This document shows positions 1 through 64,000 of a stretch of 64,000 bases of DNA, one piece after another. The stretch comes from Candidatus Micrarchaeota archaeon (lineage in GTDB: Archaea; Micrarchaeota; Micrarchaeia; Anstonellales; Bilamarchaeaceae). The notes beneath the pieces are model-generated. The model had not been told where the DNA came from. It worked only from the letters and a program-made list of their open reading frames with translations, and ran no database searches. Every line of letters begins with the position of its first letter. The stretch's first letter is position 1. The stretch spans positions 15,112-79,111 of the forward strand of contig JACRGD010000007.1 of the NCBI GenBank assembly GCA_016212525.1. Reading direction: 5' to 3'. The position numbers and the translations under genes are program-made.

Positions 1-4
1 GGTA

Positions 5-571
5 ATGAAAATGATGGGGATTAGCGAAATGACAATGACAGAACATTTCAAACTTTATAACGGATATGTAAACAAATACAACGAATGTATGGAAAAAACT
101 GCAGCCCTGAGCACAGATACAGTAAAGGCGGGACAAATAACATATAGCGACATTCGATCGCTCAAGATGGGACTCGCATTCGCATATGGCGGAATGATTA
201 ACCATGAAGTCTATTTTCACAACCTTGGCGGAAGCGGGGGCAAACCAACTGGAAAATTACTTGCACAAATAGAAAAAGACTTCGATTCATATGAAAGATT
301 CGAAGCAGAATTCAGAGGAACTGCAATGGCCGGACGCGGGTGGGCATTTTTGGTTTGGTGCCATGACATAAATCGACTAATGATAGTCATTGGAGACGAT
401 CAGTCATCATTTCCACCACACAATTCACACCTGATTCTTGCATGCGATGTCTATGAGCATGCGTATTATCTGGACCATAAAACAGCAAGAACGGCATATC
501 TTGATGCTTACTTCAAAAACATAGATTGGAAAGACGTCGAATCGAGATTCGAATCTGCAATCAAACACTAA
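5..571 (+). CDS. sod: Fe/Mn superoxide dismutase
   Basis: Metal-ligand motifs H..LY.GY, NHEVYF, DVYEHAYY; N-terminus may extend past the window edge. Confidence 0.9.
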   Translation: MKMMGISEMTMTEHFKLYNGYVNKYNECMEKTAALSTDTVKAGQITYSDIRSLKMGLAFAYGGMINHEVYFHNLGGSGGKPTGKLLAQIEKDFDSYERFEAEFRGTAMAGRGWAFLVWCHDINRLMIVIGDDQSSFPPHNSHLILACDVYEHAYYLDHKTARTAYLDAYFKNIDWKDVESRFESAIKH

Positions 572-584
572 AGTGGTGAAAATA

Positions 585-1055
585 ATGGGAAATGATTGTT
601 GTTCTAATGCCACAAAGTGCAGCGAAGAAGAAGTAAAAAAACACGTCATGAAAAAGAGTGCCGGCCTTTTATTGATGAGATTGGCACTAGGGCTATTTAT
701 GATACATGGATATTCAAAACTTACAGACATAAACGGAACCACAGCATTCTTCAGTTCGCTTGGAGTTCCGATGCCTGGAATAATGGCATATGTAGTGGGA
801 CTTACCGAATTTTTAGGCGGACTTGCCATGATATTGGGAATTTTCACCAGCATAGCAGGAGTTCTGTTAGGCTCAGTAATGCTAGTTGCATTTTCCAGTA
901 ATTTCTCAGGAGGACTGATATCATACGAACTTGATCTGGTCTTTTTGATGCTCGCACTGGGAATCGGACTAATCGGACCCGGAAAATTTAGCCTTAAGGC
1001 GCTGATAAAAAACAAGTGCAATTGCGGCGGAAACTGTCCAGTCTGCAAACTCTAA
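585..1055 (+). CDS. DoxX-family membrane protein with Cys-rich termini
   Basis: RLALGLFMIHGYSKL, EFLGG, GPGKFSL motifs; GGTGA RBS before ATG 585. Confidence 0.85.
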   Translation: MGNDCCSNATKCSEEEVKKHVMKKSAGLLLMRLALGLFMIHGYSKLTDINGTTAFFSSLGVPMPGIMAYVVGLTEFLGGLAMILGIFTSIAGVLLGSVMLVAFSSNFSGGLISYELDLVFLMLALGIGLIGPGKFSLKALIKNKCNCGGNCPVCKL

Positions 1056-1087
1056 ACTCTTTTATTCTTTCTTTTATTTATTCAATC

Positions 1088-1738
1088 ATGTATCTAATTG
1101 TTTTTGCACATCCAGACTCAGAAAAAAGCCATAATGCACTCTTACTCAAGTTCGTTCGGGAAAAACTCGAAAAAAACAGGGAGAAATATCAGATTATCGA
1201 TCTGTACAAAGAAAAATTCGATCCACTATTATCCAAAGAAGAATGGAAAGGGGAAAAGAATGCCCAAATCGAAAAATATCAAAAAATGGTCAAGGAAGCA
1301 GACAGACTTGTATTCATCTATCCAGTGTGGTGGTATAACATGCCATCGATCCTTAAGGGATTTTTCGATCGGGTTTTTACAAACGGATTTGCATATAACT
1401 TCCAAAAAGAATCCACATTTATAAAAATAGGAAGAATTTGTTTTGGTTGGGCGTTAGGAATAAGCCTTCTTTATCCGATCTATCGGAAAATGATGCCGAT
1501 TAAAAAACACCTAAAGGGCAAATGCGCACTTATAATAAACACATTTGGAGGGTTTGAACAGGGACCATACCTCTACCAAAATGCACACGAAAACTGCACG
1601 GACAAAGCAGTGCTCGATTTCTGCGGTATCTGGCCCATACACAGAGTAAACTGGTACGAGGTAAGAGGCGAGGCTAACGAAATACCCGAAAATATCCAGA
1701 AAAAGATCGAGCAGAAGATAGAAAAGATGAGCTGCTAA
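1088..1738 (+). CDS. NAD(P)H-dependent quinone oxidoreductase (flavodoxin-like fold)
   Basis: AHP, DLY, YPVWWYNMPSILKGFFDRV motif. Confidence 0.85.
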   Translation: MYLIVFAHPDSEKSHNALLLKFVREKLEKNREKYQIIDLYKEKFDPLLSKEEWKGEKNAQIEKYQKMVKEADRLVFIYPVWWYNMPSILKGFFDRVFTNGFAYNFQKESTFIKIGRICFGWALGISLLYPIYRKMMPIKKHLKGKCALIINTFGGFEQGPYLYQNAHENCTDKAVLDFCGIWPIHRVNWYEVRGEANEIPENIQKKIEQKIEKMSC

Positions 1739-1745
1739 TCAAGAA

Positions 1746-1898
1746 CTAGCGGGAAACTTTTTCTTTAATACCATTAACGATAAATGCGGCACTAGTAAGA
1801 ACACAGAGGGGACATGGATGTGCAACTGAGCTAACGGCCCAGATCGCACCGATGGCAAGGCTCTCGTTCCCTTTTTTGATGAGGTTTTCCTTATTCAC
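1746..1898 (-). CDS. small membrane protein with CPLC motif
   Basis: ~50 aa from GTG 1898; hydrophobic hairpin around HPCPLC. Confidence 0.45.
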   Translation of the reverse strand: MNKENLIKKGNESLAIGAIWAVSSVAHPCPLCVLTSAAFIVNGIKEKVSR

Positions 1899-2170
1899 AT
1901 AGAAAATGAGTCTGAAAGAGAATAAAAATAAGATGGAAAATAAGTTTGACCTTGCCGTTTTTTGCCGCTTTTCCGGCTTCATCTCGCGAAACCTGCTTTA
2001 GCACATGTAGCTTCGCAGACCTTCGCTCTGTTCAGGTCTGCTCGCGTCGCAAAACTAGTGCTTCGCTCAGCGTCGTCGTCCCTTCGGGACGACTCGCGCT
2101 TCCGCGGAAATGAGGTGTGCTGGTTCTTCTTTATAAACAAGGCAAAAATAGTACTCTTTGGTGAAGAGAA

Positions 2171-2386
2171 ATGAAAGTTGAACAAAAGCTTGAATCGCTC
2201 ATGCAATATCGAAGTGAGTTGAGAGAGGATGACCGAAAGGTTTTGGATCGACTGATGAGCTTTGCCAGAGATCGGGTAAGAGCATGTGCAAAAGCAGACA
2301 ATTTGAGTGTCCTTGAATCGATGCTCCTTGCAATGGTCATAGAGCAGCAAAAAATTATAGAAGAAATACAGGTCCAAACCGCTTAG
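2171..2386 (+). CDS. small helical protein resembling the arCOG07300-type PolB2-operon-associated protein
   Basis: LR..DR..LD.LM..AR...A......LESMLLAMV.EQQK pattern (recognised from memory); GGTGA RBS at 2160. Confidence 0.55.
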   Translation: MKVEQKLESLMQYRSELREDDRKVLDRLMSFARDRVRACAKADNLSVLESMLLAMVIEQQKIIEEIQVQTA

Positions 2387-2484
2387 ATGAGCATTACACT
2401 TCTTGGTCAGGAGACAAATAGGTTGCCATAGGGGGTGCGCGGGACGGGAGACCCGCTACCCTCAAACCACAACAATAGGAATAG

Positions 2485-2844
2485 TTATTCAGACATCATC
2501 CCTAAAACAAACTGAATGAGAACAGGATGCTGAGCAGAGAGAACCTTGTCCATTTTGGCCTTAAGTACCTCGTCTTTTGAGTAGGCATGAAGAGCTTCCA
2601 GGATAGATCTTCGAGACTTAAGTGCATTAGATAGGTGAGTATTGACATCCTTGAACATATTGTCCATTTCAACGGCTTCTTTGCCTAAAGATGAGATATC
2701 GATAGTTTCACGTGGACCACCGCAGCAACCCCCGCCACCACAACCAGATGGAGAACATACATCAGAATCATCAGAACATTTATTAGCACAATTTTCATCA
2801 TCGTTGGAACAAGCCGAACCATCCTTACAACATTTACTTCCCAT
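2485..2844 (-). CDS. hypothetical protein with metallothionein-like Cys-rich N-terminus
   Basis: 9 Cys in first ~41 aa (CC, CGGGGCC); lies downstream of FTR1. Confidence 0.65.
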   Translation of the reverse strand: MGSKCCKDGSACSNDDENCANKCSDDSDVCSPSGCGGGGCCGGPRETIDISSLGKEAVEMDNMFKDVNTHLSNALKSRRSILEALHAYSKDEVLKAKMDKVLSAQHPVLIQFVLGMMSE

Positions 2845-2892
2845 AAAAATACCAGACTAGAAATAGAAGGAAATGTATTATAAACAGAAAAA

Positions 2893-3705
2893 TCAGGATT
2901 TGCTCCGATAAATCGCGTAGATAGTCAGAAGGTATCCGAAATAACTCAAAAGCTGTAGATCACTTGGATTTCCATCATAACCAATAAGACCCTTAAAGAT
3001 AGAACCAATAGGACCTTTTTCATGTAGCAAAGGATATGATCCATCTGAATTTTGTGGAGGATTGATGTCATATACATGTTCCACGTAGGTAGGAAGAATA
3101 TGAGCCTCCTGAAGTTCATGGATGCCTTGAGAGAAAAGGCCTGCAGCTAGCAAAATCAGAATAACAGTTGTGATCTTGAAAAATCTGCCAACATTGAAAT
3201 TTATTGCATATTCAAATATCAATACTCCTAAAACAATGGCAGCCACAGCGCCCATAAAACCTCCAACAAGAGAGATTGCACCAGTATTAACATAAATTCC
3301 GGCTAAAAAGAGAACGGATTCAACTCCCTCTCGAAGAGTAGACGTAAATGCGAGCAAAAAAAGCCCCAATGTTTCTTTTTTTTCGAGGGCCACCTTGACA
3401 TCCTTAGTAAGAGAGTCGACAACTTTTTTCTGACCCAGCATCCAAAGCACAAGCCAGCTAACAAGACCACTTGTGAGAATTAGAAAAAAACCTTCAAAAA
3501 GTTCTTCACTTGCACTAAAACCCCCCTGAACAAATTGAAAAATAAATGCAAGACCAATACTCGCAACCAGACCGGCCGCTACGCCTAACCAAACATGCTT
3601 TTCGTGATCCTCATTTTTTGTTTTGTGCAAATATGCAAGAATAATACTAACAACAAATGCAATCTCAAGACTTTCTCTAAATAGTACGATGAACTCAGCA
3701 AGCAT
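2893..3705 (-). CDS. FTR1/EfeU-family iron permease
   Basis: Two RExxE motifs (FRESLE, LREGVE), GIHELQEA, multiple TM helices. Confidence 0.92.
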   Translation of the reverse strand: MLAEFIVLFRESLEIAFVVSIILAYLHKTKNEDHEKHVWLGVAAGLVASIGLAFIFQFVQGGFSASEELFEGFFLILTSGLVSWLVLWMLGQKKVVDSLTKDVKVALEKKETLGLFLLAFTSTLREGVESVLFLAGIYVNTGAISLVGGFMGAVAAIVLGVLIFEYAINFNVGRFFKITTVILILLAAGLFSQGIHELQEAHILPTYVEHVYDINPPQNSDGSYPLLHEKGPIGSIFKGLIGYDGNPSDLQLLSYFGYLLTIYAIYRSKS

Positions 3706-3713
3706 ATAAGATA

Positions 3714-3760
3714 ACTAAACAGTTAGGACATTATAAGCAGTTACCTAAATAAATTAGGTT
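3714..3760 (-). promoter_or_regulatory. FTR1 promoter: TATA box flanked by TTAGG/CCTAA half-sites (putative DtxR-family operator)
   Basis: TTATAA 3731-3736, ~26 nt upstream of the ATG; inverted repeat ACCTAA-N5-TTAGGT 3743-3759 and TTAGG 3723-3727. Confidence 0.4.
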
Positions 3761-3923
3761 TTTAGAAAAAAACGAATATGTCAGACTCGACAAATCCGCA
3801 AATCTCTTAACTCTCCAAGCTCGACCGCCGCAGCACAGGTACGACTGTGTTCTGCGACTCCATTGACAGCATAAGAAAAAATAGAAATATCAGGATGAAA
3901 GAAAATGTTAAGACTCCCTGAGA

Positions 3924-4316
3924 TTAAGACTTTGTTTCTAATTTATTTACAAGATCGATGAGTTTGGAAACGGTTTCTTCGCTCAACTGATGCTCGAGAT
4001 AGCAGGCATCAAGATATGCAGTAGATTTGGAAACTCCAGCTATTTCAAAGAGCCGTAGGAAAACAAGATATCGCTTGCGAATGGAATCTGCCTTTTCTTT
4101 ACCATCAGAAGTAAGAGTTATCGCACCGCGCTTCTCGTAATTGATAAGGCCTGATTTCGAGAGTTTCTGGATCATTTGGGTAACACTGGGAGCAGAAACG
4201 CATAACGTTTTAGAGATATCACTAACCCGGGCATAACCTTTCTTATCGATTATCTCGGAAATTACACGAAGATAATTTTCAGATATTCGTGATATCGAAG
4301 CATCGGACACAGACAT
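3924..4316 (-). CDS. DtxR/MntR-family metal-dependent transcriptional regulator
   Basis: ENYLRVI, ARVSDIS, SAPSVTQMIQKL, ACYLEHQLS. Confidence 0.9.
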   Translation of the reverse strand: MSVSDASISRISENYLRVISEIIDKKGYARVSDISKTLCVSAPSVTQMIQKLSKSGLINYEKRGAITLTSDGKEKADSIRKRYLVFLRLFEIAGVSKSTAYLDACYLEHQLSEETVSKLIDLVNKLETKS

Positions 4317-4450
4317 AGCAGATAATAATACTAACAAACAAGATATAAAGTCAGTCGAAAGGAGAAAGTAAACGCGGGATTTATAATCCAAAGGGCAGAT
4401 ATTAGTCACAGAAACAAGAAAATAACAAAATTCCTAGTTTTGTGATGATT

Positions 4451-6514
4451 ATGAGTACAGCGGATGCAGCCCCCTCAATCAAAGTAGATCTTTCTGCATC
4501 AGTTGCAACTTTTGGCGAATTCTTCAGTGGTGCCTACAAAAAGAAGCTAGATCTCCTGCGTCAGGTCTATCCGACCGAAAGAAGCATATACATTTCATAT
4601 CCAGATCTGGAAAAATTCGATCCGGATCTGGCAGACGCACTAATAAAAAGCCCAGATTTGGTTCTTGAAGCCGCAGAACAGTCCATTAGGGACATGAATC
4701 TTCGAGTAGCTGCAGGAGGCGAGTTTTCACCGCGGGTCAGATTTATAGACGTACCATCTGATGACAAATTGATAGAGCAATTGAGCTCAAAAGAAATAAA
4801 CGAATTGGTATCTTACAAGTGTGTCGTAACCAAACGTGCAGAAGTGATGCATCGGATAAAAATTGCCGCGTTTAAATGCCAGTTATGCGAGTTTGAAATG
4901 ACAATCGCAGTTGGCAAGGATTTTGAGCCTCCAAAAAAATGCGATAACTGCAAAAAAATGGCACTAAAACAGATGGATGATCAGAGCACATTTGTCGATG
5001 TCCAAAAGGGCGAAGTGCAGGAATTACTTGAACGGGTTCGTGGAGGAGCACCAACTGCAAAAATCGAACTGATGATGGAAGAGGAGCTAGTAAACAAAAT
5101 AGCTCCAGGAGACACCATGATTATAGTCGGAATTCTACGACTTAGACCTCCACTAAAGAGCAGACAAAAGCAGGAATTAATGTACTCGCGATATGTAGAA
5201 GTAAACAGCATAACGAGCATGAAACGTGATTTCGAGCAGATAGAAATCACAAAAGAAGATGAAAAGAAAATACTAGAACTATCGAAAAAGCCGGATCTTG
5301 AAGAAATCATAATCAGCTCACTTGCTCCATCGATTTATGGACACACGGAAGTCAAACGCGCCATCACATTACAACTCTTTGGCGGAACGCGCGGCAAAAC
5401 AATGGTCGGTGGAATGCCGATTCGTGATGATATACATATCCTGCTTATCGGTGATCCTGGAATTGCGAAATCGAGATTTTTGATGAGCATAACAGAAATT
5501 GCACCCAAAAGTATCTATGTGAGTGGAAAGAGCGTTTCGGGAGCAGGACTTACCGTTTCGGCAGAAAAGGACGAATTGGGAGAAGGCGGATGGGTGCTTA
5601 AGGCAGGTGCATTGGTTCTTGCAAGCGGTGGAATGGCAACTATCGATGAATTTGACAAAATCGAGGAGGAGGATCGGGCTACATTGCACGAAGCGATGGA
5701 ATCTCAGTCAATTTCAGTTGCAAAGGCAGGTATAGTTGCAAAATTCAGAACTAAAACAGCCATACTCTCAGCAGCAAATCCCAAATATGGCCGATTCGAT
5801 ACAAGCAAAAATCTGGCAGAGCAGTTTGACATTCCTCCGACACTACTTTCGAGATTTGATCTGATCTTTCCAATAGTCGATGTGCTTGATGAAGAAAAAG
5901 ATTCGAAACTGGCAGACCACATACTCGCAACACATATGGGACGAGGTATAAAAGACACAGAAATTTTCGATCGGGAACTTTTACGTAAATATATATCATA
6001 CGCCAGAAGAAAGACATATCCCAAGCTCACGCAGATGGCATCTGATAAAATTAAGCAATTCTATGTTGATTTAAGAGGAAAGGGAAGATCGTCCGGTTCG
6101 GTTGCGATAACTCCAAGATACCTAGAAGGACTTGTAAGACTTGCAGAAGCCCATGCAAAAATACGATTAAGCGAAACGGTAGATGAGGCAGATGCCGAAG
6201 TCGCAATAGGGCTGCTAAACTACGTAATGAAACAGATAATGACGGATAAGGAAACAGGTCTCTTTGACGTCGATACTATTGCTACTGGAAAGCCCAAATC
6301 CGAGCGCGAAAAACTCCAGAAGGCAGATACAATACTTGACATAATCAGAGAGATACTAAGAAAGAATGAGTCTGCAGAAGTGGAACAGATCATAGCAGAT
6401 GCCAAAGGTTATGAAATAGAGGAGAATGCTGCCAAGAAGATTATTAATGATCTGCTAAGAAGAGGAATCATATACGAGAAAGAGTACGGCCATGTAAAAA
6501 TAGTAGGAGAGTGA
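4451..6514 (+). CDS. mcm: MCM replicative helicase
   Basis: Zn finger CxxC..CxxC, GDPGIAKS Walker A, IDEFDK, SRFD arginine finger. Confidence 0.97.
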   Translation: MSTADAAPSIKVDLSASVATFGEFFSGAYKKKLDLLRQVYPTERSIYISYPDLEKFDPDLADALIKSPDLVLEAAEQSIRDMNLRVAAGGEFSPRVRFIDVPSDDKLIEQLSSKEINELVSYKCVVTKRAEVMHRIKIAAFKCQLCEFEMTIAVGKDFEPPKKCDNCKKMALKQMDDQSTFVDVQKGEVQELLERVRGGAPTAKIELMMEEELVNKIAPGDTMIIVGILRLRPPLKSRQKQELMYSRYVEVNSITSMKRDFEQIEITKEDEKKILELSKKPDLEEIIISSLAPSIYGHTEVKRAITLQLFGGTRGKTMVGGMPIRDDIHILLIGDPGIAKSRFLMSITEIAPKSIYVSGKSVSGAGLTVSAEKDELGEGGWVLKAGALVLASGGMATIDEFDKIEEEDRATLHEAMESQSISVAKAGIVAKFRTKTAILSAANPKYGRFDTSKNLAEQFDIPPTLLSRFDLIFPIVDVLDEEKDSKLADHILATHMGRGIKDTEIFDRELLRKYISYARRKTYPKLTQMASDKIKQFYVDLRGKGRSSGSVAITPRYLEGLVRLAEAHAKIRLSETVDEADAEVAIGLLNYVMKQIMTDKETGLFDVDTIATGKPKSEREKLQKADTILDIIREILRKNESAEVEQIIADAKGYEIEENAAKKIINDLLRRGIIYEKEYGHVKIVGE

Positions 6515-6518
6515 AATC

Positions 6519-7361
6519 GTGAAAGCACTTACAAAACTAATGATAATATTTGTACTAGCCCAGATTCTGGGATTTTTAACCGGAATTACGGTTCTTCGGG
6601 ATTATTCACAAAATCAGTTTGCCCAGGCACTTTCAGTAACAGCTGACTCGCAAGACATTGGAAACGTCATTTTCTTCATAGGTTACATAATATTTAGCGC
6701 AGTTGCAATGATCCTTTTGATCAGGTATTTAGGAAAGCACAAAATCCTATTTAGGGCCATGGAATTTTTCATGATCTCTGGATCAAGCTCCATTGCATTC
6801 TATGCGATGCTTAGATTAGTACTTGGAATTGATGAGAGTACCATTGGAGGAATCATACTTGGCCTCATATTAGCCGCGATAAAAATCAGCAAAAAACTAG
6901 AGGTAAAAAATATTGCAGCCCTCATGGCCACTGCAGGAGTTGGAGTTGTATTTGGAATTTCGCTAGGTCCCATTCCGATGACAATATTCCTGATATTGCT
7001 TTCAATCTATGATTACATAGCAGTGTTTAAGACAAAGCACATGGTCGAGATGGCCAACTTCGTAGTAGAGCAGGACATGGCATTCACAGTAACTGCCACC
7101 ACAGATGAACCCCAGGAAGACGAAATGGACAAAAGAATTGATTTGGGAACCGGGGACTTGATAGCACCAATAATGATGGGAGTTGCAGTTCTTCCGATCA
7201 GTCCAATTGCATCAATTCTGACGTTTTTAGGAGCGATAGCCGCAATGATCGTGTTTATTTATATAGTACGAAAGAAGAAGATCGTACTTCCGGCATTGCC
7301 TCCAATAGTAGCAGGAATGTTCATGGTCCTTGTATTTGGAAAGATAGCGGGATTGTATTGA
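6519..7361 (+). CDS. presenilin/SPP-family intramembrane aspartyl protease
   Basis: YD, GTGD and PALP motifs; multi-TM. Confidence 0.9.
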   Translation: MKALTKLMIIFVLAQILGFLTGITVLRDYSQNQFAQALSVTADSQDIGNVIFFIGYIIFSAVAMILLIRYLGKHKILFRAMEFFMISGSSSIAFYAMLRLVLGIDESTIGGIILGLILAAIKISKKLEVKNIAALMATAGVGVVFGISLGPIPMTIFLILLSIYDYIAVFKTKHMVEMANFVVEQDMAFTVTATTDEPQEDEMDKRIDLGTGDLIAPIMMGVAVLPISPIASILTFLGAIAAMIVFIYIVRKKKIVLPALPPIVAGMFMVLVFGKIAGLY

Positions 7362-7394
7362 TCGGCATGAGATCAAAAAAGCAGAAGTTAATTT

Positions 7395-8426
7395 TTATTT
7401 TTTAACTCTTATATCCAAAACAACCTGAACTTCTTTTGGTGAATATGGCCGAACAATTCGTTTGCCAACAACCTCAATCTTAACGCCTGCTTTTCTGGCC
7501 TCGGTTTCTGCTTTCTCTAATGCATGAACAGACCAATCGATTTCCTTTACGATAGTATAGAAATGCACTATGCCACCAGATTTGATACCTGCAAATGCGA
7601 CATCAAGAAATTCATGCGCACTATGCGGAAGAGGCATAACAATCCGGTCGGCAAAGTCCAGGTATTTAGATAGGACAACTTTGCGGACATCACCGGCTAC
7701 AGCAGTAACGTTCGGAAGATGATTTAGCGAAATGTTTTCCTCAAGTGAGACAATAGCATCAGGATTCAATTCTATCGCAACTATTTGGGATTTCTTATGC
7801 TTCTTGGCCATAACAAGCGCAAATGGCCCTACTCCGGCAAAGAAAACAAGGACCTTTTCAGAAGGAGACATTAGGTCGGCAATTCTGCCACGCTCGTGAG
7901 CCAATCGAACCGAGAAATAGACTTTGGAAACATCGAATCGCATACGGACGCCACTTTCAACATAAGTAGCAAGAAGGTTTGGCCGACCTGCAATAAGAGA
8001 GAGCCTACGAACCCGAAATTCACCTTCCATGGCACCTAGTTTTTTATAGACAGATCTGACGTTTTTATGTGTCGTCAATACGGCCTCGCCGATTTGGGAA
8101 TCGTATTTGGAAAGTTTATCGGGAATTTCAACAATAGCGAGATTTCCTAGAATGTCGAAGGAAGAAATGAATTCACCAAGTTCTGATTGAGAAAGATGAG
8201 GCGACAGAAGGGATTTGACATCAAAGTTGGATTTAGGTCTTGCATCTGCAGCTAAGTCGACAATGTCAAAATCAGAGAAGTCAGAAGAAAGCACAGTAGA
8301 AGAGATAGGAAGGAAAACAAATTTGCTCTCGCGTACTATTGAATAGTCCGGGTTGAAAAATCCCTTTATTACTAGCCGCTTTCGGATCTCCTCAGCCCTA
8401 TCTTTTGGAATCCTAAGAAATTTCAT
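7395..8426 (-). CDS. Trm5/Taw2-family SAM-dependent tRNA-modifying enzyme
   Basis: FDILG, VYFSVRLAHER, FAGVGPF, DRIVMPLP. Confidence 0.88.
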   Translation of the reverse strand: MKFLRIPKDRAEEIRKRLVIKGFFNPDYSIVRESKFVFLPISSTVLSSDFSDFDIVDLAADARPKSNFDVKSLLSPHLSQSELGEFISSFDILGNLAIVEIPDKLSKYDSQIGEAVLTTHKNVRSVYKKLGAMEGEFRVRRLSLIAGRPNLLATYVESGVRMRFDVSKVYFSVRLAHERGRIADLMSPSEKVLVFFAGVGPFALVMAKKHKKSQIVAIELNPDAIVSLEENISLNHLPNVTAVAGDVRKVVLSKYLDFADRIVMPLPHSAHEFLDVAFAGIKSGGIVHFYTIVKEIDWSVHALEKAETEARKAGVKIEVVGKRIVRPYSPKEVQVVLDIRVKK

Positions 8427-8434
8427 CTAATAAC

Positions 8435-8755
8435 CTACACCCAAGGACTCTGATTGAGCTCTTTTATTTGTTTCAAACTTGATGAAACAATTTCCTGCCA
8501 GTTTGGCCCCAGAGTATGTTTAAATTTCTCAATTAATTCGAAGGCAAGGGCATCCGATCCTGAGGGAAAATCCAGAAAAATATTTTTTTTGGAATAGAAC
8601 AGACAAAGCGACAGTATAGACTCAAGGCCCTGCAATTTTGCATCATCGGGAGGTGGATTTGATCCAAAGAGCAAAACAAATTTTTGCTTGTCAACAGCAT
8701 CAAACTTTAGATCGATCAGGATCTTTCTAATCAAAGAGGAATGTGGATTTGTCAT
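8435..8755 (-). CDS. hypothetical protein
   Basis: 106-aa ORF tightly packed between leuS and the Trm5-like gene. Confidence 0.6.
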   Translation of the reverse strand: MTNPHSSLIRKILIDLKFDAVDKQKFVLLFGSNPPPDDAKLQGLESILSLCLFYSKKNIFLDFPSGSDALAFELIEKFKHTLGPNWQEIVSSSLKQIKELNQSPWV

Positions 8756-8760
8756 GTTAA

Positions 8761-11478
8761 TTACTCCAAAATAATGGCTGGCTTGTTGGGCATTGCCGCC
8801 TTAGCTTTGGCATGAGTACACGAATCCTCAGCTAAAATCTCGATTTGACAGGATAGCTCAGAAGAGAGGAACTCAGAAGCATCTTTTAGAGACTCAAGTT
8901 CATCAGCACCCGATGAAATTGACCCCAGAGAATGGATGTTTTTCATCAGCTGCTTGGCGAGCGTTCCGACATCTTTCATAGGCATACCTTTTGCACTCGC
9001 CTCTTTCATGATTCCTTCGAACGATTTAAGCTTGCGTGCAATTTCATAGAGCTCGCGTTTCCAATCCGCGGCTACAACCAAAGTTACTTTAGTTGGCGAT
9101 TTACCAATAAGCTTTGCGATGCGCTCCACGTCGCTATGGACGGATTTGATAAGTTCTTCGCCCTGCTCAACATTATCGCGAATCAATGATGTATCTGCCT
9201 TAGGGAAATCGGACTGACAAACAAAGTCCTTGTTGCCCAGCATCTGCCAGAATTCCTGGGCGAAGTGGGGCATAATTGGCGAAAGCAAAACCAGCCATTT
9301 TTGGAAAAATTGTTTTAGATTGGTTCGTTTATTACGCTTGGCATACCATTGAAGATCCGTAATGGAATCGTAGAAAATTTCCATTGCCAATTCCCTCATT
9401 GCCAGTTGATCATATAACTTAGCGACACCGGAAATTCGGCGATTTAGACGCGATAGAATCCAGTCATCCATACGACTCGAAATAAGAAGGTCGTTGCTGG
9501 AGGCGATGATAAGTTTCTCAATAAAATCCATCCTGCCCTTAACCCCGTCAGCGACGCTGCGGTTAAAGTCAGTATCGCTAGCGAGCTCGGCTCCTGCAAC
9601 AACAGAGAATCGAACTACATCAGCCCCATATTCAGCAATCGCTTTTCGCAGGGGAAGAATGTTGCCCATGCTCTTACTCATCTTTGTCCCGTCCATCAGA
9701 ACAAAACCATTTGTAACGATCTGTCTTGGCCAGAATTTCTTTTCAAAGAGCGCCACATGATTGAATATATAGACAGTAAGATGATTTCGGATCAGATCTC
9801 CTGCACTATGACGAGAATCGACTGGATACCAATACGTAAAGCTGTCCCTAAGCGCAGCGAGTTTGTCGCTACCTTCACCTTTTCCAAGGAGCACATAATC
9901 GAATAGCTCGTCAGTAAGATCATATGATTCGAAATCTGCCAGCAAGTGAGACATAGTATAGAATGCCATGTAGATTGTAGAGTCAGAAAGCGCTTCAATC
10001 ATCTTGCTCTCGTCCAGAGGGAATTTAGTTCCAAGACCGGCAGCTCGAGTGCATGGCCGCTTTCGCAGCCAATCCAGAGTGTACTCGTATTCCTGTCTGC
10101 TTCGCTCTGGAACAACAGTCATACTCGAGAGAGCCTCTTTTGCCATCTCTTTCCATTGGGGCTTTCCATAATCGATGAACCACTGATCCTTGATTATGTT
10201 AACTACGACCCCAGCACCACAGCGACACTTGACTGGGCCATTGGAGATAGTGTGAATAGAGAATGCGTTTGATTCGCCCTTTAATTTCTGCGCGATTTTT
10301 TCTTTTGCAATGATGGCTTTGATACCTTTGAATTCGCCAATCGCCATGACACCTTCGTGTGCCTCTTTCGTGTAGATTTCTTTTGTGGCTTCTTCTGATT
10401 TGGGATCATTTTGGTCTTTGACACCGAGCCGCTCGACGATTTCTTTTGCTGGAGCAGACCCGTAACCCTCAACCTCAAGGACGTTAATAAGTTCCTGCTC
10501 GGTTTTTCCAGCGTCTCGTAAAGCAAGGTAATCCAAAGGAGCGTGAGCAGGGACACTCATAACCACCCCTGTTCCGACATCAGACTTGACAAATGAAGCA
10601 CTATAGACCGGCACCTTTTTTCCATTGATGGGATTTTTGCCCTTTAATTTAAGAAGCTTTTCAACGGAAACCGAATCGATCAGTTCGAGTTTAAGCTGAA
10701 GGTGGAGTGAATCGAACGCATCCTTAGAAAGAATGATAGTATCAGGACCATACTTGGCTCGAACATAATCAAGAGCAGGATTAATCCAAATGTTAGTTAC
10801 CCCATAGATCGTCTCTGGCCGATAAGTAGTTGCAACAAGATATTCGGACTTTGAGACCTCGAATTTTATGACACTAACCTCTTCGAGCTCTGGATCAACA
10901 TCACCCCGAGTGTCGTGTGCAGAAACAGCCTGCGAATCGGAGGGGCACCATGCAATAGGATATTCACCCTGCTCGACAAATCCCATCTGGAGCAAACGCC
11001 TAAACTGCCACTGGATGAACTTGTTGAATTTTTCATCATAGGAATAGAATTTTCGTCGCCAATCGATAGAGAAGCCCATCTCCTTCATACCCTCCTCGAT
11101 TTCAGCGGAAAAATATGACACTAGAGCTCGCGGCTGGGCAAGTGTAGCGGCCTTTTCGCGCGAAATGCCATAGATTTTCTCAAAGACAGAAAGAACATCC
11201 TCATCTTTCTTTCCAATTCGCTTTGCCATGGCGAGAATAGGAGTTCCAGTAACATGAAATGCCATGGGAAAAAGAACATTGTAACCCTTAAGCCGAAGAT
11301 AGCGAGCATAAATATCAGCAGTTGTATAAGTTCGCGCATGACCTATATGCTGAGGTGAATTGGGGTAAGGAAATGCAGCAGTAACAAATTTCTTTTCACG
11401 CTCATCTGGCTCGGAATCAAATAGATTTTTTTGAGCCCATATAGTCTGCCATTTTTTTTCAATTGAAGAAGTATCCAT
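8761..11478 (-). CDS. leuS: leucyl-tRNA synthetase (archaeal type)
   Basis: PYPN..QHIGH, KMSKS, editing-domain GTGVVMSVPAHAP. Confidence 0.96.
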   Translation of the reverse strand: MDTSSIEKKWQTIWAQKNLFDSEPDEREKKFVTAAFPYPNSPQHIGHARTYTTADIYARYLRLKGYNVLFPMAFHVTGTPILAMAKRIGKKDEDVLSVFEKIYGISREKAATLAQPRALVSYFSAEIEEGMKEMGFSIDWRRKFYSYDEKFNKFIQWQFRRLLQMGFVEQGEYPIAWCPSDSQAVSAHDTRGDVDPELEEVSVIKFEVSKSEYLVATTYRPETIYGVTNIWINPALDYVRAKYGPDTIILSKDAFDSLHLQLKLELIDSVSVEKLLKLKGKNPINGKKVPVYSASFVKSDVGTGVVMSVPAHAPLDYLALRDAGKTEQELINVLEVEGYGSAPAKEIVERLGVKDQNDPKSEEATKEIYTKEAHEGVMAIGEFKGIKAIIAKEKIAQKLKGESNAFSIHTISNGPVKCRCGAGVVVNIIKDQWFIDYGKPQWKEMAKEALSSMTVVPERSRQEYEYTLDWLRKRPCTRAAGLGTKFPLDESKMIEALSDSTIYMAFYTMSHLLADFESYDLTDELFDYVLLGKGEGSDKLAALRDSFTYWYPVDSRHSAGDLIRNHLTVYIFNHVALFEKKFWPRQIVTNGFVLMDGTKMSKSMGNILPLRKAIAEYGADVVRFSVVAGAELASDTDFNRSVADGVKGRMDFIEKLIIASSNDLLISSRMDDWILSRLNRRISGVAKLYDQLAMRELAMEIFYDSITDLQWYAKRNKRTNLKQFFQKWLVLLSPIMPHFAQEFWQMLGNKDFVCQSDFPKADTSLIRDNVEQGEELIKSVHSDVERIAKLIGKSPTKVTLVVAADWKRELYEIARKLKSFEGIMKEASAKGMPMKDVGTLAKQLMKNIHSLGSISSGADELESLKDASEFLSSELSCQIEILAEDSCTHAKAKAAMPNKPAIILE

Positions 11479-11593
11479 AAAGGGGATTTTTCGAGAACAG
11501 TTTTTATAGCTAACCTGCAAAGATTTCAGTAACTAAAAATACAGCAGCAAGAAATACCCCAATAGTAACAAGGAACATTGGAGACCGGGAAAA

Positions 11594-12721
11594 ATGGAAA
11601 ATAAAGAACAAAAAAACTCATTCTCAGAATTATTGCTAACATATAGCATATACACTACACTGGGAATATTTCTAAGTTGTCTCTTTGAATCATACTTTTT
11701 CCAGATAGGCATGAGCATACCTGAGATAATAGCCACAGCAGGCCTCGTATATTTACCCCCACTAATCTGCATATTCGCATTAAAAGAATTTGATATGCGT
11801 AAGGGAGCAATAATTGCAAGCGGTTTTTGGGCCCTCTCAGCAGTTGCATTTTATCTGCTAGAGGGCAATCTTTCAGTAATTCTGGCAAAACTTCTTATCG
11901 GCATGAGCGTTGCATTTTTCTGGATGCCATTTAACACTAGCTATTATAGACACCGAAATGGGAACGAAGCATTTCTTGGATCCATATATTATGCAGTAAA
12001 TCCGGCAATATCGATTATACTGCCTCCATTAGCAGGGCTTATAGCCCAAATGTACGGTTTCAAGACAATCTTTGCAATTTCGGCACTTGCTTTTCTGGCA
12101 TTCATACCCTATCTGAGCAAAAAAATAAAAGCAGAAAAATTCACATACAAACCGATCGAATCACTCAAATCGATCGATGGACTAAAAACAATAATTTTCT
12201 TTGAAGGATTTGCCATCAACATAGTAGTATCAATAACCCTCTCAGCCATGATTCTTACATATGTGCAGACGCCGGTAGAATTTGGAGGATTTCTTTCTGG
12301 AACAACTATTTTTGCAATAATCGCATCCGGAATAACTGCAAAGATATCGGATCATTTCAAAGACCGAAAGAACATAATAATCGCATCTAGCATAGGTATG
12401 CTCGCTGGCGGCATAATCACTGCAAGTGCACAGAATATAGAAACATTCTTCATGGGATTTGGAATTTTAAGTTTTTTTAGAAGCATACTCCAGCCACTGC
12501 CGCTGGCGTTGGTAGTAGACAAAAGCAAAAACATAGGAGAAAGCATGATCGCCCGAGATATAATGCTTGGGTTTGGAAGAGCCAGCGCAGTCATTATAGG
12601 GGTCGCATTAATCCTGATATTTGACATAAGGGCCATGCTCATCGTTCAAACAGTCGCAGCCGCAATCTACATAGTACTTTTTGAAATAAAGAAAAACAAA
12701 CTGAAAAAATCAACGACGTGA
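11594..12721 (+). CDS. MFS transporter
   Basis: ~12 hydrophobic segments, AKISDHFKDRK motif-A-like loop. Confidence 0.8.
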   Translation: MENKEQKNSFSELLLTYSIYTTLGIFLSCLFESYFFQIGMSIPEIIATAGLVYLPPLICIFALKEFDMRKGAIIASGFWALSAVAFYLLEGNLSVILAKLLIGMSVAFFWMPFNTSYYRHRNGNEAFLGSIYYAVNPAISIILPPLAGLIAQMYGFKTIFAISALAFLAFIPYLSKKIKAEKFTYKPIESLKSIDGLKTIIFFEGFAINIVVSITLSAMILTYVQTPVEFGGFLSGTTIFAIIASGITAKISDHFKDRKNIIIASSIGMLAGGIITASAQNIETFFMGFGILSFFRSILQPLPLALVVDKSKNIGESMIARDIMLGFGRASAVIIGVALILIFDIRAMLIVQTVAAAIYIVLFEIKKNKLKKSTT

Positions 12722-12832
12722 AAATAAGACAAAAACAAAATGCAAAAGAAGATCAGACCAGAAAAATTAAGTTAACGGAATCGTCATAAAAGCCACGCAA
12801 TGATTTATATAGTTAACTGAGAAAAGTAGGCC

Positions 12833-14065
12833 ATGGCCACCAGTCTAAAAAGAGGCCTCCTAACAAAGTCCCATGCAAAGGAGGTCACAGAGGTAGAGGA
12901 AGAACTAGATGAGTTTGCGCAAGGAACGCGAGTTCGCAGTTCCGCTTCAAAATCAAAAACTCAAATTAAAGCTAAGATCGGCAAAGCTACAGCAGCACTA
13001 AAAACGCACGAAAGACACGCAGGCTTTAGCCACCTTGCCAAAATTCTCACAGCAGGAGAGCGAAATGATGCACTCAATGCAGTCGATCAATTAAAGGGGA
13101 GATCAAGAGTCCTCTATGAACTCGCATCATTTTCCAAACATCCATACGTAAGACTCGCAGCAATAACACATTTGTCAACAGACATGGAAGCACTAAAAGA
13201 GATTGCAAAATATTGTCACCACTCAGACACTAGAGCCGCAGCACTCGATGAGATGGCCAACAATGCCGAATCCCTGGTAGAAGTCGCATGCTCCTCCAAT
13301 TTCAAGGAAAGCAGAGTAGACGCAGTATTGCTTCTGGCAAATACCAAATCACTAGTGCAGGTGGCACTTCGTTCACCAAACTCAGATTCACGAGATGCAG
13401 CACTTGAAAAACTTTCGTTCGATCAGGGAGCACTAGAGCGAATAGTAGAAGAAGGAGCGTACAGAAAAACTAGAAATGAAGCTCTCAAGAAGTTAAGTGC
13501 AAACATTTCTTCGCTGCTAAACCTACTAGTACGATCAAGACATCCAGAGGTCAAAAAACACATTGCAGGATTGCTCGCAGCACAGGTCGAACACATAGAC
13601 GATATTCACGTACTAGTGGAGATGGCCAAGAATTGCACAAACCAGGATGCACGATATTTAGCAGTAGGCAAATTATGGAAATATCCTGAGGCTCTCAAAC
13701 GAATTGCGAACGAAACTGGATACAAAGATGCAAAAACAACTGCGCTTATGCTACTTTCGGACATGGTAGAAAATTTAGAAGACTCAACCGCACTGGTGGA
13801 GATAGCAAACACTTCGCCATACGAAGATTGCAGATTAGCAGCAATAGAGAAATTAGTCGGTGTTAGTTCGGCACTTTTATCAGTAGCATCCAAATCAAAA
13901 TTCAAAGATGCGCGAGAGATGGCACTAAAGAAGCTCAGTTCGGACGCAGATACGTTGAAGGATGTTCTGAAAATGTCAAAATACAAAGATACCAGAGCGC
14001 AGGCGTTCAAAATGGTATCCGATCCGCAGATATTCCAGCAACAACTATCAAGAATACTTGGATGA
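12833..14065 (+). CDS. alpha-solenoid (HEAT-like) tandem-repeat protein
   Basis: ~27-aa repeats L.E(I/V)A..S.Y.D.R..A(L/I).KL. Confidence 0.75.
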   Translation: MATSLKRGLLTKSHAKEVTEVEEELDEFAQGTRVRSSASKSKTQIKAKIGKATAALKTHERHAGFSHLAKILTAGERNDALNAVDQLKGRSRVLYELASFSKHPYVRLAAITHLSTDMEALKEIAKYCHHSDTRAAALDEMANNAESLVEVACSSNFKESRVDAVLLLANTKSLVQVALRSPNSDSRDAALEKLSFDQGALERIVEEGAYRKTRNEALKKLSANISSLLNLLVRSRHPEVKKHIAGLLAAQVEHIDDIHVLVEMAKNCTNQDARYLAVGKLWKYPEALKRIANETGYKDAKTTALMLLSDMVENLEDSTALVEIANTSPYEDCRLAAIEKLVGVSSALLSVASKSKFKDAREMALKKLSSDADTLKDVLKMSKYKDTRAQAFKMVSDPQIFQQQLSRILG

Positions 14066-14110
14066 ACTTAAAACGTCGTATTTTATTCTTTACTTTTCTT
14101 ATTTCAATAA

Positions 14111-14863
14111 GTGGGCAAAACAAAAACAAGACCAGAATTAAGAGAGATTACACTCAGAGTCATAGAGGGGTTTAGAACCCAGATACCGGTACTAGATCTG
14201 ACAGTGAGTAGTAAAAAAGGCACTCGAAAAATCGAAAGAGAGGAAAAAGATAAGCTCGAAAAAGCGATAGAAACGGGCTGTCAAAAAGAGTTTCGGGGAA
14301 TAACTACAGAGATAAGTACACTAATAGCCAATGAATATGATGTAGGGGAAATTATCGTTCCACTCGTTAAGAGACTCAGAACAGAAACGGATCAAAGCAT
14401 AAGAAATCAAATTTTAATAAACCTCATCAAAATAGAGAGAACTGGCCACAACACCGGAATGGCAAGCGGAGACATTACAGAACTCATAAATGCATATGGA
14501 GAGGACACACGATATTTGGCAGTTAATTATTTTCTTGAAAGAGTTCGAAACGGACATAGAATAAACCTGCAGATCGAAGAACTTTGCATTGCGGCATTTG
14601 ACTTGTCTCACCAAATACGAGAAATAGCATTAGAAACTCTCAAAAGATATGGGTCGAGAGGCGCGTTTGAGAAACAGGAAATAGAAGACGCATTAGAAGA
14701 TCCAAGAGTACTTACTAAAAAGGACGAACTAGTCAAAAATATCAGAAATAGCATGGAACGCGATCCAAAAGACATCAAACCAGCAGAACTCCAACGAGTC
14801 ATAAAAGAAACAATAAAGGCGGAGACAGTAGGACGAATTGAAGAACTACTCGAGCGAGAATAA
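14111..14863 (+). CDS. hypothetical helical (HEAT-like) protein
   Basis: 250-aa ORF; its stop lies inside the first unit of the 24-bp repeat. Confidence 0.65.
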   Translation: MGKTKTRPELREITLRVIEGFRTQIPVLDLTVSSKKGTRKIEREEKDKLEKAIETGCQKEFRGITTEISTLIANEYDVGEIIVPLVKRLRTETDQSIRNQILINLIKIERTGHNTGMASGDITELINAYGEDTRYLAVNYFLERVRNGHRINLQIEELCIAAFDLSHQIREIALETLKRYGSRGAFEKQEIEDALEDPRVLTKKDELVKNIRNSMERDPKDIKPAELQRVIKETIKAETVGRIEELLERE

Positions 14864-14990
14864 ATCTCGCATACTTCGCGAGAATAAATCTCGCATACTT
14901 CGCGAGAATAAATCTCGCATACTTCGCGAGAATAAATCTCGCATACTTCGCGAGAATAAATCTCGCATACTTCGCGAGAATAAATCTCGC
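14854..14990. repeat. 24-bp perfect tandem repeat of a palindromic unit (5 units + 17 nt)
   Basis: Unit GCGAGAATAAATCTCGCATACTTC containing hairpin GCGAGA-ATAAA-TCTCGC. Confidence 0.97.
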
Positions 14991-15030
14991 TCGTAGAGCC
15001 ACTGGAGCTGCGAACGAAGTTAAGTTATGA

Positions 15031-15154
15031 AGCCCCCGGAGGGATTTGAACCCCCGGCCTCCTCCTAGCTCGATACTTTTTATAATAAGTTTTTGATTAA
15101 ACTTTTTCCTAAAAAGTTTACGAGAGAGGCGCTCTACCACTGAGCTACAGAGGC
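15031..15154 (-). tRNA. tRNA-Thr(CGT) with 52-nt intron at 37/38 (15067-15118)
   Basis: GCCTCTG/CGGGGGC acceptor, GCTC/GAGC D-stem, CT-CGT-A, TTCAAAT T-loop; no encoded CCA. Confidence 0.9.
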
Positions 15155-15393
15155 ATTGCTAATAGAAACAGCTTAAGTGAATTTAAAGATTGGTTTTGGT
15201 CAGATGGAACACGTTCCTAGGAAAAACAGAATCTGCAGTCGGAAGTTGTTTTTCTCGATATTGAATTCAATCACTTTAGACAGAATCAGCATTCGGTCTC
15301 CGGATCGCAAACTCAGGACTTTTGACCAAACCATTTACTCGCGACCGGAGCGAAGCGACGGGAAGCACAGGAGGCGAAGCAAAGTAATTGGAA

Positions 15394-15467
15394 TGCGGTC
15401 GTCGGGATTTGAACCCGAGTTATGGGGTTGGAAACCCCAAGTCCTAACCAGGCTAGACTACAACCGC
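15394..15467 (-). tRNA. tRNA-Gly(TCC)
   Basis: Full cloverleaf GCGGTTG...TGGGG-TT-TCC-AA-CCCCA...TTCAAAT...CGACCGC-A. Confidence 0.95.
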
Positions 15468-15561
15468 TAATGATAAGAGATAATTAGCATTTGAGGAGTA
15501 AAGAATATAAACCATTTTAAGGCTCAATAGAAAAAATAAAAAGAAGATATAAAAGAAAAAA

Positions 15562-16257
15562 TTAGAACTTAAAGTTCTTTCTAGTCGTTTTGATCAGGTC
15601 TTTAGCGTCTTCCTGTCCGCCAAATCCAAAGGCAATTGCGAATGCGAGTGCAACACCAAAAGCCATGGCCTGAATCAAGGTCAGGAAAATGCCAGTTATC
15701 AAAGTCGTGTTGAAACCAGTGGTTGCAAGACCCATAGTCACACCAACACAGACGATCATTAACTTGACACCACGAGCGACAAGCTTAACGGAATCGGACT
15801 TGTTGTTGAGCTCGGTTATGGATTCTTTTACATATTCACCCAGTAACACAGAAGCAAGAGCCACTAACAAGCCACCGATAAGAACAGGAACATAGAGCAA
15901 AAGAGTTGACAGGTATAGGGACAGAGTTCCAAGTTCAACAAATGAAACTGCAGCCTGAACAAAGATCAACAATACATAATATTTGATGATTTTTGTAAGC
16001 ACTTCACTTAGTTTCACAGTTCCAAGAGCATCATCAATTTTATTTTGTTTGAGAAATTCCTCGAATTTAATGAGTTTGAAAAGACGGGCAAACAATCTAC
16101 TCACGAGAATAGAAACTACCCAGCCCAATACGAGCACTAAAATTGCAGCAATAAAACCAGGAAGTAATGCCACAACCTGAGTAACAACAGTTTGTGCTGC
16201 CGCAGCCACAGGATCAATTATCAGATTTTGATTTATTTCTACTATATGAATCACCAA
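15562..16257 (-). CDS. TM-helix-repeat (CmpX/MscS-associated) membrane protein
   Basis: LPGFIAAILVLVLGW and C-terminal ALAFAIAFGFGG..AK signature. Confidence 0.8.
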   Translation of the reverse strand: MVIHIVEINQNLIIDPVAAAAQTVVTQVVALLPGFIAAILVLVLGWVVSILVSRLFARLFKLIKFEEFLKQNKIDDALGTVKLSEVLTKIIKYYVLLIFVQAAVSFVELGTLSLYLSTLLLYVPVLIGGLLVALASVLLGEYVKESITELNNKSDSVKLVARGVKLMIVCVGVTMGLATTGFNTTLITGIFLTLIQAMAFGVALAFAIAFGFGGQEDAKDLIKTTRKNFKF

Positions 16258-16351
16258 ATCGAACGCTCACGTAATCGTTTTAAACGTTTCGAAGACCAAC
16301 AATGAAACACACCGAGCCAGTTTGAACCAAAAAACATAAGTTAAATGAGAC

Positions 16352-17002
16352 TCAGAAAGCTCCGGCCAAATCAGATAAGAAAGATTTTGGATCAGCAGAC
16401 TTAACAAAAGCGCTTGAGAGGAGAACGCCCTTTGCTCCTAGCTCCAAAGCTTTTACAACATCAGTTTTGTCGCTAACACCAGCACCACAAAGAACAGTAA
16501 TTCGGGAATTTATTTCCTCCACAGCCCGAACGGAATTGGAGATCACATCTGGTTTAACCTTTGAAACGCTGATCCCGCTGCTTATGAGCTCGGGTGGCTC
16601 CACAGCCAGATAGGTAGGTGAAAAAGAAGCAAGATCCCGCATTTCCATTGGGGTCGGTGCACAAACCAAACTTTCAAGACCGCACCGGTGCAGGTTGTTC
16701 ATTGCCAAAAGGAGGACCGGCCGGGGCAAACGCTTTTCCGAATGGTTAAGAATCGAACCCTTAACGCGAACAAATCGCAACAGATCAGCAGGAACAGAGC
16801 CAGTAAATGCCCCTGGGGGATCCCCATCACAGTGCTGGGCAAAAACATCAGAAAAACGATCAGCCGCATCGCGCAGAAATGGAGAAGGAGGGCAGATAAC
16901 AATTCGAACTCCTGTTTCGGCAACCACTTCCCGAGCCACATCAGTAAAAAAAAGTGAACGTTCGATCGATGGAGGATATGTTTTGAGATTTAGAACAATC
17001 AT
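16352..17002 (-). CDS. tpiA: triosephosphate isomerase (archaeal type)
   Basis: NLKTY, AQH, NHSE, AVEPPELI, CGAGV. Confidence 0.95.
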   Translation of the reverse strand: MIVLNLKTYPPSIERSLFFTDVAREVVAETGVRIVICPPSPFLRDAADRFSDVFAQHCDGDPPGAFTGSVPADLLRFVRVKGSILNHSEKRLPRPVLLLAMNNLHRCGLESLVCAPTPMEMRDLASFSPTYLAVEPPELISSGISVSKVKPDVISNSVRAVEEINSRITVLCGAGVSDKTDVVKALELGAKGVLLSSAFVKSADPKSFLSDLAGAF

Positions 17003-17069
17003 AAAGAGGAATAGGAAAATAAGAGTAATAAAGAAATCGTTTTATTGACTAGAATAAAAAACCAATAAA

Positions 17070-17452
17070 GGTAGGCGAAGCAAAGTAAAGTGACTCCGAG
17101 GCTACGCGAGTCGACTAACCAGAGGAGATATTGACTAAGCAGATGTCTCAATTGTCATTTAGTAGGTCCTTGGATTTTTGACCAACCACTCGCCTAGCGA
17201 TCTGCAAAATCGCGACGGTTTAGCTACGCAGACATGAATGTCTGCTTGCGACTTTTGTAATAAGAGAAAAGAAGTCAAAAGTAATGTGACGCCACGCGAA
17301 ACGGCCTGAGCGAAGCAATGGACGCGAAGCTAAGCGAACGAGCGTATGACTAGGCGTTCTGAATGAGTTGGAGTGATGATTTGGTAATTCCTCAGGGCTT
17401 TGACCAACCCTTTTACTTTGCCATAATTTATGCTGAAGTCAAAGTAATGGGT
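17070..17452 (-). repeat. tRNA-linked degenerate repeat region
   Basis: Three AAAGTAA(A/T)G(T/G)G(A/T)C(T/G)CC motifs (~17082, ~17278, 17441), two TTTGACCAACC motifs, several GCGAAGC and hairpins; related segment at 15312-15392. Confidence 0.6.
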
Positions 17453-17587
17453 CGCCGACACCAGGATTTGAACCTGGAATCCACAAGGGATCAGTTCACC
17501 TGAACGTTTTTTAGTTCGTTTTTAGTCAAGCTTTTTCCTAAAAAACTTGTTCGAGACTGACGCACTACCGGGTTATGCGATGTCGGC
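17453..17587 (-). tRNA. tRNA-Ser(CGA) with 53-nt intron at 37/38 (17497-17549)
   Basis: GCCGACA/TGTCGGC acceptor, TCAGT/ACTGA anticodon stem, long variable arm, G discriminator. Confidence 0.9.
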
Positions 17588-17648
17588 AAAAGTATAGGAA
17601 TTATGTGAAGAGAAGGGATTTAAATCGCTTAGGATCCCACAAACAAGA

Positions 17649-18236
17649 TTATTTGCTCTTTAGTATGGATTCGGAAAAATCTTCCGATTCAAAAGAATAG
17701 AATTTGAGATCTGAAAGATTGGTTTTCCAATAATTTAAAGGAAGGAGAGCATTTGCACAAAGTCTCGAGAGAAAATCTTCTTTGGAATTAAACTCTTTCC
17801 AAAGTATAGGCATCAGAATTGCAGATTTTTTACCGGATTTAACTAGAAGACCAGTTTTACCGACGCTAATTTTCTTAAGCAGATCTGCAGAAGATGAGAC
17901 CTCAAGCGGAACAAACTTAGTCAAGATAGAGATAGTGATTTTTATTCGATTAAGATCCAATGGAGTTAGTGGTGGAAGAACCGGATCATTAAAGGCAGCC
18001 AAAATCGAACTATGAATTACAGAATCGAGAATGGACCGGTTATCATCCAAATCACCCATAGAACCTGCAACCCGATCATGATTGAAAAGAGTTACGTAAG
18101 TATATCCATTTTGAAGGAGTTTTTTTGGAACAACTTCTGAAGCGTATTTGAGAACATCTCCAGTTCTTAAAATATTTTCCATTGATCTCCTAGAAGCCCT
18201 AAGAAGAAAAACCCGTTCAGATTGAGAAAGAGACAT
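17649..18236 (-). CDS. AMMECR1-domain protein
   Basis: YVTL...GSMG, AAFNDP, ISILT, GLL..GKKSAILMP; usual GCIG appears as GSMG. Confidence 0.8.
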   Translation of the reverse strand: MSLSQSERVFLLRASRRSMENILRTGDVLKYASEVVPKKLLQNGYTYVTLFNHDRVAGSMGDLDDNRSILDSVIHSSILAAFNDPVLPPLTPLDLNRIKITISILTKFVPLEVSSSADLLKKISVGKTGLLVKSGKKSAILMPILWKEFNSKEDFLSRLCANALLPLNYWKTNLSDLKFYSFESEDFSESILKSK

Positions 18237-18244
18237 AAGAGACC

Positions 18245-18745
18245 TCAGGGAGATACGACCTTGGAAGTGATTCTTCCAGATATAAGATTAGAGTGGGTGG
18301 AACACTGCTCACCCAGTTCAGAAGCACAGATAGAATAGGTCAGATTACCAAAAAATCGCTCGGCTGAACCTGCAACCAAAGTAGAGGGAAATGTAGCAGT
18401 AAATGTCTGATTCGAACCACTCGACATATTTAAAGGAAGCGTACGGGAGTCAGAAGGCATTAAATCAAGCCTGCGCTCGTAGGTACTAGGAAGAACAGAG
18501 AAACTGTTTAAAGAAACCTTATATGGAAATGAATTAAACATCTGAACTGAAAGAACGGCAGTTGTACCATCGGAAACCAAAAGTGCACGGCAGGGCAAAT
18601 TGTTTCCAAAGTTGCATTCTTCGCCAACAATAACGGAGGGAGAAAAGAAGCTGGTGGATAAAAGCAAACTGGTTACCAGGACCAATGCCAGGATTGCCCA
18701 TCCGTAAGTAAACATAAATTCAATTGCAGCCTGGCCCTTTTTCAT
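18245..18745 (-). CDS. archaeal type IV pilin-like protein (class III signal peptide)
   Basis: MKKGQAAIEFMFTYGWAIL N-terminus. Confidence 0.85.
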   Translation of the reverse strand: MKKGQAAIEFMFTYGWAILALVLVTSLLLSTSFFSPSVIVGEECNFGNNLPCRALLVSDGTTAVLSVQMFNSFPYKVSLNSFSVLPSTYERRLDLMPSDSRTLPLNMSSGSNQTFTATFPSTLVAGSAERFFGNLTYSICASELGEQCSTHSNLISGRITSKVVSP

Positions 18746-18834
18746 GACTAGCTATGCCGAACTAGCTATTAAATATCTTTCTATGGAATACTCTTGTTAC
18801 AACTGTTTTAAGATTACTTTAAGGAGTGAATTTG

Positions 18835-19023
18835 ATGGCAATAGAAACATGTGAATTAACAGGCACCCAGAGCGCAAAGCTTGTAAAGTGCAACTACTGC
18901 TCAAAGAAGATCTGCATGGCAGCAGTAAAAAGCCAGAAGAGAAAGGAAGTTGGAATAAGATACATTTGCAAAACATGCTGGTGCAGCATGGCAAAGAGAG
19001 GCGCATATAAAAGCGCCAAGTAA
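18835..19023 (+). CDS. small zinc-finger protein
   Basis: CELT, CNYC, IC, CKTC in ~62 aa; AGGAGTGA RBS. Confidence 0.7.
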   Translation: MAIETCELTGTQSAKLVKCNYCSKKICMAAVKSQKRKEVGIRYICKTCWCSMAKRGAYKSAK

Positions 19024-19145
19024 TCTTAAATTAAACTCGATATTCTTTTTATAATTTCTTGATCAGAACTGAGCAAAGGCTAATTTTAGGGGGCATTCAA
19101 AGAGCCCAAACACACTACTATTAAAGTCTAATTCGAAAATAACTA

Positions 19146-20090
19146 ATGGAAGAACTTGATTTTGCCACTGCATTTCCTTTTTCGGAGGGGGCAAAAAAAT
19201 ATATTTCTAATTCTCTCATAAACGAGAAGGTCATAGAGATCGCCATAGAGAGAATAAAACGTGGAATGGCTGGTGAAATTAGAACAACAGCACTATTTTC
19301 CGAAAATGATAAAATCGAGTGGATAGCGTCGTTTGCAACAGCGAGAATGATACTTGGATTTCTAAAGAACTCAAACATAACCAATCGATTCGCAGTAACT
19401 GAATCGAAAATAGCGCGCTCAATGCTCGATAAGATAGATGAAAAGACAGTGGAACGAGTTGGAGAGATATTTGGAATAACCACAATAAACGACGGTAAAA
19501 ACATAATAATTGATATGTGCGCCTTTTTGAAGAACAGTCCCCGATCAATCGATTACAAACTGATAAACAGAAAGCTGACCGGCGGGAGAATGGAAATTAA
19601 GGCCAGCGAAAAGAGAAGACTGATTGAAGAAGCAATAAGAAAACGAATCGAAATCATACCGCTTGTCAAAGACCCACCTCAGGAAATAAAGGCCGCTGCA
19701 AGCAGAATAGATGCACTAGTACCCAAGAGTTCGACAACAGTTGTCATAAAGGTCGATAATCACCCGCCATGCATTGCCAAACTCCTAGAGGGGGCTAAAA
19801 ATCACATAAATCTGAATCATCAGGCAAGATTCTACCTTGCAACATACTTAACCGGAATAAACGTATCTGAGGACGACATAACAAAGATATACTCGGATTT
19901 GCCAGATTTTAACGATAGAATAACAAGATACCAGATAGGTCAGATAAAAAAGAAAGGGTACACCACGCCCTCATGTGCCACAGTCATGACTTATGGCCTT
20001 TGTTGTGCAGTCTGTAAGATAGGAAGTCCGCTAAACTGGCACAAACTATCCAAAGATCGAAAAGAGGAGATAATCAATGGATCAAAATGA
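19146..20090 (+). CDS. priL: DNA primase large subunit
   Basis: PPCI, L.HQARF.LATYL, PSC FeS-domain motifs; overlaps priS. Confidence 0.9.
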   Translation: MEELDFATAFPFSEGAKKYISNSLINEKVIEIAIERIKRGMAGEIRTTALFSENDKIEWIASFATARMILGFLKNSNITNRFAVTESKIARSMLDKIDEKTVERVGEIFGITTINDGKNIIIDMCAFLKNSPRSIDYKLINRKLTGGRMEIKASEKRRLIEEAIRKRIEIIPLVKDPPQEIKAAASRIDALVPKSSTTVVIKVDNHPPCIAKLLEGAKNHINLNHQARFYLATYLTGINVSEDDITKIYSDLPDFNDRITRYQIGQIKKKGYTTPSCATVMTYGLCCAVCKIGSPLNWHKLSKDRKEEIINGSK

Positions 20091-21171
20091 ACGAAAATTT
20101 GCATCCGAGGTATTTTCAGAATATTACAAAGGCGCGAAAATAGAGATACCCAAAATCGAACAGCGAGAGTTCGGCTTTGGGAACATAAAGAAGATAGATG
20201 CAAGACATCTGAGTTTTGGAACTCGGGAAGAATTTAGAAAATACCTGGTAAATAACACGCCCCTGTTCGTTTCGCATTCGGCATCATATTATGAATTTCC
20301 ATCAGGAACGCCGATGGTGAGAAAGGGATTTCTTGGAGCAGACCTGGTTTTCGACCTGGACATTCACGCCGAGGGAAAATATGGTGCATACGAAAAACTC
20401 GAAGCGGTCAAATCAGATGCAGTACGACTCTTGAAAGATTTTATAATGGGCGACTTTGGAGTCAAAAAGGAAAACCTCATAGTCGTCTTTTCGGGAAATC
20501 GGGGATACCACATCCACATAAGAGACGAACGATTTCGAAGTCTAATGGGGGAAGAAAGACGAGAGCTGGTGGATTATGTAATGGGAAATGGACTTAACTA
20601 TCGTGAGTTTTTTAGTCTTAGTGATACTAAACCGCAAAGACTACTTGGACCAACTCCATCAGAAGGCGGATATCGGGGCAGATTCGCAAAAGAGACAATA
20701 CGGGCAGTCCGGGAAAAACCATCAACGATCTCAAAAACACTAAAGGAAGATAAACTCGAATTTTTCATAAAAGGAATAGAGGAGGGAAACTGGAGCAGAA
20801 CCTCCATTGCATACGAAGATGTAATAAAGAGGCTCGGCGCAATCGCACAAACTCTGCCAGTTAGTAGCGTTGACACGGATGCCGGAGTAACCCAGGATCT
20901 AAGTAAACTTATCCGGGTACCCAACAGTATACATGGAGAAACTGGATTCATAGCACGAGTCATAGACATAGCAAATCTCGAAAATTTCGATCCTTTTAAC
21001 GATGCACTGGTAAATGATAAAAAAAGTATCAAGATCGAATTTTTAGAGGATGTACCAGAATTGAGATTTAGAAAAGAGACAGTTGGAAAGTTCAAAAAAG
21101 GAGACATTGCCGAATTTGAGACTCCGATTTCCATGTTTTATCTGTTAAAATCAAGCGCAAAGATGAGATAG
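20077..21171 (+). CDS. priS: DNA primase catalytic subunit
   Basis: REFGF, DLVFDLD, FSGNRGYH, LIRVPNSIHG. Confidence 0.95.
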   Translation: MDQNERKFASEVFSEYYKGAKIEIPKIEQREFGFGNIKKIDARHLSFGTREEFRKYLVNNTPLFVSHSASYYEFPSGTPMVRKGFLGADLVFDLDIHAEGKYGAYEKLEAVKSDAVRLLKDFIMGDFGVKKENLIVVFSGNRGYHIHIRDERFRSLMGEERRELVDYVMGNGLNYREFFSLSDTKPQRLLGPTPSEGGYRGRFAKETIRAVREKPSTISKTLKEDKLEFFIKGIEEGNWSRTSIAYEDVIKRLGAIAQTLPVSSVDTDAGVTQDLSKLIRVPNSIHGETGFIARVIDIANLENFDPFNDALVNDKKSIKIEFLEDVPELRFRKETVGKFKKGDIAEFETPISMFYLLKSSAKMR

Positions 21172-21254
21172 ATCAAGAATAGCGCACAGAAGCAGAACCC
21201 GAAACAGATAATAAAATAAGAAAATAACAAGAAAAGAGAATTAAAAACTAGAAA

Positions 21255-21647
21255 TTATTTTGATTGGGCCTTACCGATCTGAATTCTTGGAGGAATTAGA
21301 GGAGCAGTAAGTCCAACTACACGAGCAAGAAGAGTACCATTTGCACTTCCGCTGTAATTAACTGCACTCAATATGACTTCTGCATAAGAGTCAGGAACTT
21401 TTTTGCTTTTCTTCCAAGTATCAATAATTTCTTTGGAAAGCTTTGCATCTTCCTTAGCAAGAAGAACGCCAGTTATTTTTAGTTCCCCGGCTGCTTCTTC
21501 GTAAGTAGCATGATAAGAGTATTTTATCTCTAATTCTTCCCCAGACATCGTTATGTCTTCAAGAGCAATATTAATACTTAGACCAGCAATAGGTAGTTTG
21601 TAGTCTCGTTTTCCACTAACTTCTAAGATTCTTTCGCCAACAATCAT
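21255..21647 (-). CDS. conserved archaeal hypothetical protein
   Basis: 130-aa ORF with GAGGAG RBS; C-terminal L..PLIPPRI. Confidence 0.75.
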   Translation of the reverse strand: MIVGERILEVSGKRDYKLPIAGLSINIALEDITMSGEELEIKYSYHATYEEAAGELKITGVLLAKEDAKLSKEIIDTWKKSKKVPDSYAEVILSAVNYSGSANGTLLARVVGLTAPLIPPRIQIGKAQSK

Positions 21648-21773
21648 TTTATCTCCTCTTATTTTTAGTAAGTAGAGTTAGACAAGAAGGTATTAAAAAT
21701 AATAACAGAAACCACAGAAGAGATATAAAGTAAAATATAGTGGAACCACTACCAAAACAGAATGAACAAAGAG

Positions 21774-21848
21774 TAGCGGGGAGTAGATTTGAACTACCGG
21801 TCTCTGGGTTATGAGCCCAGCGGGAACTCCAAGCTTCCCTACCCCGCT
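21774..21848 (-). tRNA. initiator tRNA-Met(CAT)
   Basis: A1-U72 pair, three G-C pairs in anticodon stem (GGG-CT-CAT-AA-CCC). Confidence 0.93.
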
Positions 21849-21988
21849 ATCAAAATTGGAATTTAGTTAACACTAGCTGATTTTCATAAGCTTAGTAAAC
21901 AGTATTTTGGGCTAAATGTTTATAATCCGAGTACATTACAACAATGGCAGGAAATTTAATAGACGGAAATAAACCAGAGAAAAGGAGG

Positions 21989-22390
21989 TCAGAGTTCTTT
22001 ATCTTTTCCTAGAGCAACCCTCTGGGCAATTTTTCTTACTGCCTCACGTTCGGCATCTCCAATCACACTTTCCGTGTCGGTTCTGAATTTGGCATTATGG
22101 TAATAGTAACCGGCAATGAACATAATCATCGCAAGACAAACCAGCACGAAAGGCATGCCAATAGTAAATAAAGGCAGTATGAACGTGAGAAGATCATTTC
22201 TTATACCAAAAATCTGGCTGGGAGTATCAAGACCACAAGCTGCAAGCTTTTGAGAGTCAGAAGATGCAAGAAAATCAAGAGTACCAAGTAGAACTTTTTG
22301 AGAATAGGCAAATACCACATAAGAACACGAGAGAATAATTAGAACTCCAAGAACAGTGAAAAAATAGCTAACCCAGCCTTCCTTTTTCAT
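21989..22390 (-). CDS. hypothetical membrane protein (2 TM)
   Basis: MKKEGW start, two hydrophobic segments. Confidence 0.7.
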   Translation of the reverse strand: MKKEGWVSYFFTVLGVLIILSCSYVVFAYSQKVLLGTLDFLASSDSQKLAACGLDTPSQIFGIRNDLLTFILPLFTIGMPFVLVCLAMIMFIAGYYYHNAKFRTDTESVIGDAEREAVRKIAQRVALGKDKEL

Positions 22391-22478
22391 AAAACCACAC
22401 AGAGATATTAAAGAGTAGCTAAAATAAATATTAGCTAGGCAAGATATCAGATATAAAAACAAGAAAGGACGTGAAAAT

Positions 22479-22700
22479 ATGGCCGGAGCACAGATAGAAA
22501 GAAGAGGAAGAGAACAGGAACCTGAGCCAGACAATCTGGCCATGAGAATGGTACCAGTAAAGAATGTCATGGCTGCAAATTATGATAGACAAACAGTTCA
22601 GGCAGTTTCAGTGGCAAGCGCAGCTTATGATCAGCTAACTCAAAGTCCTGCAGTAAGAAGGGCAATGTCAGGAAGCGGACTTGAAAGAATATTTGGGTGA
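22479..22700 (+). CDS. hypothetical protein
   Basis: 73-aa ORF, tandem with the next ORF. Confidence 0.55.
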   Translation: MAGAQIERRGREQEPEPDNLAMRMVPVKNVMAANYDRQTVQAVSVASAAYDQLTQSPAVRRAMSGSGLERIFG

Positions 22701-22704
22701 AAGC

Positions 22705-22941
22705 ATGAAAACACAAGCAGAACTACTTAAAATCTTTAGAGATTGTAAAGTCCAATACGCAAAGGACAAGACGCAGAACACATATAGTGTAAAAATAATG
22801 CTTAGCAACAAACCTCAGATAGTAACTGTAAGAGTAGGCGAGAAATTCACAGAATTATCACTCGCAGACCAAGACGGAAATGTTCTGGAAATTTTACGAC
22901 AGGAAGAGAAGAAAGGAGTTACATTCACTAAAGTTGCATAA
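22705..22941 (+). CDS. hypothetical protein
   Basis: 78-aa ORF with GGTGA RBS. Confidence 0.6.
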   Translation: MKTQAELLKIFRDCKVQYAKDKTQNTYSVKIMLSNKPQIVTVRVGEKFTELSLADQDGNVLEILRQEEKKGVTFTKVA

Positions 22942-22979
22942 GACCAGACAACATGGGAAAAATAGATGCGGTGTAAGAT

Positions 22980-23645
22980 ATGGATCAGGAAGGTTCTTCG
23001 AAAATAAACGCAGCAAAGGGTGCCCTTGAATATGTAAAAGATGGTATGTGCGTAGGCCTTGGAAGCGGCAGCACAGCCAAAGAATTCATCAGACTCCTTA
23101 GTAAAAAGGTTCGCAGCGACAGATTAGATATTTCCTGTGTAACCAGCTCATTTGATTCTCGAATGCTCGCAATAAAAGAAGGACTATTTGTTACAGAAAC
23201 AGATGCGATTGAGAGGATTGATCTGACAGTAGATGGCGCAGACACAGTAACCAAAACAGCACTTCTAAAAGGAGGAGGCGGGGCACTGACACGGGAGAAG
23301 ATAATCGCATATAATTCCAAGAAGTTTATAGTTATAGTTGATGAAACCAAAATCTGCAGAGGGACATTACAAGGAGAAGTCAATATCGAAGTCCTGCCTT
23401 TTGCAGCACCTCTGGTAATGAAAGAGCTTATCAAATATCAACCCAGCATAAGAATGGCCAGGGCTAAACTGGGCCCCGTAATAAGTGATAACGGATGTTT
23501 CATTCTAGACTGCCAGATGAAGCTTGAGAACCCCAAGAACATGGAGAATTGGCTAAAGAGCATACCTGGAGTCATCGAAAACGGAATATTTACGAAATTT
23601 GATAAAATAATTATCGGGAATGAAAAGGGATATCGCACATTCTAA
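22980..23645 (+). CDS. rpiA: ribose-5-phosphate isomerase A
   Basis: GLGSGST, DGAD, KGGGGALTREK. Confidence 0.95.
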   Translation: MDQEGSSKINAAKGALEYVKDGMCVGLGSGSTAKEFIRLLSKKVRSDRLDISCVTSSFDSRMLAIKEGLFVTETDAIERIDLTVDGADTVTKTALLKGGGGALTREKIIAYNSKKFIVIVDETKICRGTLQGEVNIEVLPFAAPLVMKELIKYQPSIRMARAKLGPVISDNGCFILDCQMKLENPKNMENWLKSIPGVIENGIFTKFDKIIIGNEKGYRTF

Positions 23646-23663
23646 AACAAAAAGGAATCAAAA

Positions 23664-24143
23664 ATGATCAAAATAAGTGAGCAGATCAAAAAGGAGTTAA
23701 AAAAACCCTTAGGCAGACTGGTTCAGATCCAAGACATAATTAGAATGAACAACAAGGGCCTCAAGATCATAACAATAGGAGACGTATGTACAATAGAGCT
23801 ATTAAAACATGGAATCCTACCCACACTGGCAGTGTTCGATTACAAAACCAAAAGGACCCAAATAGATCAGAAAGACGAGGAAATTTTGAGGATGAGTTTT
23901 GGCAAAGTGATGAAAATCAAAAACCCTCCCGGAATGATAAATAAACAAATAATAAAAGACGCTCGCAAGCTCATCGAAAATGGAGGCGCGATACAAATTG
24001 ATGGGGAGGAAGATCTCACAGCATTACCTTTGATACTCAATCTTGAAAACGAAGTGCTTGTTTATGGTCAGCCCAACGTAGGAATGGTGGCAGTAGAAAA
24101 AGACGAAAAACTCAATAGAAAGATAGAAAAATGGCTAAAATAA
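23664..24143 (+). CDS. GTP-dependent dephospho-CoA kinase (DUF359)
   Basis: LKKPLG, IGD, NPPG, DGEEDL, YGQPN. Confidence 0.88.
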   Translation: MIKISEQIKKELKKPLGRLVQIQDIIRMNNKGLKIITIGDVCTIELLKHGILPTLAVFDYKTKRTQIDQKDEEILRMSFGKVMKIKNPPGMINKQIIKDARKLIENGGAIQIDGEEDLTALPLILNLENEVLVYGQPNVGMVAVEKDEKLNRKIEKWLK

Positions 24144-24184
24144 GAGATGATGAACAATAAATAAAGAAAATAAATAAAGAGAGA

Positions 24185-24379
24185 TTATGAGTTGCTTTTT
24201 GTTATCGCGCTTAAGGAAACAAAGAGCGAGAGCGTAATGAGAATTCCGATTCCAAGCCTGATCATATCAGAAAGACCTGGAATCAAAGAAGTTCCAAGAA
24301 GCGTAACTCCTGCACCAAGAGCAGCAGACACTATAAATAAACCAACGTTCTTTGCAGTACTTCCCATGAAATTATGCAC
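24185..24379 (-). CDS. small 2-TM membrane protein
   Basis: Two hydrophobic helices; true start may be MGSTAK at 24367. Confidence 0.6.
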   Translation of the reverse strand: MHNFMGSTAKNVGLFIVSAALGAGVTLLGTSLIPGLSDMIRLGIGILITLSLFVSLSAITKSNS

Positions 24380-24626
24380 CAGTAGTTGGAGTTGTAGTCT
24401 TTGAAACGACTATTACGTCTCCAACAGAGCGGACATTTTCATATTTGATACTCTTTTGTCGCAATGCATCGCGTGCAGCATCTTTTGCATTCGGTAGAGG
24501 AACCAAGAGAATTCTTGCAACGTTACCCGTTTCCAAATCCAAGATAAAATCTTCTGCCTTGCCTACAAAGAGACCAGAGTCAGTGAAGATTTCCATGTCG
24601 TAGAGCTTCGATAGTTTTGTTGCCAT
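24372..24626 (-). CDS. PRC-barrel domain protein
   Basis: LY.MEIFTDSG.FVG...D..LD...G, V.SVGDVIVV. Confidence 0.85.
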   Translation of the reverse strand: MATKLSKLYDMEIFTDSGLFVGKAEDFILDLETGNVARILLVPLPNAKDAARDALRQKSIKYENVRSVGDVIVVSKTTTPTTGA

Positions 24627-24688
24627 ATAAAGTCACCTGCCCAAGTATTGCAAACAGAATTAAAAAACCTTTCTCTTACGGCTAAAGC

Positions 24689-25351
24689 ATGGATCGTGCA
24701 ACTGCAGTATATCTTGCATATGTCGGATTTTTTGTCATTCTTATGGGAATCATATTCGCAATCCCGTATCTTGCATTTAATAACGATGTGAATTCTGCAT
24801 ATAATGCATTCTCATATGCGTGTCATCAGAAAATTTCCCGGTCCCAATGCATTTTCCAATATAGTCAAATCGAAAGAGGAACATTGCTTGGATACTCGCT
24901 TGAAGACTGCACTAGCCAGGAAGGTAAATTTATAGAGAGTCAAAGTGATCGAACTCAAATCAAAATTGTCATGAGTGATGGAATCGGGACAAAAATAGGA
25001 TATAAATTACCAGTCTGCGCGCGAGACATCGGGATCTACGGAGGCATGCTAATTGGAGCGATAGTATATCTTGGAGTTAGGAAAATAAAGAACGAGAAAC
25101 TATGGCCTCCGATATTTCTAGTCTTGTCTATGGTACCCATGGGAATCGATGGCACGACGCAATTGATTTCGGAATTAGGACTTTTGCCCTTTGTTTATGA
25201 GAGTACCAACATGATAAGACTCGCAACCGGACTTATAGCAGGAATAATCGCATCATTTTATGCCATTCCAATATTAGTTGGAGCTGTTTCTGAATCAAGA
25301 GAGAACAAAAAAATGGCGACTAATGCCTCGGAAAAGACTAAAAAACAGTAA
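24689..25351 (+). CDS. DUF2085-family membrane protein
   Basis: CHQ..SRS, PVCARDIGIY, DGTTQ, ESTNMIRLATG. Confidence 0.85.
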   Translation: MDRATAVYLAYVGFFVILMGIIFAIPYLAFNNDVNSAYNAFSYACHQKISRSQCIFQYSQIERGTLLGYSLEDCTSQEGKFIESQSDRTQIKIVMSDGIGTKIGYKLPVCARDIGIYGGMLIGAIVYLGVRKIKNEKLWPPIFLVLSMVPMGIDGTTQLISELGLLPFVYESTNMIRLATGLIAGIIASFYAIPILVGAVSESRENKKMATNASEKTKKQ

Positions 25352-25369
25352 ATTGAAGCAAAAAAGAAT

Positions 25370-26626
25370 TTAAAAATCGTCCAGACTTTTTTGTTTTTTA
25401 TCTACGGATTTTTTAGTTGCCGAGCCTGACGAATCGGAAAGAATCAGCTCTCCAAAAACACCATCATAACCTGGAACCCATTTTACATCCCCAGTTTTTA
25501 CCCGTAAAATAGAGTCGGCAATACTTGCAGAAGTCGCCAAACGAATCTTTTCTGCGTCCGATTCAAAGACAGCAAATTCGTTGCCAAAATAGCGAACCAG
25601 CTTATCATACTCCTCTTTCACGAATCTGGAGGTATCGGGTTTTTTGAGAGTCTTTGAAATGACAGTAGTTAGTGGCACAATACTCTGAAAAGGAACTGCG
25701 TCCTTGGGTTTATATCCGAATTTGCGATCGGCCAGATCAAAGACGCGGTGCATCACACCCACAGTAAGTTTCTTTTTGCAAACAGGACACATGTTTTTCT
25801 TTTGGGCTGCCTCCCAAGGAGTCATAAGAACATTGCATTTTCGATGACCATCGTAGTGATATTTTCCCTCTTCTGGATAGAATTCGTAGGTCTTTGTGAA
25901 TCCTTTTCTTGTCTTAAGTGCATCAACAATGTTTTTGAAAGTAGGCCGCTCAAGATCAAATACATTTGCCTCCCGACCCAGTTTCTCGAGACTGTGTGCA
26001 TCGCTATTTGAGACGAGAGTTATTCGATCGAGTTTGCTAAGCATCCAGTTCATTGCCGGATCACTGCTTAGACCCGTTTCCATACAAAAGATTTTGTCGG
26101 CCTTATCCTCAAACGCTTCCTCGATTGAATTAACTCCTCCGATCGATCCGAAAACGGAAAACCAGGGAGTCCAGGCGTGCGCAGGCATTATGACAATATC
26201 AGGTGAAATGGAGAACATTTCCTCTGCAAATGCAACACTTGAGATCTTGAGCATGGGCCGACCGTCTTCTTCTAGTTTACCATATTTTGCAAGCCGATCA
26301 TTTACCTGGGCGGCAATTTCGATGGATGGAACAAGAAGAATGTGATGCATTCGCTTTAGTTTTCCTTCAGAGTTATGGTAAATCACGCAAATTTCAGTCG
26401 AGAGAATGTACCGAATTCCCTTGTACGGGAATAGTCCTTCAGCATCAGCACCATCACCAAGAAGAGATTTTATCTCCGCAAAATAGGCAGGGTGAGTAAA
26501 GTCTCCAGTCGCCATTACATCGATTCCTTTTATCTTTGCACCTTCGGCAAGGCCTTCAATATCATTTCTGGGACTGGTAGCCCTTGCATATTTTGAATGA
26601 ACATGAAAATCAGCAACAATTCGCAT
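25370..26626 (-). CDS. endonuclease Q-family PHP-domain protein
   Basis: DFHVHSKY, PAHAWTP, ETGLSSD, SNSDAHS, GKYHYDGHRKC, CPVC, PGYDG. Confidence 0.9.
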   Translation of the reverse strand: MRIVADFHVHSKYARATSPRNDIEGLAEGAKIKGIDVMATGDFTHPAYFAEIKSLLGDGADAEGLFPYKGIRYILSTEICVIYHNSEGKLKRMHHILLVPSIEIAAQVNDRLAKYGKLEEDGRPMLKISSVAFAEEMFSISPDIVIMPAHAWTPWFSVFGSIGGVNSIEEAFEDKADKIFCMETGLSSDPAMNWMLSKLDRITLVSNSDAHSLEKLGREANVFDLERPTFKNIVDALKTRKGFTKTYEFYPEEGKYHYDGHRKCNVLMTPWEAAQKKNMCPVCKKKLTVGVMHRVFDLADRKFGYKPKDAVPFQSIVPLTTVISKTLKKPDTSRFVKEEYDKLVRYFGNEFAVFESDAEKIRLATSASIADSILRVKTGDVKWVPGYDGVFGELILSDSSGSATKKSVDKKQKSLDDF

Positions 26627-26739
26627 AAATAGGAAAATCGGAAATAGATATTAAGCAGGTTTCGGTTCGAGAAAGACCAGCAGACAAGGAAACTTTAACA
26701 CTGCATAGAAATAAAAAAGTGAAACTGGAGATCTGAGCC

Positions 26740-27672
26740 ATGAAACCAAAGATCATTTTGATCCTTATTGCAATGCTGTTCGCATTCTCTTATGTTTTTG
26801 CAGAAGTTCCAATGCACAATCCGGATCTGGATAAGAACTGTCCGTCTGGGTTTCAATGGAGCAGAGATACGGCATCATGCAAACAGGCAGACTGCCCAGC
26901 AGGAGCTGGAAGAACTTACACAGATGATTGCAACTGTGGTGAAGCCTGGAGCAGACCATTTAGAACGTGCTATGACTCAAAGACACCTGGACTGGCAACT
27001 AGCTGCGTAGCAGCAGGTCAGAAATGTCCTGGAGAGAAGTCCACAACACAAGCGCCAACGCAGAAAGACCAGAATTACGCTGCCTCGATCGTAAGCTTTA
27101 GTGGAGATGTAGAGTACAGCAGCGATGGAGGAGTAACATTTGCACCACTTACACAAGACGTAAAACTAAAAAAAGGGGATTACATATCAACAGGATTTGA
27201 TAGCAGAGCGACAATGGATTTTGGATATGCCAAATTGGACGTCTATCAACTAACCCAGTTTAGAATTGATGATTTCACTTCGGAGCAGAACATAAACAAA
27301 ACACAACTATATCTTCGGATCGGGGCAGTACAGCCAAGAAACCTCTCACATACAGCGGCGATAAGAAGCGATTTTTCAGTAGTAACACCAACTGCAATTT
27401 CAAGTATCAGAGGGAGTGCGATGAAGGTTGAGTACGACAATCAAACAAGCCAGACCAGAGTAACAGTTATCGAAGATGAGGCATTTGTCAAAGGAAACAA
27501 TGATCAAAATGAAATGACCCTGAGTCAGGGCGAAGTTGCGCTAATAAGCTCGGATGGAAGAGCAAAACTCAGGCCGGGAGACAGAGTTGAACCCTCCGCA
27601 CCACCGTGTTGCGCTTCGCTTATAGTCCCATCAGCCATTATAGGCATACTGTTGCTAAGAAAAAAGTATTGA
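26740..27672 (+). CDS. secreted surface protein: Cys-rich domain + FecR-like domain + C-terminal TM anchor
   Basis: Signal peptide; 8-Cys N-domain; GDYISTG..S.A, F.V.TPTA..SIRG; PPCC-hydrophobic-RKKY tail. Confidence 0.75.
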   Translation: MKPKIILILIAMLFAFSYVFAEVPMHNPDLDKNCPSGFQWSRDTASCKQADCPAGAGRTYTDDCNCGEAWSRPFRTCYDSKTPGLATSCVAAGQKCPGEKSTTQAPTQKDQNYAASIVSFSGDVEYSSDGGVTFAPLTQDVKLKKGDYISTGFDSRATMDFGYAKLDVYQLTQFRIDDFTSEQNINKTQLYLRIGAVQPRNLSHTAAIRSDFSVVTPTAISSIRGSAMKVEYDNQTSQTRVTVIEDEAFVKGNNDQNEMTLSQGEVALISSDGRAKLRPGDRVEPSAPPCCASLIVPSAIIGILLLRKKY

Positions 27673-27720
27673 GGATATAAATACTTTTGAGCAACAAATA
27701 TTAAGTTCTGAGGTTTTACA

Positions 27721-28677
27721 ATGGCTTTTGATCCAAAAAAATTTATCCCAAAATCAGTTGAAGAGATAAAGAAACAAATAGGAAACGAACAAGCGATCTG
27801 TGCTCTTTCGGGAGGAGTCGATTCATTTGTTGCAGCAACACTCGTTGCAAAGGCAGTTCCAAATCAATTACACGCAGTCTATGTTGATAATGGACTGATG
27901 CGAAAAAACGAGACGCAGAAAGTCAAAGAAGCCGCGAAAAAAGCAGGCGTAAATCTGATTGTAATAGATGCCAAAAAAAGATTCCTTGATGAACTTAAAG
28001 GAATTGACGAACCCGAGAAAAAACGAAAGACAATAGGCCGGGTTTTTGTTGAAATATTTCAGGAAGAATCCAAAAAATATAATGTGAAGGTTTTGGTTCA
28101 GGGAACGATCGCGCCAGATTGGATCGAAAGTGGCGGAATGGGCCGGGATACAATAAAAAGTCATCACAACGTAGGTGGGCTTCCACCGGGAATGCACCTT
28201 AAATTGTGTGAACCGCTGCGGGAACTCTACAAACACGAAGTAAGAATGCTCGCAAGCGAGCTTGGTCTTGGAGATGCAATAGCACAAAGACAACCATTCC
28301 CAGGCCCTGGATTGGCAGTACGAGTAGTTGGTGAAATCACAGAAGAAAAAGTAGCAATAGTTCAAGAAGCATGCGAAATTGTAGAAACTGAACTCGAGCA
28401 GGCTGCACAAAGCGGAAAAATGGAAAAACCATGGCAATATTTTGCAGCACTTTTACCATCCAAAACAGTTGGCGTACGAGGAGATGAACGAGCTTATCAA
28501 TATACCGTCGTCGTCAGAGCAGTAAAGAGTTTAGATGGCATGACCGCAAATTTCTCACACATACCATTTGATATTCTCGAGCGTATTTCCACTCGCATCA
28601 CAAACGAAATACGAACGGTTGGTCGGGTTGTTTACGACATAACAAACAAGCCACCGGGAACTATCGAAATGGAATAA
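27721..28677 (+). CDS. guaAB: GMP synthase, ATP pyrophosphatase subunit (subunit B)
   Basis: SGGVDS, IKSHHNVGG, QPFPGPGL, KPPGTIE; no glutaminase domain. Confidence 0.93.
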   Translation: MAFDPKKFIPKSVEEIKKQIGNEQAICALSGGVDSFVAATLVAKAVPNQLHAVYVDNGLMRKNETQKVKEAAKKAGVNLIVIDAKKRFLDELKGIDEPEKKRKTIGRVFVEIFQEESKKYNVKVLVQGTIAPDWIESGGMGRDTIKSHHNVGGLPPGMHLKLCEPLRELYKHEVRMLASELGLGDAIAQRQPFPGPGLAVRVVGEITEEKVAIVQEACEIVETELEQAAQSGKMEKPWQYFAALLPSKTVGVRGDERAYQYTVVVRAVKSLDGMTANFSHIPFDILERISTRITNEIRTVGRVVYDITNKPPGTIEME

Positions 28678-28704
28678 TGAGTAAGAAAAATTAGGTAAAA
28701 AAAA

Positions 28705-28983
28705 TTAAACTCGCTCTAACATTCGCTCGAATCTATTGGCTAATGCAGGAGTTGTTGGGGAGATACCCAATTCATCCATATTTCTTCGGACATCTAAAAC
28801 AGAAGAAGCAACTGCAGGAGTCCGGGCATAGTCAGCAACAGAATTCATATAATTAGAATGTGTAGTGGAAAGAGTGGTAAAACAAACTGAAACGTCAGAC
28901 TCGATCTGGGGCCTAGACGCCAAAACTCCGCGTATTGGCGGACGTTCAGAGTGAATTTCAGGAGTCCTAAATGCTTCAACCAT
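28705..28983 (-). CDS. hypothetical protein
   Basis: 92-aa ORF filling an intergenic gap. Confidence 0.55.
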   Translation of the reverse strand: MVEAFRTPEIHSERPPIRGVLASRPQIESDVSVCFTTLSTTHSNYMNSVADYARTPAVASSVLDVRRNMDELGISPTTPALANRFERMLERV

Positions 28984-29051
28984 ATAATCACAATTGCTAC
29001 GACACTAATTTACCCAGAAGATTTTATAATACTGTAGGTAAGGTCATATTC

Positions 29052-29567
29052 ATGAAAGAACTGGAGCTAGCAAAAACATTAGTTGCTCAATCCAAGTACG
29101 AAGAAGCAAATCAGATACTTGAAAGACTCTTAACTAGCGGCATGGAAAACGATGAATTGTTCTATCTAAAGGGAATGATTGCACTACGAGCAAAATCATA
29201 CGAAAGCGCACTCATGTATTTTGAAAAGGCCATCTCTGAAAACAAAAAAGCAGAATATTATAGAATGAAAGGAATGACGCACTTCGAACTTTTTGAAACT
29301 GAGGATGCAATAGAAGAGTTTGAAAAATCGCTCGAGATTGATAAGGAGAACCACATAACAAACTTTTTTATGGCACTTTGTCTGATGATGAAGGATGACC
29401 CGGATGCATCAAAATATCTGACAAAGGCCAGAGAGATAGATCAGAAAAAAACTAACGTATTACTCTCTAACTTCTACTCATTATTTATCAAAAAGGATCC
29501 AAAAATAAGCGAAGAGAGAAAACTAAATATCGAGAGAAAAATACTTGGAAAAAGAGATCAGAAATAA
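29052..29567 (+). CDS. TPR-repeat protein
   Basis: YLKG..A.....YESAL.YFEKAI repeats. Confidence 0.85.
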   Translation: MKELELAKTLVAQSKYEEANQILERLLTSGMENDELFYLKGMIALRAKSYESALMYFEKAISENKKAEYYRMKGMTHFELFETEDAIEEFEKSLEIDKENHITNFFMALCLMMKDDPDASKYLTKAREIDQKKTNVLLSNFYSLFIKKDPKISEERKLNIERKILGKRDQK

Positions 29568-29623
29568 ATTAATAAAAATCGCTTCGCTCTCAATTAAATC
29601 CATAGCTTCGCTCTGGCCTTAAT

Positions 29624-29695
29624 TGGACTCAGGGGGACTCGCACCCCCGGCCTCTCGGATGCAAACCGAGCGCTCTGCTGCTGAGCTATGAGCCC
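29624..29695 (-). tRNA. tRNA-Ala(TGC) with non-canonical D/T loops
   Basis: GGGCTCA/TGAGTCC acceptor with G3:U70; TT-TGC-AT; T-loop TGCGAGT, D-loop AGCAGCA. Confidence 0.88.
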
Positions 29696-29785
29696 ATTGA
29701 TACATGCCAGAAATAAATCTGAACAGATAAGTGGACAATAATAAACATAGAAATGTTAATAAACATGCAATTTAGAGTCAGATTC

Positions 29786-30499
29786 ATGACACAGGACAAA
29801 GAAGCGCCCCAAAATCACAAAATACAGCTCGGAATGCTCATAAGAAATATAATTTTAGGAGGGCAGGATGGATTAGTCAACGTCCTTGGAATAATATTGG
29901 GAGTTGCGACGGCAACGTCTTCAACCAACATCGTTCTTCTAGCCGGACTTGCAGCAACATTTGCAGAAAGCGTAAGTATGGCCGCAGTCGCATATACATC
30001 TTCAAAGGCAGAGCAGGAACATTATGAGTCTGAAATTCTCAAGGAAACACAAGAGATAGAAAAAAGACCAGCCGATGCCAGAGAAGACGTAGTAACGATA
30101 TACAAAGAAAAAGGATTTAGCGGAAAACTTCTTGATGAGGTCGTAGAAAAAATCTGTTCAAATAAAAAACTCTGGCTAAAAACAATGATGAGCGAGGAAT
30201 TGGGATTGCAGAATCCTGAGGATCAGATGACTCCACTAAAACAAGGAATAATAGTTGGAGGAAGTGCGCTTATTGGATCTTTTGTTCCGCTCTTTCCATA
30301 TTTCTGGATCCCAGTAAAGGAGGCCATACTTCCATCTCTAATCATCTCATTATTACTTCTATTTGGAGGAGGAGCGTATAAGAGCCACATAACAAGCGGT
30401 AAATGGCTAAGAGGAGGCCTTGAACTGATGATAATAGGCGGGGTTGCAGCACTGGCAGGATATCTAGTAGGGGTCTTTTTCCAAGTACCCGTTGTCTAG
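29786..30499 (+). CDS. VIT1/CCC1-family metal transporter
   Basis: ILGGQDGLV, SMAA..Y.S.KAE, MMSEELGL. Confidence 0.9.
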   Translation: MTQDKEAPQNHKIQLGMLIRNIILGGQDGLVNVLGIILGVATATSSTNIVLLAGLAATFAESVSMAAVAYTSSKAEQEHYESEILKETQEIEKRPADAREDVVTIYKEKGFSGKLLDEVVEKICSNKKLWLKTMMSEELGLQNPEDQMTPLKQGIIVGGSALIGSFVPLFPYFWIPVKEAILPSLIISLLLLFGGGAYKSHITSGKWLRGGLELMIIGGVAALAGYLVGVFFQVPVV

Positions 30500-30564
30500 T
30501 AGGTCGTTTAAAGGCTTTAGGAGAGTAATATAAACAGACAAACAGATCAAGAGAGGTAATACTT

Positions 30565-31848
30565 ATGCAAGATTTCGATCGGGGAGAGCCAAGAAAATTT
30601 TTTGATAAGCGTGCGATGTTCCTTAAAAAATCCAAGGACACAGTAAGAGAAGCACTCAAAAGCAGAGATATGCTCCTTAGTGGAGTCACAAAAACGATTG
30701 TCGATCTGGACCAGATAATAAATATGCTCGGCGAACGATTGGAGCATTGGTACGAGATATATTTCCCGGAAATATACATGGAAGACAAGGTAAAATATGC
30801 CCAGGCAGTACTTGCGATAGACCGGCAGAATCCAAATGAAGAACAACTGTCAGCACTCTTTGGACCTAAAAAGGCACAGGAAATAATCGACAAATCGAAA
30901 ACAAGTCTTGGAGCCAATCTCGCGATCGAAGACTTGGAAAAATGCAGAGCGCTTGCAGACGAAATAATATCTATGAAAGAGCTCAAGAACAATCTCGAAG
31001 ACTACCAGAAAGACTTAGCTGGACAGATCTGTCCAAATTTAACCGCACTCGCAGGGGCAGAAATAGCAGCAAGAATGCTCGCGCACATTGGATCGCTCAA
31101 GAGACTCGCAATACTCCCGGCAAGCACATTGCAGGTCATCGGAGCCGAGAATTCATTATTTAAACACTTAAAAAATAGACGAATTCCTCCACCTAAGCAC
31201 GGAATTATTTTCCAACATCCAAAGATCTCATCTTCTCCAAAAGCAGTGCGCGGAAAGATTGCACGCGCACTCTCAAACAAGATGGCTCTTGCACTTAAGG
31301 CAGATGCATATACGAAGAACGATTTGAGCAAGATGTTAATTGAAGGATTCGAAAAGAGAGTCAGTCAGATAATGAAGGACTACGAACGAAACAAGAACAA
31401 GCCAAAGAAGTTCCCGGAACAACAGATGCAACCTCAAACACAGTACCGTGAAGATAGAGACGAACCACCACGGGAGAGAAGACCATTTCAACAAAATAAC
31501 AGACGCGACTTTGAAAGAGCTCCACCTAGAGAGGATCGTTATAGTGGAGATCGGGATAGAGCTCCGCCACGACCCCAACAATCTCAGTATCGGGATCGTG
31601 AAGGAGATCGGGAACGAAGACCATTCCCACCAAGTCGGGATCGATACTCGGCCCCTGCACCAGCTCAGTCATCATCTCAATATCGAGATCGCAGAGAAGA
31701 CACACGTGAACGGGGATCTTATCCGCCACAGAATCGGGATCGCGGCTCACCATATGGACGCGACCGAGATGATTCGGATAATCGATCAGGCGGAAGTTAC
31801 AGTGGCAGACGAAGAGACAACAGAAGACGAGATCGACCAAGATACTAG
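30565..31848 (+). CDS. nop5: Nop5 (Nop56/58) box C/D RNP protein with long R/D-rich C-terminal tail
   Basis: ERL..WY..YFPE, PNL, PASTLQVIGAE, PPKHG, RGKIAR. Confidence 0.93.
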   Translation: MQDFDRGEPRKFFDKRAMFLKKSKDTVREALKSRDMLLSGVTKTIVDLDQIINMLGERLEHWYEIYFPEIYMEDKVKYAQAVLAIDRQNPNEEQLSALFGPKKAQEIIDKSKTSLGANLAIEDLEKCRALADEIISMKELKNNLEDYQKDLAGQICPNLTALAGAEIAARMLAHIGSLKRLAILPASTLQVIGAENSLFKHLKNRRIPPPKHGIIFQHPKISSSPKAVRGKIARALSNKMALALKADAYTKNDLSKMLIEGFEKRVSQIMKDYERNKNKPKKFPEQQMQPQTQYREDRDEPPRERRPFQQNNRRDFERAPPREDRYSGDRDRAPPRPQQSQYRDREGDRERRPFPPSRDRYSAPAPAQSSSQYRDRREDTRERGSYPPQNRDRGSPYGRDRDDSDNRSGGSYSGRRRDNRRRDRPRY

Positions 31849-31862
31849 CACACTCGAGGCAG

Positions 31863-32501
31863 ATGAAATCCATGAATCTGCTAATCTTCTCTGATCTTCA
31901 TGAAGATGACCAGGCACTAGATCGCCTCGGAGTCCACTCATCCAAATACGACTACGTTTTAGGAGCCGGGGATCTTTGTGACACCAACTGGTTTGCAGAA
32001 AAGATGCTCGAGACATTCGATTCGAAAAAATACTTTTTTGTAGCAGGAAATGCAGATACAAAAGTAGCCAATGAGGCATATAGGAAAAGCGGCTCGTTTA
32101 TTCATGGGAGGAAAGTAGAAATTGAAAACGAACTGAACATAGCAGGATTTGGGATGAGTACGCCAACCCCATATGGAACGTATGGCGAACTGTCCGAAGA
32201 AGAGTTTGAAGAGGGGTTGACGAACCTGAAGATCGATCAGAACACACTACTTTTACTACATTGTCCTCCTAAGGGGCATTTTGACCTTACACCAAAAGGG
32301 AACATTGGGAGCAGAGCGGTGCTTTGGGCAATAGAAGAATTCGAGCCAAAAATGGTGTTCTTTGGCCATATTCATGAACGAATGGGCTGTGCTAAGATAG
32401 GACAGAGCACACTGGTAAAATTGCCACCAGCGAACAGAAACATGGCCGCTTCAGTTAGATTAGATGGACAAAATATTGATGTGGAGTTTATTGGAATATG
32501 A
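31863..32501 (+). CDS. calcineurin-like metallophosphoesterase
   Basis: SDLH, AGD, GNAD, HCPP, GHIHE. Confidence 0.88.
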   Translation: MKSMNLLIFSDLHEDDQALDRLGVHSSKYDYVLGAGDLCDTNWFAEKMLETFDSKKYFFVAGNADTKVANEAYRKSGSFIHGRKVEIENELNIAGFGMSTPTPYGTYGELSEEEFEEGLTNLKIDQNTLLLLHCPPKGHFDLTPKGNIGSRAVLWAIEEFEPKMVFFGHIHERMGCAKIGQSTLVKLPPANRNMAASVRLDGQNIDVEFIGI

Positions 32502-32899
32502 CAGAACAGATACGGATAATACAGGCAAATGAGGGAGAGTTGGATAAAGTAAAACAACTCATATTCAAAATATTTCCAAGCTCATTAGTCAACATATTAG
32601 AGGGAGACATAGTACTTGTGGCAAAGCAGGACAAAAAAACAATAGGATTCTTGCACATAAGCGAGCGGGAGAGCGCATTTCTCATAAAAGGAATAGGAGT
32701 CGATCCGACATGTCGGAGCAAAGGCATCGCATCAATGCTCCTAAGCGAAGCCATAAACGTGATTGGAGACTTTGAAAAGCCAATATATCTGAAGGTAAAA
32801 CAGGAAAATTCGGCAGTTCAGATTTACATAAAACATGGCTTCTTCCTAAAAAAGCAACAGGAAGAAACACTGATTCTGATCAGAAAACAAAATAATTAG
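32498..32899 (+). CDS. GNAT-family acetyltransferase
   Basis: V.P..RSKGIA, N.A..IY.K.GF. Confidence 0.85.
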   Translation: MTEQIRIIQANEGELDKVKQLIFKIFPSSLVNILEGDIVLVAKQDKKTIGFLHISERESAFLIKGIGVDPTCRSKGIASMLLSEAINVIGDFEKPIYLKVKQENSAVQIYIKHGFFLKKQQEETLILIRKQNN

Positions 32900-32968
32900 A
32901 TTTAAATATTATTGTTACAACATTATCACTCTGATCATTCTTAGATTATAGCGAGCCCCGAGAGTTAA

Positions 32969-33078
32969 GGGGGGATGAGCTAACCTGGTATGCTGCTAGC
33001 TTTGGGACGCAAGCCGGTCTTTAGATCGGCGAAGCTGCAAAAGAGCTAGTTGTCTGTGTTCAAATCACAGTCCCCCCA
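32969..33078 (+). tRNA. tRNA-Pro(TGG) with 37-nt intron at 37/38 (33007-33043)
   Basis: GGGGGGA/TCCCCCC acceptor, CTAGC/GCTAG anticodon stem, BHB-like TTTG/CAAA helix with GGA and AGA bulges. Confidence 0.92.
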
Positions 33079-33159
33079 ATCTTCTTATGAAAAACAAAAC
33101 CTTCGCGACCCTTCGAGATCGCTCGGTGTGTCTGTGTTCAAATCACAGTCCCCCCAATC
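33051..33159 (+). repeat. 31-bp perfect direct repeat of the tRNA-Pro 3' end (33051-33081 and 33129-33159)
   Basis: TGTCTGTGTTCAAATCACAGTCCCCCCAATC twice, 47-nt spacer. Confidence 0.95.
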
Positions 33160-33190
33160 ATATTTAAATCGACCGAGTCAAAATGAGAAC

Positions 33191-33598
33191 ATGAATCAAA
33201 ATGATATGTTTAGACTCGTACCAGTCTACATGTACGGACTATTTTTTGGAATTGTAATTTTTCTCTCAATGAATGGCCCACTAGGAATCCCTGCATTTTC
33301 CTTTGAAAATATCATTAACCCATTCTTAGGAGAAAAGGGAAATATAGGAATTGCACTTTTTGCAGTTAGCATAATTGAGGTAGTGATATTAGACAAACTG
33401 TTTCTACCAGAGGCACTTAAAGATCAGAAGAAAGAGATGGTCGTCATAGGACTAGCTGAAATGCCAGGACTACTAGGTTTTGTGTTTTGCTTCTTAATTC
33501 GCAATCCGTGGCCATTTCTTGCGTTTGCAGTCATCGGACTTTGCAACTACGCATATGTGTTAATGAAACTCAGAAACGAGAGCCAAAGAACAGAATAG
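33191..33598 (+). CDS. hypothetical 4-TM membrane protein
   Basis: Hydrophobic ORF; paralog of the next gene (FLP.A, LIRNPW shared). Confidence 0.7.
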   Translation: MNQNDMFRLVPVYMYGLFFGIVIFLSMNGPLGIPAFSFENIINPFLGEKGNIGIALFAVSIIEVVILDKLFLPEALKDQKKEMVVIGLAEMPGLLGFVFCFLIRNPWPFLAFAVIGLCNYAYVLMKLRNESQRTE

Positions 33599-33610
33599 AG
33601 AGATCACGAT

Positions 33611-34054
33611 ATGAAAGATCCTTTTTTGAGGACCGTGCCTCTGATCTCATTCTTTTTAGTTACACTGCTTCTAATTCTGACATTTGCAACAAGCATCAGA
33701 ATCCCTGGATTGACAATGGAATCATTGAGTGAGCCATTCTCAAATAAGTACGAATTACTCAGAAACATTTTCCTAAGCATAACGATAATCGATTTTTTGG
33801 TACTAAACTTTATTTTTCTTCCCAAAGCACAAAACGAGATCAGATCGGCAAGTTTGGTAATTGGACTAATACAGATCGTACCAATCTGCGGATATATTTA
33901 CGCAGTTTTGATAAGAAATCCCTGGACATATGTACCATTTGCATTGGTGACATATCTAAACTATTTATACATACTAAGAAAAGTAAGAGTATCTGCACTT
34001 GGCAAACGAAGTTCTGAACTCAAATCTAGCATTGAATCCAAGAAAAACGATTAG
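33611..34054 (+). CDS. hypothetical 4-TM membrane protein (tandem paralog)
   Basis: Shares R.VP, FLP.A, VIGL, LIRNPW with 33191..33598. Confidence 0.7.
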   Translation: MKDPFLRTVPLISFFLVTLLLILTFATSIRIPGLTMESLSEPFSNKYELLRNIFLSITIIDFLVLNFIFLPKAQNEIRSASLVIGLIQIVPICGYIYAVLIRNPWTYVPFALVTYLNYLYILRKVRVSALGKRSSELKSSIESKKND

Positions 34055-34083
34055 GGGGTAGCAAGTAGATGAAAACAGGTATA

Positions 34084-35082
34084 TCATAAATCCGATTTTT
34101 GATCAAAAAGAAGTTCCGCAACGACCGCCCTGTGATCTGAAGTAGGAGTCGGATCAACTTCATATCTTGCAAATTGAACCCCTGGACCTGCAAGGAATAT
34201 GTAATCTAAAGTTCGATTTGGTGCTACTGCCGGATAGGTATGAAATCCATCAAGAAGATCAGGGTTTGCATTGGCAGTTAGGTCAAATGGTGGAATAAAT
34301 AGTTTTTGTTCGATGATGTGCTGCATTGCAGGATCATGAGTATAGTCATCAGGATCGCCAGATAAATGACTGGGAAATGCCATTAGTCTTGAGGAGCGGG
34401 GTATCGCATTAAAGTCGCCGGCAATAACCATTGGCATATCAAAGCGTCTTAAAGCGCTTCGCACCTTTGTATGTAGTTTTTGTATCTGCCAGCCCCTGCC
34501 AAACGTATTTCCCCGAAGTTCAGGACCAAGATAGCGGATGATTTGATAAAATATGTCACTTAGGAGATGGGTACTATATACCCCAAAATCAGGACCGTCA
34601 GGAGGAGAGACCATTACAAAGGTAAAACCTTTGCATTCATTGAGCAATTTGACAAGATAATTCACCGGGAGATGAGGAGAAAAGGATTGACCAAAATCAT
34701 AACTGGTGTGTTCAGAAAGCGGATATTTAGAGATTACAACAGTACCAAGATCTCGCCCAAGCACAGTGTTTGAAACAAACGATTTCAACACACCTGGAAG
34801 CGGACTTCTTAGATGCGAAGACCCATGATAAAAACTAAAACCCAGACGATGAACAAGATATTCAAGTTGATTTATTCCTGCAGTCCTAAGAGAGAAAAAA
34901 TCAACCTCCTGCAGACACACAACCACTGCGCCCGAGGCAATAATTCTCTCGGCAATAACATCCAGATTTCGAAAAACTTGTTTTTTTGTTATCGGTTGAC
35001 GCAATTCTCCAAAAGGCCCATGAGCAGTATTGATGTTTTGAGAATATAGAATCACTCTGCAGGGCTCTTTGGCAAGTGCCAT
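34084..35082 (-). CDS. endonuclease/exonuclease/phosphatase (EEP) family protein
   Basis: NI, CLQEVD, GDFN, TYP, LDYIF, SDH. Confidence 0.9.
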   Translation of the reverse strand: MALAKEPCRVILYSQNINTAHGPFGELRQPITKKQVFRNLDVIAERIIASGAVVVCLQEVDFFSLRTAGINQLEYLVHRLGFSFYHGSSHLRSPLPGVLKSFVSNTVLGRDLGTVVISKYPLSEHTSYDFGQSFSPHLPVNYLVKLLNECKGFTFVMVSPPDGPDFGVYSTHLLSDIFYQIIRYLGPELRGNTFGRGWQIQKLHTKVRSALRRFDMPMVIAGDFNAIPRSSRLMAFPSHLSGDPDDYTHDPAMQHIIEQKLFIPPFDLTANANPDLLDGFHTYPAVAPNRTLDYIFLAGPGVQFARYEVDPTPTSDHRAVVAELLFDQKSDL

Positions 35083-35120
35083 AATAGATAAGTACAAAGA
35101 AGCTATAAAAGAAACGCAAA

Positions 35121-35148
35121 GTTACAAAGATATTTATAGTGGGAAAGA
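35121..35148 (+). promoter_or_regulatory. his cluster promoter 1 (BRE/TATA-like; 18-bp block shared with the hisF promoter)
   Basis: TATTTATAGTGGGAAAGA at 35131-35148, identical to 42510-42527. Confidence 0.75.
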
Positions 35149-35185
35149 CACAGACATTGTGTTAGTTAATGATTAGGTGAAAATA

Positions 35186-35484
35186 ATGGTGAACAAAAGA
35201 GGTATGGAAAGGGGTTTACTTCACCCCGATAAAGGAAAAGGATTTACTTCATCCGTCTGGATGCCAAAGCAAGACTAGTTTTACCGCTGTCAGTGCGGGA
35301 TCGATTAAACATCAAACCCAAAGACCAAATTTTACTTAGCGTTAGCAGTTTTTCGGATTCGGGGGATAAACAAACAATTACTTTAGTATTAGCGAAAGCC
35401 CCGGAAGATTTCCAGACTGAATCATATTCGTATTCGCGCAACGGGCGAGTTGTAGGAAAAAAATTTCGAGGTGGATTTGAATGA
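35186..35484 (+). CDS. AbrB/SpoVT-like DNA-binding protein, predicted to need two +1 frameshifts at CTT-CAY
   Basis: IRLDAKARLVLPLSVRDRLNIKPKDQI AbrB signature starts at 35251 in a frame closed upstream by TAA 35230; RBS AGGTGA + ATG 35186 is in another frame; stop overlaps the hisD ATG. Confidence 0.7.
35204..35252 (+). promoter_or_regulatory. two tandem putative +1 frameshift cassettes (SD-like, N3, CTT-CAY)
   Basis: ATG GAA AGG GGT TTA CTT CAC (35204-35224) and, in the +1 frame, AAG GAA AAG GAT TTA CTT CAT (35232-35252). Confidence 0.7.
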
Positions 35485-36839
35485 CTATTTTGAAAGTTCA
35501 GAGGTTAATTGATGCTGATTTATCTAAATTATTGGATCGCGGGACAACTAAGACAAATGTTATGCAGACAGTTCAATCGGTTTTTGAAGCGATTAAACTA
35601 CGTGGATTAACTGCAGCATTAGAATTTACAAAGCAGTTTGATGGAGTTACATTTAAATTTGCAAGTGAACTTTGCGTTTCAGATGCTTCGATAAAAGAGG
35701 CATATTCAAAATTGTCTAAAGAGCAAATAAGTGCAATTAAAGATTCGATAACCCGGGTTCGGGCATTTTGCATTGCTCAACTTCAAAATGTTCAAAACAC
35801 AAAACTCAAAACTGCAGAAGGTATCACTGAGCTTCGATGGCTTCCAATAGAGAGAGTCGGAATATATGCGCCAGCTGGCCGAGCTCCGCTTCCATCTTCA
35901 GTAATAATGGGTGCAATTACAGCTAAAGTTGCCGGAGTACGAAAACTGATCTTATGCGCTCCACCTCAAAAAGATGGGACTATAAATCCTGCAATTCTTG
36001 TTGCAGCTAATGAATGTGGAATAACTGAAATTTATAAAATTGGAGGAGCTCAAGCGATAGCTGCGATGACTTATGGATTATCAGCATCGAACATCGAGTT
36101 TCCGGCAGTGGATATGATTTGCGGGCCGGGAAACGCTTATGTTGCATACGCAAAGCAATACGCCGCATCTGAGGGGAGAGTAAAAATTGATACTATTGCA
36201 GGTCCGTCTGAAGTCTTAATTTTAGCAGATAAAACTGCAAACCCAAAACTCGTTGCAGCCGACATGCTTGCTCAAGCAGAGCACGGACCAACTTCGGCTG
36301 CAATATGCGTTTCGTGTTCAGAGAGTTTTTCCCAAAGTTTGGCAATCGAATTAGATCGCCAGCTTAACGCTTTTGGAGAAGGAGAAAAACAGGAACCCAT
36401 GCGAACTTCACTTAGAAATTGGGGTGCAATTTTGGTTGCTGAATCATTAGATCAGGCAATCGATTTTGTGAATGATTTTGCATCCGAGCACGTCGAACTT
36501 TATCTTGAAAATGCTGATAAAGTAGCCAATCGAATTACCTTTGCCGGAGCAATCTTTATAGGAACTGGAGAAGTCTTTGGCGATTATGGTATGGCTGGAG
36601 GAAATCACATTCTTCCAACTGGCAGATCTGCAAGATTTGCCTCTCCAGTTAGCGTGTATTCATTCCTGCGACAGCAACAAATCGAAAAGATGAATACCGA
36701 TGCACAAGCGCAACTTGCAGAAGCAACTGCTGATTTTGCCAGGGTTGAAACACTTGAAGCACATGCGCGCTCGGCTGAGGTTAGGGCTAGTGAATCTAAC
36801 ATTGCAAAAAATAATAATAATACAAAAGAGGAGGAGTAA
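35481..36839 (+). CDS. hisD: histidinol dehydrogenase
   Basis: GPGNAYV, AGPSE, QAEHG, SEH, GDY..G.NHILPT. Confidence 0.95.
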   Translation: MTILKVQRLIDADLSKLLDRGTTKTNVMQTVQSVFEAIKLRGLTAALEFTKQFDGVTFKFASELCVSDASIKEAYSKLSKEQISAIKDSITRVRAFCIAQLQNVQNTKLKTAEGITELRWLPIERVGIYAPAGRAPLPSSVIMGAITAKVAGVRKLILCAPPQKDGTINPAILVAANECGITEIYKIGGAQAIAAMTYGLSASNIEFPAVDMICGPGNAYVAYAKQYAASEGRVKIDTIAGPSEVLILADKTANPKLVAADMLAQAEHGPTSAAICVSCSESFSQSLAIELDRQLNAFGEGEKQEPMRTSLRNWGAILVAESLDQAIDFVNDFASEHVELYLENADKVANRITFAGAIFIGTGEVFGDYGMAGGNHILPTGRSARFASPVSVYSFLRQQQIEKMNTDAQAQLAEATADFARVETLEAHARSAEVRASESNIAKNNNNTKEEE

Positions 36840-36840
36840 A

Positions 36841-37893
36841 ATGACTGAAATTGATGTTTTAGTTCGAGATAGTATTAAACAAATAAAGGAATATTCAAGG
36901 CCGCCAATACTAGATACCGGAATAAAACTGAATCAAAATGAATCGCCTTATGGCTTACCTTTAGAAGTAGTTAGGGAATTTGAGAAAAGACTTGCAAAAC
37001 TTGCCTTCAATAGATATCCTGAAGGTTCATCTGAAAAACTACGAATTAAAATCGCAAGAAAATTCAAAACAAATCCAGATCAAATAGTAGTAGGTTGTGG
37101 AATCGATGAGATTCTTTATTATCTTTTGATGGCCTTTGTTGAAAAGGGAGACAAACTAGTAAGGCCGGTTCCAAGTTTTGGGATGTATCCAATTTGCGCT
37201 CAGGTTAGTGCTGCAAAAGATGTTCCAGTTCAACTTAGTGATAAATTTGATTTGACTGAAGAATTTGTAACCCAGAGCAAAGATGCCAAAATGACAATTA
37301 TTTGCAGTCCAAACAATCCAACCGGAAATTGTATGAATAAGAAACTAATTGAACGAATAATTCAGGGGACTTTGGGTTTAGTTGTAATAGATGAAGCATA
37401 TGCAGATTTTGCAGAATCAGATTGCATGGATTTTCTTAAATACGACAATGTGATTTTACTAAGGACTTTTTCTAAAGCAGGTTCATTTGCTTCCGGAAGA
37501 CTAGGATTTTCTGTTTCCAGTAAGAAAATTGCCGATTATATTAACCGAGTCAGACTTCCCTGGAACGTTAGTGCCATGGTTCAGGAACTAGGTGAATTGA
37601 TTTTGGATTATGAACCTCTTTTCCTTGAAAAAATTGAACAAATTAAAAAAGACCGGAATGTTTTGCTTTCAGAATTGAAAAAGATCGTAAAGACATATCC
37701 AACTGATTGTAATTTCTTTCTTTTTGAAGTGAAAGACCCTAAAAAAGTTTTTGAAAAACTGATTTCAGAAGGAGTTCTTACCCGAAATATAAGTGGAAAT
37801 TCTCCAAGACTAAAAAACTGCCTTAGAGTCTGTGTTGGAACCAGAGAAGAAAACGAAAAATTCCTTCGCGCACTTAAGAGGTGTTTGGAATGA
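36841..37893 (+). CDS. hisC: histidinol-phosphate aminotransferase
   Basis: NESPY, NRYP, SPNNPTG, DEAY, RTFSK. Confidence 0.95.
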   Translation: MTEIDVLVRDSIKQIKEYSRPPILDTGIKLNQNESPYGLPLEVVREFEKRLAKLAFNRYPEGSSEKLRIKIARKFKTNPDQIVVGCGIDEILYYLLMAFVEKGDKLVRPVPSFGMYPICAQVSAAKDVPVQLSDKFDLTEEFVTQSKDAKMTIICSPNNPTGNCMNKKLIERIIQGTLGLVVIDEAYADFAESDCMDFLKYDNVILLRTFSKAGSFASGRLGFSVSSKKIADYINRVRLPWNVSAMVQELGELILDYEPLFLEKIEQIKKDRNVLLSELKKIVKTYPTDCNFFLFEVKDPKKVFEKLISEGVLTRNISGNSPRLKNCLRVCVGTREENEKFLRALKRCLE

Positions 37894-38543
37894 AATTTGA
37901 TGCAATAATTTTTGATGTGGATGGAGTTTTAATTGATGTAAGTCAGTCGTACCGGATTGCAATAATCAGAACGGTCAAACAATTTAGTGGCAAGCAAATC
38001 AGCAATGCTGATATTGATTTGCTTAAGCAAACCCCTGGTTTCAATAATGACTGGGATGCGTCATTTGCACTAAACAAAGAAATAACTGACCCAAAACAGG
38101 TTGACCGTACTTCTGATGAATACAAAAAAATGAAGGACTATTTTCAAAGTCAATATTTAGGCGAACTTATCTTTAAAGAAAAATCCCTAATTGATTTAAA
38201 AACTCTTGAACTTCTTAGTTCAAAAGGTCTGAAAATGGGGGTTGCAACCAGCAGGCCAAGAGAGGAAGCTTTCATTGCGTTAAGAACTGCCGGAATCAGT
38301 CCAAAATACATCTTAGAAAGAAATGTTGTTGCACAGGAAGATGCGCCAGAAAAACCTTCTCCAGAACCACTTCTTTTAGCAAAGAAAAAAATCAATGCAA
38401 CAAATCCTGTTTATGTTGGGGATACTTCCAGTGACAAACTGGCAGCAGAGCGGGCAAAAATGCCCTTTATTTATTGTAAGAAAAATCCCCAGATTGAGCT
38501 GATGGAAATTGAGAATGTGAATCAATTAATTGATGTGATTTAA
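37890..38543 (+). CDS. HAD-superfamily phosphatase, probable histidinol-phosphate phosphatase
   Basis: FDVDGVL, KPSP, YVGD; ATGA-coupled to hisC and directly followed by hisB. Confidence 0.8.
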   Translation: MKFDAIIFDVDGVLIDVSQSYRIAIIRTVKQFSGKQISNADIDLLKQTPGFNNDWDASFALNKEITDPKQVDRTSDEYKKMKDYFQSQYLGELIFKEKSLIDLKTLELLSSKGLKMGVATSRPREEAFIALRTAGISPKYILERNVVAQEDAPEKPSPEPLLLAKKKINATNPVYVGDTSSDKLAAERAKMPFIYCKKNPQIELMEIENVNQLIDVI

Positions 38544-39203
38544 ATGGTAAATCGAACTGCAAAAATAACCCGGAAAACAAAGGAAACAGAAATAGAAGTC
38601 GAACTTAATTTAGATGGAAGCGGGAAAAGCGACATTAAAATCGGAGTTGGTTTTCTTGAGCACATGCTAACCTTATTTGCCGCACGAGGGATGTTTGACC
38701 TAAAAGTTTTCGCAAATGGCGATTTAGATGTCGATGATCACCACACAATCGAGGACATAGGAATCTGTATCGGTCAGGCATTTTCAGAGGCAATAGGAGA
38801 CAAGCGAGGCATACGCAGGTACGGGTTTTGGATTCTTCCGATGGACGAAACGCTTGCAACTATTGCACTTGATCTTAGCGGACGCAGTGCTTTGGTTTGG
38901 AACGTCCAGTTCGAACGCGAGAAAATTGGCGATATGAGTACAGAAATGCTCTATGACTTTTTCGACGCATTTTCACGTAATGCCCAGGTAAATTTACACA
39001 TGAAAATCGAGTATGGAAGAAACGAGCACCACAGAGCCGAAGCCCTCTTTAAGGGGTGGGGAATGGCAATGCGCATGGCTTGCGAGATTGATCCACGACA
39101 GATTGGAATTCCAAGCACAAAGGGAATTCTTAGCGAAAGTACCGACACAGCTAAGTCGAAAGTAGAGGTGAAAAACTATGATACGTTTAGCAATTCCAAA
39201 TAA
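38544..39203 (+). CDS. hisB: imidazoleglycerol-phosphate dehydratase (monofunctional)
   Basis: DDHHTIED, PMDE, NEHHRAEALFK, PSTKG. Confidence 0.96.
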   Translation: MVNRTAKITRKTKETEIEVELNLDGSGKSDIKIGVGFLEHMLTLFAARGMFDLKVFANGDLDVDDHHTIEDIGICIGQAFSEAIGDKRGIRRYGFWILPMDETLATIALDLSGRSALVWNVQFEREKIGDMSTEMLYDFFDAFSRNAQVNLHMKIEYGRNEHHRAEALFKGWGMAMRMACEIDPRQIGIPSTKGILSESTDTAKSKVEVKNYDTFSNSK

Positions 39204-40062
39204 AGGCCGCATTTCAACTGAAGTTTTGCGGCTTCTATCAAAAATCGGGCTTGAAGTCCCGGAAAACGGAAGAAAGCTTTATGCAAATACAAACAATCCT
39301 AACATTCAGATTGTTTATGCGCGTGCAGCAGATATTCCGTTTTTTGTCTCTGCAGGAGTAGCGGATGCCGGGATTACTGGAGAAGATATGATTTTGGAAA
39401 GCTCGGAGGAAGTAAGTGAAGAAAATGCAAAAAAATCGATAACGAAGTTACTACGATTGAATTTTGGAAAATGCAAAATCGTTGTCGCAGCGCCAAATAA
39501 TTCGAAGATAAATTCAACACAAGATTATCCAGCTAAAGTTCGGGTTGCAACCAAACTTACAAACATAACTTCGAGGTATTTTAGATCAAAGAAAATCAAT
39601 GCAAAAATCATCAGACTCTCAGGTGCAACTGAACTAGCCCCAGCACTTGGTATTGCTGATTTAATTGTAGATCAGGTTAGTACGGGAACAACTTTGGCAG
39701 CAAATAATCTAAAAATTGTCGATGAAATTTTCGAATCTGAGATCTATCTGTTTGCAAATAGCCGGTCTTTGAAAGAAAAAACCGAAGATCTGGATTCACT
39801 GAAGACCTCATTTGAAAGTGTAATTACTGCCGAATCCAAACGATATATCATGGTGAATGCTGATGGCGAAGATACTTTAGCACGAGTTACTGCCGTGATG
39901 CCTGCATTAGACAGTCCAACCATTCTTAAACTTGCAAAAGTCGGGTCTTATGCAGTTCACAGCGTCGTCGATGCCAATGAACTAATCGGCACCATTTGCA
40001 AGATAAAAAAGGCAGGCGGAACTGGAATTTTGGTCATGAACGCATCGCGCGTAGTCGAATGA
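39178..40062 (+). CDS. hisG: ATP phosphoribosyltransferase (long form)
   Basis: AIPNKGR, DAGITGED, GATELAP, DQVSTGTTL, C-terminal regulatory domain. Confidence 0.95.
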   Translation: MIRLAIPNKGRISTEVLRLLSKIGLEVPENGRKLYANTNNPNIQIVYARAADIPFFVSAGVADAGITGEDMILESSEEVSEENAKKSITKLLRLNFGKCKIVVAAPNNSKINSTQDYPAKVRVATKLTNITSRYFRSKKINAKIIRLSGATELAPALGIADLIVDQVSTGTTLAANNLKIVDEIFESEIYLFANSRSLKEKTEDLDSLKTSFESVITAESKRYIMVNADGEDTLARVTAVMPALDSPTILKLAKVGSYAVHSVVDANELIGTICKIKKAGGTGILVMNASRVVE

Positions 40063-40075
40063 TGAGGCTAAACCT

Positions 40076-40723
40076 ATGACTCAGATTACCATCATTGATT
40101 ATGGCGCAGGAAATGCAGTAAATGTGCAAAATGCCCTGCAAAAACTGGGTGCCAATTGCAAGATTAGCGCAAGCGAAACTGACTGGTTAAATGCAGATGG
40201 CATTATTTTTCCAGGAGTCGGTGCCTTTGGCCCGGCCATGCAAAATTTAGGGAAGCGTAGCCAAATTCTCAGAAGAATCATTAACGAATCTGATCGCCCG
40301 TTTCTTGGCATATGCCTTGGAATGCAACTTCTCCTTGAAAAAAGTGAGGAAAGCCCAAGTACAGAAGGCCTGGGGGTTTTGGAAGGGTCGGTTTTGCGTT
40401 TTGAATCCAATGCTTTGGGTTCTGAAACTAAATCTCTTCCAGTTCCACAAATTGCATGGAATGAGGTTAATGTAGTTAGTAACTCGGGTAAATGTTCTCC
40501 GCTTTTTGATGGTCTTGCAGATAGATTCTACGCGTATTTTGTTCACTCATATTACTGCAAAGTTAGTGATCGTTCATTAGTTGCTGCTACGGCTAAATAT
40601 GGAATTGAATTCGATTCTTCAATCTGGAAAAAGAATCTTTTTGCAACTCAGTTTCACCCTGAAAAAAGCGGAAACGATGGGTTAACGATATTGCAAAATT
40701 TCCTAGATGAGGTGAAATGCTAA
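40076..40723 (+). CDS. hisH: imidazole glycerol phosphate synthase glutaminase subunit
   Basis: DYGAGN, PGVG, GICLGMQ, FVHSY, QFHPEKS. Confidence 0.96.
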   Translation: MTQITIIDYGAGNAVNVQNALQKLGANCKISASETDWLNADGIIFPGVGAFGPAMQNLGKRSQILRRIINESDRPFLGICLGMQLLLEKSEESPSTEGLGVLEGSVLRFESNALGSETKSLPVPQIAWNEVNVVSNSGKCSPLFDGLADRFYAYFVHSYYCKVSDRSLVAATAKYGIEFDSSIWKKNLFATQFHPEKSGNDGLTILQNFLDEVKC

Positions 40724-41434
40724 ATGGTTATTGATAAATTTCAGGTTATTCCGGCAATCGACTTGATGGGTGGTCAATGCGTTCGATTGGTCAAGGGTGA
40801 AAAACAGAATAAAATCGAGTATGCGATTTCACCGTATGAAATGGCTAAGAGCTATCTTGAATATGGTGCAAAACTCATCCACATAGTTGATTTAGATGGC
40901 GCATTTACTGGTCAGATGACCAACCTTCCAATTATTTCAAAACTCGCAAGCGAATATCCAATCCAGGTCGGAGGTGGAATACGCAATGAAGAGCGAATTA
41001 GAGAATTGCTTTTGCTTGGAGTGAAAAGAGTAGTTGTGAGTTCGCTTCTACTAAAAAATCAGGAATTGGCAACTGAACTAAAAACCAAATACAAAGGAAA
41101 GCTCGTTGGCTCATTTGATTTTAAAAATGGCAGATTAGCTTATGCAGGTTGGACAAAAGAAAGTGAACTCAAATTTAACGAGGTCGTTGCAGGTTTAGAT
41201 GAAATTGTTGTGACTGACACCAATAAAGATGGAACGTTTGAAGGACCCAATCTCGAATTGCTTTCATCGCTTCGGGCGAGCTACCCGAACATCAAAATCA
41301 TCTCAGCTGGAGGAGTCAAAGATGAATCTGATCTTGCTGCCTTAGAAGGAATCGGAATTGATGGGGTTATCATAGGCAGAGGATTTTTCGAGAAGATGAT
41401 AAAACTGTCTGTTCTTGGAGGGTGTAAAAGATGA
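40724..41434 (+). CDS. hisA: ProFAR isomerase
   Basis: PAIDL..GQCVRL, HIVDLDGA, QVGGGIR. Confidence 0.94.
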   Translation: MVIDKFQVIPAIDLMGGQCVRLVKGEKQNKIEYAISPYEMAKSYLEYGAKLIHIVDLDGAFTGQMTNLPIISKLASEYPIQVGGGIRNEERIRELLLLGVKRVVVSSLLLKNQELATELKTKYKGKLVGSFDFKNGRLAYAGWTKESELKFNEVVAGLDEIVVTDTNKDGTFEGPNLELLSSLRASYPNIKIISAGGVKDESDLAALEGIGIDGVIIGRGFFEKMIKLSVLGGCKR

Positions 41435-41649
41435 CATGTTTGAATCGGATATCGATTCAAGAAAAGAGAGGGTAGAAGTTTAGTATCGAATACGGCAGCC
41501 AAAAATAGCAACGAAAACTGGTTAAATATCTGATTGAATTGGAATTAATTTTGACGCAAGGCCGTAAGTTGCACGAAGTATTTAAGCATCTGACACCAAC
41601 TGAACAAGCTATGCTTGAATTTCAAGCCAGGAATATTCTTTTATCTTGA
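41431..41649 (+). pseudogene. possible decayed gene coupled to hisA (two in-frame TAG)
   Basis: ATGA overlap with the hisA stop and GGAGGGTG RBS; TAG at 41473 and 41506, then open to TGA 41647. Confidence 0.3.
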
Positions 41650-42306
41650 AAATGGACTAATCGCATTCAATTGCCTTACAGCCAGCTCAAGATTGCCCGC
41701 TCCAAGTGCTGCTTGCGCGTTTGCAAAATGAGGTGAGCTTGCTATTGCAGATGCGGATACGTGATGGGTCCTAACTAAAAACGACTCACATAATTCACGT
41801 CGGTATTCTTCAGTATACCGCTCAGGATGTGCTAAAACACGTCTAGCTTCTGCATAAGCCATTTGGAAATAGAATCCATCAGCACCAGTTTCTCGTATGG
41901 GTTGAGGTATAGCTTGCTCAGGACTCGTGCTAAATGGTTGCTCCCTAAGGCGCGGTAATGCCGCATCTAGCCTAGATAAAATTGTCGTAAGCATTCGCCA
42001 AGCAGTTTGAACAGAACAATTCTCTGGTGGGGTTGGAGGCAGTCGCAATTGGGAGAGAGCAGTTAATTCTGCTGGACTCATTTGATCTCTATGATTATAC
42101 AAAATATCTCCAACCCTTCCCCTGGCTTCATTTATTGCATTTAATAAATCGTCTCGGACGTGAGGTGTGTTTGGTAGATTATATTTATATCGTTCGTATA
42201 TTTGTCTGGCAAAATTATACTTAACCATGACCTCTGCAGGCAAAAGCATTCGTTCCGAAGGCTGAAGCCTTGTGCTGTGCTCCTGAATTATTTGGAATAG
42301 AAACAT
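41641..42306 (-). CDS. hypothetical protein splitting the his cluster
   Basis: 221-aa ORF with GGTGA RBS on the opposite strand; no recognisable motif. Confidence 0.65.
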   Translation of the reverse strand: MFLFQIIQEHSTRLQPSERMLLPAEVMVKYNFARQIYERYKYNLPNTPHVRDDLLNAINEARGRVGDILYNHRDQMSPAELTALSQLRLPPTPPENCSVQTAWRMLTTILSRLDAALPRLREQPFSTSPEQAIPQPIRETGADGFYFQMAYAEARRVLAHPERYTEEYRRELCESFLVRTHHVSASAIASSPHFANAQAALGAGNLELAVRQLNAISPFSR

Positions 42307-42499
42307 GTCACCATTTATCGGTCATAGTTTAAATCATTTTGGCTCAAAAAAATAAATGACTTTTAACTACTGCATAAGTGCGTATCGCTTTGAGTAGGAA
42401 AGTTTCGCGTAGTTCCTAATATCAAGGAAGATCAAAAATGTATCGAGTGCTTAAAGTTGGAAATCGTGAAACCCGACACTCAGCTTAAGTTCTCTTCCG

Positions 42500-42527
42500 G
42501 TCACAAATTTATTTATAGTGGGAAAGA
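42500..42527 (+). promoter_or_regulatory. his cluster promoter 2 (copy of promoter 1)
   Basis: GTCACAAA-TT-TATTTATAGTGGGAAAGA vs GTTACAAA-GA-TATTTATAGTGGGAAAGA at 35121. Confidence 0.75.
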
Positions 42528-42553
42528 TAACTAATTATGTTAAGGTTGTAAAA

Positions 42554-43358
42554 ATGGAAAAGGATATACTTCACAAAAATTAGGACTTCTAAATCGCCAC
42601 TTTGTAAACGGATTATTCCCTGTCTTGATGTCAAAAACGGTCGGGTAGTTAAAGGCACTAATTTTGTTGGTCTTAAAGATGCCGGAGATCCGATCGAACT
42701 TGCAAGGAAATATTACGAAGACGGGGCAGACGAGCTGGTTTTTCTTGATATTACTGCTAGTAGTGAAGGTCGAAACACGGTAGTTGAACTAGCTAAAGCA
42801 GTTGCGCAGGAAGTCTTCATTCCGTTTACTATCGGTGGGGGCATTCGAACTATCAAAGATATTGAAGCGCTACTTAAGGCAGGAGCAGATAAAGTTTCCA
42901 TCAATACGGCCGCAATAGTTAATCCCAAACTGCTAACAGATGCGGCTTGTGAATTCGGAAATCAGGCCATCGTCATTGCAATCGATGCCAAACAAAACGA
43001 ATCAGGGAGTTGGAATGTTTACAAAATGGGCGGGTGCATTGACACTAACTTTAATGCCATGGAATGGGCAAAAAAGGCAGTTTCTCTAGGAGCCGGAGAA
43101 GTTCTTCTAACAAGCATGGATAGAGATGGAACTCAAAGTGGATTCGACATCGAGCTAACTCGTGCGATTGTTAAGGCTGTGAACGTTCCAGTTATTGCGT
43201 CAGGCGGTGGCGGAAAAGTCGATGACTTCATTAATGTTTTTCAAAAAACAAACGTTTCGGCAGCACTTGCAGCCGGAATTTTCCACTATGGAAAAATAAC
43301 AATTGGTGGCCTAAAAAAAGAATTAAAATTAGCGGGAGTTGATATTCGTGAAATCTGA
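42554..43358 (+). CDS. hisF: imidazole glycerol phosphate synthase cyclase subunit, predicted to need one +1 frameshift at CTT-CAC (42569-42574)
   Basis: Intact [19 protein letters not shown]...[10 protein letters not shown]...GGGIR frame from 42600 has no ATG/GTG/TTG between TAA 42549 and ATG 43026; ATG 42554 opens MEKDILHKN* in the adjacent frame. Confidence 0.9.
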
Positions 43359-43989
43359 AAACAATAATTTTGACAAAGACATTCAAAAGGATAAAAGTAG
43401 GGTCGATCAAATCAAGTTCGATAACGATGGATTAGTTCCAATTATAGTTCAGGATGCAAATACAGGAGTAGTGCTCTCACTCGTCTATGCCAATTCGGAT
43501 GCAGTCTGCCGGATGCAGGAAACTGGTTTTGTCTGGCGCTATAGTCGCTCGAAGAAAAAAATAATGCAAAAAGGAGAAGAAAGCGGGAACGTTCAGAGGA
43601 TCGTTTCAATCGATTTAGACTGTGACAAAGATGCTCTGCTAGTTCGAGTATTACCTGAAGGACCTGCATGCCACCTGAGTACGGTTTCATGTTTTGGATC
43701 TGAAGAGGTAGCAGATATGCTTTCTGAACTTGCACTCATAATAAAAGACCGAAGACAAAATCAAGACTCAAATCAAAATTCATACACCGCAAAGGTAGTT
43801 TCAAATCGGGAGCTCGCAATCGAAAAGCTACGTGAAGAATGCGAGGAATTGATCGAAGCTAAAGAAAAGAAGGATCTGATCTGGGAGGCGGCTGATCTTC
43901 TCTACTTTACGCTAGTTTATTTTGAGAATCGCGAGGTTGAATTTGGGGATGTCTTGAAGGAACTAAGACGAAGACGTCTAAGTCACTAA
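43348..43989 (+). CDS. hisIE: bifunctional PR-AMP cyclohydrolase / PR-ATP pyrophosphatase
   Basis: GLVP.IVQD, SRS, KGEESGN, DCDKD, PACH...SCF; SYT, K..EE, EAADLLY. Confidence 0.94.
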
Positions 43990-44080
43990 ACCTAACCGCG
44001 CCAGGTTATGCAGTCTTATGGTCAGTAAAATAGAAGCACCAATCCCGATCGGGGTAAGAGGGAGCAGTATGAAACGAAAC

Positions 44081-44839
44081 TTATCGCTCGAGTAGTTGAT
44101 CAATTGTCGCCCGCATTGTCCCGATCGGCTGTGCTCCGATAATTGGAACGACATCCCTGCCATCTCTGCGGGCAATAAAGAAATAGGGAGTCCCATCGAC
44201 TCCGATCGATTTGCCGTAATTAATATCGGACTGGATCTTAGATATCCCATCTTCTGAGTTAATACAGATGTCAAAGACACTCCGATTTAGACCTATTTCG
44301 CTCGCCCAAACCTTAAAGTCATTGACAGTTATCGGATAGGTACTAAGGCCCAATTGAGCCTGCTTATCGTAAATGATATTATGCATCTGCCATTGCTTGC
44401 CCTGCAACTTTGCACATTCAACAGCCTGAGCGGCACCCATTGCACCTGGATGAATATTAGTATAGGGGAAATTACGATAGACCAGTTCTAGTTTACCTTT
44501 GTTGACATAATCAGCAGTTAAATTTGGCAGAACCAAAGTCGTGAATCTTCGACAAAAGGGGCATTGATAATCGGAGAACTCAACCAGAACCACAGGAGCA
44601 GATGCATTACCCATACGCATGTCTCCCCTGATAAGCTCGCTGACGTTTATATTTGGACCAAATTGAGAAATCGGAACAACTCCCACAGCAGAGGGATTAG
44701 GAGAAGAATTTAGATTAGAAAGTGATGAGTTTGGATTTGTAGGCGAGATATTCTTTGAGCCTGAATTTTGAGAAACACAACCAAATCCAATTATGAAAAC
44801 CAATAACACCGCCAGAACAATGACCTTTTTCATAAACAA
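44081..44839 (-). CDS. DsbA-family thiol-disulfide oxidoreductase (lipoprotein-like)
   Basis: GFGC signal, EFSDYQCPFC, GTPYF, GAQP. Confidence 0.9.
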   Translation of the reverse strand: MFMKKVIVLAVLLVFIIGFGCVSQNSGSKNISPTNPNSSLSNLNSSPNPSAVGVVPISQFGPNINVSELIRGDMRMGNASAPVVLVEFSDYQCPFCRRFTTLVLPNLTADYVNKGKLELVYRNFPYTNIHPGAMGAAQAVECAKLQGKQWQMHNIIYDKQAQLGLSTYPITVNDFKVWASEIGLNRSVFDICINSEDGISKIQSDINYGKSIGVDGTPYFFIARRDGRDVVPIIGAQPIGTMRATIDQLLER

Positions 44840-44899
44840 TACCCTAACAGAATAATTGCAACCAACAGGAACTTAAACAATATACAAAATTAAATGGAA

Positions 44900-46177
44900 C
44901 TAAAATTCAGAAAGAACCCATTTCCAGATTGGAACATAACGGATTTTTCTCTGTGCCAACACTTTTTCCTCCTCGTGATCGAGAGTTAATATAAGTCCTT
45001 CTTCCAGATCATTTGCCTTAAGAGTCTTAAATAAACCACCTTCTTCTCGTGTTCTTGTTTCGATATCAGTCAGTTCAAGGCAAACCTGGATAGCTAGTTC
45101 AATTTTCGGACTGTTTTGAGCCACAACCACAAAATCAGTTTCCGTTCCGTCTGAGTTTACATAGTAGTAAAATTTTTTGCCTCTTCGGAAAAGTTCTATG
45201 GCGACAAAATTTTCGAGCAGAACACCAAGAGGTTGAACTGCAGTATCACTATATCGGAGGACAAGACCATTATCAATACAGTATAGTTTCTTTGGATTTT
45301 TGTCAAATAACTTAGCCTTTTTCTCATATTTATTTACCTGAAATAAAAGATAAGTATCCTGTAGATAATTAAGATATTTTTGAATGGTTTTTTCGCTCTT
45401 AATTGCAAAATTTTTTGAAACACCTGAATAGGTGATCTTACGTGCAGTATTGCGTATGAGGAATTTGATCACAGTTAGAAGTTCATCTGGTTTTCTTATC
45501 TGATACCGCTTTATTATGTCTTTTTGTACAATATCACCTAGGAGCTGAGCCAACAGATCAGGATTGGTATACTTAAGAACATCTGGAAAGCCTCCAGAGA
45601 GCAAATATTCCTTAAAGGCTTCCAAAAGAGCCACCCGTGAAGAGGTACTTATATGATCGGACTGATTGAAATTGGGTTTTTTGAGTGACAAAAATTCCCT
45701 AAAGGAGAAGGGAAATAGTTCGAAATCCACGTGTCTTCCAGTTAAATGAGTACCCAGTTCAACACTAAGAAGATCGGCATTAGAACCAGTAATGAGGATT
45801 AAGTTGTTTGAACGAAGAAGACGATTTATGAATAATTCCCAGCCCGAAATATTCTGTATTTCATCAAAAAGATAAGAAGTCGTATTTTCTCCATTCTCAA
45901 GTAAAAATGCCTCCATGAGCAGCTGGAAATCATCCACACTAAAATTAGCGATCCGGTCATCATCAAAATTTAGATAATTAAGATTGACGATTTTTCTAAG
46001 GAGCTGCTTAGCAAAGGTACTTTTACCAGAACGCCTAACACCCTTGATTATAATTGCTGTTCCGCCAACATTTAGAGAAACAGAATCTCTTAGATCGCGA
46101 TCGATTTCTCCAACACCAGTCACCAGTTCTTTCTTCTGTTCTCTAATGACCCGAATGAGAATTTCTTTATTGATCAT
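44900..46177 (-). CDS. AAA_14 ATPase with DUF4143 domain
   Basis: GVRRSGKS, FDEIQ, TGS, GGFP, KLY.IDNG, ENFV, ETDF. Confidence 0.9.
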   Translation of the reverse strand: MINKEILIRVIREQKKELVTGVGEIDRDLRDSVSLNVGGTAIIIKGVRRSGKSTFAKQLLRKIVNLNYLNFDDDRIANFSVDDFQLLMEAFLLENGENTTSYLFDEIQNISGWELFINRLLRSNNLILITGSNADLLSVELGTHLTGRHVDFELFPFSFREFLSLKKPNFNQSDHISTSSRVALLEAFKEYLLSGGFPDVLKYTNPDLLAQLLGDIVQKDIIKRYQIRKPDELLTVIKFLIRNTARKITYSGVSKNFAIKSEKTIQKYLNYLQDTYLLFQVNKYEKKAKLFDKNPKKLYCIDNGLVLRYSDTAVQPLGVLLENFVAIELFRRGKKFYYYVNSDGTETDFVVVAQNSPKIELAIQVCLELTDIETRTREEGGLFKTLKANDLEEGLILTLDHEEEKVLAQRKIRYVPIWKWVLSEF

Positions 46178-46309
46178 AGTATAATAATACGGTAAAAAGA
46201 TTTATATAGAGTAAGGTAATACGTAAAATAGATGATTATTCTGGAATATATTACGGAATAATACCAATAGATACAAGGTAAATACTAGCGACAAAAACAA
46301 ACCAGAGGT

Positions 46310-47539
46310 TTAGTTCACTTTCAAAAACAGGACAGAATCCAAAACAGTTTGTATGTCTTTTGCATTCTGACCAATCTGGATAAGGGTCGTCTGACCGCGG
46401 ATTCCTTTGCCGCTGGGTTTAGTTGCAATAAGACCTAAAACCTCCAATTCAGAGAGATATTCCTTATACCATCTAAGACTCCTTGCACGCTTTCCGACCT
46501 TATTACAGACGCGCTCATACTCTTCATAGGCCTCACCGGAAAACAGATAGCAAGGAGCAGAATAACCATTTTGCTCGGAATTGTTTTCTAATGACAAGCG
46601 TGAGTATTTGCTGCCCTTAACTGCCAGAGAAGCTATCGAATAGAGCGTGAGTTGATGCATCTCGGGAAGAGTAACGATCGTCTCTTTTGTAAGATCTATT
46701 TCGACGCGTTTGCGTGCAGATTCGACATCTCGGTCAGTTATCTTGTTTCGTTTTTCAAAATCGGCAATCTCACCGGCTTTGTTTATGAGTTTTAGGGCAT
46801 ATCGGGCATCACCAGTCTCCTGGGAGGTAATGGCCGCGGCCAGATTTATTGCCGAGGAATCAACAGATTCTGGGGCAAATCCTTCTTTTGATCGCTCAGA
46901 TAAGATGCGCTGAATTTGCTCTGCTGTGTAAGGTGGAAATACCATCTCCGTTTCATAGAGACTGCTCTTGCTTCGGGGGTCAAGAGTATCTTTGAAAGAG
47001 AGTTTGTTTGAAATACCAACAATACTTACTCCACCATAGCTCAGTTCATCGTTCGATCGGGTAAGAGTGTAGACGAGTTCGTCCAGATCCTTTATCATAT
47101 CGATCTCATCTAGGACGATAATCATCTGCTTGCCATCGGAAACGAGTTCGAGAAGTTTTTCATAAAAGAAAGGAAGGCCAAAACCGGATTTATCGGCTTC
47201 TGGGCAGTAATTCTTGAGTATTTTCTGGAGAATCCGATATCGGGAATTGTAAATCCTGCAGTTGACATACTGAATTAGCGCCTTTGTATCGCCCGAGCCT
47301 TTGGTGGAATTTTCAAAATCCTCCATTATGCGCTTCATGCAGCAGGTTTTTCCAGTTCCGGTTTTACCATAAAGTATGATATTTCTTGGTTTTTGTGATC
47401 TTAGGGCGGGTGAAAGAACTGAAACGATCTGGTTGATCTGATGGTCCCTAAAGGGCAAATCTTTTGGAACATAATGAGGCGAGAGAACACTCGGATTTCT
47501 AAAAATAGTTCGTTTGGACATCACATCCTCAAATAACAT
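46310..47539 (-). CDS. cdc6: Cdc6/Orc1 replication initiator
   Basis: YVP..LPFR, YGKTGTGKT, LDEID, GDARYAL, GIRGQT winged helix. Confidence 0.95.
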   Translation of the reverse strand: MLFEDVMSKRTIFRNPSVLSPHYVPKDLPFRDHQINQIVSVLSPALRSQKPRNIILYGKTGTGKTCCMKRIMEDFENSTKGSGDTKALIQYVNCRIYNSRYRILQKILKNYCPEADKSGFGLPFFYEKLLELVSDGKQMIIVLDEIDMIKDLDELVYTLTRSNDELSYGGVSIVGISNKLSFKDTLDPRSKSSLYETEMVFPPYTAEQIQRILSERSKEGFAPESVDSSAINLAAAITSQETGDARYALKLINKAGEIADFEKRNKITDRDVESARKRVEIDLTKETIVTLPEMHQLTLYSIASLAVKGSKYSRLSLENNSEQNGYSAPCYLFSGEAYEEYERVCNKVGKRARSLRWYKEYLSELEVLGLIATKPSGKGIRGQTTLIQIGQNAKDIQTVLDSVLFLKVN

Positions 47540-47647
47540 AAATTATTCACCCGCAGAATGGTATTTTTACATTCAAGCTTTAATAGGTTGCGAAAAAAAC
47601 AACCATTTACGAGAGACCCGAAGATAAAATCAAAAATCATTCAGTCA

Positions 47648-48547
47648 TCACTCCAGATCACTAAGCTTCTTTTGCATCTGATTTAACCAAATTCGCTCGC
47701 GCACAAGAACAGGCGTAATTGTCCGGGCCAACTTATCCAGAATAGTTTTACGCTCATGCGAAAGCCATTTGTCCTTTGTTTTTATACTCATAAGAAAAGA
47801 TGGATTAGCCAATAGGATCTGATGGGTGAATTTCTCATAATGCATAATTTTCTGTTTTAACTTCTCAATTCGTTTAAGAGCGGCAGTCTCCATGACAGTT
47901 CCGCGACCAGAAGCTTTATGGGATTCTTTTGTTGCAAGAATCAAACGATAGCCATAGTGACTGAGCTTATCAAGATATTTTGAGAGGGGAATCTTGATAA
48001 GTGTTTTAGTGAGGAGAAGCAACCAGCCTTCCCGAAGCAAAATACGATCAAATTGATCCAGAGCTACAAATGCATCTTCACGTACCATGTTTTCTCGCAA
48101 TCGACCCCGAAGAAAAGGATATTGCTTAAGAATGGAAGTAAGATCGATTTTACCATGCGAACCTCGTAACACGAGCCGAACTTCCTTAATTCCCTGTCTC
48201 TGGCGCCGTAACTGGCCAAGCAAAAAAGAGGCTTCAGATGCAGGAAGTTCCTTAAAATCCAAAAGCCACAGACGCGTCTCGAGTATTGGACCAATATTAG
48301 GATCGGATTGGAATGAGATGAGAAGATCGGGGTAGTATTTGCGAAGATAACGCAACTCGTCAAGATGGACCAGCAGATATTCTTTGATAGTCGCAGAAAA
48401 TTTCTTGAGTTCTACTTTCTTTCTTGAGAGATCACGCCGCAGATCAGAATCACTTATTTTGAGAAATTGTTGTTTTATTGAATGGATTTCATCCTGCATT
48501 TTAGCAATTTTGATAGAGGCATCATCAAGATATTCGATAAGCAGCAT
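47648..48547 (-). CDS. hypothetical basic helical protein
   Basis: ~299-aa ORF, no recognisable motif. Confidence 0.7.
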   Translation of the reverse strand: MLLIEYLDDASIKIAKMQDEIHSIKQQFLKISDSDLRRDLSRKKVELKKFSATIKEYLLVHLDELRYLRKYYPDLLISFQSDPNIGPILETRLWLLDFKELPASEASFLLGQLRRQRQGIKEVRLVLRGSHGKIDLTSILKQYPFLRGRLRENMVREDAFVALDQFDRILLREGWLLLLTKTLIKIPLSKYLDKLSHYGYRLILATKESHKASGRGTVMETAALKRIEKLKQKIMHYEKFTHQILLANPSFLMSIKTKDKWLSHERKTILDKLARTITPVLVRERIWLNQMQKKLSDLE

Positions 48548-48615
48548 CAAAGACTAAACGAAGGACAAAAATATAAAGAATTAGGCTTGGGATTGAAAAA
48601 ATAGAAAAGAAAGAA

Positions 48616-49476
48616 TTATTGGCAAAGATGGGTGTTCTGGTTGCAGACTTCACCTACATTGCAGTTCTGATTATCATTGCAGAATCCGACCTTGGGAGTG
48701 CATGCATGAGACTCGCAAATCTGATAGGATGCATCACAATCTGCAGTTGTCGCACATTTACCTGCGCTGGGAGTGCATCGGTGAGTTGAGGTCGAGCAGT
48801 ATTCCCAGTCAGTACATTCATTGTCAACACCGCAGAAACCAACCTTTGCGACGCATTTGTTTGTTCGTCCATCGCACTTGGCCCAGGTCTTATCGCAGTT
48901 ATTATCGTTTATGCAGAAACCGGCCTTTGGTTTGCATTGGTGAGTCTTTGGTTCGCAAGTCTGCCAGGTTGTGCAGTCTCCATCAAAGTCGCATCGATCT
49001 GGAAGATAGACACATTTACTCGATTGCTGATCGCAGCGTTTCCATGAATCACAATCAGTGTCTTTTACGCAGAAGCCGGGAGCAGGACCGCATCGGTGAG
49101 TACTAGGACTACAATACTCGACTACAGGCTGGCATTGAGTATCGCCATCGCAGAAACCTGGACCGGGTCTGCAATATTTTGAGGAATCACACACCTGCCA
49201 GCTTTGACAATCGACATTAGTACCACATCGACCGGCAGTATAGATACATTTGTAGGATTTGCCCACATCACAGGTCAAAAGAGAAGCATTGCCAGTATTA
49301 TTGCCGCAGTCTGCAGGAGACTCGCAGTAGCCAGGTAGTTTCATGCATGTTTTTGTACCAAGATTGCATGACTGCCATGGCCGACAATCCTTATCTGCAC
49401 TGCATGAAGGAGCAGTGTTAATACATCCAAAAATAAATATTGACGCCAAAAGAGCAGCTAATATAAGTAATCTCAT
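48616..49476 (-). CDS. Cys-rich repeat surface lipoprotein
   Basis: IFGC lipobox-like; ~10 repeats of G(F/R)C..D.DC..WQ.C.....C. Confidence 0.85.
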   Translation of the reverse strand: MRLLILAALLASIFIFGCINTAPSCSADKDCRPWQSCNLGTKTCMKLPGYCESPADCGNNTGNASLLTCDVGKSYKCIYTAGRCGTNVDCQSWQVCDSSKYCRPGPGFCDGDTQCQPVVEYCSPSTHRCGPAPGFCVKDTDCDSWKRCDQQSSKCVYLPDRCDFDGDCTTWQTCEPKTHQCKPKAGFCINDNNCDKTWAKCDGRTNKCVAKVGFCGVDNECTDWEYCSTSTHRCTPSAGKCATTADCDASYQICESHACTPKVGFCNDNQNCNVGEVCNQNTHLCQ

Positions 49477-49593
49477 AAAGGAGATATTTCCGGCCAATGT
49501 TTTTTAAAGCTCCCGCAATCGATCGGGGGTTGCGAAACATTTGAACTCCAAATACGCGATATTAAGAGAGAGTTATTCAGTTAAAATACGAAA

Positions 49594-50271
49594 CTAGAGG
49601 CGTCTCCAGCGATCAAGGGTTGCAAGAAGCATTCCAAAATCGGAAATAGTCGCATCTGCTTTGGACGAGCGACTATTTGCATATTTTCCAGAAAGTATGC
49701 GAATAGTTTTCATGCCGGCTTTCTTAGCTGGAATTATGTCGGCATCTTCTCGATCACCAATCATTAGCGACTCTGTTGGCTTGGCCCTTAGATTCGAGAG
49801 AATGCGCGTGAAAAAGAGTTCATCTTTGGAGCGACCGACATCTTCTGAAACAAAAACATCATCGAAAAAAAGTGCTATACTTAATCGAATGAGTTTATCC
49901 CATTGTTTAATCGACGTACCGTTTGTAGCGACATATAAATTGTAACCCTTTTGACGCAGATTAAGAAGAGTGCTTGGAACCTGAGGATAGGGGGCGATTG
50001 TTGTCTTGGTATCGTGATAAGCAGCGATAGCAGCAGAAACGAATTTAGCACTTTTTTTGATTTTTAGGGATTTGCACAAATCATCAAAATGATGAGTGTA
50101 ATTTGAACCCTTTTTTTGGATTATTTTTGAAAGAGAATGCTCGAGATCGGAATAGGTTGCATCTAAACCCATGCCAATCATTGCATTAATTGCGTTTTTT
50201 CTGGCCAAGGAACTAAAATCAGTAGTCGGAAAGAGGGTATCATCGATATCGAAGAAGATATTTTTTATCAT
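49594..50271 (-). CDS. HAD-superfamily hydrolase (archaeal CTE7-like)
   Basis: FDIDDTL, TNG...KQWDKL, MIGDREDADI. Confidence 0.9.
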   Translation of the reverse strand: MIKNIFFDIDDTLFPTTDFSSLARKNAINAMIGMGLDATYSDLEHSLSKIIQKKGSNYTHHFDDLCKSLKIKKSAKFVSAAIAAYHDTKTTIAPYPQVPSTLLNLRQKGYNLYVATNGTSIKQWDKLIRLSIALFFDDVFVSEDVGRSKDELFFTRILSNLRAKPTESLMIGDREDADIIPAKKAGMKTIRILSGKYANSRSSKADATISDFGMLLATLDRWRRL

Positions 50272-50302
50272 GAAAAAATAGAAAGAAAGAAATTAATAAA
50301 CT

Positions 50303-52801
50303 CTATTGATTGGACTCGACAAAGATAGTTGGAGTGTATCCTGTGCCAGTCTGTCTTGGAGAACGTGGTCTTCGTGCTCCTGCATCAGAAGGTACTGGGG
50401 CAGGAACTGCCGCCACTGGAACAACTACAGGAGCTGGAACCACTACCGGAGGCGCAACAACTGCAGGAACTGTGGTATCAGCAGGAACTGAAGAATCTAC
50501 TTGTACCGATGCATCTGCGCTTGGCAAAGGTGCACCTATTGGAGCGCCCAAGGGAACAGATCTACGCGGAGCAGATTCAACAACTGCCGGAGTTGGATGT
50601 GTTTGCGGAGTTCTTGTAGATTTCCACCAAATACCGAAAACACCACCGCCAAGTATTCCAACAACCACAGCAGCTACCCAGGCTTTAAAGGTTCTTGGTC
50701 TGGATGGCAACGCGGATGGATCAACCTCGACAGTGCTTTCTGGATCGACTATAGGGTCGGCGGGAGCTGATGGTGAGAAATCAGCCCTCAAAGTAGTCCC
50801 GTCTCGTGGGCTAGGTCTTTGGGCAACCGGTTCCGAACCAGTATTAGATGTGCCACGAACAGCTCTCGAGGGAGCACCTACAGCAAAGACCTCATCATCC
50901 CAAGGACCAGCCTTAGGGGATGCACGAGTTGTGGGTGGACTAACCGGAGCGTGCGGACCGCTCACGGATGCAGGACCCGGAAGAACACCACCTGGACCGC
51001 GTCTAGTTGCAGTATCTGATGCAACAGGAATCGGAGCAGGAGCCCTTGCTGGAGGCTCAGAACCAAAGGCACCACCCATCATCAGCGTACCACTTGGTGA
51101 TGGAGGTTCACGAAGCACTGGAACAGCTGCCTCATTTGAATTGAAAAGATTTAACCTTAGAAGTCTTCCAGGACCCACTAAAACCTGACCAGATAGTTTA
51201 TCAGTAACGTTAAACATATCCGAACGTCCGGTAATATAGTTCAAATGGAAGGGAGTTGAATCATGCCCATAAGTAACTACGTCAGAATCAGTGGCTATCA
51301 CAACCCGAGCACCAGTAGAATCAGAAAGCACATAGGGAACATTTGGAGCAATATCAGCCATGGATTTAGTTGCATTGACTACTTGCGCACCCCTAAGAAA
51401 TTCGATATTTGAACCCTCATCTGAGTTAGTAACTCGAACCACATCAGAACCAACTTTGGCATATTTAGTTTCGCCAATTTCGACCTTCAAAAAAGCATCG
51501 ACCCTGCCTCCAGAGAAAACAACAAACTCATTAGAACCATACCTAACCAGATTGAGACTAGCAGAAAGAGCAACTACAGTATTGGTATCTTCTAATTTGC
51601 ATTCATAAACAGAAGGACAACCTGATTTCTCTGCTACTTCTTCCAAATTTAGAAGACGAACTGAAACCTTATCAGGAAGACGTCGTGAAACCTCAACTGC
51701 ATAATCGTTACCCATCAAAGATAGTTTTGCATATCGAACTTCTTGGAAGTCAATGGATACCAACTGGTCAGGAGAGCCTAAAGCACAGACCTGAACTTCA
51801 TGGGCATTTGAGAAATAAACGTTCAAAGCAGGACCAAAATTCCTAGATTCACCAACAACCAAATCAGATTTGTTTGGCCGCTCAACTAGACAGTATGAAC
51901 CCTGCGAATCAACATATTCAGAAGTATAGACAACCCCTCTTAAAAGAGCCAAACCAGCTACATCATATTGAACAGAACCGCCGGGAGTGTCTGAAACATC
52001 AAAGTGATGGTCGCCACTACCAGTATAGACCAAATCAACATATCCCGAAGGAGATGCTGCCCTACCATCGCGTACAGGAGTTACCGTAGATGCAGTAGGT
52101 AAAGCAGGAGGAAGTTCATTTTCTGTCCAGACCGAATAATAACGAGTACCGGAGTTTTCCCATCCCAAAACATACGCATCAACACCTGCAGCCATGGCCG
52201 GAGGAACATAGGAAGCAAGTTTAGCTTCAAATACGGCCGGATGATCAGGAACAGAAGCAAGGAAATCCCCGTCTAATTCAGTTATAGTCACATCAGACCC
52301 AGAAGTATCAACATAGATACCCAAAGGCAATCGAACTCCATTTGTATATATGTTAGAGTCAGGAACAATTTCGGCCGGACCGTATCGATGAACAGTTCGA
52401 GTAACATCGACACTAAGTTCACCATTCTTAACAGTAAGCGTGGCATCAAAACCAGTATTACCATGACGAACAAGAATAGACGCTGAATCATTATTAGAGT
52501 TAACATCAAGTTCGGTTCTTGGAATTAGATCATCTAGATTCTTCAGGTAAAAAGGTACATAATTATTGGCAGAATCACGAAGTTCTACAGATCCGACTCC
52601 AGATGAAGTGACATTAGAACAAACAAGCTTCAAATCACCCGGCAAAGTACAGTATTCTTTTACTTCCAAGGATTTGCGAGTTGTTTCTGGACCAGCTGCA
52701 CGAGCAGCAGCAGCTAGAGGCGGAGGCAATGCCACATTACCACCAGTAACATGCGCTGGAACTTCAGAAGCAATTCTTGCACCTATTAATTTTTTTGCCA
52801 T
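50303..52801 (-). CDS. large hypothetical membrane-anchored protein (beta-rich N-region, Pro-rich linker, TM, Pro/Ala/Val tail)
   Basis: 832-aa ORF; TM AWVAAVVVGILGGGVFGIWW; GAGGGTG RBS. Confidence 0.75.
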   Translation of the reverse strand: MAKKLIGARIASEVPAHVTGGNVALPPPLAAAARAAGPETTRKSLEVKEYCTLPGDLKLVCSNVTSSGVGSVELRDSANNYVPFYLKNLDDLIPRTELDVNSNNDSASILVRHGNTGFDATLTVKNGELSVDVTRTVHRYGPAEIVPDSNIYTNGVRLPLGIYVDTSGSDVTITELDGDFLASVPDHPAVFEAKLASYVPPAMAAGVDAYVLGWENSGTRYYSVWTENELPPALPTASTVTPVRDGRAASPSGYVDLVYTGSGDHHFDVSDTPGGSVQYDVAGLALLRGVVYTSEYVDSQGSYCLVERPNKSDLVVGESRNFGPALNVYFSNAHEVQVCALGSPDQLVSIDFQEVRYAKLSLMGNDYAVEVSRRLPDKVSVRLLNLEEVAEKSGCPSVYECKLEDTNTVVALSASLNLVRYGSNEFVVFSGGRVDAFLKVEIGETKYAKVGSDVVRVTNSDEGSNIEFLRGAQVVNATKSMADIAPNVPYVLSDSTGARVVIATDSDVVTYGHDSTPFHLNYITGRSDMFNVTDKLSGQVLVGPGRLLRLNLFNSNEAAVPVLREPPSPSGTLMMGGAFGSEPPARAPAPIPVASDTATRRGPGGVLPGPASVSGPHAPVSPPTTRASPKAGPWDDEVFAVGAPSRAVRGTSNTGSEPVAQRPSPRDGTTLRADFSPSAPADPIVDPESTVEVDPSALPSRPRTFKAWVAAVVVGILGGGVFGIWWKSTRTPQTHPTPAVVESAPRRSVPLGAPIGAPLPSADASVQVDSSVPADTTVPAVVAPPVVVPAPVVVPVAAVPAPVPSDAGARRPRSPRQTGTGYTPTIFVESNQ

Positions 52802-52803
52802 AG

Positions 52804-54171
52804 TTAAGCACCCTCTTTAGGAACTATAGATATAAGTGTCTCGTATGCATCACGAATACTAGCAGCCAGATCAGCCATTGCATCAGGCTTAAGAACATGG
52901 GGAATCTGAACATGTTCAACTGGAAGAAGTTCATCTGTCTTCCTTGGATTAGGAACATTATCAGATGGAACGAACAAAGCATCCCCATAAGATCCCACAA
53001 CCAAAGCTGCAATTCTCATCATAGATGCAGAATTACCATAGGTCAAACTTCTTGCAGCTGCCAGTCCGGAATCTGGATGATTAGATAAAAAGTCTTGGAA
53101 CTGATCTCCATGAGAACGACCTCTACCATCATCAAGTGCGATTTCTACCAGTTGGCGATGTAACTCTAAATCAGAAAGATGTGGATACTCATGAACCATT
53201 TGAGGAGTTACAAACCTAGCTGCAATGGCCATAACATGTGCAACGGTTGTGGTTGAAAGCTGATCATAAAGAGTCTGCAGATCGCCAACTGATCCGGAAG
53301 TAATTGCAGCCGCGGCACTATCATATGCAGCAGGAGCAACAGCAGTTGAGACGTATCGATGAACATCAACAGCAAATGCAGGATCAAGGATAATTGAAAC
53401 CGCTCTATCTAGATTCATATAAGAAGCAACAGCACATAAATTAACATGATATTGCAACTGGTCAGAATAATTTGGATCTGCCGGATTCATACCAAGAAAC
53501 ACAGGAACGTGTGGATCGAGAGCTTGGGCCAAAGCCAATTTTCTTTCAGAAGCAGCAACCTGAGCCTTAAGATCTGCGACTTGGGTTACTAGAGCATCGT
53601 GTTTATCGACACGAGCAACTACTTCTCGAACAGCCTTTGCTACAACAGCCAAACGACTTTTTGAAGCTCCATCACGAGCAACAGCTTCAGTTCTCGTAAG
53701 TGCGGTACTAAGAGTATCGACACGAGCTGCTATATCGGAAACACGAGAAACTGCCTGAGTTACGGCAACAGGAACTTTAGGAACTACGACGTCATTTACA
53801 AACTCGCCAAATACAGATCTTGCTGTTATTGCTTCTTCAGTTCGCTCCTCAGCTGGTGCTCGCATAGCAGCGACTCCGGTTCTTGCAATGGCAAATAGAG
53901 CAGCGCCCAAAGTACTACGAACACTTCGTTCATCCTCAGAAAGATCAGTAGCACCAACCAAACGAGTAGCTGCAGAAACAGTGAGAGAAATTACACTAGA
54001 GGCAAGAACACCTCTCATGCTTGGAACAGATTTATCATCTGCATCAATAGAATCTGAACCACGAACATCTCCTGCAGCTCGAGCAAATGTCTTTACTAAT
54101 TTTAGAGCATCGTTGAACTTACCTATTTCCTTCGGATTCGTAATAACCGGTTTTGTTGTAGTAGCACTCAT
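52804..54171 (-). CDS. hypothetical Ala-rich helical protein
   Basis: 455-aa ORF, 2-nt gap to the next gene. Confidence 0.75.
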   Translation of the reverse strand: MSATTTKPVITNPKEIGKFNDALKLVKTFARAAGDVRGSDSIDADDKSVPSMRGVLASSVISLTVSAATRLVGATDLSEDERSVRSTLGAALFAIARTGVAAMRAPAEERTEEAITARSVFGEFVNDVVVPKVPVAVTQAVSRVSDIAARVDTLSTALTRTEAVARDGASKSRLAVVAKAVREVVARVDKHDALVTQVADLKAQVAASERKLALAQALDPHVPVFLGMNPADPNYSDQLQYHVNLCAVASYMNLDRAVSIILDPAFAVDVHRYVSTAVAPAAYDSAAAAITSGSVGDLQTLYDQLSTTTVAHVMAIAARFVTPQMVHEYPHLSDLELHRQLVEIALDDGRGRSHGDQFQDFLSNHPDSGLAAARSLTYGNSASMMRIAALVVGSYGDALFVPSDNVPNPRKTDELLPVEHVQIPHVLKPDAMADLAASIRDAYETLISIVPKEGA

Positions 54172-54183
54172 ATTTCATCCCCC

Positions 54184-56562
54184 CTATACAGATTTTATTT
54201 TATCAAGATCAGTTTCAGTTAATGCCTCTGAATTGACAAAGATTGCTTCACCAAAGGCAACAAAAACAGTCCTAAACGCAGTTGCAAATGCAGCAGGATC
54301 GGATTTAGAACCCTCCAGACCAGTCATACGCGTAGCAACCTGGGCAGCATCAATATCCCCGTGAGAAGTTGCAACTTGACCAAATGCCCTCAATTTGCCA
54401 AATAATCCATCGACCGGACTACCACCATTGGTTGGTTTTTGGAGTTCGGTAATCAGTGCAGCAGGAATTTCTGTTCTTCCACCTGAACTGGAATTGGATA
54501 AGATCTTAGCCAATCGAGCAGAAGTAAAGAACCCATCAACTGCAGTTGCTAATGCAGTTACCGGAGTCATATCGACAACTGGAGCCGGAGCGGCTTTTAC
54601 AGAAGGATCTGAAACCAACTGATCTCCAGTAACTTCAACTTTGAAACGTGGTTTGTTTGATTCAGAAGTTCCCAGATAAGTGACTTTTACGGTTCGTTTT
54701 GTGTAACCACCAGTTTCGAAAGTGTGAGACTCACCAACTACAAGCGAGTTCTGGGTTTTACCAACTCGCTCGGTTCGCGCAGTTGGATCAAAAGAACTGC
54801 CATTTGTCTTGGCATAAGTATAACCTAATGCAGTAAGTACACCGGCAGGATCAAAATCCTTGGATTTTACTTCCAAAGACAAATCAGCACGTCCAGGAAT
54901 GGCCAAACGAACCCAGTCAGATCTGGAAGCAGAAGCAACATCGAAGACCATTTCGCAAGTAGATGGTTCGGTCGTTATTACAGGACCAGATGGCGCTTTA
55001 ACAGCGGCCGGAGCAACAGCTGACTTAGCAGGTTCGGGTGCTCTTGCAGCTTCGGCTCTTGCTTCAACCCGAGCAGGAGCAACTGGAGGTGCTGCTAATT
55101 CAGATGGAGCTGGAGTTCGTACCGCTGCAACTCGTGCTTCGAATTCTTGGATTCGACGCTGTAAGTCAGCTTCGGCCTCACTAAGAGCTCGCTCTCGCTT
55201 ATCCAATGCGCCCAATCTTTGGTTAGCAGCTTCTAATCGAGCTTCAGCTTCAGAAGCAGCAGTTAGAGCAGCAGATTTTCTTGCATCAGCCGAATTAGCA
55301 GCTTCAACTGCAGCAGTCTTTCTTCCTTCCTGTTCATCGGCTTCAGCTTGAGCAGCACTTCGTCTTAACTCTGCAGCAGAAGCAAGACCACTCATTTGAG
55401 TCAAACTCTCATTCGCTTCATCAATTTTAGCAGTAACAGCAGACAAAGCAGATCGTTTTTCACCAAGTGCAAGCCCGAGAGCAGCATCTGATGTTCGACC
55501 TTCAAGTAACGTTCTTTCTAAATTTTCGACTTCAGCCTTAAGAGCATCACGTTTGCCTTCCAAACTAGCAACCTCAGAAGTAAGAGCAGTTGAAGGTCTT
55601 AATGGAGCACGTGGAGGTTTTGGTTTTTGAGGTATCTCAACTGGAGCAAGCATCTGAGAAACATCCAATGGCATGTCAATAGATGTAACTTCAATTGCCA
55701 TCACCGCAGATACAACTGCATCAGAACGTACTGATTCTGAACTTGGCAAAGGAGCCGCAGATGGAAGAGAAGCCAAAAACTCAACAGGAGAAACTACATC
55801 TGGATAATTGCCAGCAGGTAATGGTATTTCTGATCCGGTAAGTGGATTGTTGAGCAAGTCAGAAACATCCTTAATTGAAGAGGTGGCACCATCTAAAGCA
55901 GCTACAGCAGCAGCAGATGCAGCGAGTTGAGCCTCTAATCTTCTACGAACAGTATCAGTTTTTTTTATGGCAGCAGCAACTTCGCCAACAAGTCTTTTCT
56001 TTAACTCACTAACCTCGCCATCGAGTTCTAATCTTCGAGCATCAAGAGCATCACGATCTTTTTCATAAGCAGCAGAAACAGTTTCTCTTTCTCTTGCAAG
56101 TGAAGATTCAGCAGCGATCAAAGCATGAAGAGTCGCAGTGGCAGAAGTAAAAATTTCAGAACCTAAATCAGAGAGAGCCGTGCCGGAAATAGACTGAGGT
56201 TGGGAACTTCCCTCAACATTCAGTACAAAAGTAGCATCGATAGCAGCAGCAACAAGGCCGGGAAGTCTATCTGCATTGAATAGATCAGTGTCTACCTCCA
56301 CAGGACCTGATGAAACAGAACGTATTGGAGTTGTGGGTTTTGGAACGCCTTCGGGAAGTTGTTCTCTAACGGCCAAAACGGAATTGATTGCGGGGCTTAG
56401 TCTAGCTGCCAATTCAGCAGCTGCAGCCATGGCACCAAGACGAACACCATCTTCCAAAAGACCAGTTAAATGTTCATTTAGCTTTGCGCCTGAACCCCTA
56501 GGAACATATTTAACAGCAGACGACGGACCTTTCAAAACCATAGACGTATTTTTTTCTGACAC
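54184..56562 (-). CDS. hypothetical coiled-coil protein with Pro/Ala linkers
   Basis: 792-aa ORF with two long heptad-rich Ala/Glu/Arg stretches; GAGGTGG RBS. Confidence 0.75.
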   Translation of the reverse strand: MSEKNTSMVLKGPSSAVKYVPRGSGAKLNEHLTGLLEDGVRLGAMAAAAELAARLSPAINSVLAVREQLPEGVPKPTTPIRSVSSGPVEVDTDLFNADRLPGLVAAAIDATFVLNVEGSSQPQSISGTALSDLGSEIFTSATATLHALIAAESSLARERETVSAAYEKDRDALDARRLELDGEVSELKKRLVGEVAAAIKKTDTVRRRLEAQLAASAAAVAALDGATSSIKDVSDLLNNPLTGSEIPLPAGNYPDVVSPVEFLASLPSAAPLPSSESVRSDAVVSAVMAIEVTSIDMPLDVSQMLAPVEIPQKPKPPRAPLRPSTALTSEVASLEGKRDALKAEVENLERTLLEGRTSDAALGLALGEKRSALSAVTAKIDEANESLTQMSGLASAAELRRSAAQAEADEQEGRKTAAVEAANSADARKSAALTAASEAEARLEAANQRLGALDKRERALSEAEADLQRRIQEFEARVAAVRTPAPSELAAPPVAPARVEARAEAARAPEPAKSAVAPAAVKAPSGPVITTEPSTCEMVFDVASASRSDWVRLAIPGRADLSLEVKSKDFDPAGVLTALGYTYAKTNGSSFDPTARTERVGKTQNSLVVGESHTFETGGYTKRTVKVTYLGTSESNKPRFKVEVTGDQLVSDPSVKAAPAPVVDMTPVTALATAVDGFFTSARLAKILSNSSSGGRTEIPAALITELQKPTNGGSPVDGLFGKLRAFGQVATSHGDIDAAQVATRMTGLEGSKSDPAAFATAFRTVFVAFGEAIFVNSEALTETDLDKIKSV

Positions 56563-56677
56563 TCATCCCACCTCAATACTTAGCGAACCACGACGTTTAT
56601 CGGGGCTCGCAACATAAACATTATTGTTATTATCAGTATAAATATGTGTAATCCTCTATTTAAACCTTTCTAACACC

Positions 56678-59600
56678 TTAGAAGTGCCTAAATTCGAAGT
56701 TAAGACGCCCACCAGTTCCAAACTCCATACTCAATTGAACATGCTTGTTTGCTACATCAGGGCATACGCCCGAAGCATATAGTGCATTATCACTCGCACG
56801 GACAAATGTATTGACCGAAGGGTTAAAGGAACCCATACCCAGATGGTTGGAATATACAAATACACCACCTTCAGAACCGGTCATACCATACAAGCTAAGT
56901 TTAGTTGCAACATCCGATTCGTTAACTCCGACTCTACCCGCACCGCAGGTTAGAGTCTGAAGAACACCACCCTGAATAAAGGAAACCGCAATGCTTACAG
57001 TCACTGGATCAGAACGCCAGAGTTTAGCGTTGAGCTCGTTAAGCTGTCGGTCTGCAAGACCAACTATACCAATGACATCGTTCATTGATCCCACCCAGCC
57101 CAATGTTGCAGCCATTTCAAATGAAGATTTTATCATTCCTACAGTCTGTGCACAGAAAACACTATCGGGTTGTCCAGATGATGCGTGCACCACTAAGTCC
57201 AGATTGATAACAGGAAGGGCATCAATAGTCAACGAAAGACGCGAACGATCTTTGAAGGGTGAATTATCAAAGTCGGCAGAAGAATTTCTTGGAGTGGTGG
57301 AGAATCCAACTCGCTCGACTGGGACATAGCCCATAAATTCCAAAAGACAAATGAGTTCGAGCTCAGATGCTGCTGCACCAGCAACAGAAACATTATTCTC
57401 ATATCTGACTTTGGTAAGGGCAGCAGTAACACTGGAAGAATTTGCTTTAATTAACTCGAACCCAGCATCGACCGGGTTAAGAGAAGGTGCATAATTTGCA
57501 ATACCAGTCAAAAACACATCCTGATAGCCAGTCTTATACGAAGCAAATTCAGAGCTCTTTAAGAAGGCAAGCTTCTCTGCGAGACTTGGTTCATCAAGCG
57601 CACATAAGGAATACAGTCTTTCTTTTGCCAAGCGGGCTCGCTCATATCGGGTAGCCGCAGGAACACTCGCATCACCACTACGGATTCGCTTTGCTGATAC
57701 AAGACTAAGAAGAAATTCACGCTTTGCCGGAGGCATATCTAGGAATTCCTGAATTTGAGCCGCTGAAACATCCGAAGAAGCTCCCGAAGCAGATTCACCT
57801 TTGTTTGTAGCCAGAACAACTGCAATCAAATCCTTTTCAGATACAGACATTTCAGCAATCATTCGCTCTGGAGTCTTTCTTCGAACTATTGCAAGGGCAA
57901 GCTCGGATAAAGTAGAATCGAATCGCTCGGTAGGCACACTAGCTGCAACGTTTGCAAGAACATACATCGCATCCATAGTAGAACTATAATATGGACCAGT
58001 TAGACTAGGTCTCCCACGTACATAGCCATCTTTTAAGGCGGCAACATAGCGTCTTGAGAGGGTTTGTGCACGATTAACCTCACGAGACTCGGACATCGGA
58101 GCAAAAACATAGGCCACTGCAGAGGAAGGAGGGAATGATCCATCAGTTACGCCAGCAAGACGGGCAACAATATTCATAATAGATCGGGCACTATCGGCAC
58201 GAACTGGAAGATGAACCGCAGCTGAGCTAGTAAGGACTTTTCCACCAGCATAGGGAGCTTCCAGATCGCCTAAAAGTGAATCGAACGAGGAAACTGCAGC
58301 ATCCAGTCTAGTTCTATAGGCAAGGCGTTTAGTTTTAGCAGCAACCCCAAGCAGAGGTTTGTTAAAGACGCCCGCAAGATCAGGATTCTTAACGATCGCT
58401 TCATTATTCATTGCAATAGCCAGTGCGTATCGCGGATTCTGGGCATAGTCAAGTCCGAAAGCAGAAACATCATAAGCATGCAATTTATCGAAACCAGCAT
58501 TGATGCGAACACTGGCAGAAAGCAGTGCTGAAATATCGGAATTAAATTCTGCATCGGCAAGAGAATGCTCAGTGGGCCCAACAATACCAGTTGCCCAGCC
58601 CTCATAAACAGCTGAAGGAGTCATTGTTCCGATTGTTCCCGCGTGTCGATACCATTTATCTTCATAACGATAAGCAACAAAAGAGTAAACTTTTGCGGAT
58701 TTAGAATCGGTTTTGGGTTTTACTACCCGAACCGGAACAACTGGAACCTTAGTTCCGTTTGGAAGAATCATAACCAAAGGTTTTCCTATTGAAACAGTTT
58801 TACCGTTGACAGAGAGGTCATTATTAGAATCAAAGGTAAAGCAGTCTGCATTTTGGGTTGCTAAAGTTGCAAGTTTTGCCTCTTCACCAGACCTCCAGCC
58901 GCCATCTGCAGGAGTTTCTCCAAAGTCAGCATGCATAAGAATTGAGAATCTCTGAGCTACCCCTGCACGCGCCTGTTTATAGGTCGCATCAAGAGCAGAG
59001 CGAACTGCACCCGTATTTGGAGTCTGGGATTCTAGCATCTTAAATGCAACTAAATAATCTGCACCAGTTGCCTTGGCCATGAATTCAGCAGCAAGACCAA
59101 AATTAGTCTGCCTGAAAACGGAATTTCTCAATTTCAAATCAAAGCTGGATGGGGTAGTACGAGCAATTGGATTGTAATCATGAATAATGGCACATAGTTG
59201 AGTGTAGGCAGGAGAGTTTGGAATTGCTTCTGCTGCTGCATCTGCCGAAAGGCGATCTACCCGATTTACAGCCAGTGCAGCTTCTTCGTATGCTTCAACG
59301 GCCGCAACGAACCGGTCGACAAATGGCTTGGATTCAGGCGCAGTAAAATGAGTCCTTACGAAATCAATAACATCAAGAGAATCCTCATTCGCCGCACCAT
59401 TAAGAAGGAAGTTAGATCTAAAGTGTTGCGACTCGACAATTGGAACTGTTGCAGCAGCAAGCTCTTTGGCTTTTTGAGTAAGAGCGGCTTTGAGTTTTGC
59501 CTGATCTGGAGATAACCGAGTTATATTAGTACGAATATCAGAACGGGCACTGGCATAACCATCAGCGACCGGGGTTGTTCCATCATTAACTAAAATAGAA

Positions 59601-60808
59601 ATAACACATTCTAATTTTTCAGAAAGCGATCCCGAACTGGGATATCTTCGGTGAAGTACATTATTCGCAACGTTGTCAGTAGCGTTTGAGGTAAACCGAT
59701 GTTGACCTCGCATATGAGCATCAAGAGAAGCAACTACTGCGGAAGCAAAAACAGCCAGATCGAAATTAACAGCACGACCACTAGTACTTTCAGCAACTAC
59801 ATACCCGGGTTCAGAAAGAAGCGATCCATCGGAAGCTCGCTTTGTGAGTTTGAAACCAAGGAAATTTCTCGCGGCAGAAGTTGTCATTTGCTCTGGAGTA
59901 ATAGGGGTTGCAGCTACTGGTTTATGAGCAGGACGGGCAACTGGAGCTGGAGCGGGTGCTACGGGAGCTGGAGAAACCGGAGCTGGCGCGGGAGAAACGA
60001 ATCCAGTCGGAGGATGCAAAACATCAACACCAGGTGGGGCAGGAGACGGAGATCTAGGAGCAGCAGGCAGAGTAGGTTGCTCGAAATCGATGACTTCGGG
60101 AGGAGATGCAGGCGCAAACGAACCAGACCCGGAAGGAACGACAATAGAACCAGAATTAGAAGCGGAAACTGGATGTAATGAACCTGTAGTAGCTGCATCA
60201 TCAACTAAAGTATCGGGCTCAGCTGCAGGTTCCGAACCAGGTCTTCGTCTTCGCACATCAGTAGCTTCATCATCCCGAACAACGCGGACTGGAAGTCCTT
60301 CTCCGGGAATTACCGGAGCACCAGGAACTCGATCCACACGAAGAAGAGAAACGCCTGGGCTGGCAGGTTCATCTAGAACCGGAGGTTGCTCAGCTGAAAA
60401 CGGAGGAGTAAATGGAATTGGAGGACGAACGACATAAGGATCAGATGGAGTTGCCGCACGATTTGGTTGTGAAAACCCGACAAGACCCATGACAAGCCCA
60501 AGTCCGGAATTGGGACTTATAGGCCCAGCTGGAGATAATGAAGATGCTGGAGGAACTAAAGAAGCACGAGCAGCATCATCAACCGCAGTAACATCATCAG
60601 GACCCAGATCAACAGGAAGAGGCGGCGGTCCTCGAGTTTCTTGAGGAGTAGGGGAAACGGGAACTGGCGCAGTAGAGGGAGGGTTTGCTTCATGCAGAGA
60701 AGCTGCCTTTGCAGAGCGAATCTGACGAACAAAAGAATCAGTTGCAGCTCTAAATGGATTGAGTGGATGACCATACCTTACATCACGACTATTTCTATAT
60801 CTAACCAT
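56678..60808 (-). CDS. very large hypothetical protein with Pro-rich disordered N-terminus
   Basis: ~1376-aa ORF; ~310-aa P/A/S-rich N-terminus; GGTGA RBS. Confidence 0.75.
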   Translation of the reverse strand: MVRYRNSRDVRYGHPLNPFRAATDSFVRQIRSAKAASLHEANPPSTAPVPVSPTPQETRGPPPLPVDLGPDDVTAVDDAARASLVPPASSLSPAGPISPNSGLGLVMGLVGFSQPNRAATPSDPYVVRPPIPFTPPFSAEQPPVLDEPASPGVSLLRVDRVPGAPVIPGEGLPVRVVRDDEATDVRRRRPGSEPAAEPDTLVDDAATTGSLHPVSASNSGSIVVPSGSGSFAPASPPEVIDFEQPTLPAAPRSPSPAPPGVDVLHPPTGFVSPAPAPVSPAPVAPAPAPVARPAHKPVAATPITPEQMTTSAARNFLGFKLTKRASDGSLLSEPGYVVAESTSGRAVNFDLAVFASAVVASLDAHMRGQHRFTSNATDNVANNVLHRRYPSSGSLSEKLECVISILVNDGTTPVADGYASARSDIRTNITRLSPDQAKLKAALTQKAKELAAATVPIVESQHFRSNFLLNGAANEDSLDVIDFVRTHFTAPESKPFVDRFVAAVEAYEEAALAVNRVDRLSADAAAEAIPNSPAYTQLCAIIHDYNPIARTTPSSFDLKLRNSVFRQTNFGLAAEFMAKATGADYLVAFKMLESQTPNTGAVRSALDATYKQARAGVAQRFSILMHADFGETPADGGWRSGEEAKLATLATQNADCFTFDSNNDLSVNGKTVSIGKPLVMILPNGTKVPVVPVRVVKPKTDSKSAKVYSFVAYRYEDKWYRHAGTIGTMTPSAVYEGWATGIVGPTEHSLADAEFNSDISALLSASVRINAGFDKLHAYDVSAFGLDYAQNPRYALAIAMNNEAIVKNPDLAGVFNKPLLGVAAKTKRLAYRTRLDAAVSSFDSLLGDLEAPYAGGKVLTSSAAVHLPVRADSARSIMNIVARLAGVTDGSFPPSSAVAYVFAPMSESREVNRAQTLSRRYVAALKDGYVRGRPSLTGPYYSSTMDAMYVLANVAASVPTERFDSTLSELALAIVRRKTPERMIAEMSVSEKDLIAVVLATNKGESASGASSDVSAAQIQEFLDMPPAKREFLLSLVSAKRIRSGDASVPAATRYERARLAKERLYSLCALDEPSLAEKLAFLKSSEFASYKTGYQDVFLTGIANYAPSLNPVDAGFELIKANSSSVTAALTKVRYENNVSVAGAAASELELICLLEFMGYVPVERVGFSTTPRNSSADFDNSPFKDRSRLSLTIDALPVINLDLVVHASSGQPDSVFCAQTVGMIKSSFEMAATLGWVGSMNDVIGIVGLADRQLNELNAKLWRSDPVTVSIAVSFIQGGVLQTLTCGAGRVGVNESDVATKLSLYGMTGSEGGVFVYSNHLGMGSFNPSVNTFVRASDNALYASGVCPDVANKHVQLSMEFGTGGRLNFEFRHF

Positions 60809-60813
60809 AAATA

Positions 60814-63030
60814 TCACCGATTGGACCTCTCAGAAATTTTCCGAATTTGTCTTTGTATCTGATCGGAAATTGATGAGGGATTAGCAGAATCATACATTGA
60901 GCGGATGTCACAAACTGGAAGTAAAAGTTCTGGAGGAAGTAAAAGTAAATCTCCTTTATAGTAGGAAGAAAGATAATAGAGCGTCCGGAACAACACGCGG
61001 TCAGTTCCAGAGGGAAGAGAGGTTTCTAAATCAGATGGAGCTGGAATTGAACCAAAAATATCCCAAAGAGAAACAGTTGTACCTCCAGGCGCTAACCCGC
61101 TTAGGTAGGCAAGTGAAACTGTAGCCCGGAAAAGAGCAGTATGTAAATCAGATCCGGTTTTACCACGAATAAGGGGCATATATGGTTCATAAATCTGTGG
61201 ATATGCATCAGCAGAAGTCGCATAGCTGAAAAGATCTCGGGCGATAACAGACGCAACAGCGCAGAAGGGACCGTTGAAGCGACCGTTGGGGTAAAACTCC
61301 TGGACTATAAAAGCCTCGAAGGATAGATCAGAAGAACTAGTAGCAAGGTACCCATAGTTTCCTTTAGATTTGGAAGTACCAATCTGGAGTGAATTAGAAA
61401 CAGTCAAAGGCAACTCGAATTCCCTAATTGGAGCAGGGGCAGTAACTTCGCCCCGTGAGAGGGCAGTTGCAGTAGAATATGCGTTTCTAAGGATATCAAT
61501 TCGACGAAGATTACAGGACATGTCGCGCGTGTCTGCTGCACCTCTCTCGCCAACTACATAGCGCAAATGCTCATCATCTGAGCCAAGCGGATCGATAACT
61601 AAAATTCCACCCACTGAATTGGTATAGAGTGTCGCCAGCCCGCCATCAACGCAAATTACCCGGCCGCGAGTGCGATCGGTTCGGCCTTCATGAACATCAA
61701 GAATCTTTCGCGCTCTTCTATGGCCAACATAAAAAGTATATGAACCCATTTGGGTGAGCCACGATGAAAGAGCAGAATCAAGAGACCATGCAGCAGGAAG
61801 TTTTCCCGGTAGTTGAACGGGTTCACTGTGATACATCATCGAATAGTCCCTCTTAGTTACAGCCAGAGCATGAGAACGGGTTTTAGAAGACACATCTATA
61901 TCAGCCCAGGAACAGAAAAGTGCAGTTGTACCTTTAGAATCGCCAAGCAAGTTTGCAAAATAATCATCTAATGCATCAATAGAATCGACAGAAAGTACCG
62001 GCCCTCCGTGGATAAAGAGAGCGTCATCGATCCGTATTGCTGCCTTGGTAGAGCGAACAAAATCCAATGTTCCATCCCTCTCCATTTCCTCGCATGCAAA
62101 TCTCCAGAGGTCCATCTCGCCATGATCAACAAGGTATGAAAAAGAGGATCGCTCACGAAGGAGAAAGTTTGCTAGCGAACGAGGATCATAACCGATCAAA
62201 GCGCGGGTTCGATCACATGCCGCTTTATCTTCATCATAGGCATCTTTGAATTTTTTCTCATACGAGCGAAGAATTGAATCCAGCGTATTGGAATCGAAAA
62301 GCTTTCCGATACCAGAATCGTTTATAGCTTTATCAGCAGGACCAAATAATTTGAATTCCTTCCAGGCGGAATTGAGATGACTTAGATCCAAAACAACGCG
62401 AAGTAGATATGAAAAATCATCAGCATTTGCAAAGATTTCGCGGACCTTATCAAGTGGAGTTGTCCTAAGGAGTTCGACTAAGCGCAGGAACATTGCCTCG
62501 TGATTTCCCCGAAGAGTATGAATGCGAATTTTGCCATCGGTTTCATCAGCCTGACATTGGAGATCCTGTACAAAGTCTAATACGTCCATGCCTTCTGTCC
62601 CGCGATCAACATAATCGCCCGCAAAGACGATTTGGGTTCCTTTGGGCAGATCAGTATTCAAAGAATATCGCTCGAAATAGGGGGCAGTGGGGTCAGATCC
62701 CAGATTGGCCACGATGACACCGGCTTCCATAAGTTCGCGAACTAACTCTTTTGCGTCTCCCTGGACATCTCCTATGACATAAATACGGGAGGCGTTGGAA
62801 ACTCGATCAATAGTTTGACCCGATCGGTAAGTAGGTTCTATTTTATTTAGATGATCAGCATAGGGATTGATTTTAGAATTTGTAATTTTGGGCTTCGCGT
62901 CTTTTCTGGTTCTCCAATAAGCCCTATAAGCACAGATTGCAGGAGTGTCAGCAATACCAGCACCGGAAATGTTAAGACTTCGATAAAGCCGACCATAAGG
63001 ACTAGTATGCTTCAACAATCTTCCACCCAT
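60814..63030 (-). CDS. PPP-type (calcineurin-like) protein phosphatase with long insertions and C-terminal extension
   Basis: GDVQG, GDYVDRG, LRGNHE, FIHGG, VGH, VDGG motifs. Confidence 0.85.
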   Translation of the reverse strand: MGGRLLKHTSPYGRLYRSLNISGAGIADTPAICAYRAYWRTRKDAKPKITNSKINPYADHLNKIEPTYRSGQTIDRVSNASRIYVIGDVQGDAKELVRELMEAGVIVANLGSDPTAPYFERYSLNTDLPKGTQIVFAGDYVDRGTEGMDVLDFVQDLQCQADETDGKIRIHTLRGNHEAMFLRLVELLRTTPLDKVREIFANADDFSYLLRVVLDLSHLNSAWKEFKLFGPADKAINDSGIGKLFDSNTLDSILRSYEKKFKDAYDEDKAACDRTRALIGYDPRSLANFLLRERSSFSYLVDHGEMDLWRFACEEMERDGTLDFVRSTKAAIRIDDALFIHGGPVLSVDSIDALDDYFANLLGDSKGTTALFCSWADIDVSSKTRSHALAVTKRDYSMMYHSEPVQLPGKLPAAWSLDSALSSWLTQMGSYTFYVGHRRARKILDVHEGRTDRTRGRVICVDGGLATLYTNSVGGILVIDPLGSDDEHLRYVVGERGAADTRDMSCNLRRIDILRNAYSTATALSRGEVTAPAPIREFELPLTVSNSLQIGTSKSKGNYGYLATSSSDLSFEAFIVQEFYPNGRFNGPFCAVASVIARDLFSYATSADAYPQIYEPYMPLIRGKTGSDLHTALFRATVSLAYLSGLAPGGTTVSLWDIFGSIPAPSDLETSLPSGTDRVLFRTLYYLSSYYKGDLLLLPPELLLPVCDIRSMYDSANPSSISDQIQRQIRKISERSNR

Positions 63031-63229
63031 CCCCCATTCTGTTTATATTAATAGTAAGTTATGGAAAGTGTTTATTAAGGGATGTGCTCGACCACGATAG
63101 CGCAGGAAACGATTAAATACATAGTCTCAGACGATGGGAAGCTCAAAAGACGGAAAATTTAGGTGAATAAAAATATTTGTTACTTTTTAGTGCCAAAATA
63201 GATTCAATTTGGATTAAAAAAGGGACAAA

Positions 63230-64000
63230 TTATTCCAAAAGAAGAGTTTTTATCTGATAATCACCAATTAAGATAGTTTCAAACTGATTAAATTCGCTCA
63301 ATTGAATTTTTGTCTTTGAATTTCCTCCAATTTCAATCACAATTTTCTCTCCATTAATATTGACTATATAGTCGGGAGATTTTTTAGCTCCCTTTAGAGT
63401 ATTAACCACTCCACCTATCGATTCTAAACCAAATAAAACTGATTCTTCCCGTATGCTTCCGATATCAAAAGGAACGTGCAATTGCCTGCATATGGCAACC
63501 CTCAAATTAGGATGAGTAAATAATATTTTAGGTTCTGCACGGATAAGTTTTGCCCCCCTGGCATATGGAAGAATTAACCGGATCACTTTCATTTCTTCCA
63601 AAACTTTCACAATTTCTGCCACAGATGTTTTTGAAATACGCAGATTATTTGATAAAGAGGAAAGACTTAGTTCACCTGGCGGCGAAGTTGCAAGTCGTAT
63701 TAAGAGCGATTCCATGGCATGAGTTTTTTCTAACGATAATTTTGTTATGGAAACACTATCTTCCCTTACAGATTTACGAATTGTATTGAAAATAGAATTG
63801 AGTGCATCGTCTTTATTATAATTTAAAGAAACAGGAAACCCACCGATTTCAACATACTCTTTATAGGCACGTTCAACATCATCGTTTTTTGCAACAAACT
63901 CAAGTGATTTGTCCCGATCGATCCAAAGATTTTTGGCCTCTTGCTCTTTTGCGTATTTAATATACAAAAATTCTCTTAGAGTCATAGGCAGGATAGTGTA
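63230..64000 (-). CDS. AAA_14/DUF4143-type ATPase (5' part outside the window)
   Basis: PMTLREF, GGFP, K.LFTHPNL, RE, PDYIV...IEIGG. Confidence 0.8.
   Translation of the reverse strand, partial: YTILPMTLREFLYIKYAKEQEAKNLWIDRDKSLEFVAKNDDVERAYKEYVEIGGFPVSLNYNKDDALNSIFNTIRKSVREDSVSITKLSLEKTHAMESLLIRLATSPPGELSLSSLSNNLRISKTSVAEIVKVLEEMKVIRLILPYARGAKLIRAEPKILFTHPNLRVAICRQLHVPFDIGSIREESVLFGLESIGGVVNTLKGAKKSPDYIVNINGEKIVIEIGGNSKTKIQLSEFNQFETILIGDYQIKTLLLE

Follow-up and report, generated by a model that had tools for sequence, protein, structure and literature searches.

How can a ribosome reach a gene that has no start codon? In the 64,000-nt window (the whole stretch of DNA analysed here), the histidine biosynthesis genes lie in two units, and only two of the open reading frames there lack a start: one for a putative AbrB-like protein, and hisF. 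Between the stop upstream and the N-terminus set by homology, neither contains an ATG, GTG or TTG. The Met that relatives have ahead of the conserved KRIIPCLD motif is replaced in hisF by Pro (CCA). An earlier note had proposed that three copies of a short motif, an SD-like run followed by CTT and a His codon, shift ribosomes by +1 into such genes when histidine is scarce. Rechecked in the sequence, the three motifs, their frames and their stops proved to be as described. The features concerned are the following.

35132..35148, + strand: promoter-like 17-mer (TATA-like plus GTGGG), putative promoter
35186..35278, + strand: leader ORF, frame 0 (ATG; SD at about 35175-35180; stop TAG 35276)
35204..35224, + strand: cassette 1 (SD-like run; CTT 35219-21, predicted P site; CAC 35222-24, predicted His sensor codon)
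35232..35252, + strand: cassette 2 (CTT 35247-49; CAT 35250-52), in frame only after shift 1
35248..35484, + strand: start-less ORF, putative AbrB/SpoVT-like small DNA-binding protein
35481..41434, + strand: hisD, hisC, HAD phosphatase, hisB, hisG, hisH and hisA, each with its own start
41435..42510, no strand assigned: insert parting hisA from hisF
41641-42321, - strand: 226-codon orphan ORF within the insert
42511..42527, + strand: second copy of the promoter-like 17-mer, ahead of the hisF leader
42554..42583, + strand: nine-codon leader with cassette 3 (CTT 42569-71; CAC 42572-74; stop TAG 42581)
42570..43358, + strand: start-less hisF, +1 relative to the leader frame
43333..43989, + strand: hisIE (stop-to-stop frame), overlapping the end of hisF

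Cassette 2 lies 28 nt downstream of cassette 1, and TAG 35337 ends the unshifted frame there. Two +1 shifts would lead from the leader into the AbrB-like ORF, whose TGA overlaps the hisD ATG (ATGA). The +1 step proposed for start-less genes applies to this ORF and to hisF, not to hisD to hisA, which have their own starts (hisD, ATG 35481, with a strong SD of -10.9 kcal/mol). Gating of both his units, as first claimed, would be direct for hisF, but for the enzymes of the first unit it would have to be indirect. The 17-mer occurs in two identical copies and nowhere else in the genome. Three genome-wide scans, which also took in the region upstream of hisS, yielded no cassette at any other operon of the genome; its trp and aro operon heads have ordinary starts. 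The pattern A[AG]GG[AG]T[AT]TACTTCAY, defined after the sites were known, has three matches in the whole 1.47 Mb genome, all within the window, where 4-mer statistics predict 0.04.

The genome encodes tRNA-Leu(GAG), tRNA-His(GUG), the 16S tail GAUCACCUCC and an aCPSF1/FttA homologue. Predicted duplexes of the cassettes with the 16S tail amount to -6.1, -4.8 and -3.1 kcal/mol at the three sites, as compared with -8.3 kcal/mol for the SD of the 35186..35278 leader; cassette 3 is the weakest of the three, with -3.8 kcal/mol for its leader SD and -3.1 for the internal one. The spacing had been called identical to that of prfB. The purine run does sit at -9 to -5, as in prfB, but the best-pairing register with the 16S tail places the helix elsewhere. 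The prfB-type P site, CUU followed by U or C, is present as CTT-C at 3/3 sites. The A-site codon is CAY and not UGA, and the genes behind are the AbrB-like ORF and hisF, not RF2. Each site has one His codon, with no run of cognate codons as in a hisL-type attenuator leader, and Rfam detected no family at gathering score within the window other than tRNAs, neither a T-box nor a leader.

Assembly indels that would restore single frames were absent from public contigs. Between 34900 and 43000 there were no differences or gaps relative to a 30 kb public contig at 46.6x, which may itself be the source of the window DNA. Positions 35003-35658 (sites 1 and 2) are identical in a second sample from the same study, site 3 lying outside its listed pieces.

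The product of 35248-35484 is AbrB-like as judged from weak but consistent matches, and may be an AbrB/SpoVT/MraZ-like DNA-binding protein. A profile of 20 homologues matches AbrB structures (E 7e-4 to 2e-3); 13 of the 20 match Pfam MazE at E<0.05, the window protein itself falling below the cut-off; and a monomer model (pLDDT 73) has AbrB-family entries as its top Foldseek rows (E 0.03-0.7). As a side lead, the upstream GTGGG repeats resemble the MraZ site, given as (AAAGTGKN3)3 in a passage of PMC5282649, and might be bound by the AbrB-like protein.

Very probably the cassette is a site of programmed +1 ribosomal frameshifting through which a shortage of charged tRNA-His is sensed. A ribosome would begin on the short leader and arrive at CUU with a His codon next. 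With His-tRNA plentiful, it would stay in frame and terminate a few codons on; with His-tRNA short, it would pause, and tRNA-Leu(GAG) could re-pair from CUU to UUC in the +1 frame, a slip that would be aided by base pairing of the mRNA, immediately upstream, with the 16S tail. In the window, one shift would yield HisF, and two shifts in series would yield the AbrB-like protein and bring the ribosome up to the start of hisD. Since the hisD to hisA enzymes have their own starts, their control would depend on the ATGA overlap that links hisD to the AbrB-like ORF, or on FttA-type transcriptional polarity. A hairpin masking the hisD SD was considered in support of coupling and rejected: in the window it did not outperform shuffled sequences (z -0.56), and it is not conserved, accessibility differing from relative to relative, so that coupling is not backed by structure.

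Is the arrangement conserved? The comparison with related archaea that the note had suggested came out in favour of its reading. Among 44 genomes examined in the order, his genes are headed by a cassette in 37, and 33/44 hisD loci hold 47 sites. The cassette is kept in frame with a leader start ahead of start-less his genes: every one of the 47 sites continues the frame of a leader start or of a preceding shift (46 as scored by script and one, with a GTG start, by eye), as against 77/851 for CTTCAY in the surrounding DNA. In the 22 proximal cases HisD always lies in the +1 frame, which has no ATG in 11 and no SD-led start in 19; tandem sites are spaced 3n+1 in 10/10. The cassette stays with the operon head, whether this is hisD, hisG, the AbrB-like ORF or hisF. 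The sensor codon is CAC at 26 sites and CAT at 21, and variation is synonymous there and frame-preserving. Upstream of CTT, Arg codons end in G (33/33) and Gly/Asp codons in T (38/39), and such fixed silent positions point to an RNA signal rather than a peptide. CTT-C at these 47 sites is not independent evidence, as they were found by that very pattern, and as kin are not independent either, we claim no p-value. Left out of the counts were G095, which gave no alignment to the HisD query, and six CTTCAY without GG upstream.

Several observations count against the frameshift reading, the weak pairing of site 3 with the 16S tail among them. No SD-type cassette was found in 7/44 hisD genomes (G067, whose operon head is off the contig, G039, G046, G069, G070, G078 and G079), and the filter found none at 15/22 his loci of other orders. 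Some sites have GTT in place of CTT (G025, G123, G122, G413, G272), which implies poorer re-pairing. Apart from this, a cassette before hisF is absent from the relatives, save for one doubtful case (G075, with ATG directly after). In all 11 relatives displayed the start of hisF is an ordinary ATG, and in 10 of them the gene lies close behind hisA.

The alternative that survives best, though we consider it improbable, is that ribosomes stall at the sensor codon and act by attenuation or reinitiation with no change of frame, the start-less genes beginning at a non-AUG codon led by the internal SD-like run. The genome's initiation SD puts TGAT 7-8 nt before the start, near the pairing position of the cassette's G-R-T-Y; ATT or ATA codons occur in the +1 frame near each window site; and 17 linker-type cassettes have an attenuator-like pyrimidine-rich tract after the frame-0 stop. 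This would leave unexplained the 22 +1 phases, the ten tandem spacings and a P-site codon able to re-pair on UUC or UUU. About half of the sites have G at -5, so that no ATT is available to them, and classical attenuators use runs of codons rather than single sensor codons.

Other searches left the sensor codon open. Sensor codons were observed to track the downstream pathway, so that histidine would be the sensed amino acid for the cassettes before his genes but not for the family as a whole. The His form precedes his genes, hisS and tRNA-His, including nine loci ahead of tRNA-His and hisS in the Iainarchaeum phylum. The Pro form stands before proB, proC and ornithine cyclodeaminase (6/7 confirmed cases match the pathway), the Cys form before cysK, cysE and CBS (8/10), and the Trp form before trpE and a TrpB-like gene (3/3, one a sub-cut-off fragment); the Cys and Trp forms carry CTT-T. 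A single Tyr form precedes a lysC-asd-ADH synthase. Open-sensor patterns gave 30 matches against four for the reversed control, and another search 51 rows against one, with nine of 50 places dropped as out of frame or inside ORFs; five lax-filter matches (GCG, CAG, TAT, CAA, TCC) were judged to be chance. In bacteria, a lax leader filter retained 10/99 loci, and no his gene adjoins any of these (one narrow pattern, 45/64 parts of the genome collection). In a Woesearchaeota-phylum sample of 131 genomes, searched with a looser pattern that gave about 44 control matches, the lax filter kept six of the 30 loci listed, and these have neither a His codon nor a long +1 ORF.

A constitutive +1 frameshift of set ratio, lowering expression regardless of amino-acid supply, is in our judgement slightly less probable still than stalling. 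Ty1 CUU_AGG_C alone shifts at about 40%, as reported in part of PMC5009743, and for some cassettes the genes behind have no known connection with the codon, which counts against amino-acid sensing: His before radical SAM genes (G100, G122, G143, G151), Phe before small HTH ORFs (G013, G129) and Cys before HTH together with unknown genes (G148, G157); a Leu codon at a second site before lysC (G123:C100) likewise counts against it. A set ratio, however, gives no reason for His, Pro, Cys and Trp codons to match the downstream pathway, synthetase or tRNA, and no clean cross-match, such as a Cys codon before his genes, was seen. A protein-binding site on DNA or RNA, or assembly error, with coincidental frames, is largely refuted and has hardly any probability left: near-identical triplicate copies at transcript heads do resemble operators, and GTGGG repeats lie upstream in 18/33 genomes, but the contigs hold no indel, the architecture recurs in dozens of genomes and its variation leaves the frame and the amino acid of the sensor codon unchanged. 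Transcriptional slippage was dropped because there is no homopolymer at the site.

These sequences are best read as a prfB-like +1 frameshift by which Micrarchaeota and Iainarchaeum-type archaea would sense amino-acid starvation. One portable cassette probably constitutes a general amino-acid sensing system of these archaea, in which the A-site codon would specify what is sensed (His, Pro, Cys, Trp, Tyr, perhaps Phe) and serial sites would sharpen the response. The shifted ribosome would make the enzyme directly, or cover a pyrimidine-rich terminator and hand over to the next gene; it may also run through a tRNA-His gene, switching on tRNA-His and its synthetase. The codon would then predict the function of unknown genes behind cassettes, such as the His-linked radical SAM family.

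If true, this is a previously undescribed means of detecting amino-acid hunger, a new sensor class beside attenuators, T-boxes and uORFs, and many DPANN biosynthetic genes have been mis-started by gene callers. The element is short and portable, and lends itself to direct testing in model archaea or in bacteria. Our literature search found no described counterpart of an amino-acid-sensing frameshift cassette.

Among known systems, hisL, trpL and pheL attenuation and T-boxes also sense uncharged tRNA by one design, with a codon for each amino acid, at biosynthesis and synthetase genes; the cassette differs in its single sensor codon and in an output that is a change of reading frame. In ornithine decarboxylase antizyme and the ermC leader, a frameshift is likewise both sensor and effector of a small-molecule signal, but those sense polyamines or antibiotics, not aminoacyl-tRNA supply. 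A caution comes from E. coli pheL, where, according to part of PMC3082878, a conserved leader frameshift proved incidental, with no effect on pheA. On archaeal ribosomes, programmed frameshifting is described for fucA1, but in the -1 direction and in a single gene; a passage of the 2021 review gives it as the sole archaeal case reported (PMC8211752), beside which the cassettes, if genuine, would form a large +1 recoding family.

Mechanistic precedent lies in prfB (CUU_U with a 5' SD), Ty1 CUU_AGG_C and hungry codons, as treated in sections of PMC5009743. In hungry-codon shifts (Gallant) and in the CUU_AGG_C of Ty1, ABP140 and EST3, a slow sense codon in the A site likewise drives a +1 slip of tRNA-Leu on CUU; Ty1, however, relies on a rare tRNA without an SD, and hungry-codon shifts are known from starvation experiments. 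That 2016 review states that no trans-frame proteins with a starvation-specific function were known, and the cassette, if our reading holds, would be a natural, selected use of such shifting. A close known system is prfB, which in the same source has a short frame-0 leader, an SD-like run about 3 nt 5' of CUU, a slow A site, a pyrimidine after CUU that permits re-pairing, and product feedback that relieves the pause. The cassette differs from it in having a sense codon rather than UGA in the A site, an aminoacyl-tRNA as its presumptive ligand and an archaeal host; it is modular across amino acids, a locus can carry as many as four copies, of which some lie in series, and its targets would be whole operons, a synthetase and a tRNA. 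Its mechanics would be borrowed from prfB, while its use as a codon-swappable metabolic sensor would lie outside the known kinds.

A cassette consisting of an SD-like purine run, a CTT codon in the P site and a sensor codon in the A site (CAC or CAT, together CAY, for His) lies behind a leader start at the head of each his unit in the window, is real and under selection, and very likely constitutes a starvation-responsive +1 frameshift signal. Its layout, its frames, the missing starts behind it and the match of its codon to the downstream pathway are observed. An earlier note had placed three such motifs here, and its positions, frames and stops all proved correct on the window sequence. The his genes run hisD, hisC, HAD phosphatase, hisB, hisG, hisH, hisA, then an insert, then hisF and hisIE, with these features:

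35139, GTGGG repeat near the first head
35204-35224, site 1
35232-35252, site 2, in frame only after a +1 shift at site 1
35248-35484, plus strand, AbrB-like ORF
41641-42321, minus strand, orphan ORF of 226 codons inside the hisA-hisF insert
42518, GTGGG repeat near the second head
42554-42574, site 3, before hisF

The shared motif, which was defined post hoc, matches only these three places in the 1.47 Mb genome, versus 0.04 expected. A 30 kb public contig (46.6x) spanning 34900-43000 has zero differences, although this contig is possibly the source of the window DNA. Another sample from the same groundwater study matches the window exactly across 35003-35658, a stretch that includes sites 1 and 2. 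The genes described as start-less indeed have no usable start, either in ORF 35248-35484 or in hisF. The former encodes a small conserved protein whose similarity to AbrB/SpoVT is weak but consistent. Of 22 distinct homologues found, 19 lack a Met ahead of the conserved motif. The stop of the window ORF overlaps the hisD ATG. Searches of Pfam and NCBIfam gave no match for the orphan ORF.

The search of related his clusters that the note proposed placed the cassette at his heads in 37 of 44 genomes, which share ancestry and are not independent trials. Of the order's 176 genomes, 45 yielded HisD, and 44 of these could be oriented; the 480 nt upstream of hisD were scanned for CTTCAY with GG upstream, six CTTCAY without GG being set aside. 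The resulting 47 sites, spread over 33 genomes, all shared the frame of a leader start or of a previous shift (one GTG start was judged by eye), and the unshifted frame reached a stop after a median of 11 and a maximum of 38 codons; in a comparison set of 43 surrounding loci, 77 of 851 CTTCAY had the same layout, true sites included. HisD was in the +1 frame in 22/22 cases with a site adjoining hisD. Tandem pairs (n = 10) were spaced by 19, 25 or 28 nt. Four further genomes, with a hisG-first head, complete the 37; among the seven genomes with no cassette, the head lay off the contig in one and CTT CAT occurred without a purine run in two. At 22 his loci of other orders, the cassette was clear in six (two with GTT) and doubtful in one, and was not found by the filter used in 15. 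At some loci (L048, L070, L347, L267, L279) the P-site codon is GTT instead of CTT, and the +1 frame is still UUC. At locus L310 (2-1502, minus strand), a HisG-HisD fusion is entered directly from the cassette, and a tRNA-His gene lies upstream.

An ordinary ATG starts hisF in 11 of 11 relatives displayed. The HisD frame of the 22 adjoining cases had no ATG in 11 and no SD-led start in 19. In the window, the insert splits the operon, a second copy of a 17-base promoter-like element and a separate cassette precede hisF, and the ancestral Met position is Pro. We infer that this head arose by duplication of the operon head and subsequent loss of the ATG.

The sensor codon at the his sites was CAC in 26 and CAT in 21. 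Upstream, Arg codons ended in G in 33 of 33 instances, versus 22% in the window's genome, and Gly/Asp codons ended in T in 38 of 39. The leader peptide varies while these silent positions are fixed, which fits pairing with the 16S tail (GAUCACCUCC in the window's genome); duplex energies at sites 1, 2 and 3 were -6.1, -4.8 and -3.1 kcal/mol. The purine run occupies the prfB SD position, but the best-pairing register is different or bulged and does not bear out the spacing identical to prfB that had been claimed. In L384 and L385, probable HisRS N-termini (by eye) have RDFL coded by cassette-core bases, by chance or as a hint of cassette origin.

Two patterns with the sensor codon left open were run over 401 genomes of the phylum, with the reversed pattern as control. 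The first gave 30 matches versus 4, and a leader filter kept 23 of the 30 (His 7, Cys 8, Pro 4, Phe 1, three judged chance); for the second the figures were 51 rows (50 places) versus 1, with the leader in frame by reading in 41 (His 25, Pro 6, Cys 4, Trp 3, Phe 2, one double site Tyr-then-Leu). His codons head his/hisS operons, but the sensor is not His alone, and Pro, Cys and Trp forms match their own pathways. With both patterns pooled, proC, proB or ornithine cyclodeaminase followed Pro codons in 6/7 (the seventh, at a contig end, opened 34 residues that matched no family), and cysK, cysE or a CBS-like gene followed Cys codons in 8/10, either directly or with a short linker or a small ORF in between. 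Trp codons led straight into trpE in two cases and into a TrpB-like fragment in one. The Tyr site entered aspartate kinase, followed by asd and ADH synthase, a set we take to be the archaeal aromatic route; there (L358, 470-520) two same-frame cassettes, Tyr then Leu, would each open aspartate kinase, a parallel layout versus the serial one at his heads. Small start-less HTH ORFs lie behind the Phe forms and behind two of the Cys forms (L359, L369, L370, L373, L301, L311). Outside the window, a 38-codon ORF, rich in Phe and carrying Tyr and Trp close to the end (contig C8 of the same genome, 186680-186795), precedes the aromatic (aro) operon and looks like a classical leader peptide.

Among the 25 His places of the second pattern, 19 were at his/hisS heads, two at operons of this kind whose displayed stretch lacked hisS, and four at radical SAM genes. 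Radical SAM genes headed by His cassettes, often together with the AbrB-like ORF (L347, L354, L356, L377, L260), are MSMEG_0568-like or SPASM; four genomes with this arrangement (G100, G122, G143, G151) had no HisD match, and a histidine-related function is possible. In L374 (683-2442), L375 and L342, a His cassette heads genes for an uncharacterized 355-residue protein and an Asp/Glu racemase, with hisS in the same operon.

Within the phylum to which an Iainarchaeum record belongs, matches occurred in 14 of 201 genomes, versus five control matches. Nine were a His cassette with tRNA-His and then hisS behind it (family assignment confirmed hisS for two), and seven of these nine had already been returned by an earlier His-specific scan. 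The +1 frame ended at the hisS start in five, and just before or within the first tRNA bases in four. In L315 (209-427), L316, L323, L324 and L325 it stays open through the whole tRNA-His gene, ending at the start codon of hisS. L314 (307-1503, minus strand) has a 399-codon ORF, LAGLIDADG-like by eye, in the +1 frame between cassette and tRNA-His.

When the charged cognate tRNA is scarce, the ribosome would pause at the sensor codon, and tRNA-Leu(GAG), whose gene is present in the window's genome, would re-pair from CUU to UUC and carry the ribosome into the +1 frame, 16S pairing upstream assisting the slip. One output would be direct fusion to an enzyme (hisF in the window; hisD, hisG, proC or trpE elsewhere), and a second would be a linker, or an ORF for a small regulator, that terminates at the start of the next gene, as at the window's hisD. 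Among coupled spacings NTGA overlaps are the most frequent, and coupling has been demonstrated in an archaeon (PMC12548453). A third output may be polarity: the 20 bases past the frame-0 stop were 65-85% pyrimidine in 17 hand-picked linker-type cassettes, versus 15-55% in 10 protein-fusion cassettes. U-rich RNA and FttA are favoured in archaeal termination (PMC13681488), and the window's genome encodes an aCPSF1/FttA homologue. The weakest step is the tightness of hisD-hisA gating, because hisD in the window is preceded by a strong SD over which no significant masking hairpin forms; such gating seems only somewhat more likely than not.

Near the promoter of his heads, GTGGG occurred as direct repeats in 18 of 33 genomes (e.g., L051, L052, L068, L074) and as a single copy in 30. 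By their sequence, these putative operators resemble the MraZ type (cf. PMC5282649). An AbrB-plus-ACT-like gene lies just upstream of the his head at several loci, and was not found in the window's genome with the query used.

A search of full texts, largely of papers outside subscription journals, found no description of the cassette. According to the literature, no hungry-codon shifts yielding proteins with a starvation-specific function are known (PMC5009743), reported archaeal frameshifting comprises one -1 case (PMC8211752), and the pheL frameshift is incidental (PMC3082878), which urges caution in reading leader frameshifts as functional. The proposed use of the cassette as a codon-swappable amino-acid sensor fits no known class that we could name. 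It shares its logic with prfB, from which the mechanism appears borrowed, but its A site holds a sense codon and its genes are not RF2, so that the cassette is no member of that system.

Follow-up and report, generated by a model that had tools for sequence, protein, structure and literature searches.

This locus raises the question of how the AbrB-like gene lying directly upstream of hisD in a Candidatus Micrarchaeota genome is translated, as its reading frame differs from that of the start codon preceding it. The whole stretch of DNA analyzed, hereafter the window (64,000 nucleotides, 41.7% GC), is part of a 1.47-Mb genome. A ribosome-binding site (RBS), AGGTGA (35175-35180, + strand), is complementary to the 3' tail GAUCACCUCC of the 16S rRNA of this genome (gene at G000:C8 ~62626-64100, - strand). 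It precedes an ATG at 35186, from which an unshifted leader product of 30 amino acids, ORF0, is read up to a TAG at 35276 (35186-35278, + strand). This leader harbors cassette 1 (35210-35224, + strand), with a Shine-Dalgarno (SD)-like AGGGGT, the E-site codon TTA, the P-site codon CTT at 35219, and the A-site His codon CAC at 35222. A +1 shift at CTT-CAC (35219-35224) opens a frame that joins both cassettes (35220-35339, + strand); a ribosome that misses the second shift would stop at TAG 35337. Cassette 2 (35238-35252, + strand) consists of the SD-like AAGGAT, TTA in the E site, CTT at 35247 as P-site codon, and the His codon CAT at 35250 in the A site. A second +1 shift at this CTT-CAT (35247-35252) enters an AbrB/SpoVT-like trans-frame ORF without His codons (35248-35484, + strand), the TGA of which overlaps the hisD ATG (ATGA, 35481-35484). 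Both sites have the same layout, a purine hexamer followed by one codon, by CTT, and by a His codon (AGGGGT TTA CTT CAC and AAGGAT TTA CTT CAT), with predicted anti-SD duplexes of -5.8 kcal/mol for cassette 1 and -2.6 kcal/mol for cassette 2. The doubly shifted product would have 12+9+77 = 98 codons, none of them His.

This arrangement was described in the initial annotation, and all of its coordinates hold after re-checking, including those of TAA 35230 upstream and of GTG 35293 as the only in-frame GTG; the segment lengths also bear out the 98-residue product without His and its overlap with hisD. A -1 slip at G GGT TTA, the sole X XXY YYZ heptamer in ORF0, was rightly rejected there as the source of the frame: the heptamer lies upstream of TAA 35230, where such a slip ends.

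The AbrB-like gene is followed by his operon 1 (35481-41434, + strand), in which hisD, hisC, a HAD phosphatase gene, hisB, hisG, hisH, and hisA all have ordinary starts. The first three were assigned by Pfam, and hisB, hisG, hisH, and hisA from sequence and homology to orthologous loci. A 221-aa ORF without a Pfam match (41641-42306, - strand) lies between hisA and a separate hisF-hisIE unit, which presents the same problem of frame. There, a leader ORF (42554-42583, + strand; ATG 42554, TAG 42581) carries a single cassette, AAGGAT ATA CTT CAC, with CTT at 42569, and hisF is found in the +1 frame (42570-43358, + strand), where it matches positions 2-254 of the TIGR00735 profile with 347 bits, above the cutoff. 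The hisF frame contains no ATG, GTG, or TTG before codon 158 (43026), and translation of the full enzyme thus requires either a shift or a non-standard start. Standard gene calling places the hisF start at 43026, and 158 codons are thereby lost. The end of hisF is overlapped by hisIE (43339-43989, + strand), named from sequence and homology.

Homolog and cassette searches covered Micrarchaeota. Of 61 relatives, 20 contain AbrB-like homologs, as do 76 of 401 class-level and 78 of 401 phylum-level genomes, the 401-genome counts including an ACT-fused paralog; 30 GTDB loci and 27 metagenome loci were further retrieved. The 30 named GTDB loci, by which the window is assigned to Micrarchaeota, comprise 27 from Micrarchaeota/Micrarchaeia, two from Burarchaeum and Bilamarchaeaceae, which we take to belong to Micrarchaeota, and one from an 'uncultured archaeon'. 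When two cassettes were sought in orthologs, as the initial annotation had proposed, a frame-blind listing of 90 distinct loci revealed 45 His-His pairs. All 45 are offset by 3n+1 nt, with spacers of 16-88 nt, and in each of them a +1 shift at cassette 1 gives the frame of cassette 2 and a +1 shift at cassette 2 gives the AbrB frame. A path parser run on 100 distinct non-ACT loci returned 46 two-shift, 32 one-shift, and 5 zero-shift paths; most of the 17 unparsed loci were read by eye as variants or as having one cassette and a weak RBS. The claim of two serial +1 shifts therefore stands as a conserved route into the AbrB-like frame but not as a general rule, since many orthologs have one cassette. 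Because 32 of the 100 loci have a single shift, placing two cassettes in series would be a lineage-level tuning. In four loci (L004, L035, L042, and L059), cassette 1 is decayed or bypassed, and the start is then in frame with cassette 2. An RBS-led in-frame start is also available in 12/100 loci, mostly as a GTG or TTG inside the SD tract, which counts against a shift. It should be noted that these loci are kin, so that the counts overstate their independence.

The trans-frame protein is under purifying selection. The median dN/dS of the AbrB frame was 0.30 (362 usable pairs, 41 sequences) and decreased to 0.17 over the first 30 columns, with all pairs below 1. No His is encoded downstream of the cassette in 95/100 loci, versus 11/21 ACT-type paralogs (first 65 residues). 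In the window itself, a 46.6x contig, possibly from the source sample, covers 34900-43400 with zero differences, and a contig from a second sample of the same study is identical over 35003-35658. Judged by its sequence, the gene is real, conserved, and functional. Viral contigs gave 31 pattern matches, none of which was confirmed.

The signal itself was described from 189 cassettes, of which 180 are distinct. CTT occupies the P site in 171 and GTT in 18, and the next base is always C or T; CTT makes up 31.5% of the Leu codons in this genome. The A-site codon is CAT in 95, CAC in 83, and TGG in 11 of the cassettes, a set that was partly chosen by motif, so that the codon-blind scan and cassette 1 are the cleaner tests. 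Matches at L023/L025 and L032, one match at L134, and the automatic parses of L013 cassette 1 and of L086 were dropped before counting; the KaiC-like L023/L025 look, by eye, like ordinary genes whose start was missed by the RBS pattern. The codon-blind scan, which sought short ORFs that follow an RBS, contain NTT, and open into a long +1 frame, yielded 119 candidates, 88 with CTT or GTT; these 88 have CAY in 66 cases, TGG in 5, CAA in 1, and scattered codons in 16. Cassette 1, which shows no sign of a protein constraint, has CAC (23) or CAT (21) as its A-site codon, and Gln codons are found in 0/44. In the ORFs of the genome as a whole, a His codon comes after CTT 170 times and a Gln codon 239 times.

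The upstream tract encodes R, G, K, S, E, W, or Q, yet its GG is kept, and with seven residues encoded, the element is a nucleotide-level one. Its pairing with the 16S tail amounts to -5.9 kcal/mol, versus -1.8 kcal/mol for background CTT codons. Three nucleotides separate the purine tract from CTT, and the class-wide best ungapped anti-SD register ends at -3, 2 nt before the P-site codon. The same spacing is the minimum for ordinary initiation in this genome and is unlike the compressed one of prfB, which counts against a shift; cassette 1 of the window pairs in a near-prfB register. A tRNA-Leu(GAG) is encoded in this genome, many tRNA genes of which have predicted introns. Some leaders start with GTG and keep the His codon behind a P-site GGC or GCC (L086, L092, L098, and L102). 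Such GGC/GCC-CAC variants, like the CAA/CGG-AGA ones, re-pair poorly in +1, which also counts against a shift.

The A-site codon follows the pathway of the gene that carries it. His-codon cassettes at his genes number 11 at hisD, 10 at hisG, 2 at hisIE, and 1 at hisF, that is, 24 CAY and 0 TGG; 12 further his-gene candidates with non-His, non-Trp codons were left out of the 24 and read as ordinary-start overlaps. Inside trpB2, the codon-blind scan found 4 TGG and 0 CAY. An independent search detected trpB2 in 65/401 genomes, and among the best 30 loci, 7 have an RBS-led Trp cassette and 0 a His cassette. Four of these 7 are located inside the 5' end of the gene, and 3 are in short leaders with a +1 product terminating at the trpB2 start or close to it, which suggests ribosome delivery without a regulator protein. 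Trp cassettes within trpB2 or in short leaders near its start were seen at L162, L165, L166, and L177 and at L161, L163, L167, and L178, and W-L/V-W sites without a GG tract were found by eye in three more loci (L154, L155, and L167). In L157, L159, L160, L164, and L172, the frame of an HTH-type gene upstream of trpB2 switches close to a Trp codon, where the motif is another one (CGC/AGC/CAG-TGG), and some of these genes have an alternative GTG or ATG start. No cassette was found at argH in the best 30 loci; a CTT-TTC match at L244, which has its own ATG, was taken as noise.

Among AbrB-led loci, his, hisS, or hutH lies downstream in 50 of the 90 His types and trpB2 in none of them, whereas the six Trp types comprise three with trpB2, one with hisS, and two with neither. 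Counting against this correspondence, 40/90 His-type loci show no His gene in the available DNA, 20 of them on less than 3 kb, and two mismatches were found, a Trp cassette before hisS (L108) and an Ile-type cassette before AsnRS (L275). Cassettes also occur on radical SAM and unknown proteins, often in operons ending in hisS. Proteins of 218-467 aa without a Pfam or NCBIfam match carry His cassettes in L022, L037, L039, L049, and others, and those of L037, L039, and L049 lie between the AbrB-like gene and hisS. In L059 (1400-3840), CTT-TGG is present both in the AbrB leader and in the next radical SAM gene, with an EgtD/EasF-like methyltransferase (below cutoffs) downstream. The A-site codon is probably a swappable specifier, for His, for Trp, and probably for other amino acids. 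In a FastTree phylogeny of the short AbrB domain (67 selected sequences, low support), the ACT types stand apart (0.91) and the Trp types fall in five places, which hints at repeated codon swaps.

We consider it likely that the AbrB-like gene and hisF are controlled by a programmed, hungry-codon +1 frameshift that senses charged tRNA. The RBS-led ATG sets the ribosome in the frame that reads CUU and then CAY. With abundant His-tRNA, CAY would be decoded and the ribosome would stop within a few codons. With scarce His-tRNA, the A site would wait, and the peptidyl-tRNA-Leu(GAG) could re-pair from CUU to UUC, a slip that the 16S anti-SD duplex just upstream would aid. Sense codons placed at the RF2 site were reportedly shown by Curran and Yarus to shift in proportion to slow tRNA selection. 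Where two cassettes are present, the output would be the product of two shift probabilities, giving low leak and a steeper response. In a simple competition model, two sites square the fold induction; with a basal shift of 10% and charged tRNA lowered tenfold, this amounts to 28-fold instead of 5-fold, as a matter of arithmetic only. The product, being His-free, could be completed under histidine starvation, and the AbrB-like gene and hisF would be translated mainly when histidine is limiting.

Several other explanations of these frames deserve weighing. The cassettes might shift constitutively at a set ratio and just hold expression low, His being a slow codon without regulatory meaning. His codons are indeed fairly rare (6467 of 374585 codons), some cassettes lie on genes with no known His link, and the neighbors of L108 and L275 do not match; nevertheless, the codon tracks the pathway at his genes and trpB2, the two His codons both occur but no Gln codon does, and the product lacks His in nearly all loci, all of which makes this explanation improbable. 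We judge equally improbable that there is no frameshift and that a ribosome stalled at the leader His, or an internal SD, drives (re-)initiation at a downstream ATT, ATG, GTG, or CTG. The SD spacing is initiation-like, the 12/100 loci with a zero-shift start candidate would fit, GGTGAA-type cassettes spell an in-frame GTG, and an ATG in the shifted frame, counting against a shift, is present in 9/77 last cassettes. Still, the candidate start triplet varies (ATT, GTT, ATG, GTG, AAT, ATC, AGT, and others), a TAG directly precedes the shifted codon in 8/77 last cassettes, and internal initiation leaves the strict NTT-Y and the serial 3n+1 spacing unexplained. The starts at ATT 35242 or CTG 35257, which the initial annotation had named as a competing origin of the protein, are not conserved, ATT being found in 32/77 last cassettes.

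[quoted passage not shown] Slighter still is the chance that the cassette is an RNA hairpin, or the DNA site of a regulator, with the broken frames incidental. Each of the two window cassettes can fold as a small stem, the 7-nt loop being identical in both, and positions -5/+5 are associated (Fisher p 5e-4, among kin that are not independent), but the outer pairs of cassette 1 are not kept (16% at -6/+6, 5% at -7/+7, and 5% at -8/+8), so that a conserved hairpin was rejected, and the reading-frame rule would be left unexplained. The least credible explanation is an error or decay: the genome is metagenome-assembled and the AbrB family scores are below cutoff, and the initial annotation had considered that orthologs might be single-frame genes and this copy a degraded pseudogene. 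The conserved shifts and the purifying selection contradict this idea. Because of the 3n+1 spacing, the dN/dS of 0.30, and the matching contigs, and with hisF needing the same shift and the pattern recurring across independent assemblies, the gene is neither a pseudogene nor an assembly error.

Under the sensing frameshift that we favor, the nature of the output has to be considered. The HMM check proposed in the initial annotation did return AbrB-type matches, all of them below curated cutoffs (Pfam MazE_antitoxin, E 0.009; TIGR01439, E 3e-4). A family profile compared with PDB sequences matched AbrB, Abh, and SpoVT best (E 2e-4 to 4e-3), and several homologs are annotated as AbrB by NCBI or JGI. 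An AlphaFold2 monomer model has a pLDDT of 88, and the first 12 listed Foldseek matches (ranks 1-13) belong to the AbrB superfamily, with TM scores of 0.28-0.46 and none reaching E 0.001. The apparent likeness to AbrB/SpoVT/MazE and to AbrB-ACT proteins (PRK08577-like) resides in the putative N-terminal DNA-binding motif; the cassette-type proteins differ in that they would need a shift. Their subfamily has no ACT domain and ends with a C-terminal S-[KR]-N motif. Other his operons of Micrarchaeota are headed by AbrB-ACT paralogs whose starts are ordinary, and the first enzyme gene of these operons often carries a cassette. One reading is that a ligand-binding ACT domain was replaced by a ribosomal sensor, with a tree too weak to give the order of events. 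A scan of 41 neighbors detected no toxin family, and the next gene is hisD here and is annotated elsewhere as his, hisS, hutH, trpB2, or radical SAM; a MazE/PrlF antitoxin of a toxin-antitoxin pair was rejected, no toxin gene being adjacent.

An 18-bp block shared by two promoters, noted in the initial annotation, was recovered at 35131 and 42510. This block, TATTTATAGTGGGAAAGA, is the only blastn repeat of the leader genome-wide (E 0.004). The first copy, TTTATAGTGGGAAA (35131-35148, + strand), overlaps the TATA element and is a candidate operator of the AbrB-like protein; the second (42510-42527, + strand) heads the hisF-hisIE unit. The block is found upstream of 95/100 cassette-type AbrB loci (doubled in 19), of 4/21 AbrB-ACT loci, and of 0/28 trpB2 loci without AbrB. 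Most likely, the AbrB-like product binds this TATA-overlapping block at both his promoters, although this is the weakest step of the scheme, together with the proposal that ribosomes finishing the AbrB-like ORF would re-initiate on hisD at the ATGA overlap. The AbrB stop lies within -40 to +10 nt of the next RBS-led start in 76/98 loci (mode -4), which makes translational coupling to the next gene plausible; hisD also has an RBS of its own. In 6 loci (L103, L111, L112, L114, L117, and L125), a His-type AbrB gene directly precedes hutH (above the TIGR01225 cutoff). Coupling as the output would induce hutH at the wrong time, and a repressor function of the AbrB-like protein would fit these loci.

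The closest known relative of this signal is that of prfB. Published passages describe +1 shifting as favored by a hungry A-site codon, a slippery P-site codon, and an upstream SD (PMC2377451), and give the prfB consensus as CTT_TGA_C with an upstream SD (PMC3711429) located 3 nt from the shift site (PMC5009743). The cassettes share with prfB a short zero-frame leader, an SD-like tract, one codon, CUU, a slow pyrimidine-initial A-site triplet, and a protein in the +1 frame. They differ in that the A-site codon is a sense codon (His or Trp) and the sensor would be charged tRNA and not a release factor, and in being archaeal, used twice in series, and present on many unrelated genes, with a class-wide SD register that is less compressed. 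The cassette would work like prfB but is not a member of its type, because the defining UGA stop is absent from the A site. That peptidyl-tRNA-Leu slips from CUU during the wait at the A site is reported for E. coli hungry codons and for yeast Ty1/ABP140, at CUU_AGG_C, in sections of PMC5009743 and PMC2377451. The slip is alike in these systems; theirs are errors or set-ratio shifts at rare tRNAs. Antizyme of ornithine decarboxylase, in the account excerpted from PMC8211752, uses a +1 shift as metabolite sensor and effector, but it senses polyamines at a stop codon, is eukaryotic, and has no SD or specifier codon.

Leader-peptide attenuation at his and trp operons reads the charging of the pathway's own tRNA through leader codons. 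The specificity of T-boxes is likewise set by a specifier codon, according to a passage of PMC2494555. Leader codons report pathway tRNA charging in both and in the cassettes; here the output would be a reading frame and not RNA structure or termination, with one codon per sensor. Features of leader-peptide attenuation are lacking, as each leader has a single His codon in place of a run of regulatory codons and as no conserved stem or terminator was found.

In the archaea, the relevant section of a 2021 review lists the Saccharolobus fucA1 -1 shift at A-AAA-AAT as the only cellular case and gives +1 shifting only for a haloarchaeal virus (PMC8211752); fucA1 resembles the present genes as a programmed frameshift in an archaeal chromosomal gene and differs in being -1. 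The genome table of the GeneTack paper, in the part cited, includes only Cren-, Eury-, Kor-, and Thaumarchaeota. The corresponding section of a 2016 review states that there is no known hungry-codon shifting that makes starvation-specific functional proteins (PMC5009743). If our reading is true, these loci would be a natural example of what that section said to have none, and they would place a +1 programmed shift in archaeal chromosomal genes, absent from the list in the 2021 section (PMC8211752). They would also imply anti-SD pairing during archaeal elongation. We found no published description of this amino-acid-sensing frameshift in full-text searches that covered few subscription journals; amino-acid sensing by a specifier-codon frameshift would be not described before. 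It offers an answer to how amino-acid pathways are regulated in small archaea and explains a mis-annotation, as gene callers assign invented N-termini to shifted proteins and truncate hisF here. The 15-nt cassette with its swappable codon could become a compact amino-acid biosensor.

A broader proposal, to which we give only slightly better than even chances, is that Micrarchaeota use a modular translational code for amino-acid sensing. It would combine a slippery codon anchored by an SD (NTT if a pyrimidine follows, NAA if a purine follows) with a specifier codon for His, Trp, Leu, Phe, Tyr, Ile, Val, Thr, and perhaps Arg, carried by enzymes, by synthetases, and by no fewer than two families of regulators. 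Cassettes in series would act as AND, with a squared response, and cassettes sharing a frame would act as an OR between two amino acids. L042 (Trp and His) and L129 (His and Tyr) each have, in one frame, a pair of cassettes that differ in their amino acid. Such a code would stand beside attenuation and T-boxes as a third general solution. AbrB leaders with CAA-AGA or CGG-AGA (Arg) are present in L110, L118, and L119, with an in-frame GTG or TTG start as an alternative; L110 precedes argH and a carbamoyltransferase gene.

The second regulator family consists of small HTH genes and was found from another candidate in this genome (G000:C8:66060-66372; L214/L245). HTH homologs (L246-L257 and L261-L289) show an apparent need for +1, with site codons for Leu, Phe, Ile, Val, Tyr, or Thr. 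The scaffold was recognized by eye in 12/15 loci (3 without alignment), a figure not counted against a null, often with two sites in the same frame. The site types are CTT-TTG (Leu), CTT-TTC (Phe), GAA-ATC (Ile), and GAA-GTA (Val), and Leu and Ile sites are often in one frame, for which OR logic is possible. In L289 (G132:C128), an HTH leader with two CAA-ACN (Thr) sites lies directly before the gene for threonyl-tRNA synthetase.

Follow-up and report, generated by a model that had tools for sequence, protein, structure and literature searches.

An intact hisF gene without a start codon of its own was found in the window, the 64,000-nt stretch of Candidatus Micrarchaeota archaeon DNA analysed here, and its frame is joined by a predicted +1 shift to that of a 9-codon leader ORF. 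As judged from sequence, a regulatory +1 frameshift has strong comparative support, and we consider it very likely that amino-acid shortage would trigger the slippage and switch the gene on, the amino acid at hisF being His, read at CTT-CAC. The arrangement is that of a cassette: a tiny leader ORF with a purine-rich element, a spacer of 3 nt, then CTT and a single sense codon, a stop close by, and a gene in the +1 frame. Its layout, its conservation, and a match between the sense codon and the pathway concerned were observed across relatives and are described below. The features discussed are collected in Table 1.

Table 1. Coordinates of the features discussed (window positions unless a locus is named)
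Feature	Position	Strand	Remarks
Predicted promoter of the main his operon	35121..35148	+	Same TATA-like box as at hisF; GTGGGA 35139-44
30-codon leader ORF, frame 0, first cassette	35186..35278	+	CTT 35219-21 / CAC 35222-24
+1 segment with second cassette	35223..35339	+	CTT 35247-49 / CAT 35250-52
Startless AbrB-like ORF, 77 codons	35251..35484	+	TGA overlaps hisD ATG
hisD, hisC, HAD phosphatase, hisB, hisG, hisH, hisA	35481..41434	+	hisD, hisC, hisB, hisG, hisH above curated cut-offs; hisA just under
221-aa orphan ORF in the hisA/hisF insert	41641..42306	-	No Pfam match
Predicted archaeal promoter of hisF-hisIE	42500..42527	+	TATA-like box 42512-42519; GTGGGA 42518-42523
9-codon leader ORF, frame 0	42554..42583	+	ATG 42554; His is codon 7; stop TAG 42581-83
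Predicted +1 shift cassette of hisF	42557..42574	+	Repeat D3; fits the family consensus
Startless hisF frame (+1 relative to the leader)	42573..43358	+	Conserved HisF core from 42600
hisIE	43348..43989	+	GTG 43348 (TTG 43339 possible); start overlaps the hisF end
AbrB-ACT-like gene	L157:190-573	+	Further loci in G150, G295, G419, G024, G026, G015, G178, G262

The hisF frame and its leader

No stop interrupts the hisF frame between TAA 42549-51 and TGA 43356-58, and the first ATG, GTG, or TTG after that TAA is ATG 43026, which bears out the initial annotation of an intact hisF lacking an in-frame start. The His-containing 9-codon upstream ORF was likewise reproduced, as was the 267-aa HisF (6 + 261 residues) that a +1 shift at CTT-CAC 42569-74 would yield. 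In this copy of the cassette, a purine-rich element (42557-65) is followed by a 3-nt spacer, the P-site codon CTT (42569-71), and the sensor codon CAC (42572-74); the Shine-Dalgarno (SD) sequence of ATG 42554 is weak (-3.8 kcal/mol). The two motifs that had been noticed to match sequences 7.3 kb away are real and correspond to repeat D7 (35121/42500) and repeat D3 (35203/35231/42553). Moreover, the interpretation of CTT-CAC as a +1 shift site is supported by evidence that reaches well past the hisF locus.

Leader and promoter of the main his operon

In the leader of the main his operon, an SD-like GGTGA (-8.3 kcal/mol) precedes ATG 35186. Its two cassettes lie in successive frames, and two successive +1 shifts from this ATG are the only route into the startless AbrB-like ORF; without the second shift, the segment between them would continue to a stop. 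The AbrB-like ORF scored under the curated cut-offs (TIGR01439, 20.5 versus 28.3; PF04014, 16.7 versus 24.7) and gave weak matches to solved AbrB/SpoVT chains, and it was not assigned to AbrB/MazE/SpoVT. Within the 1.47-Mb genome, the cassette motif occurs three times and the promoter motif twice, all within the two his leaders, and no convincing cassette beyond them was seen among 187 loose motif matches genome-wide.

A profile search identified homologs of the AbrB-like ORF in 50 of 401 phylum genomes. The best 30 loci were fetched and 28 were located. At all 28 xTT-CAY leads into the gene, as read by script at 26, with the second site mis-picked at one of them, and from the printed DNA at 2; two His sites stand in series at 22, and an in-frame ATG, GTG, or TTG is absent at 18.

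Upstream of the two his leaders of the window, the predicted promoters (repeat D7) are 89% identical between 42500..42527 and 35121-35148, and on the basis of the consensus 42512-42519 and its counterpart within 35121..35148 are putative TATA boxes. A scan for sigma-70 promoters and terminators returned matches at chance level only. GTGGGA follows the TATA-like box in 28 of 28 located AbrB-like leaders, and none of the 9 Trp and Pro leaders has it; in seven his leaders it forms a tandem repeat. Furthermore, nine genomes have an AbrB-ACT-like gene next to the his locus, often together with tandem GTGGGA; no such gene was found in the genome studied here. This co-occurrence suggests that GTGGGA is likely an operator of the his regulon, with the AbrB-ACT-like protein as a candidate for its transcription factor. 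The frameshifted AbrB-like protein was also considered as the sole reader of GTGGGA and rejected, because tandem GTGGGA occurs in genomes where the AbrB-like ORF was not found; in those genomes an AbrB-ACT-like gene is nearby.

Operon layout and the insert before hisF

The curated cut-offs were passed by hisD, hisC, hisB, hisG, and hisH, and hisA (219.5 bits) fell just under its cut-off of 228.95. The hisIE gene is intact, with PRA-CH and PRA-PH domains and 192.1 bits against a cut-off of 187 for NF002747. The HAD phosphatase after hisC (37881-38543, +) is likely a histidinol-phosphatase. In four relatives (L155-L158), a single open frame of 567-577 codons occupies the hisC position, which suggests a fusion there; a HisS-like gene follows hisIE in these relatives and is not present in the window.

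A 1.1-kb insert lies between hisA and hisF. No homolog of its 221-aa orphan ORF was found in the genome or in the fetched loci. At 41431-41640 (+), a frame of just 14 codons starts from an ATG that overlaps the hisA stop and is followed by a second open stretch; no homolog of this region was found in the genome or loci, and it may be what is left of a gene brought in by the insert. The residues CKR at the hisA end were considered as a duplicated hisF start and rejected, as they correspond to the SD and spacer of the overlapping ATG 41431. We consider it likely that hisF-hisIE acquired its own promoter and cassette when the insert separated it from hisA. Farther along the window, at 48616-49497 (-) and 50303-56562 (-), lie a cysteine-rich repeat protein and three long Ala/Pro/Val-rich ORFs.

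Distribution of the cassette in the family and phylum

Across the 401 phylum genomes, 56 contained the strict His pattern, with 91 matches in all, compared with 12 for a reversed-pattern control; 67 of the 91 came from the organism's family, namely from this genome and 33 of its 75 relatives there. When 27 long +1 frames were scanned, they comprised 7 HisD, 6 HisG (one fused to HisD), the HisF described here, 2 radical SAM proteins, and 1 chance match inside a PmbA gene; the other ten had no Pfam match at the threshold used.

To guard against circularity, the search was also run from the protein side, which identified HisD in 21 of 99 family genomes. In 10 of these 21, the frame into which the cassette leads is that of hisD, and one of the ten also has an ATG just after the cassette. 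Eight genomes have hisD with a normal start behind a cassette-bearing leader, two have it deeper in an operon that opens with cassettes, and in the last one no cassette was seen in the 1.5-kb hisD flank. The genomes are related, so these counts do not represent independent events. Behind the cassette, several of the hisD, trpE, and AbrB frames contain an in-frame ATG, GTG, or TTG, which is a possible start.

In the metagenome set (27 loci, 12 of them removed as probable chance matches), a His cassette stands before a tRNA-His gene at 11 loci, some of them near-duplicates, with the tRNA called in 10. At eight loci (L032, L036, L037, L043, L044, L050, L054, and L055), the +1 frame passes through tRNA-His and closes where a HisS-like gene starts, HisS being identified in these loci by resemblance only.

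Genes of other kinds were also seen behind His cassettes. M15 (D-Ala-D-Ala dipeptidase-like) genes occur in this position at L053:344-1054 (+) and L337. In genomes where hisD was not found, a protein of ~355 aa follows His cassettes (L081:83-1144, -; L069, L072, L077, and L080); it had no Pfam or NCBIfam match, and the ESM Atlas pointed weakly to cyclodipeptide-synthase-like clusters (score 0.94, low recognition).

Sensor codons and biosynthetic pathways

With the sensor codon left free, the 99 family genomes yielded 140 matches versus 32 in the control, and 70 of them were His. A total of 139 sites were re-read in their loci, and 83 passed an architecture filter (a start at most 30 codons away, a zero-frame stop within 40, and a +1 frame that is long, tandem, or coupled). 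The filtered sites were His (60), Phe (8), Pro (5), Trp (4), Cys (4), Tyr (1), and Leu (1). In all 83 the sensor codon starts with C or U, and none of the 14 purine-starting sites qualified; C/U-first codons are what re-pairing on UUY requires.

Cassettes with a His codon precede hisD, hisG, or hisI in relatives, and many precede non-his genes. The +1 frames behind Trp sensor codons are TrpE, and those behind Pro codons are ProC and ProB. CTT-TAT leads into aspartate kinase, followed by semialdehyde dehydrogenase (asd) and a DeoC-family aldolase, a trio that presumably supplies aromatic biosynthesis in archaea. Behind most Phe and Cys cassettes lie a small HTH ORF and genes without an evident pathway link, the small-HTH loci being L163, L164, L166, L180, L181, and L192 for Phe and L188, L190, and L193 for Cys. 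No Trp or Pro cassette was found on hisD among the hisD loci examined.

The same question was approached from the protein side for trpE and proC. Among 28 trpE loci examined (34 matches; 2 incomplete loci dropped), CTT-TGG was present at 5, an ordinary start at 22, and a startless frame with a variant site at 1. The last (L284, trpE of G150) has a leader with His and then Trp codons and no CTT, and may be either a variant or a decayed cassette. CTT-CCA was present on 2 of 30 proC genes examined (of 37 matches) and ordinary starts on 28, while a third cassette-bearing proC and one proB were found from the motif side. The trpE and proC genes of this genome have ordinary starts.

Constraint on the RNA and the decoding components

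Of 40 sites defined by homology, 38 have CTT as the P-site codon and 2 have GTT, CTT accounting for 32% of Leu codons here. The codon at -3 is GAT or GGT in 39 sites and that at -4 is AGG or AAG in 37, whereas the residues vary and both His codons are used. The locating rule, here as in the searches that started from HisD, TrpE, ProC, and the AbrB-like ORF, fixed TT and the pyrimidine after it (CAY at the AbrB sites) and left the remaining positions free. Codons that are kept while the encoded residues vary indicate a constraint on the RNA rather than on the peptide.

The 16S rRNA of this genome ends with the usual anti-SD, and the mean anti-SD pairing of the family sites was -7.4 kcal/mol versus -2.5 for 1755 control CTTCAY sites. 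The SD-like element of the hisF copy reached -2.6 kcal/mol, no better than background. All three sites in the window have CTT-C, that is, the CUU plus pyrimidine of prfB-type sites. The genome also encodes tRNA-His(GUG) and tRNA-Leu(GAG), the latter being able to re-pair from CUU to UUC.

Proposed mechanism

We infer the following order of events at hisF. A ribosome would initiate at ATG 42554 and, given ample His-tRNA, would read CAC and stop two codons on. When His-tRNA is scarce, it would pause with CAC in an empty A site, and peptidyl-tRNA-Leu (anticodon GAG) could then re-pair from CUU to the overlapping UUC, probably assisted by the upstream Shine-Dalgarno-like pairing, as in prfB. The resulting HisF of 267 aa would carry a 15-residue N-terminal extension, and hisIE would be made next, by translational coupling. 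The main operon would be gated by two sites in series before the AbrB-like ORF, whose stop overlaps the hisD start. For genes with a strong SD of their own, such as hisD, coupling or polarity is our guess at how gating might extend to them.

For the Micrarchaeota family as a whole, we think it probable that the cassette is a portable ribosomal switch of ~18 nt that would convert aminoacyl-tRNA scarcity into a +1 frameshift and so control amino-acid biosynthesis. A change of one codon would retune it (His, Trp, Pro, Tyr, and perhaps Phe and Cys), tandem copies would sharpen it, and new transcription units created by operon breakage would receive a copy, as at hisF.

Alternative routes into the hisF frame

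With the leader still translated, HisF could also be made by initiation or reinitiation at the near-cognate codons ATT 42579 or ATA 42564, both of which lie in the hisF frame, the former overlapping the leader TAG. Frameshifting would then be incidental, and the His codon would act through pauses or control at the mRNA level. The internal purine element does look like an initiation SD, the shift stimulator of hisF is weak, and the E. coli pheL leader provides a precedent in which frameshifting can be incidental (PMC3082878). However, this route is not general, since the +1 frames after Trp and Pro sensor codons begin with GGN or CAN and two proC frames contain no ATG, GTG, or TTG at all, and it leaves the invariant CTT and the C/U rule unaccounted for. 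Folding gave z values of -0.14, +1.85, and +0.73 for the three leader stretches; the hisF leader (+1.85) folds worse than shuffles, which speaks against this route, as does the lack of a terminator in this leader. In an Rfam search over 34900-44200, the one sub-threshold match was inside hisC and no cis-element was found over the leader, and leader folding gave no support for a hairpin hiding the hisD SD. We therefore regard near-cognate initiation as unlikely.

Integrity of hisF

The hisF protein was assigned to HisF family TIGR00735 with 347.5 bits against a cut-off of 294.55, covering profile positions 2-254 of 254; it also aligns with solved HisF chains along its whole length. Its identity to 7 genus orthologs was 62-67%, with pS of 0.68-0.77 and pN of 0.23-0.25, similar to the values among the orthologs themselves (pS 0.71, pN 0.23). 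It departs from 2 of 69 invariant columns, and ten relatives, compared by leave-one-out, depart from 1-12 each. Relaxed selection, which the initial annotation had named as evidence that would speak against its reading, was checked and not seen by pN/pS, although synonymous sites are near saturation, so that a very recent loss of function would escape the pairwise measure.

The family contains 16 hisF orthologs, of which 15 were located. An in-frame start is present in all 15, directly before xxKRII in 14 and 16 codons upstream in one, and the latter indicates that an N-terminal extension of HisF occurs naturally. The cassette motif is absent within 120-150 nt of hisF in every one of the 15, and the hisF copy is thus local to this genome. 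Relatives with an ATG directly before LxKRII and without the leader motif had been named in advance as an argument against the frameshift, and in the literal sense such relatives exist (14 of 15 with the direct start, 0 of 15 with the motif). The reading nevertheless survives, because hisA abuts hisF in those relatives (in 14 of 15 located orthologs, by upstream translations) and the cassette stands mostly at the operon head.

Of 16 hisF copies, only the one in this genome is arranged in this way, which would also fit a young pseudogene, its start lost with the insert or cut off by a nonsense mutation to TAA 42549 after ATG 42537, with a WbuZ-like paralog in its place. This paralog of WbuZ type (G000:C5:304990-305733, L002) lies elsewhere on the same contig, has a normal ATG, is 48% identical to hisF, and passes both the WbuZ and the HisF cut-offs; it might substitute for hisF. 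However, it scores best as WbuZ and lies behind its own HisH-like gene, hisF shows no decay, and the downstream hisIE has remained intact. A full promoter and cassette, otherwise seen only at the head of the his operon, precede hisF in exactly the right frame. The nonsense-mutation caveat of the initial annotation also proved weak. In archaeal promoters the transcription start can be placed relative to the TATA box; ATG 42537 is 25 nt past the first T of the TATA-like box and hence at or before the expected transcription start. Taken together, these points make a pseudogene quite unlikely.

Correction of the frame in the RNA, by polymerase slippage, editing, or splicing, might be suggested by the A-rich hisF leader and by its run of five A just 3' of the His codon, and appears very unlikely: no long homopolymer is conserved among the 40 sites, folding revealed no bulge-helix-bulge intron structure in the hisF leader, and the codon-pathway match would be left unaccounted for. 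An assembly or base-call error at TAA 42549 can practically be set aside, as dozens of genomes show this out-of-frame layout too and 0 differences were found in contigs, not read pileups, from two samples of one study, namely run X1 (depth 46.6; 34800-44200), from which this DNA may itself derive, and the shallow run X2 (depth ~3; 42540-42808, with TAA 42549 only 9 nt inside the contig end, and 35003-35658); a further run, X3, had no coverage at the site.

Discussion

The closest known relative of the predicted +1 shift is prfB, in which, according to PMC5009743, the shift site is CUU-U with an SD 3 nt upstream. Like prfB (PMC5009743; PMC3711429), the cassette has a short zero-frame ORF, a purine-rich SD-like element 3 nt before CUU, then a pyrimidine, and a functional product in the +1 frame whose output is predicted to increase under scarcity of the A-site ligand. 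In prfB, however, the A site holds UGA and the product is release factor 2, whereas the cassette uses a sense codon that varies with the pathway. It is moreover archaeal, targets biosynthetic genes or regulators, and occurs as tandem sites and on several genes of one operon. The hisF cassette would therefore work like prfB without being a member, because its A-site codon CAC is a sense codon and its gene is hisF rather than that of RF2.

The cassette also resembles hungry-codon frameshifting, in which slippage occurs at a codon whose aminoacyl-tRNA is limiting. That phenomenon has been studied as a starvation effect in E. coli, whereas the cassette appears to be selected and modular. A 2016 review stated that no functional starvation-specific trans-frame product was known from hungry-codon frameshifting (PMC5009743).

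With the attenuators hisL, trpL, and pheL, the cassette shares a leader ORF in which a codon for the pathway amino acid reads tRNA charging. It differs in having one sensor codon rather than a run and in joining the gene to the leader by a change of frame; each site has one His codon, and neither alternative hairpins nor a terminator were found in the leaders examined here. In eukaryotic antizyme, the shift takes place at a stop codon, is driven by polyamines, and relies on other stimulators. Antizyme, named in PMC8211752, is similar in that a +1 frameshift serves as a metabolite sensor. Archaeal fucA1 is likewise a recoded archaeal chromosomal gene, but uses a -1 shift on a slippery heptamer in a single gene, and it is the only cellular archaeal case given in a 2021 review (PMC8211752). 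No description of such a cassette was found in the open-access literature, a coverage that mostly leaves out subscription journals. The present analysis adds a cassette on an internal operon gene, counts defined from the protein side, and Trp, Pro, and Tyr versions within one family.

If the proposed switch is real, gene callers would truncate or miss hisD, hisG, hisF, trpE, and proC here, and claims of auxotrophy for these genomes would be biased as a result. It would also represent natural, selected hungry-codon frameshifting and +1 recoding in archaeal cellular genes. Beside attenuation and T-boxes, it would constitute a third general mode of leader-based amino-acid sensing, and it would provide DPANN-type archaea with a compact amino-acid sensor.
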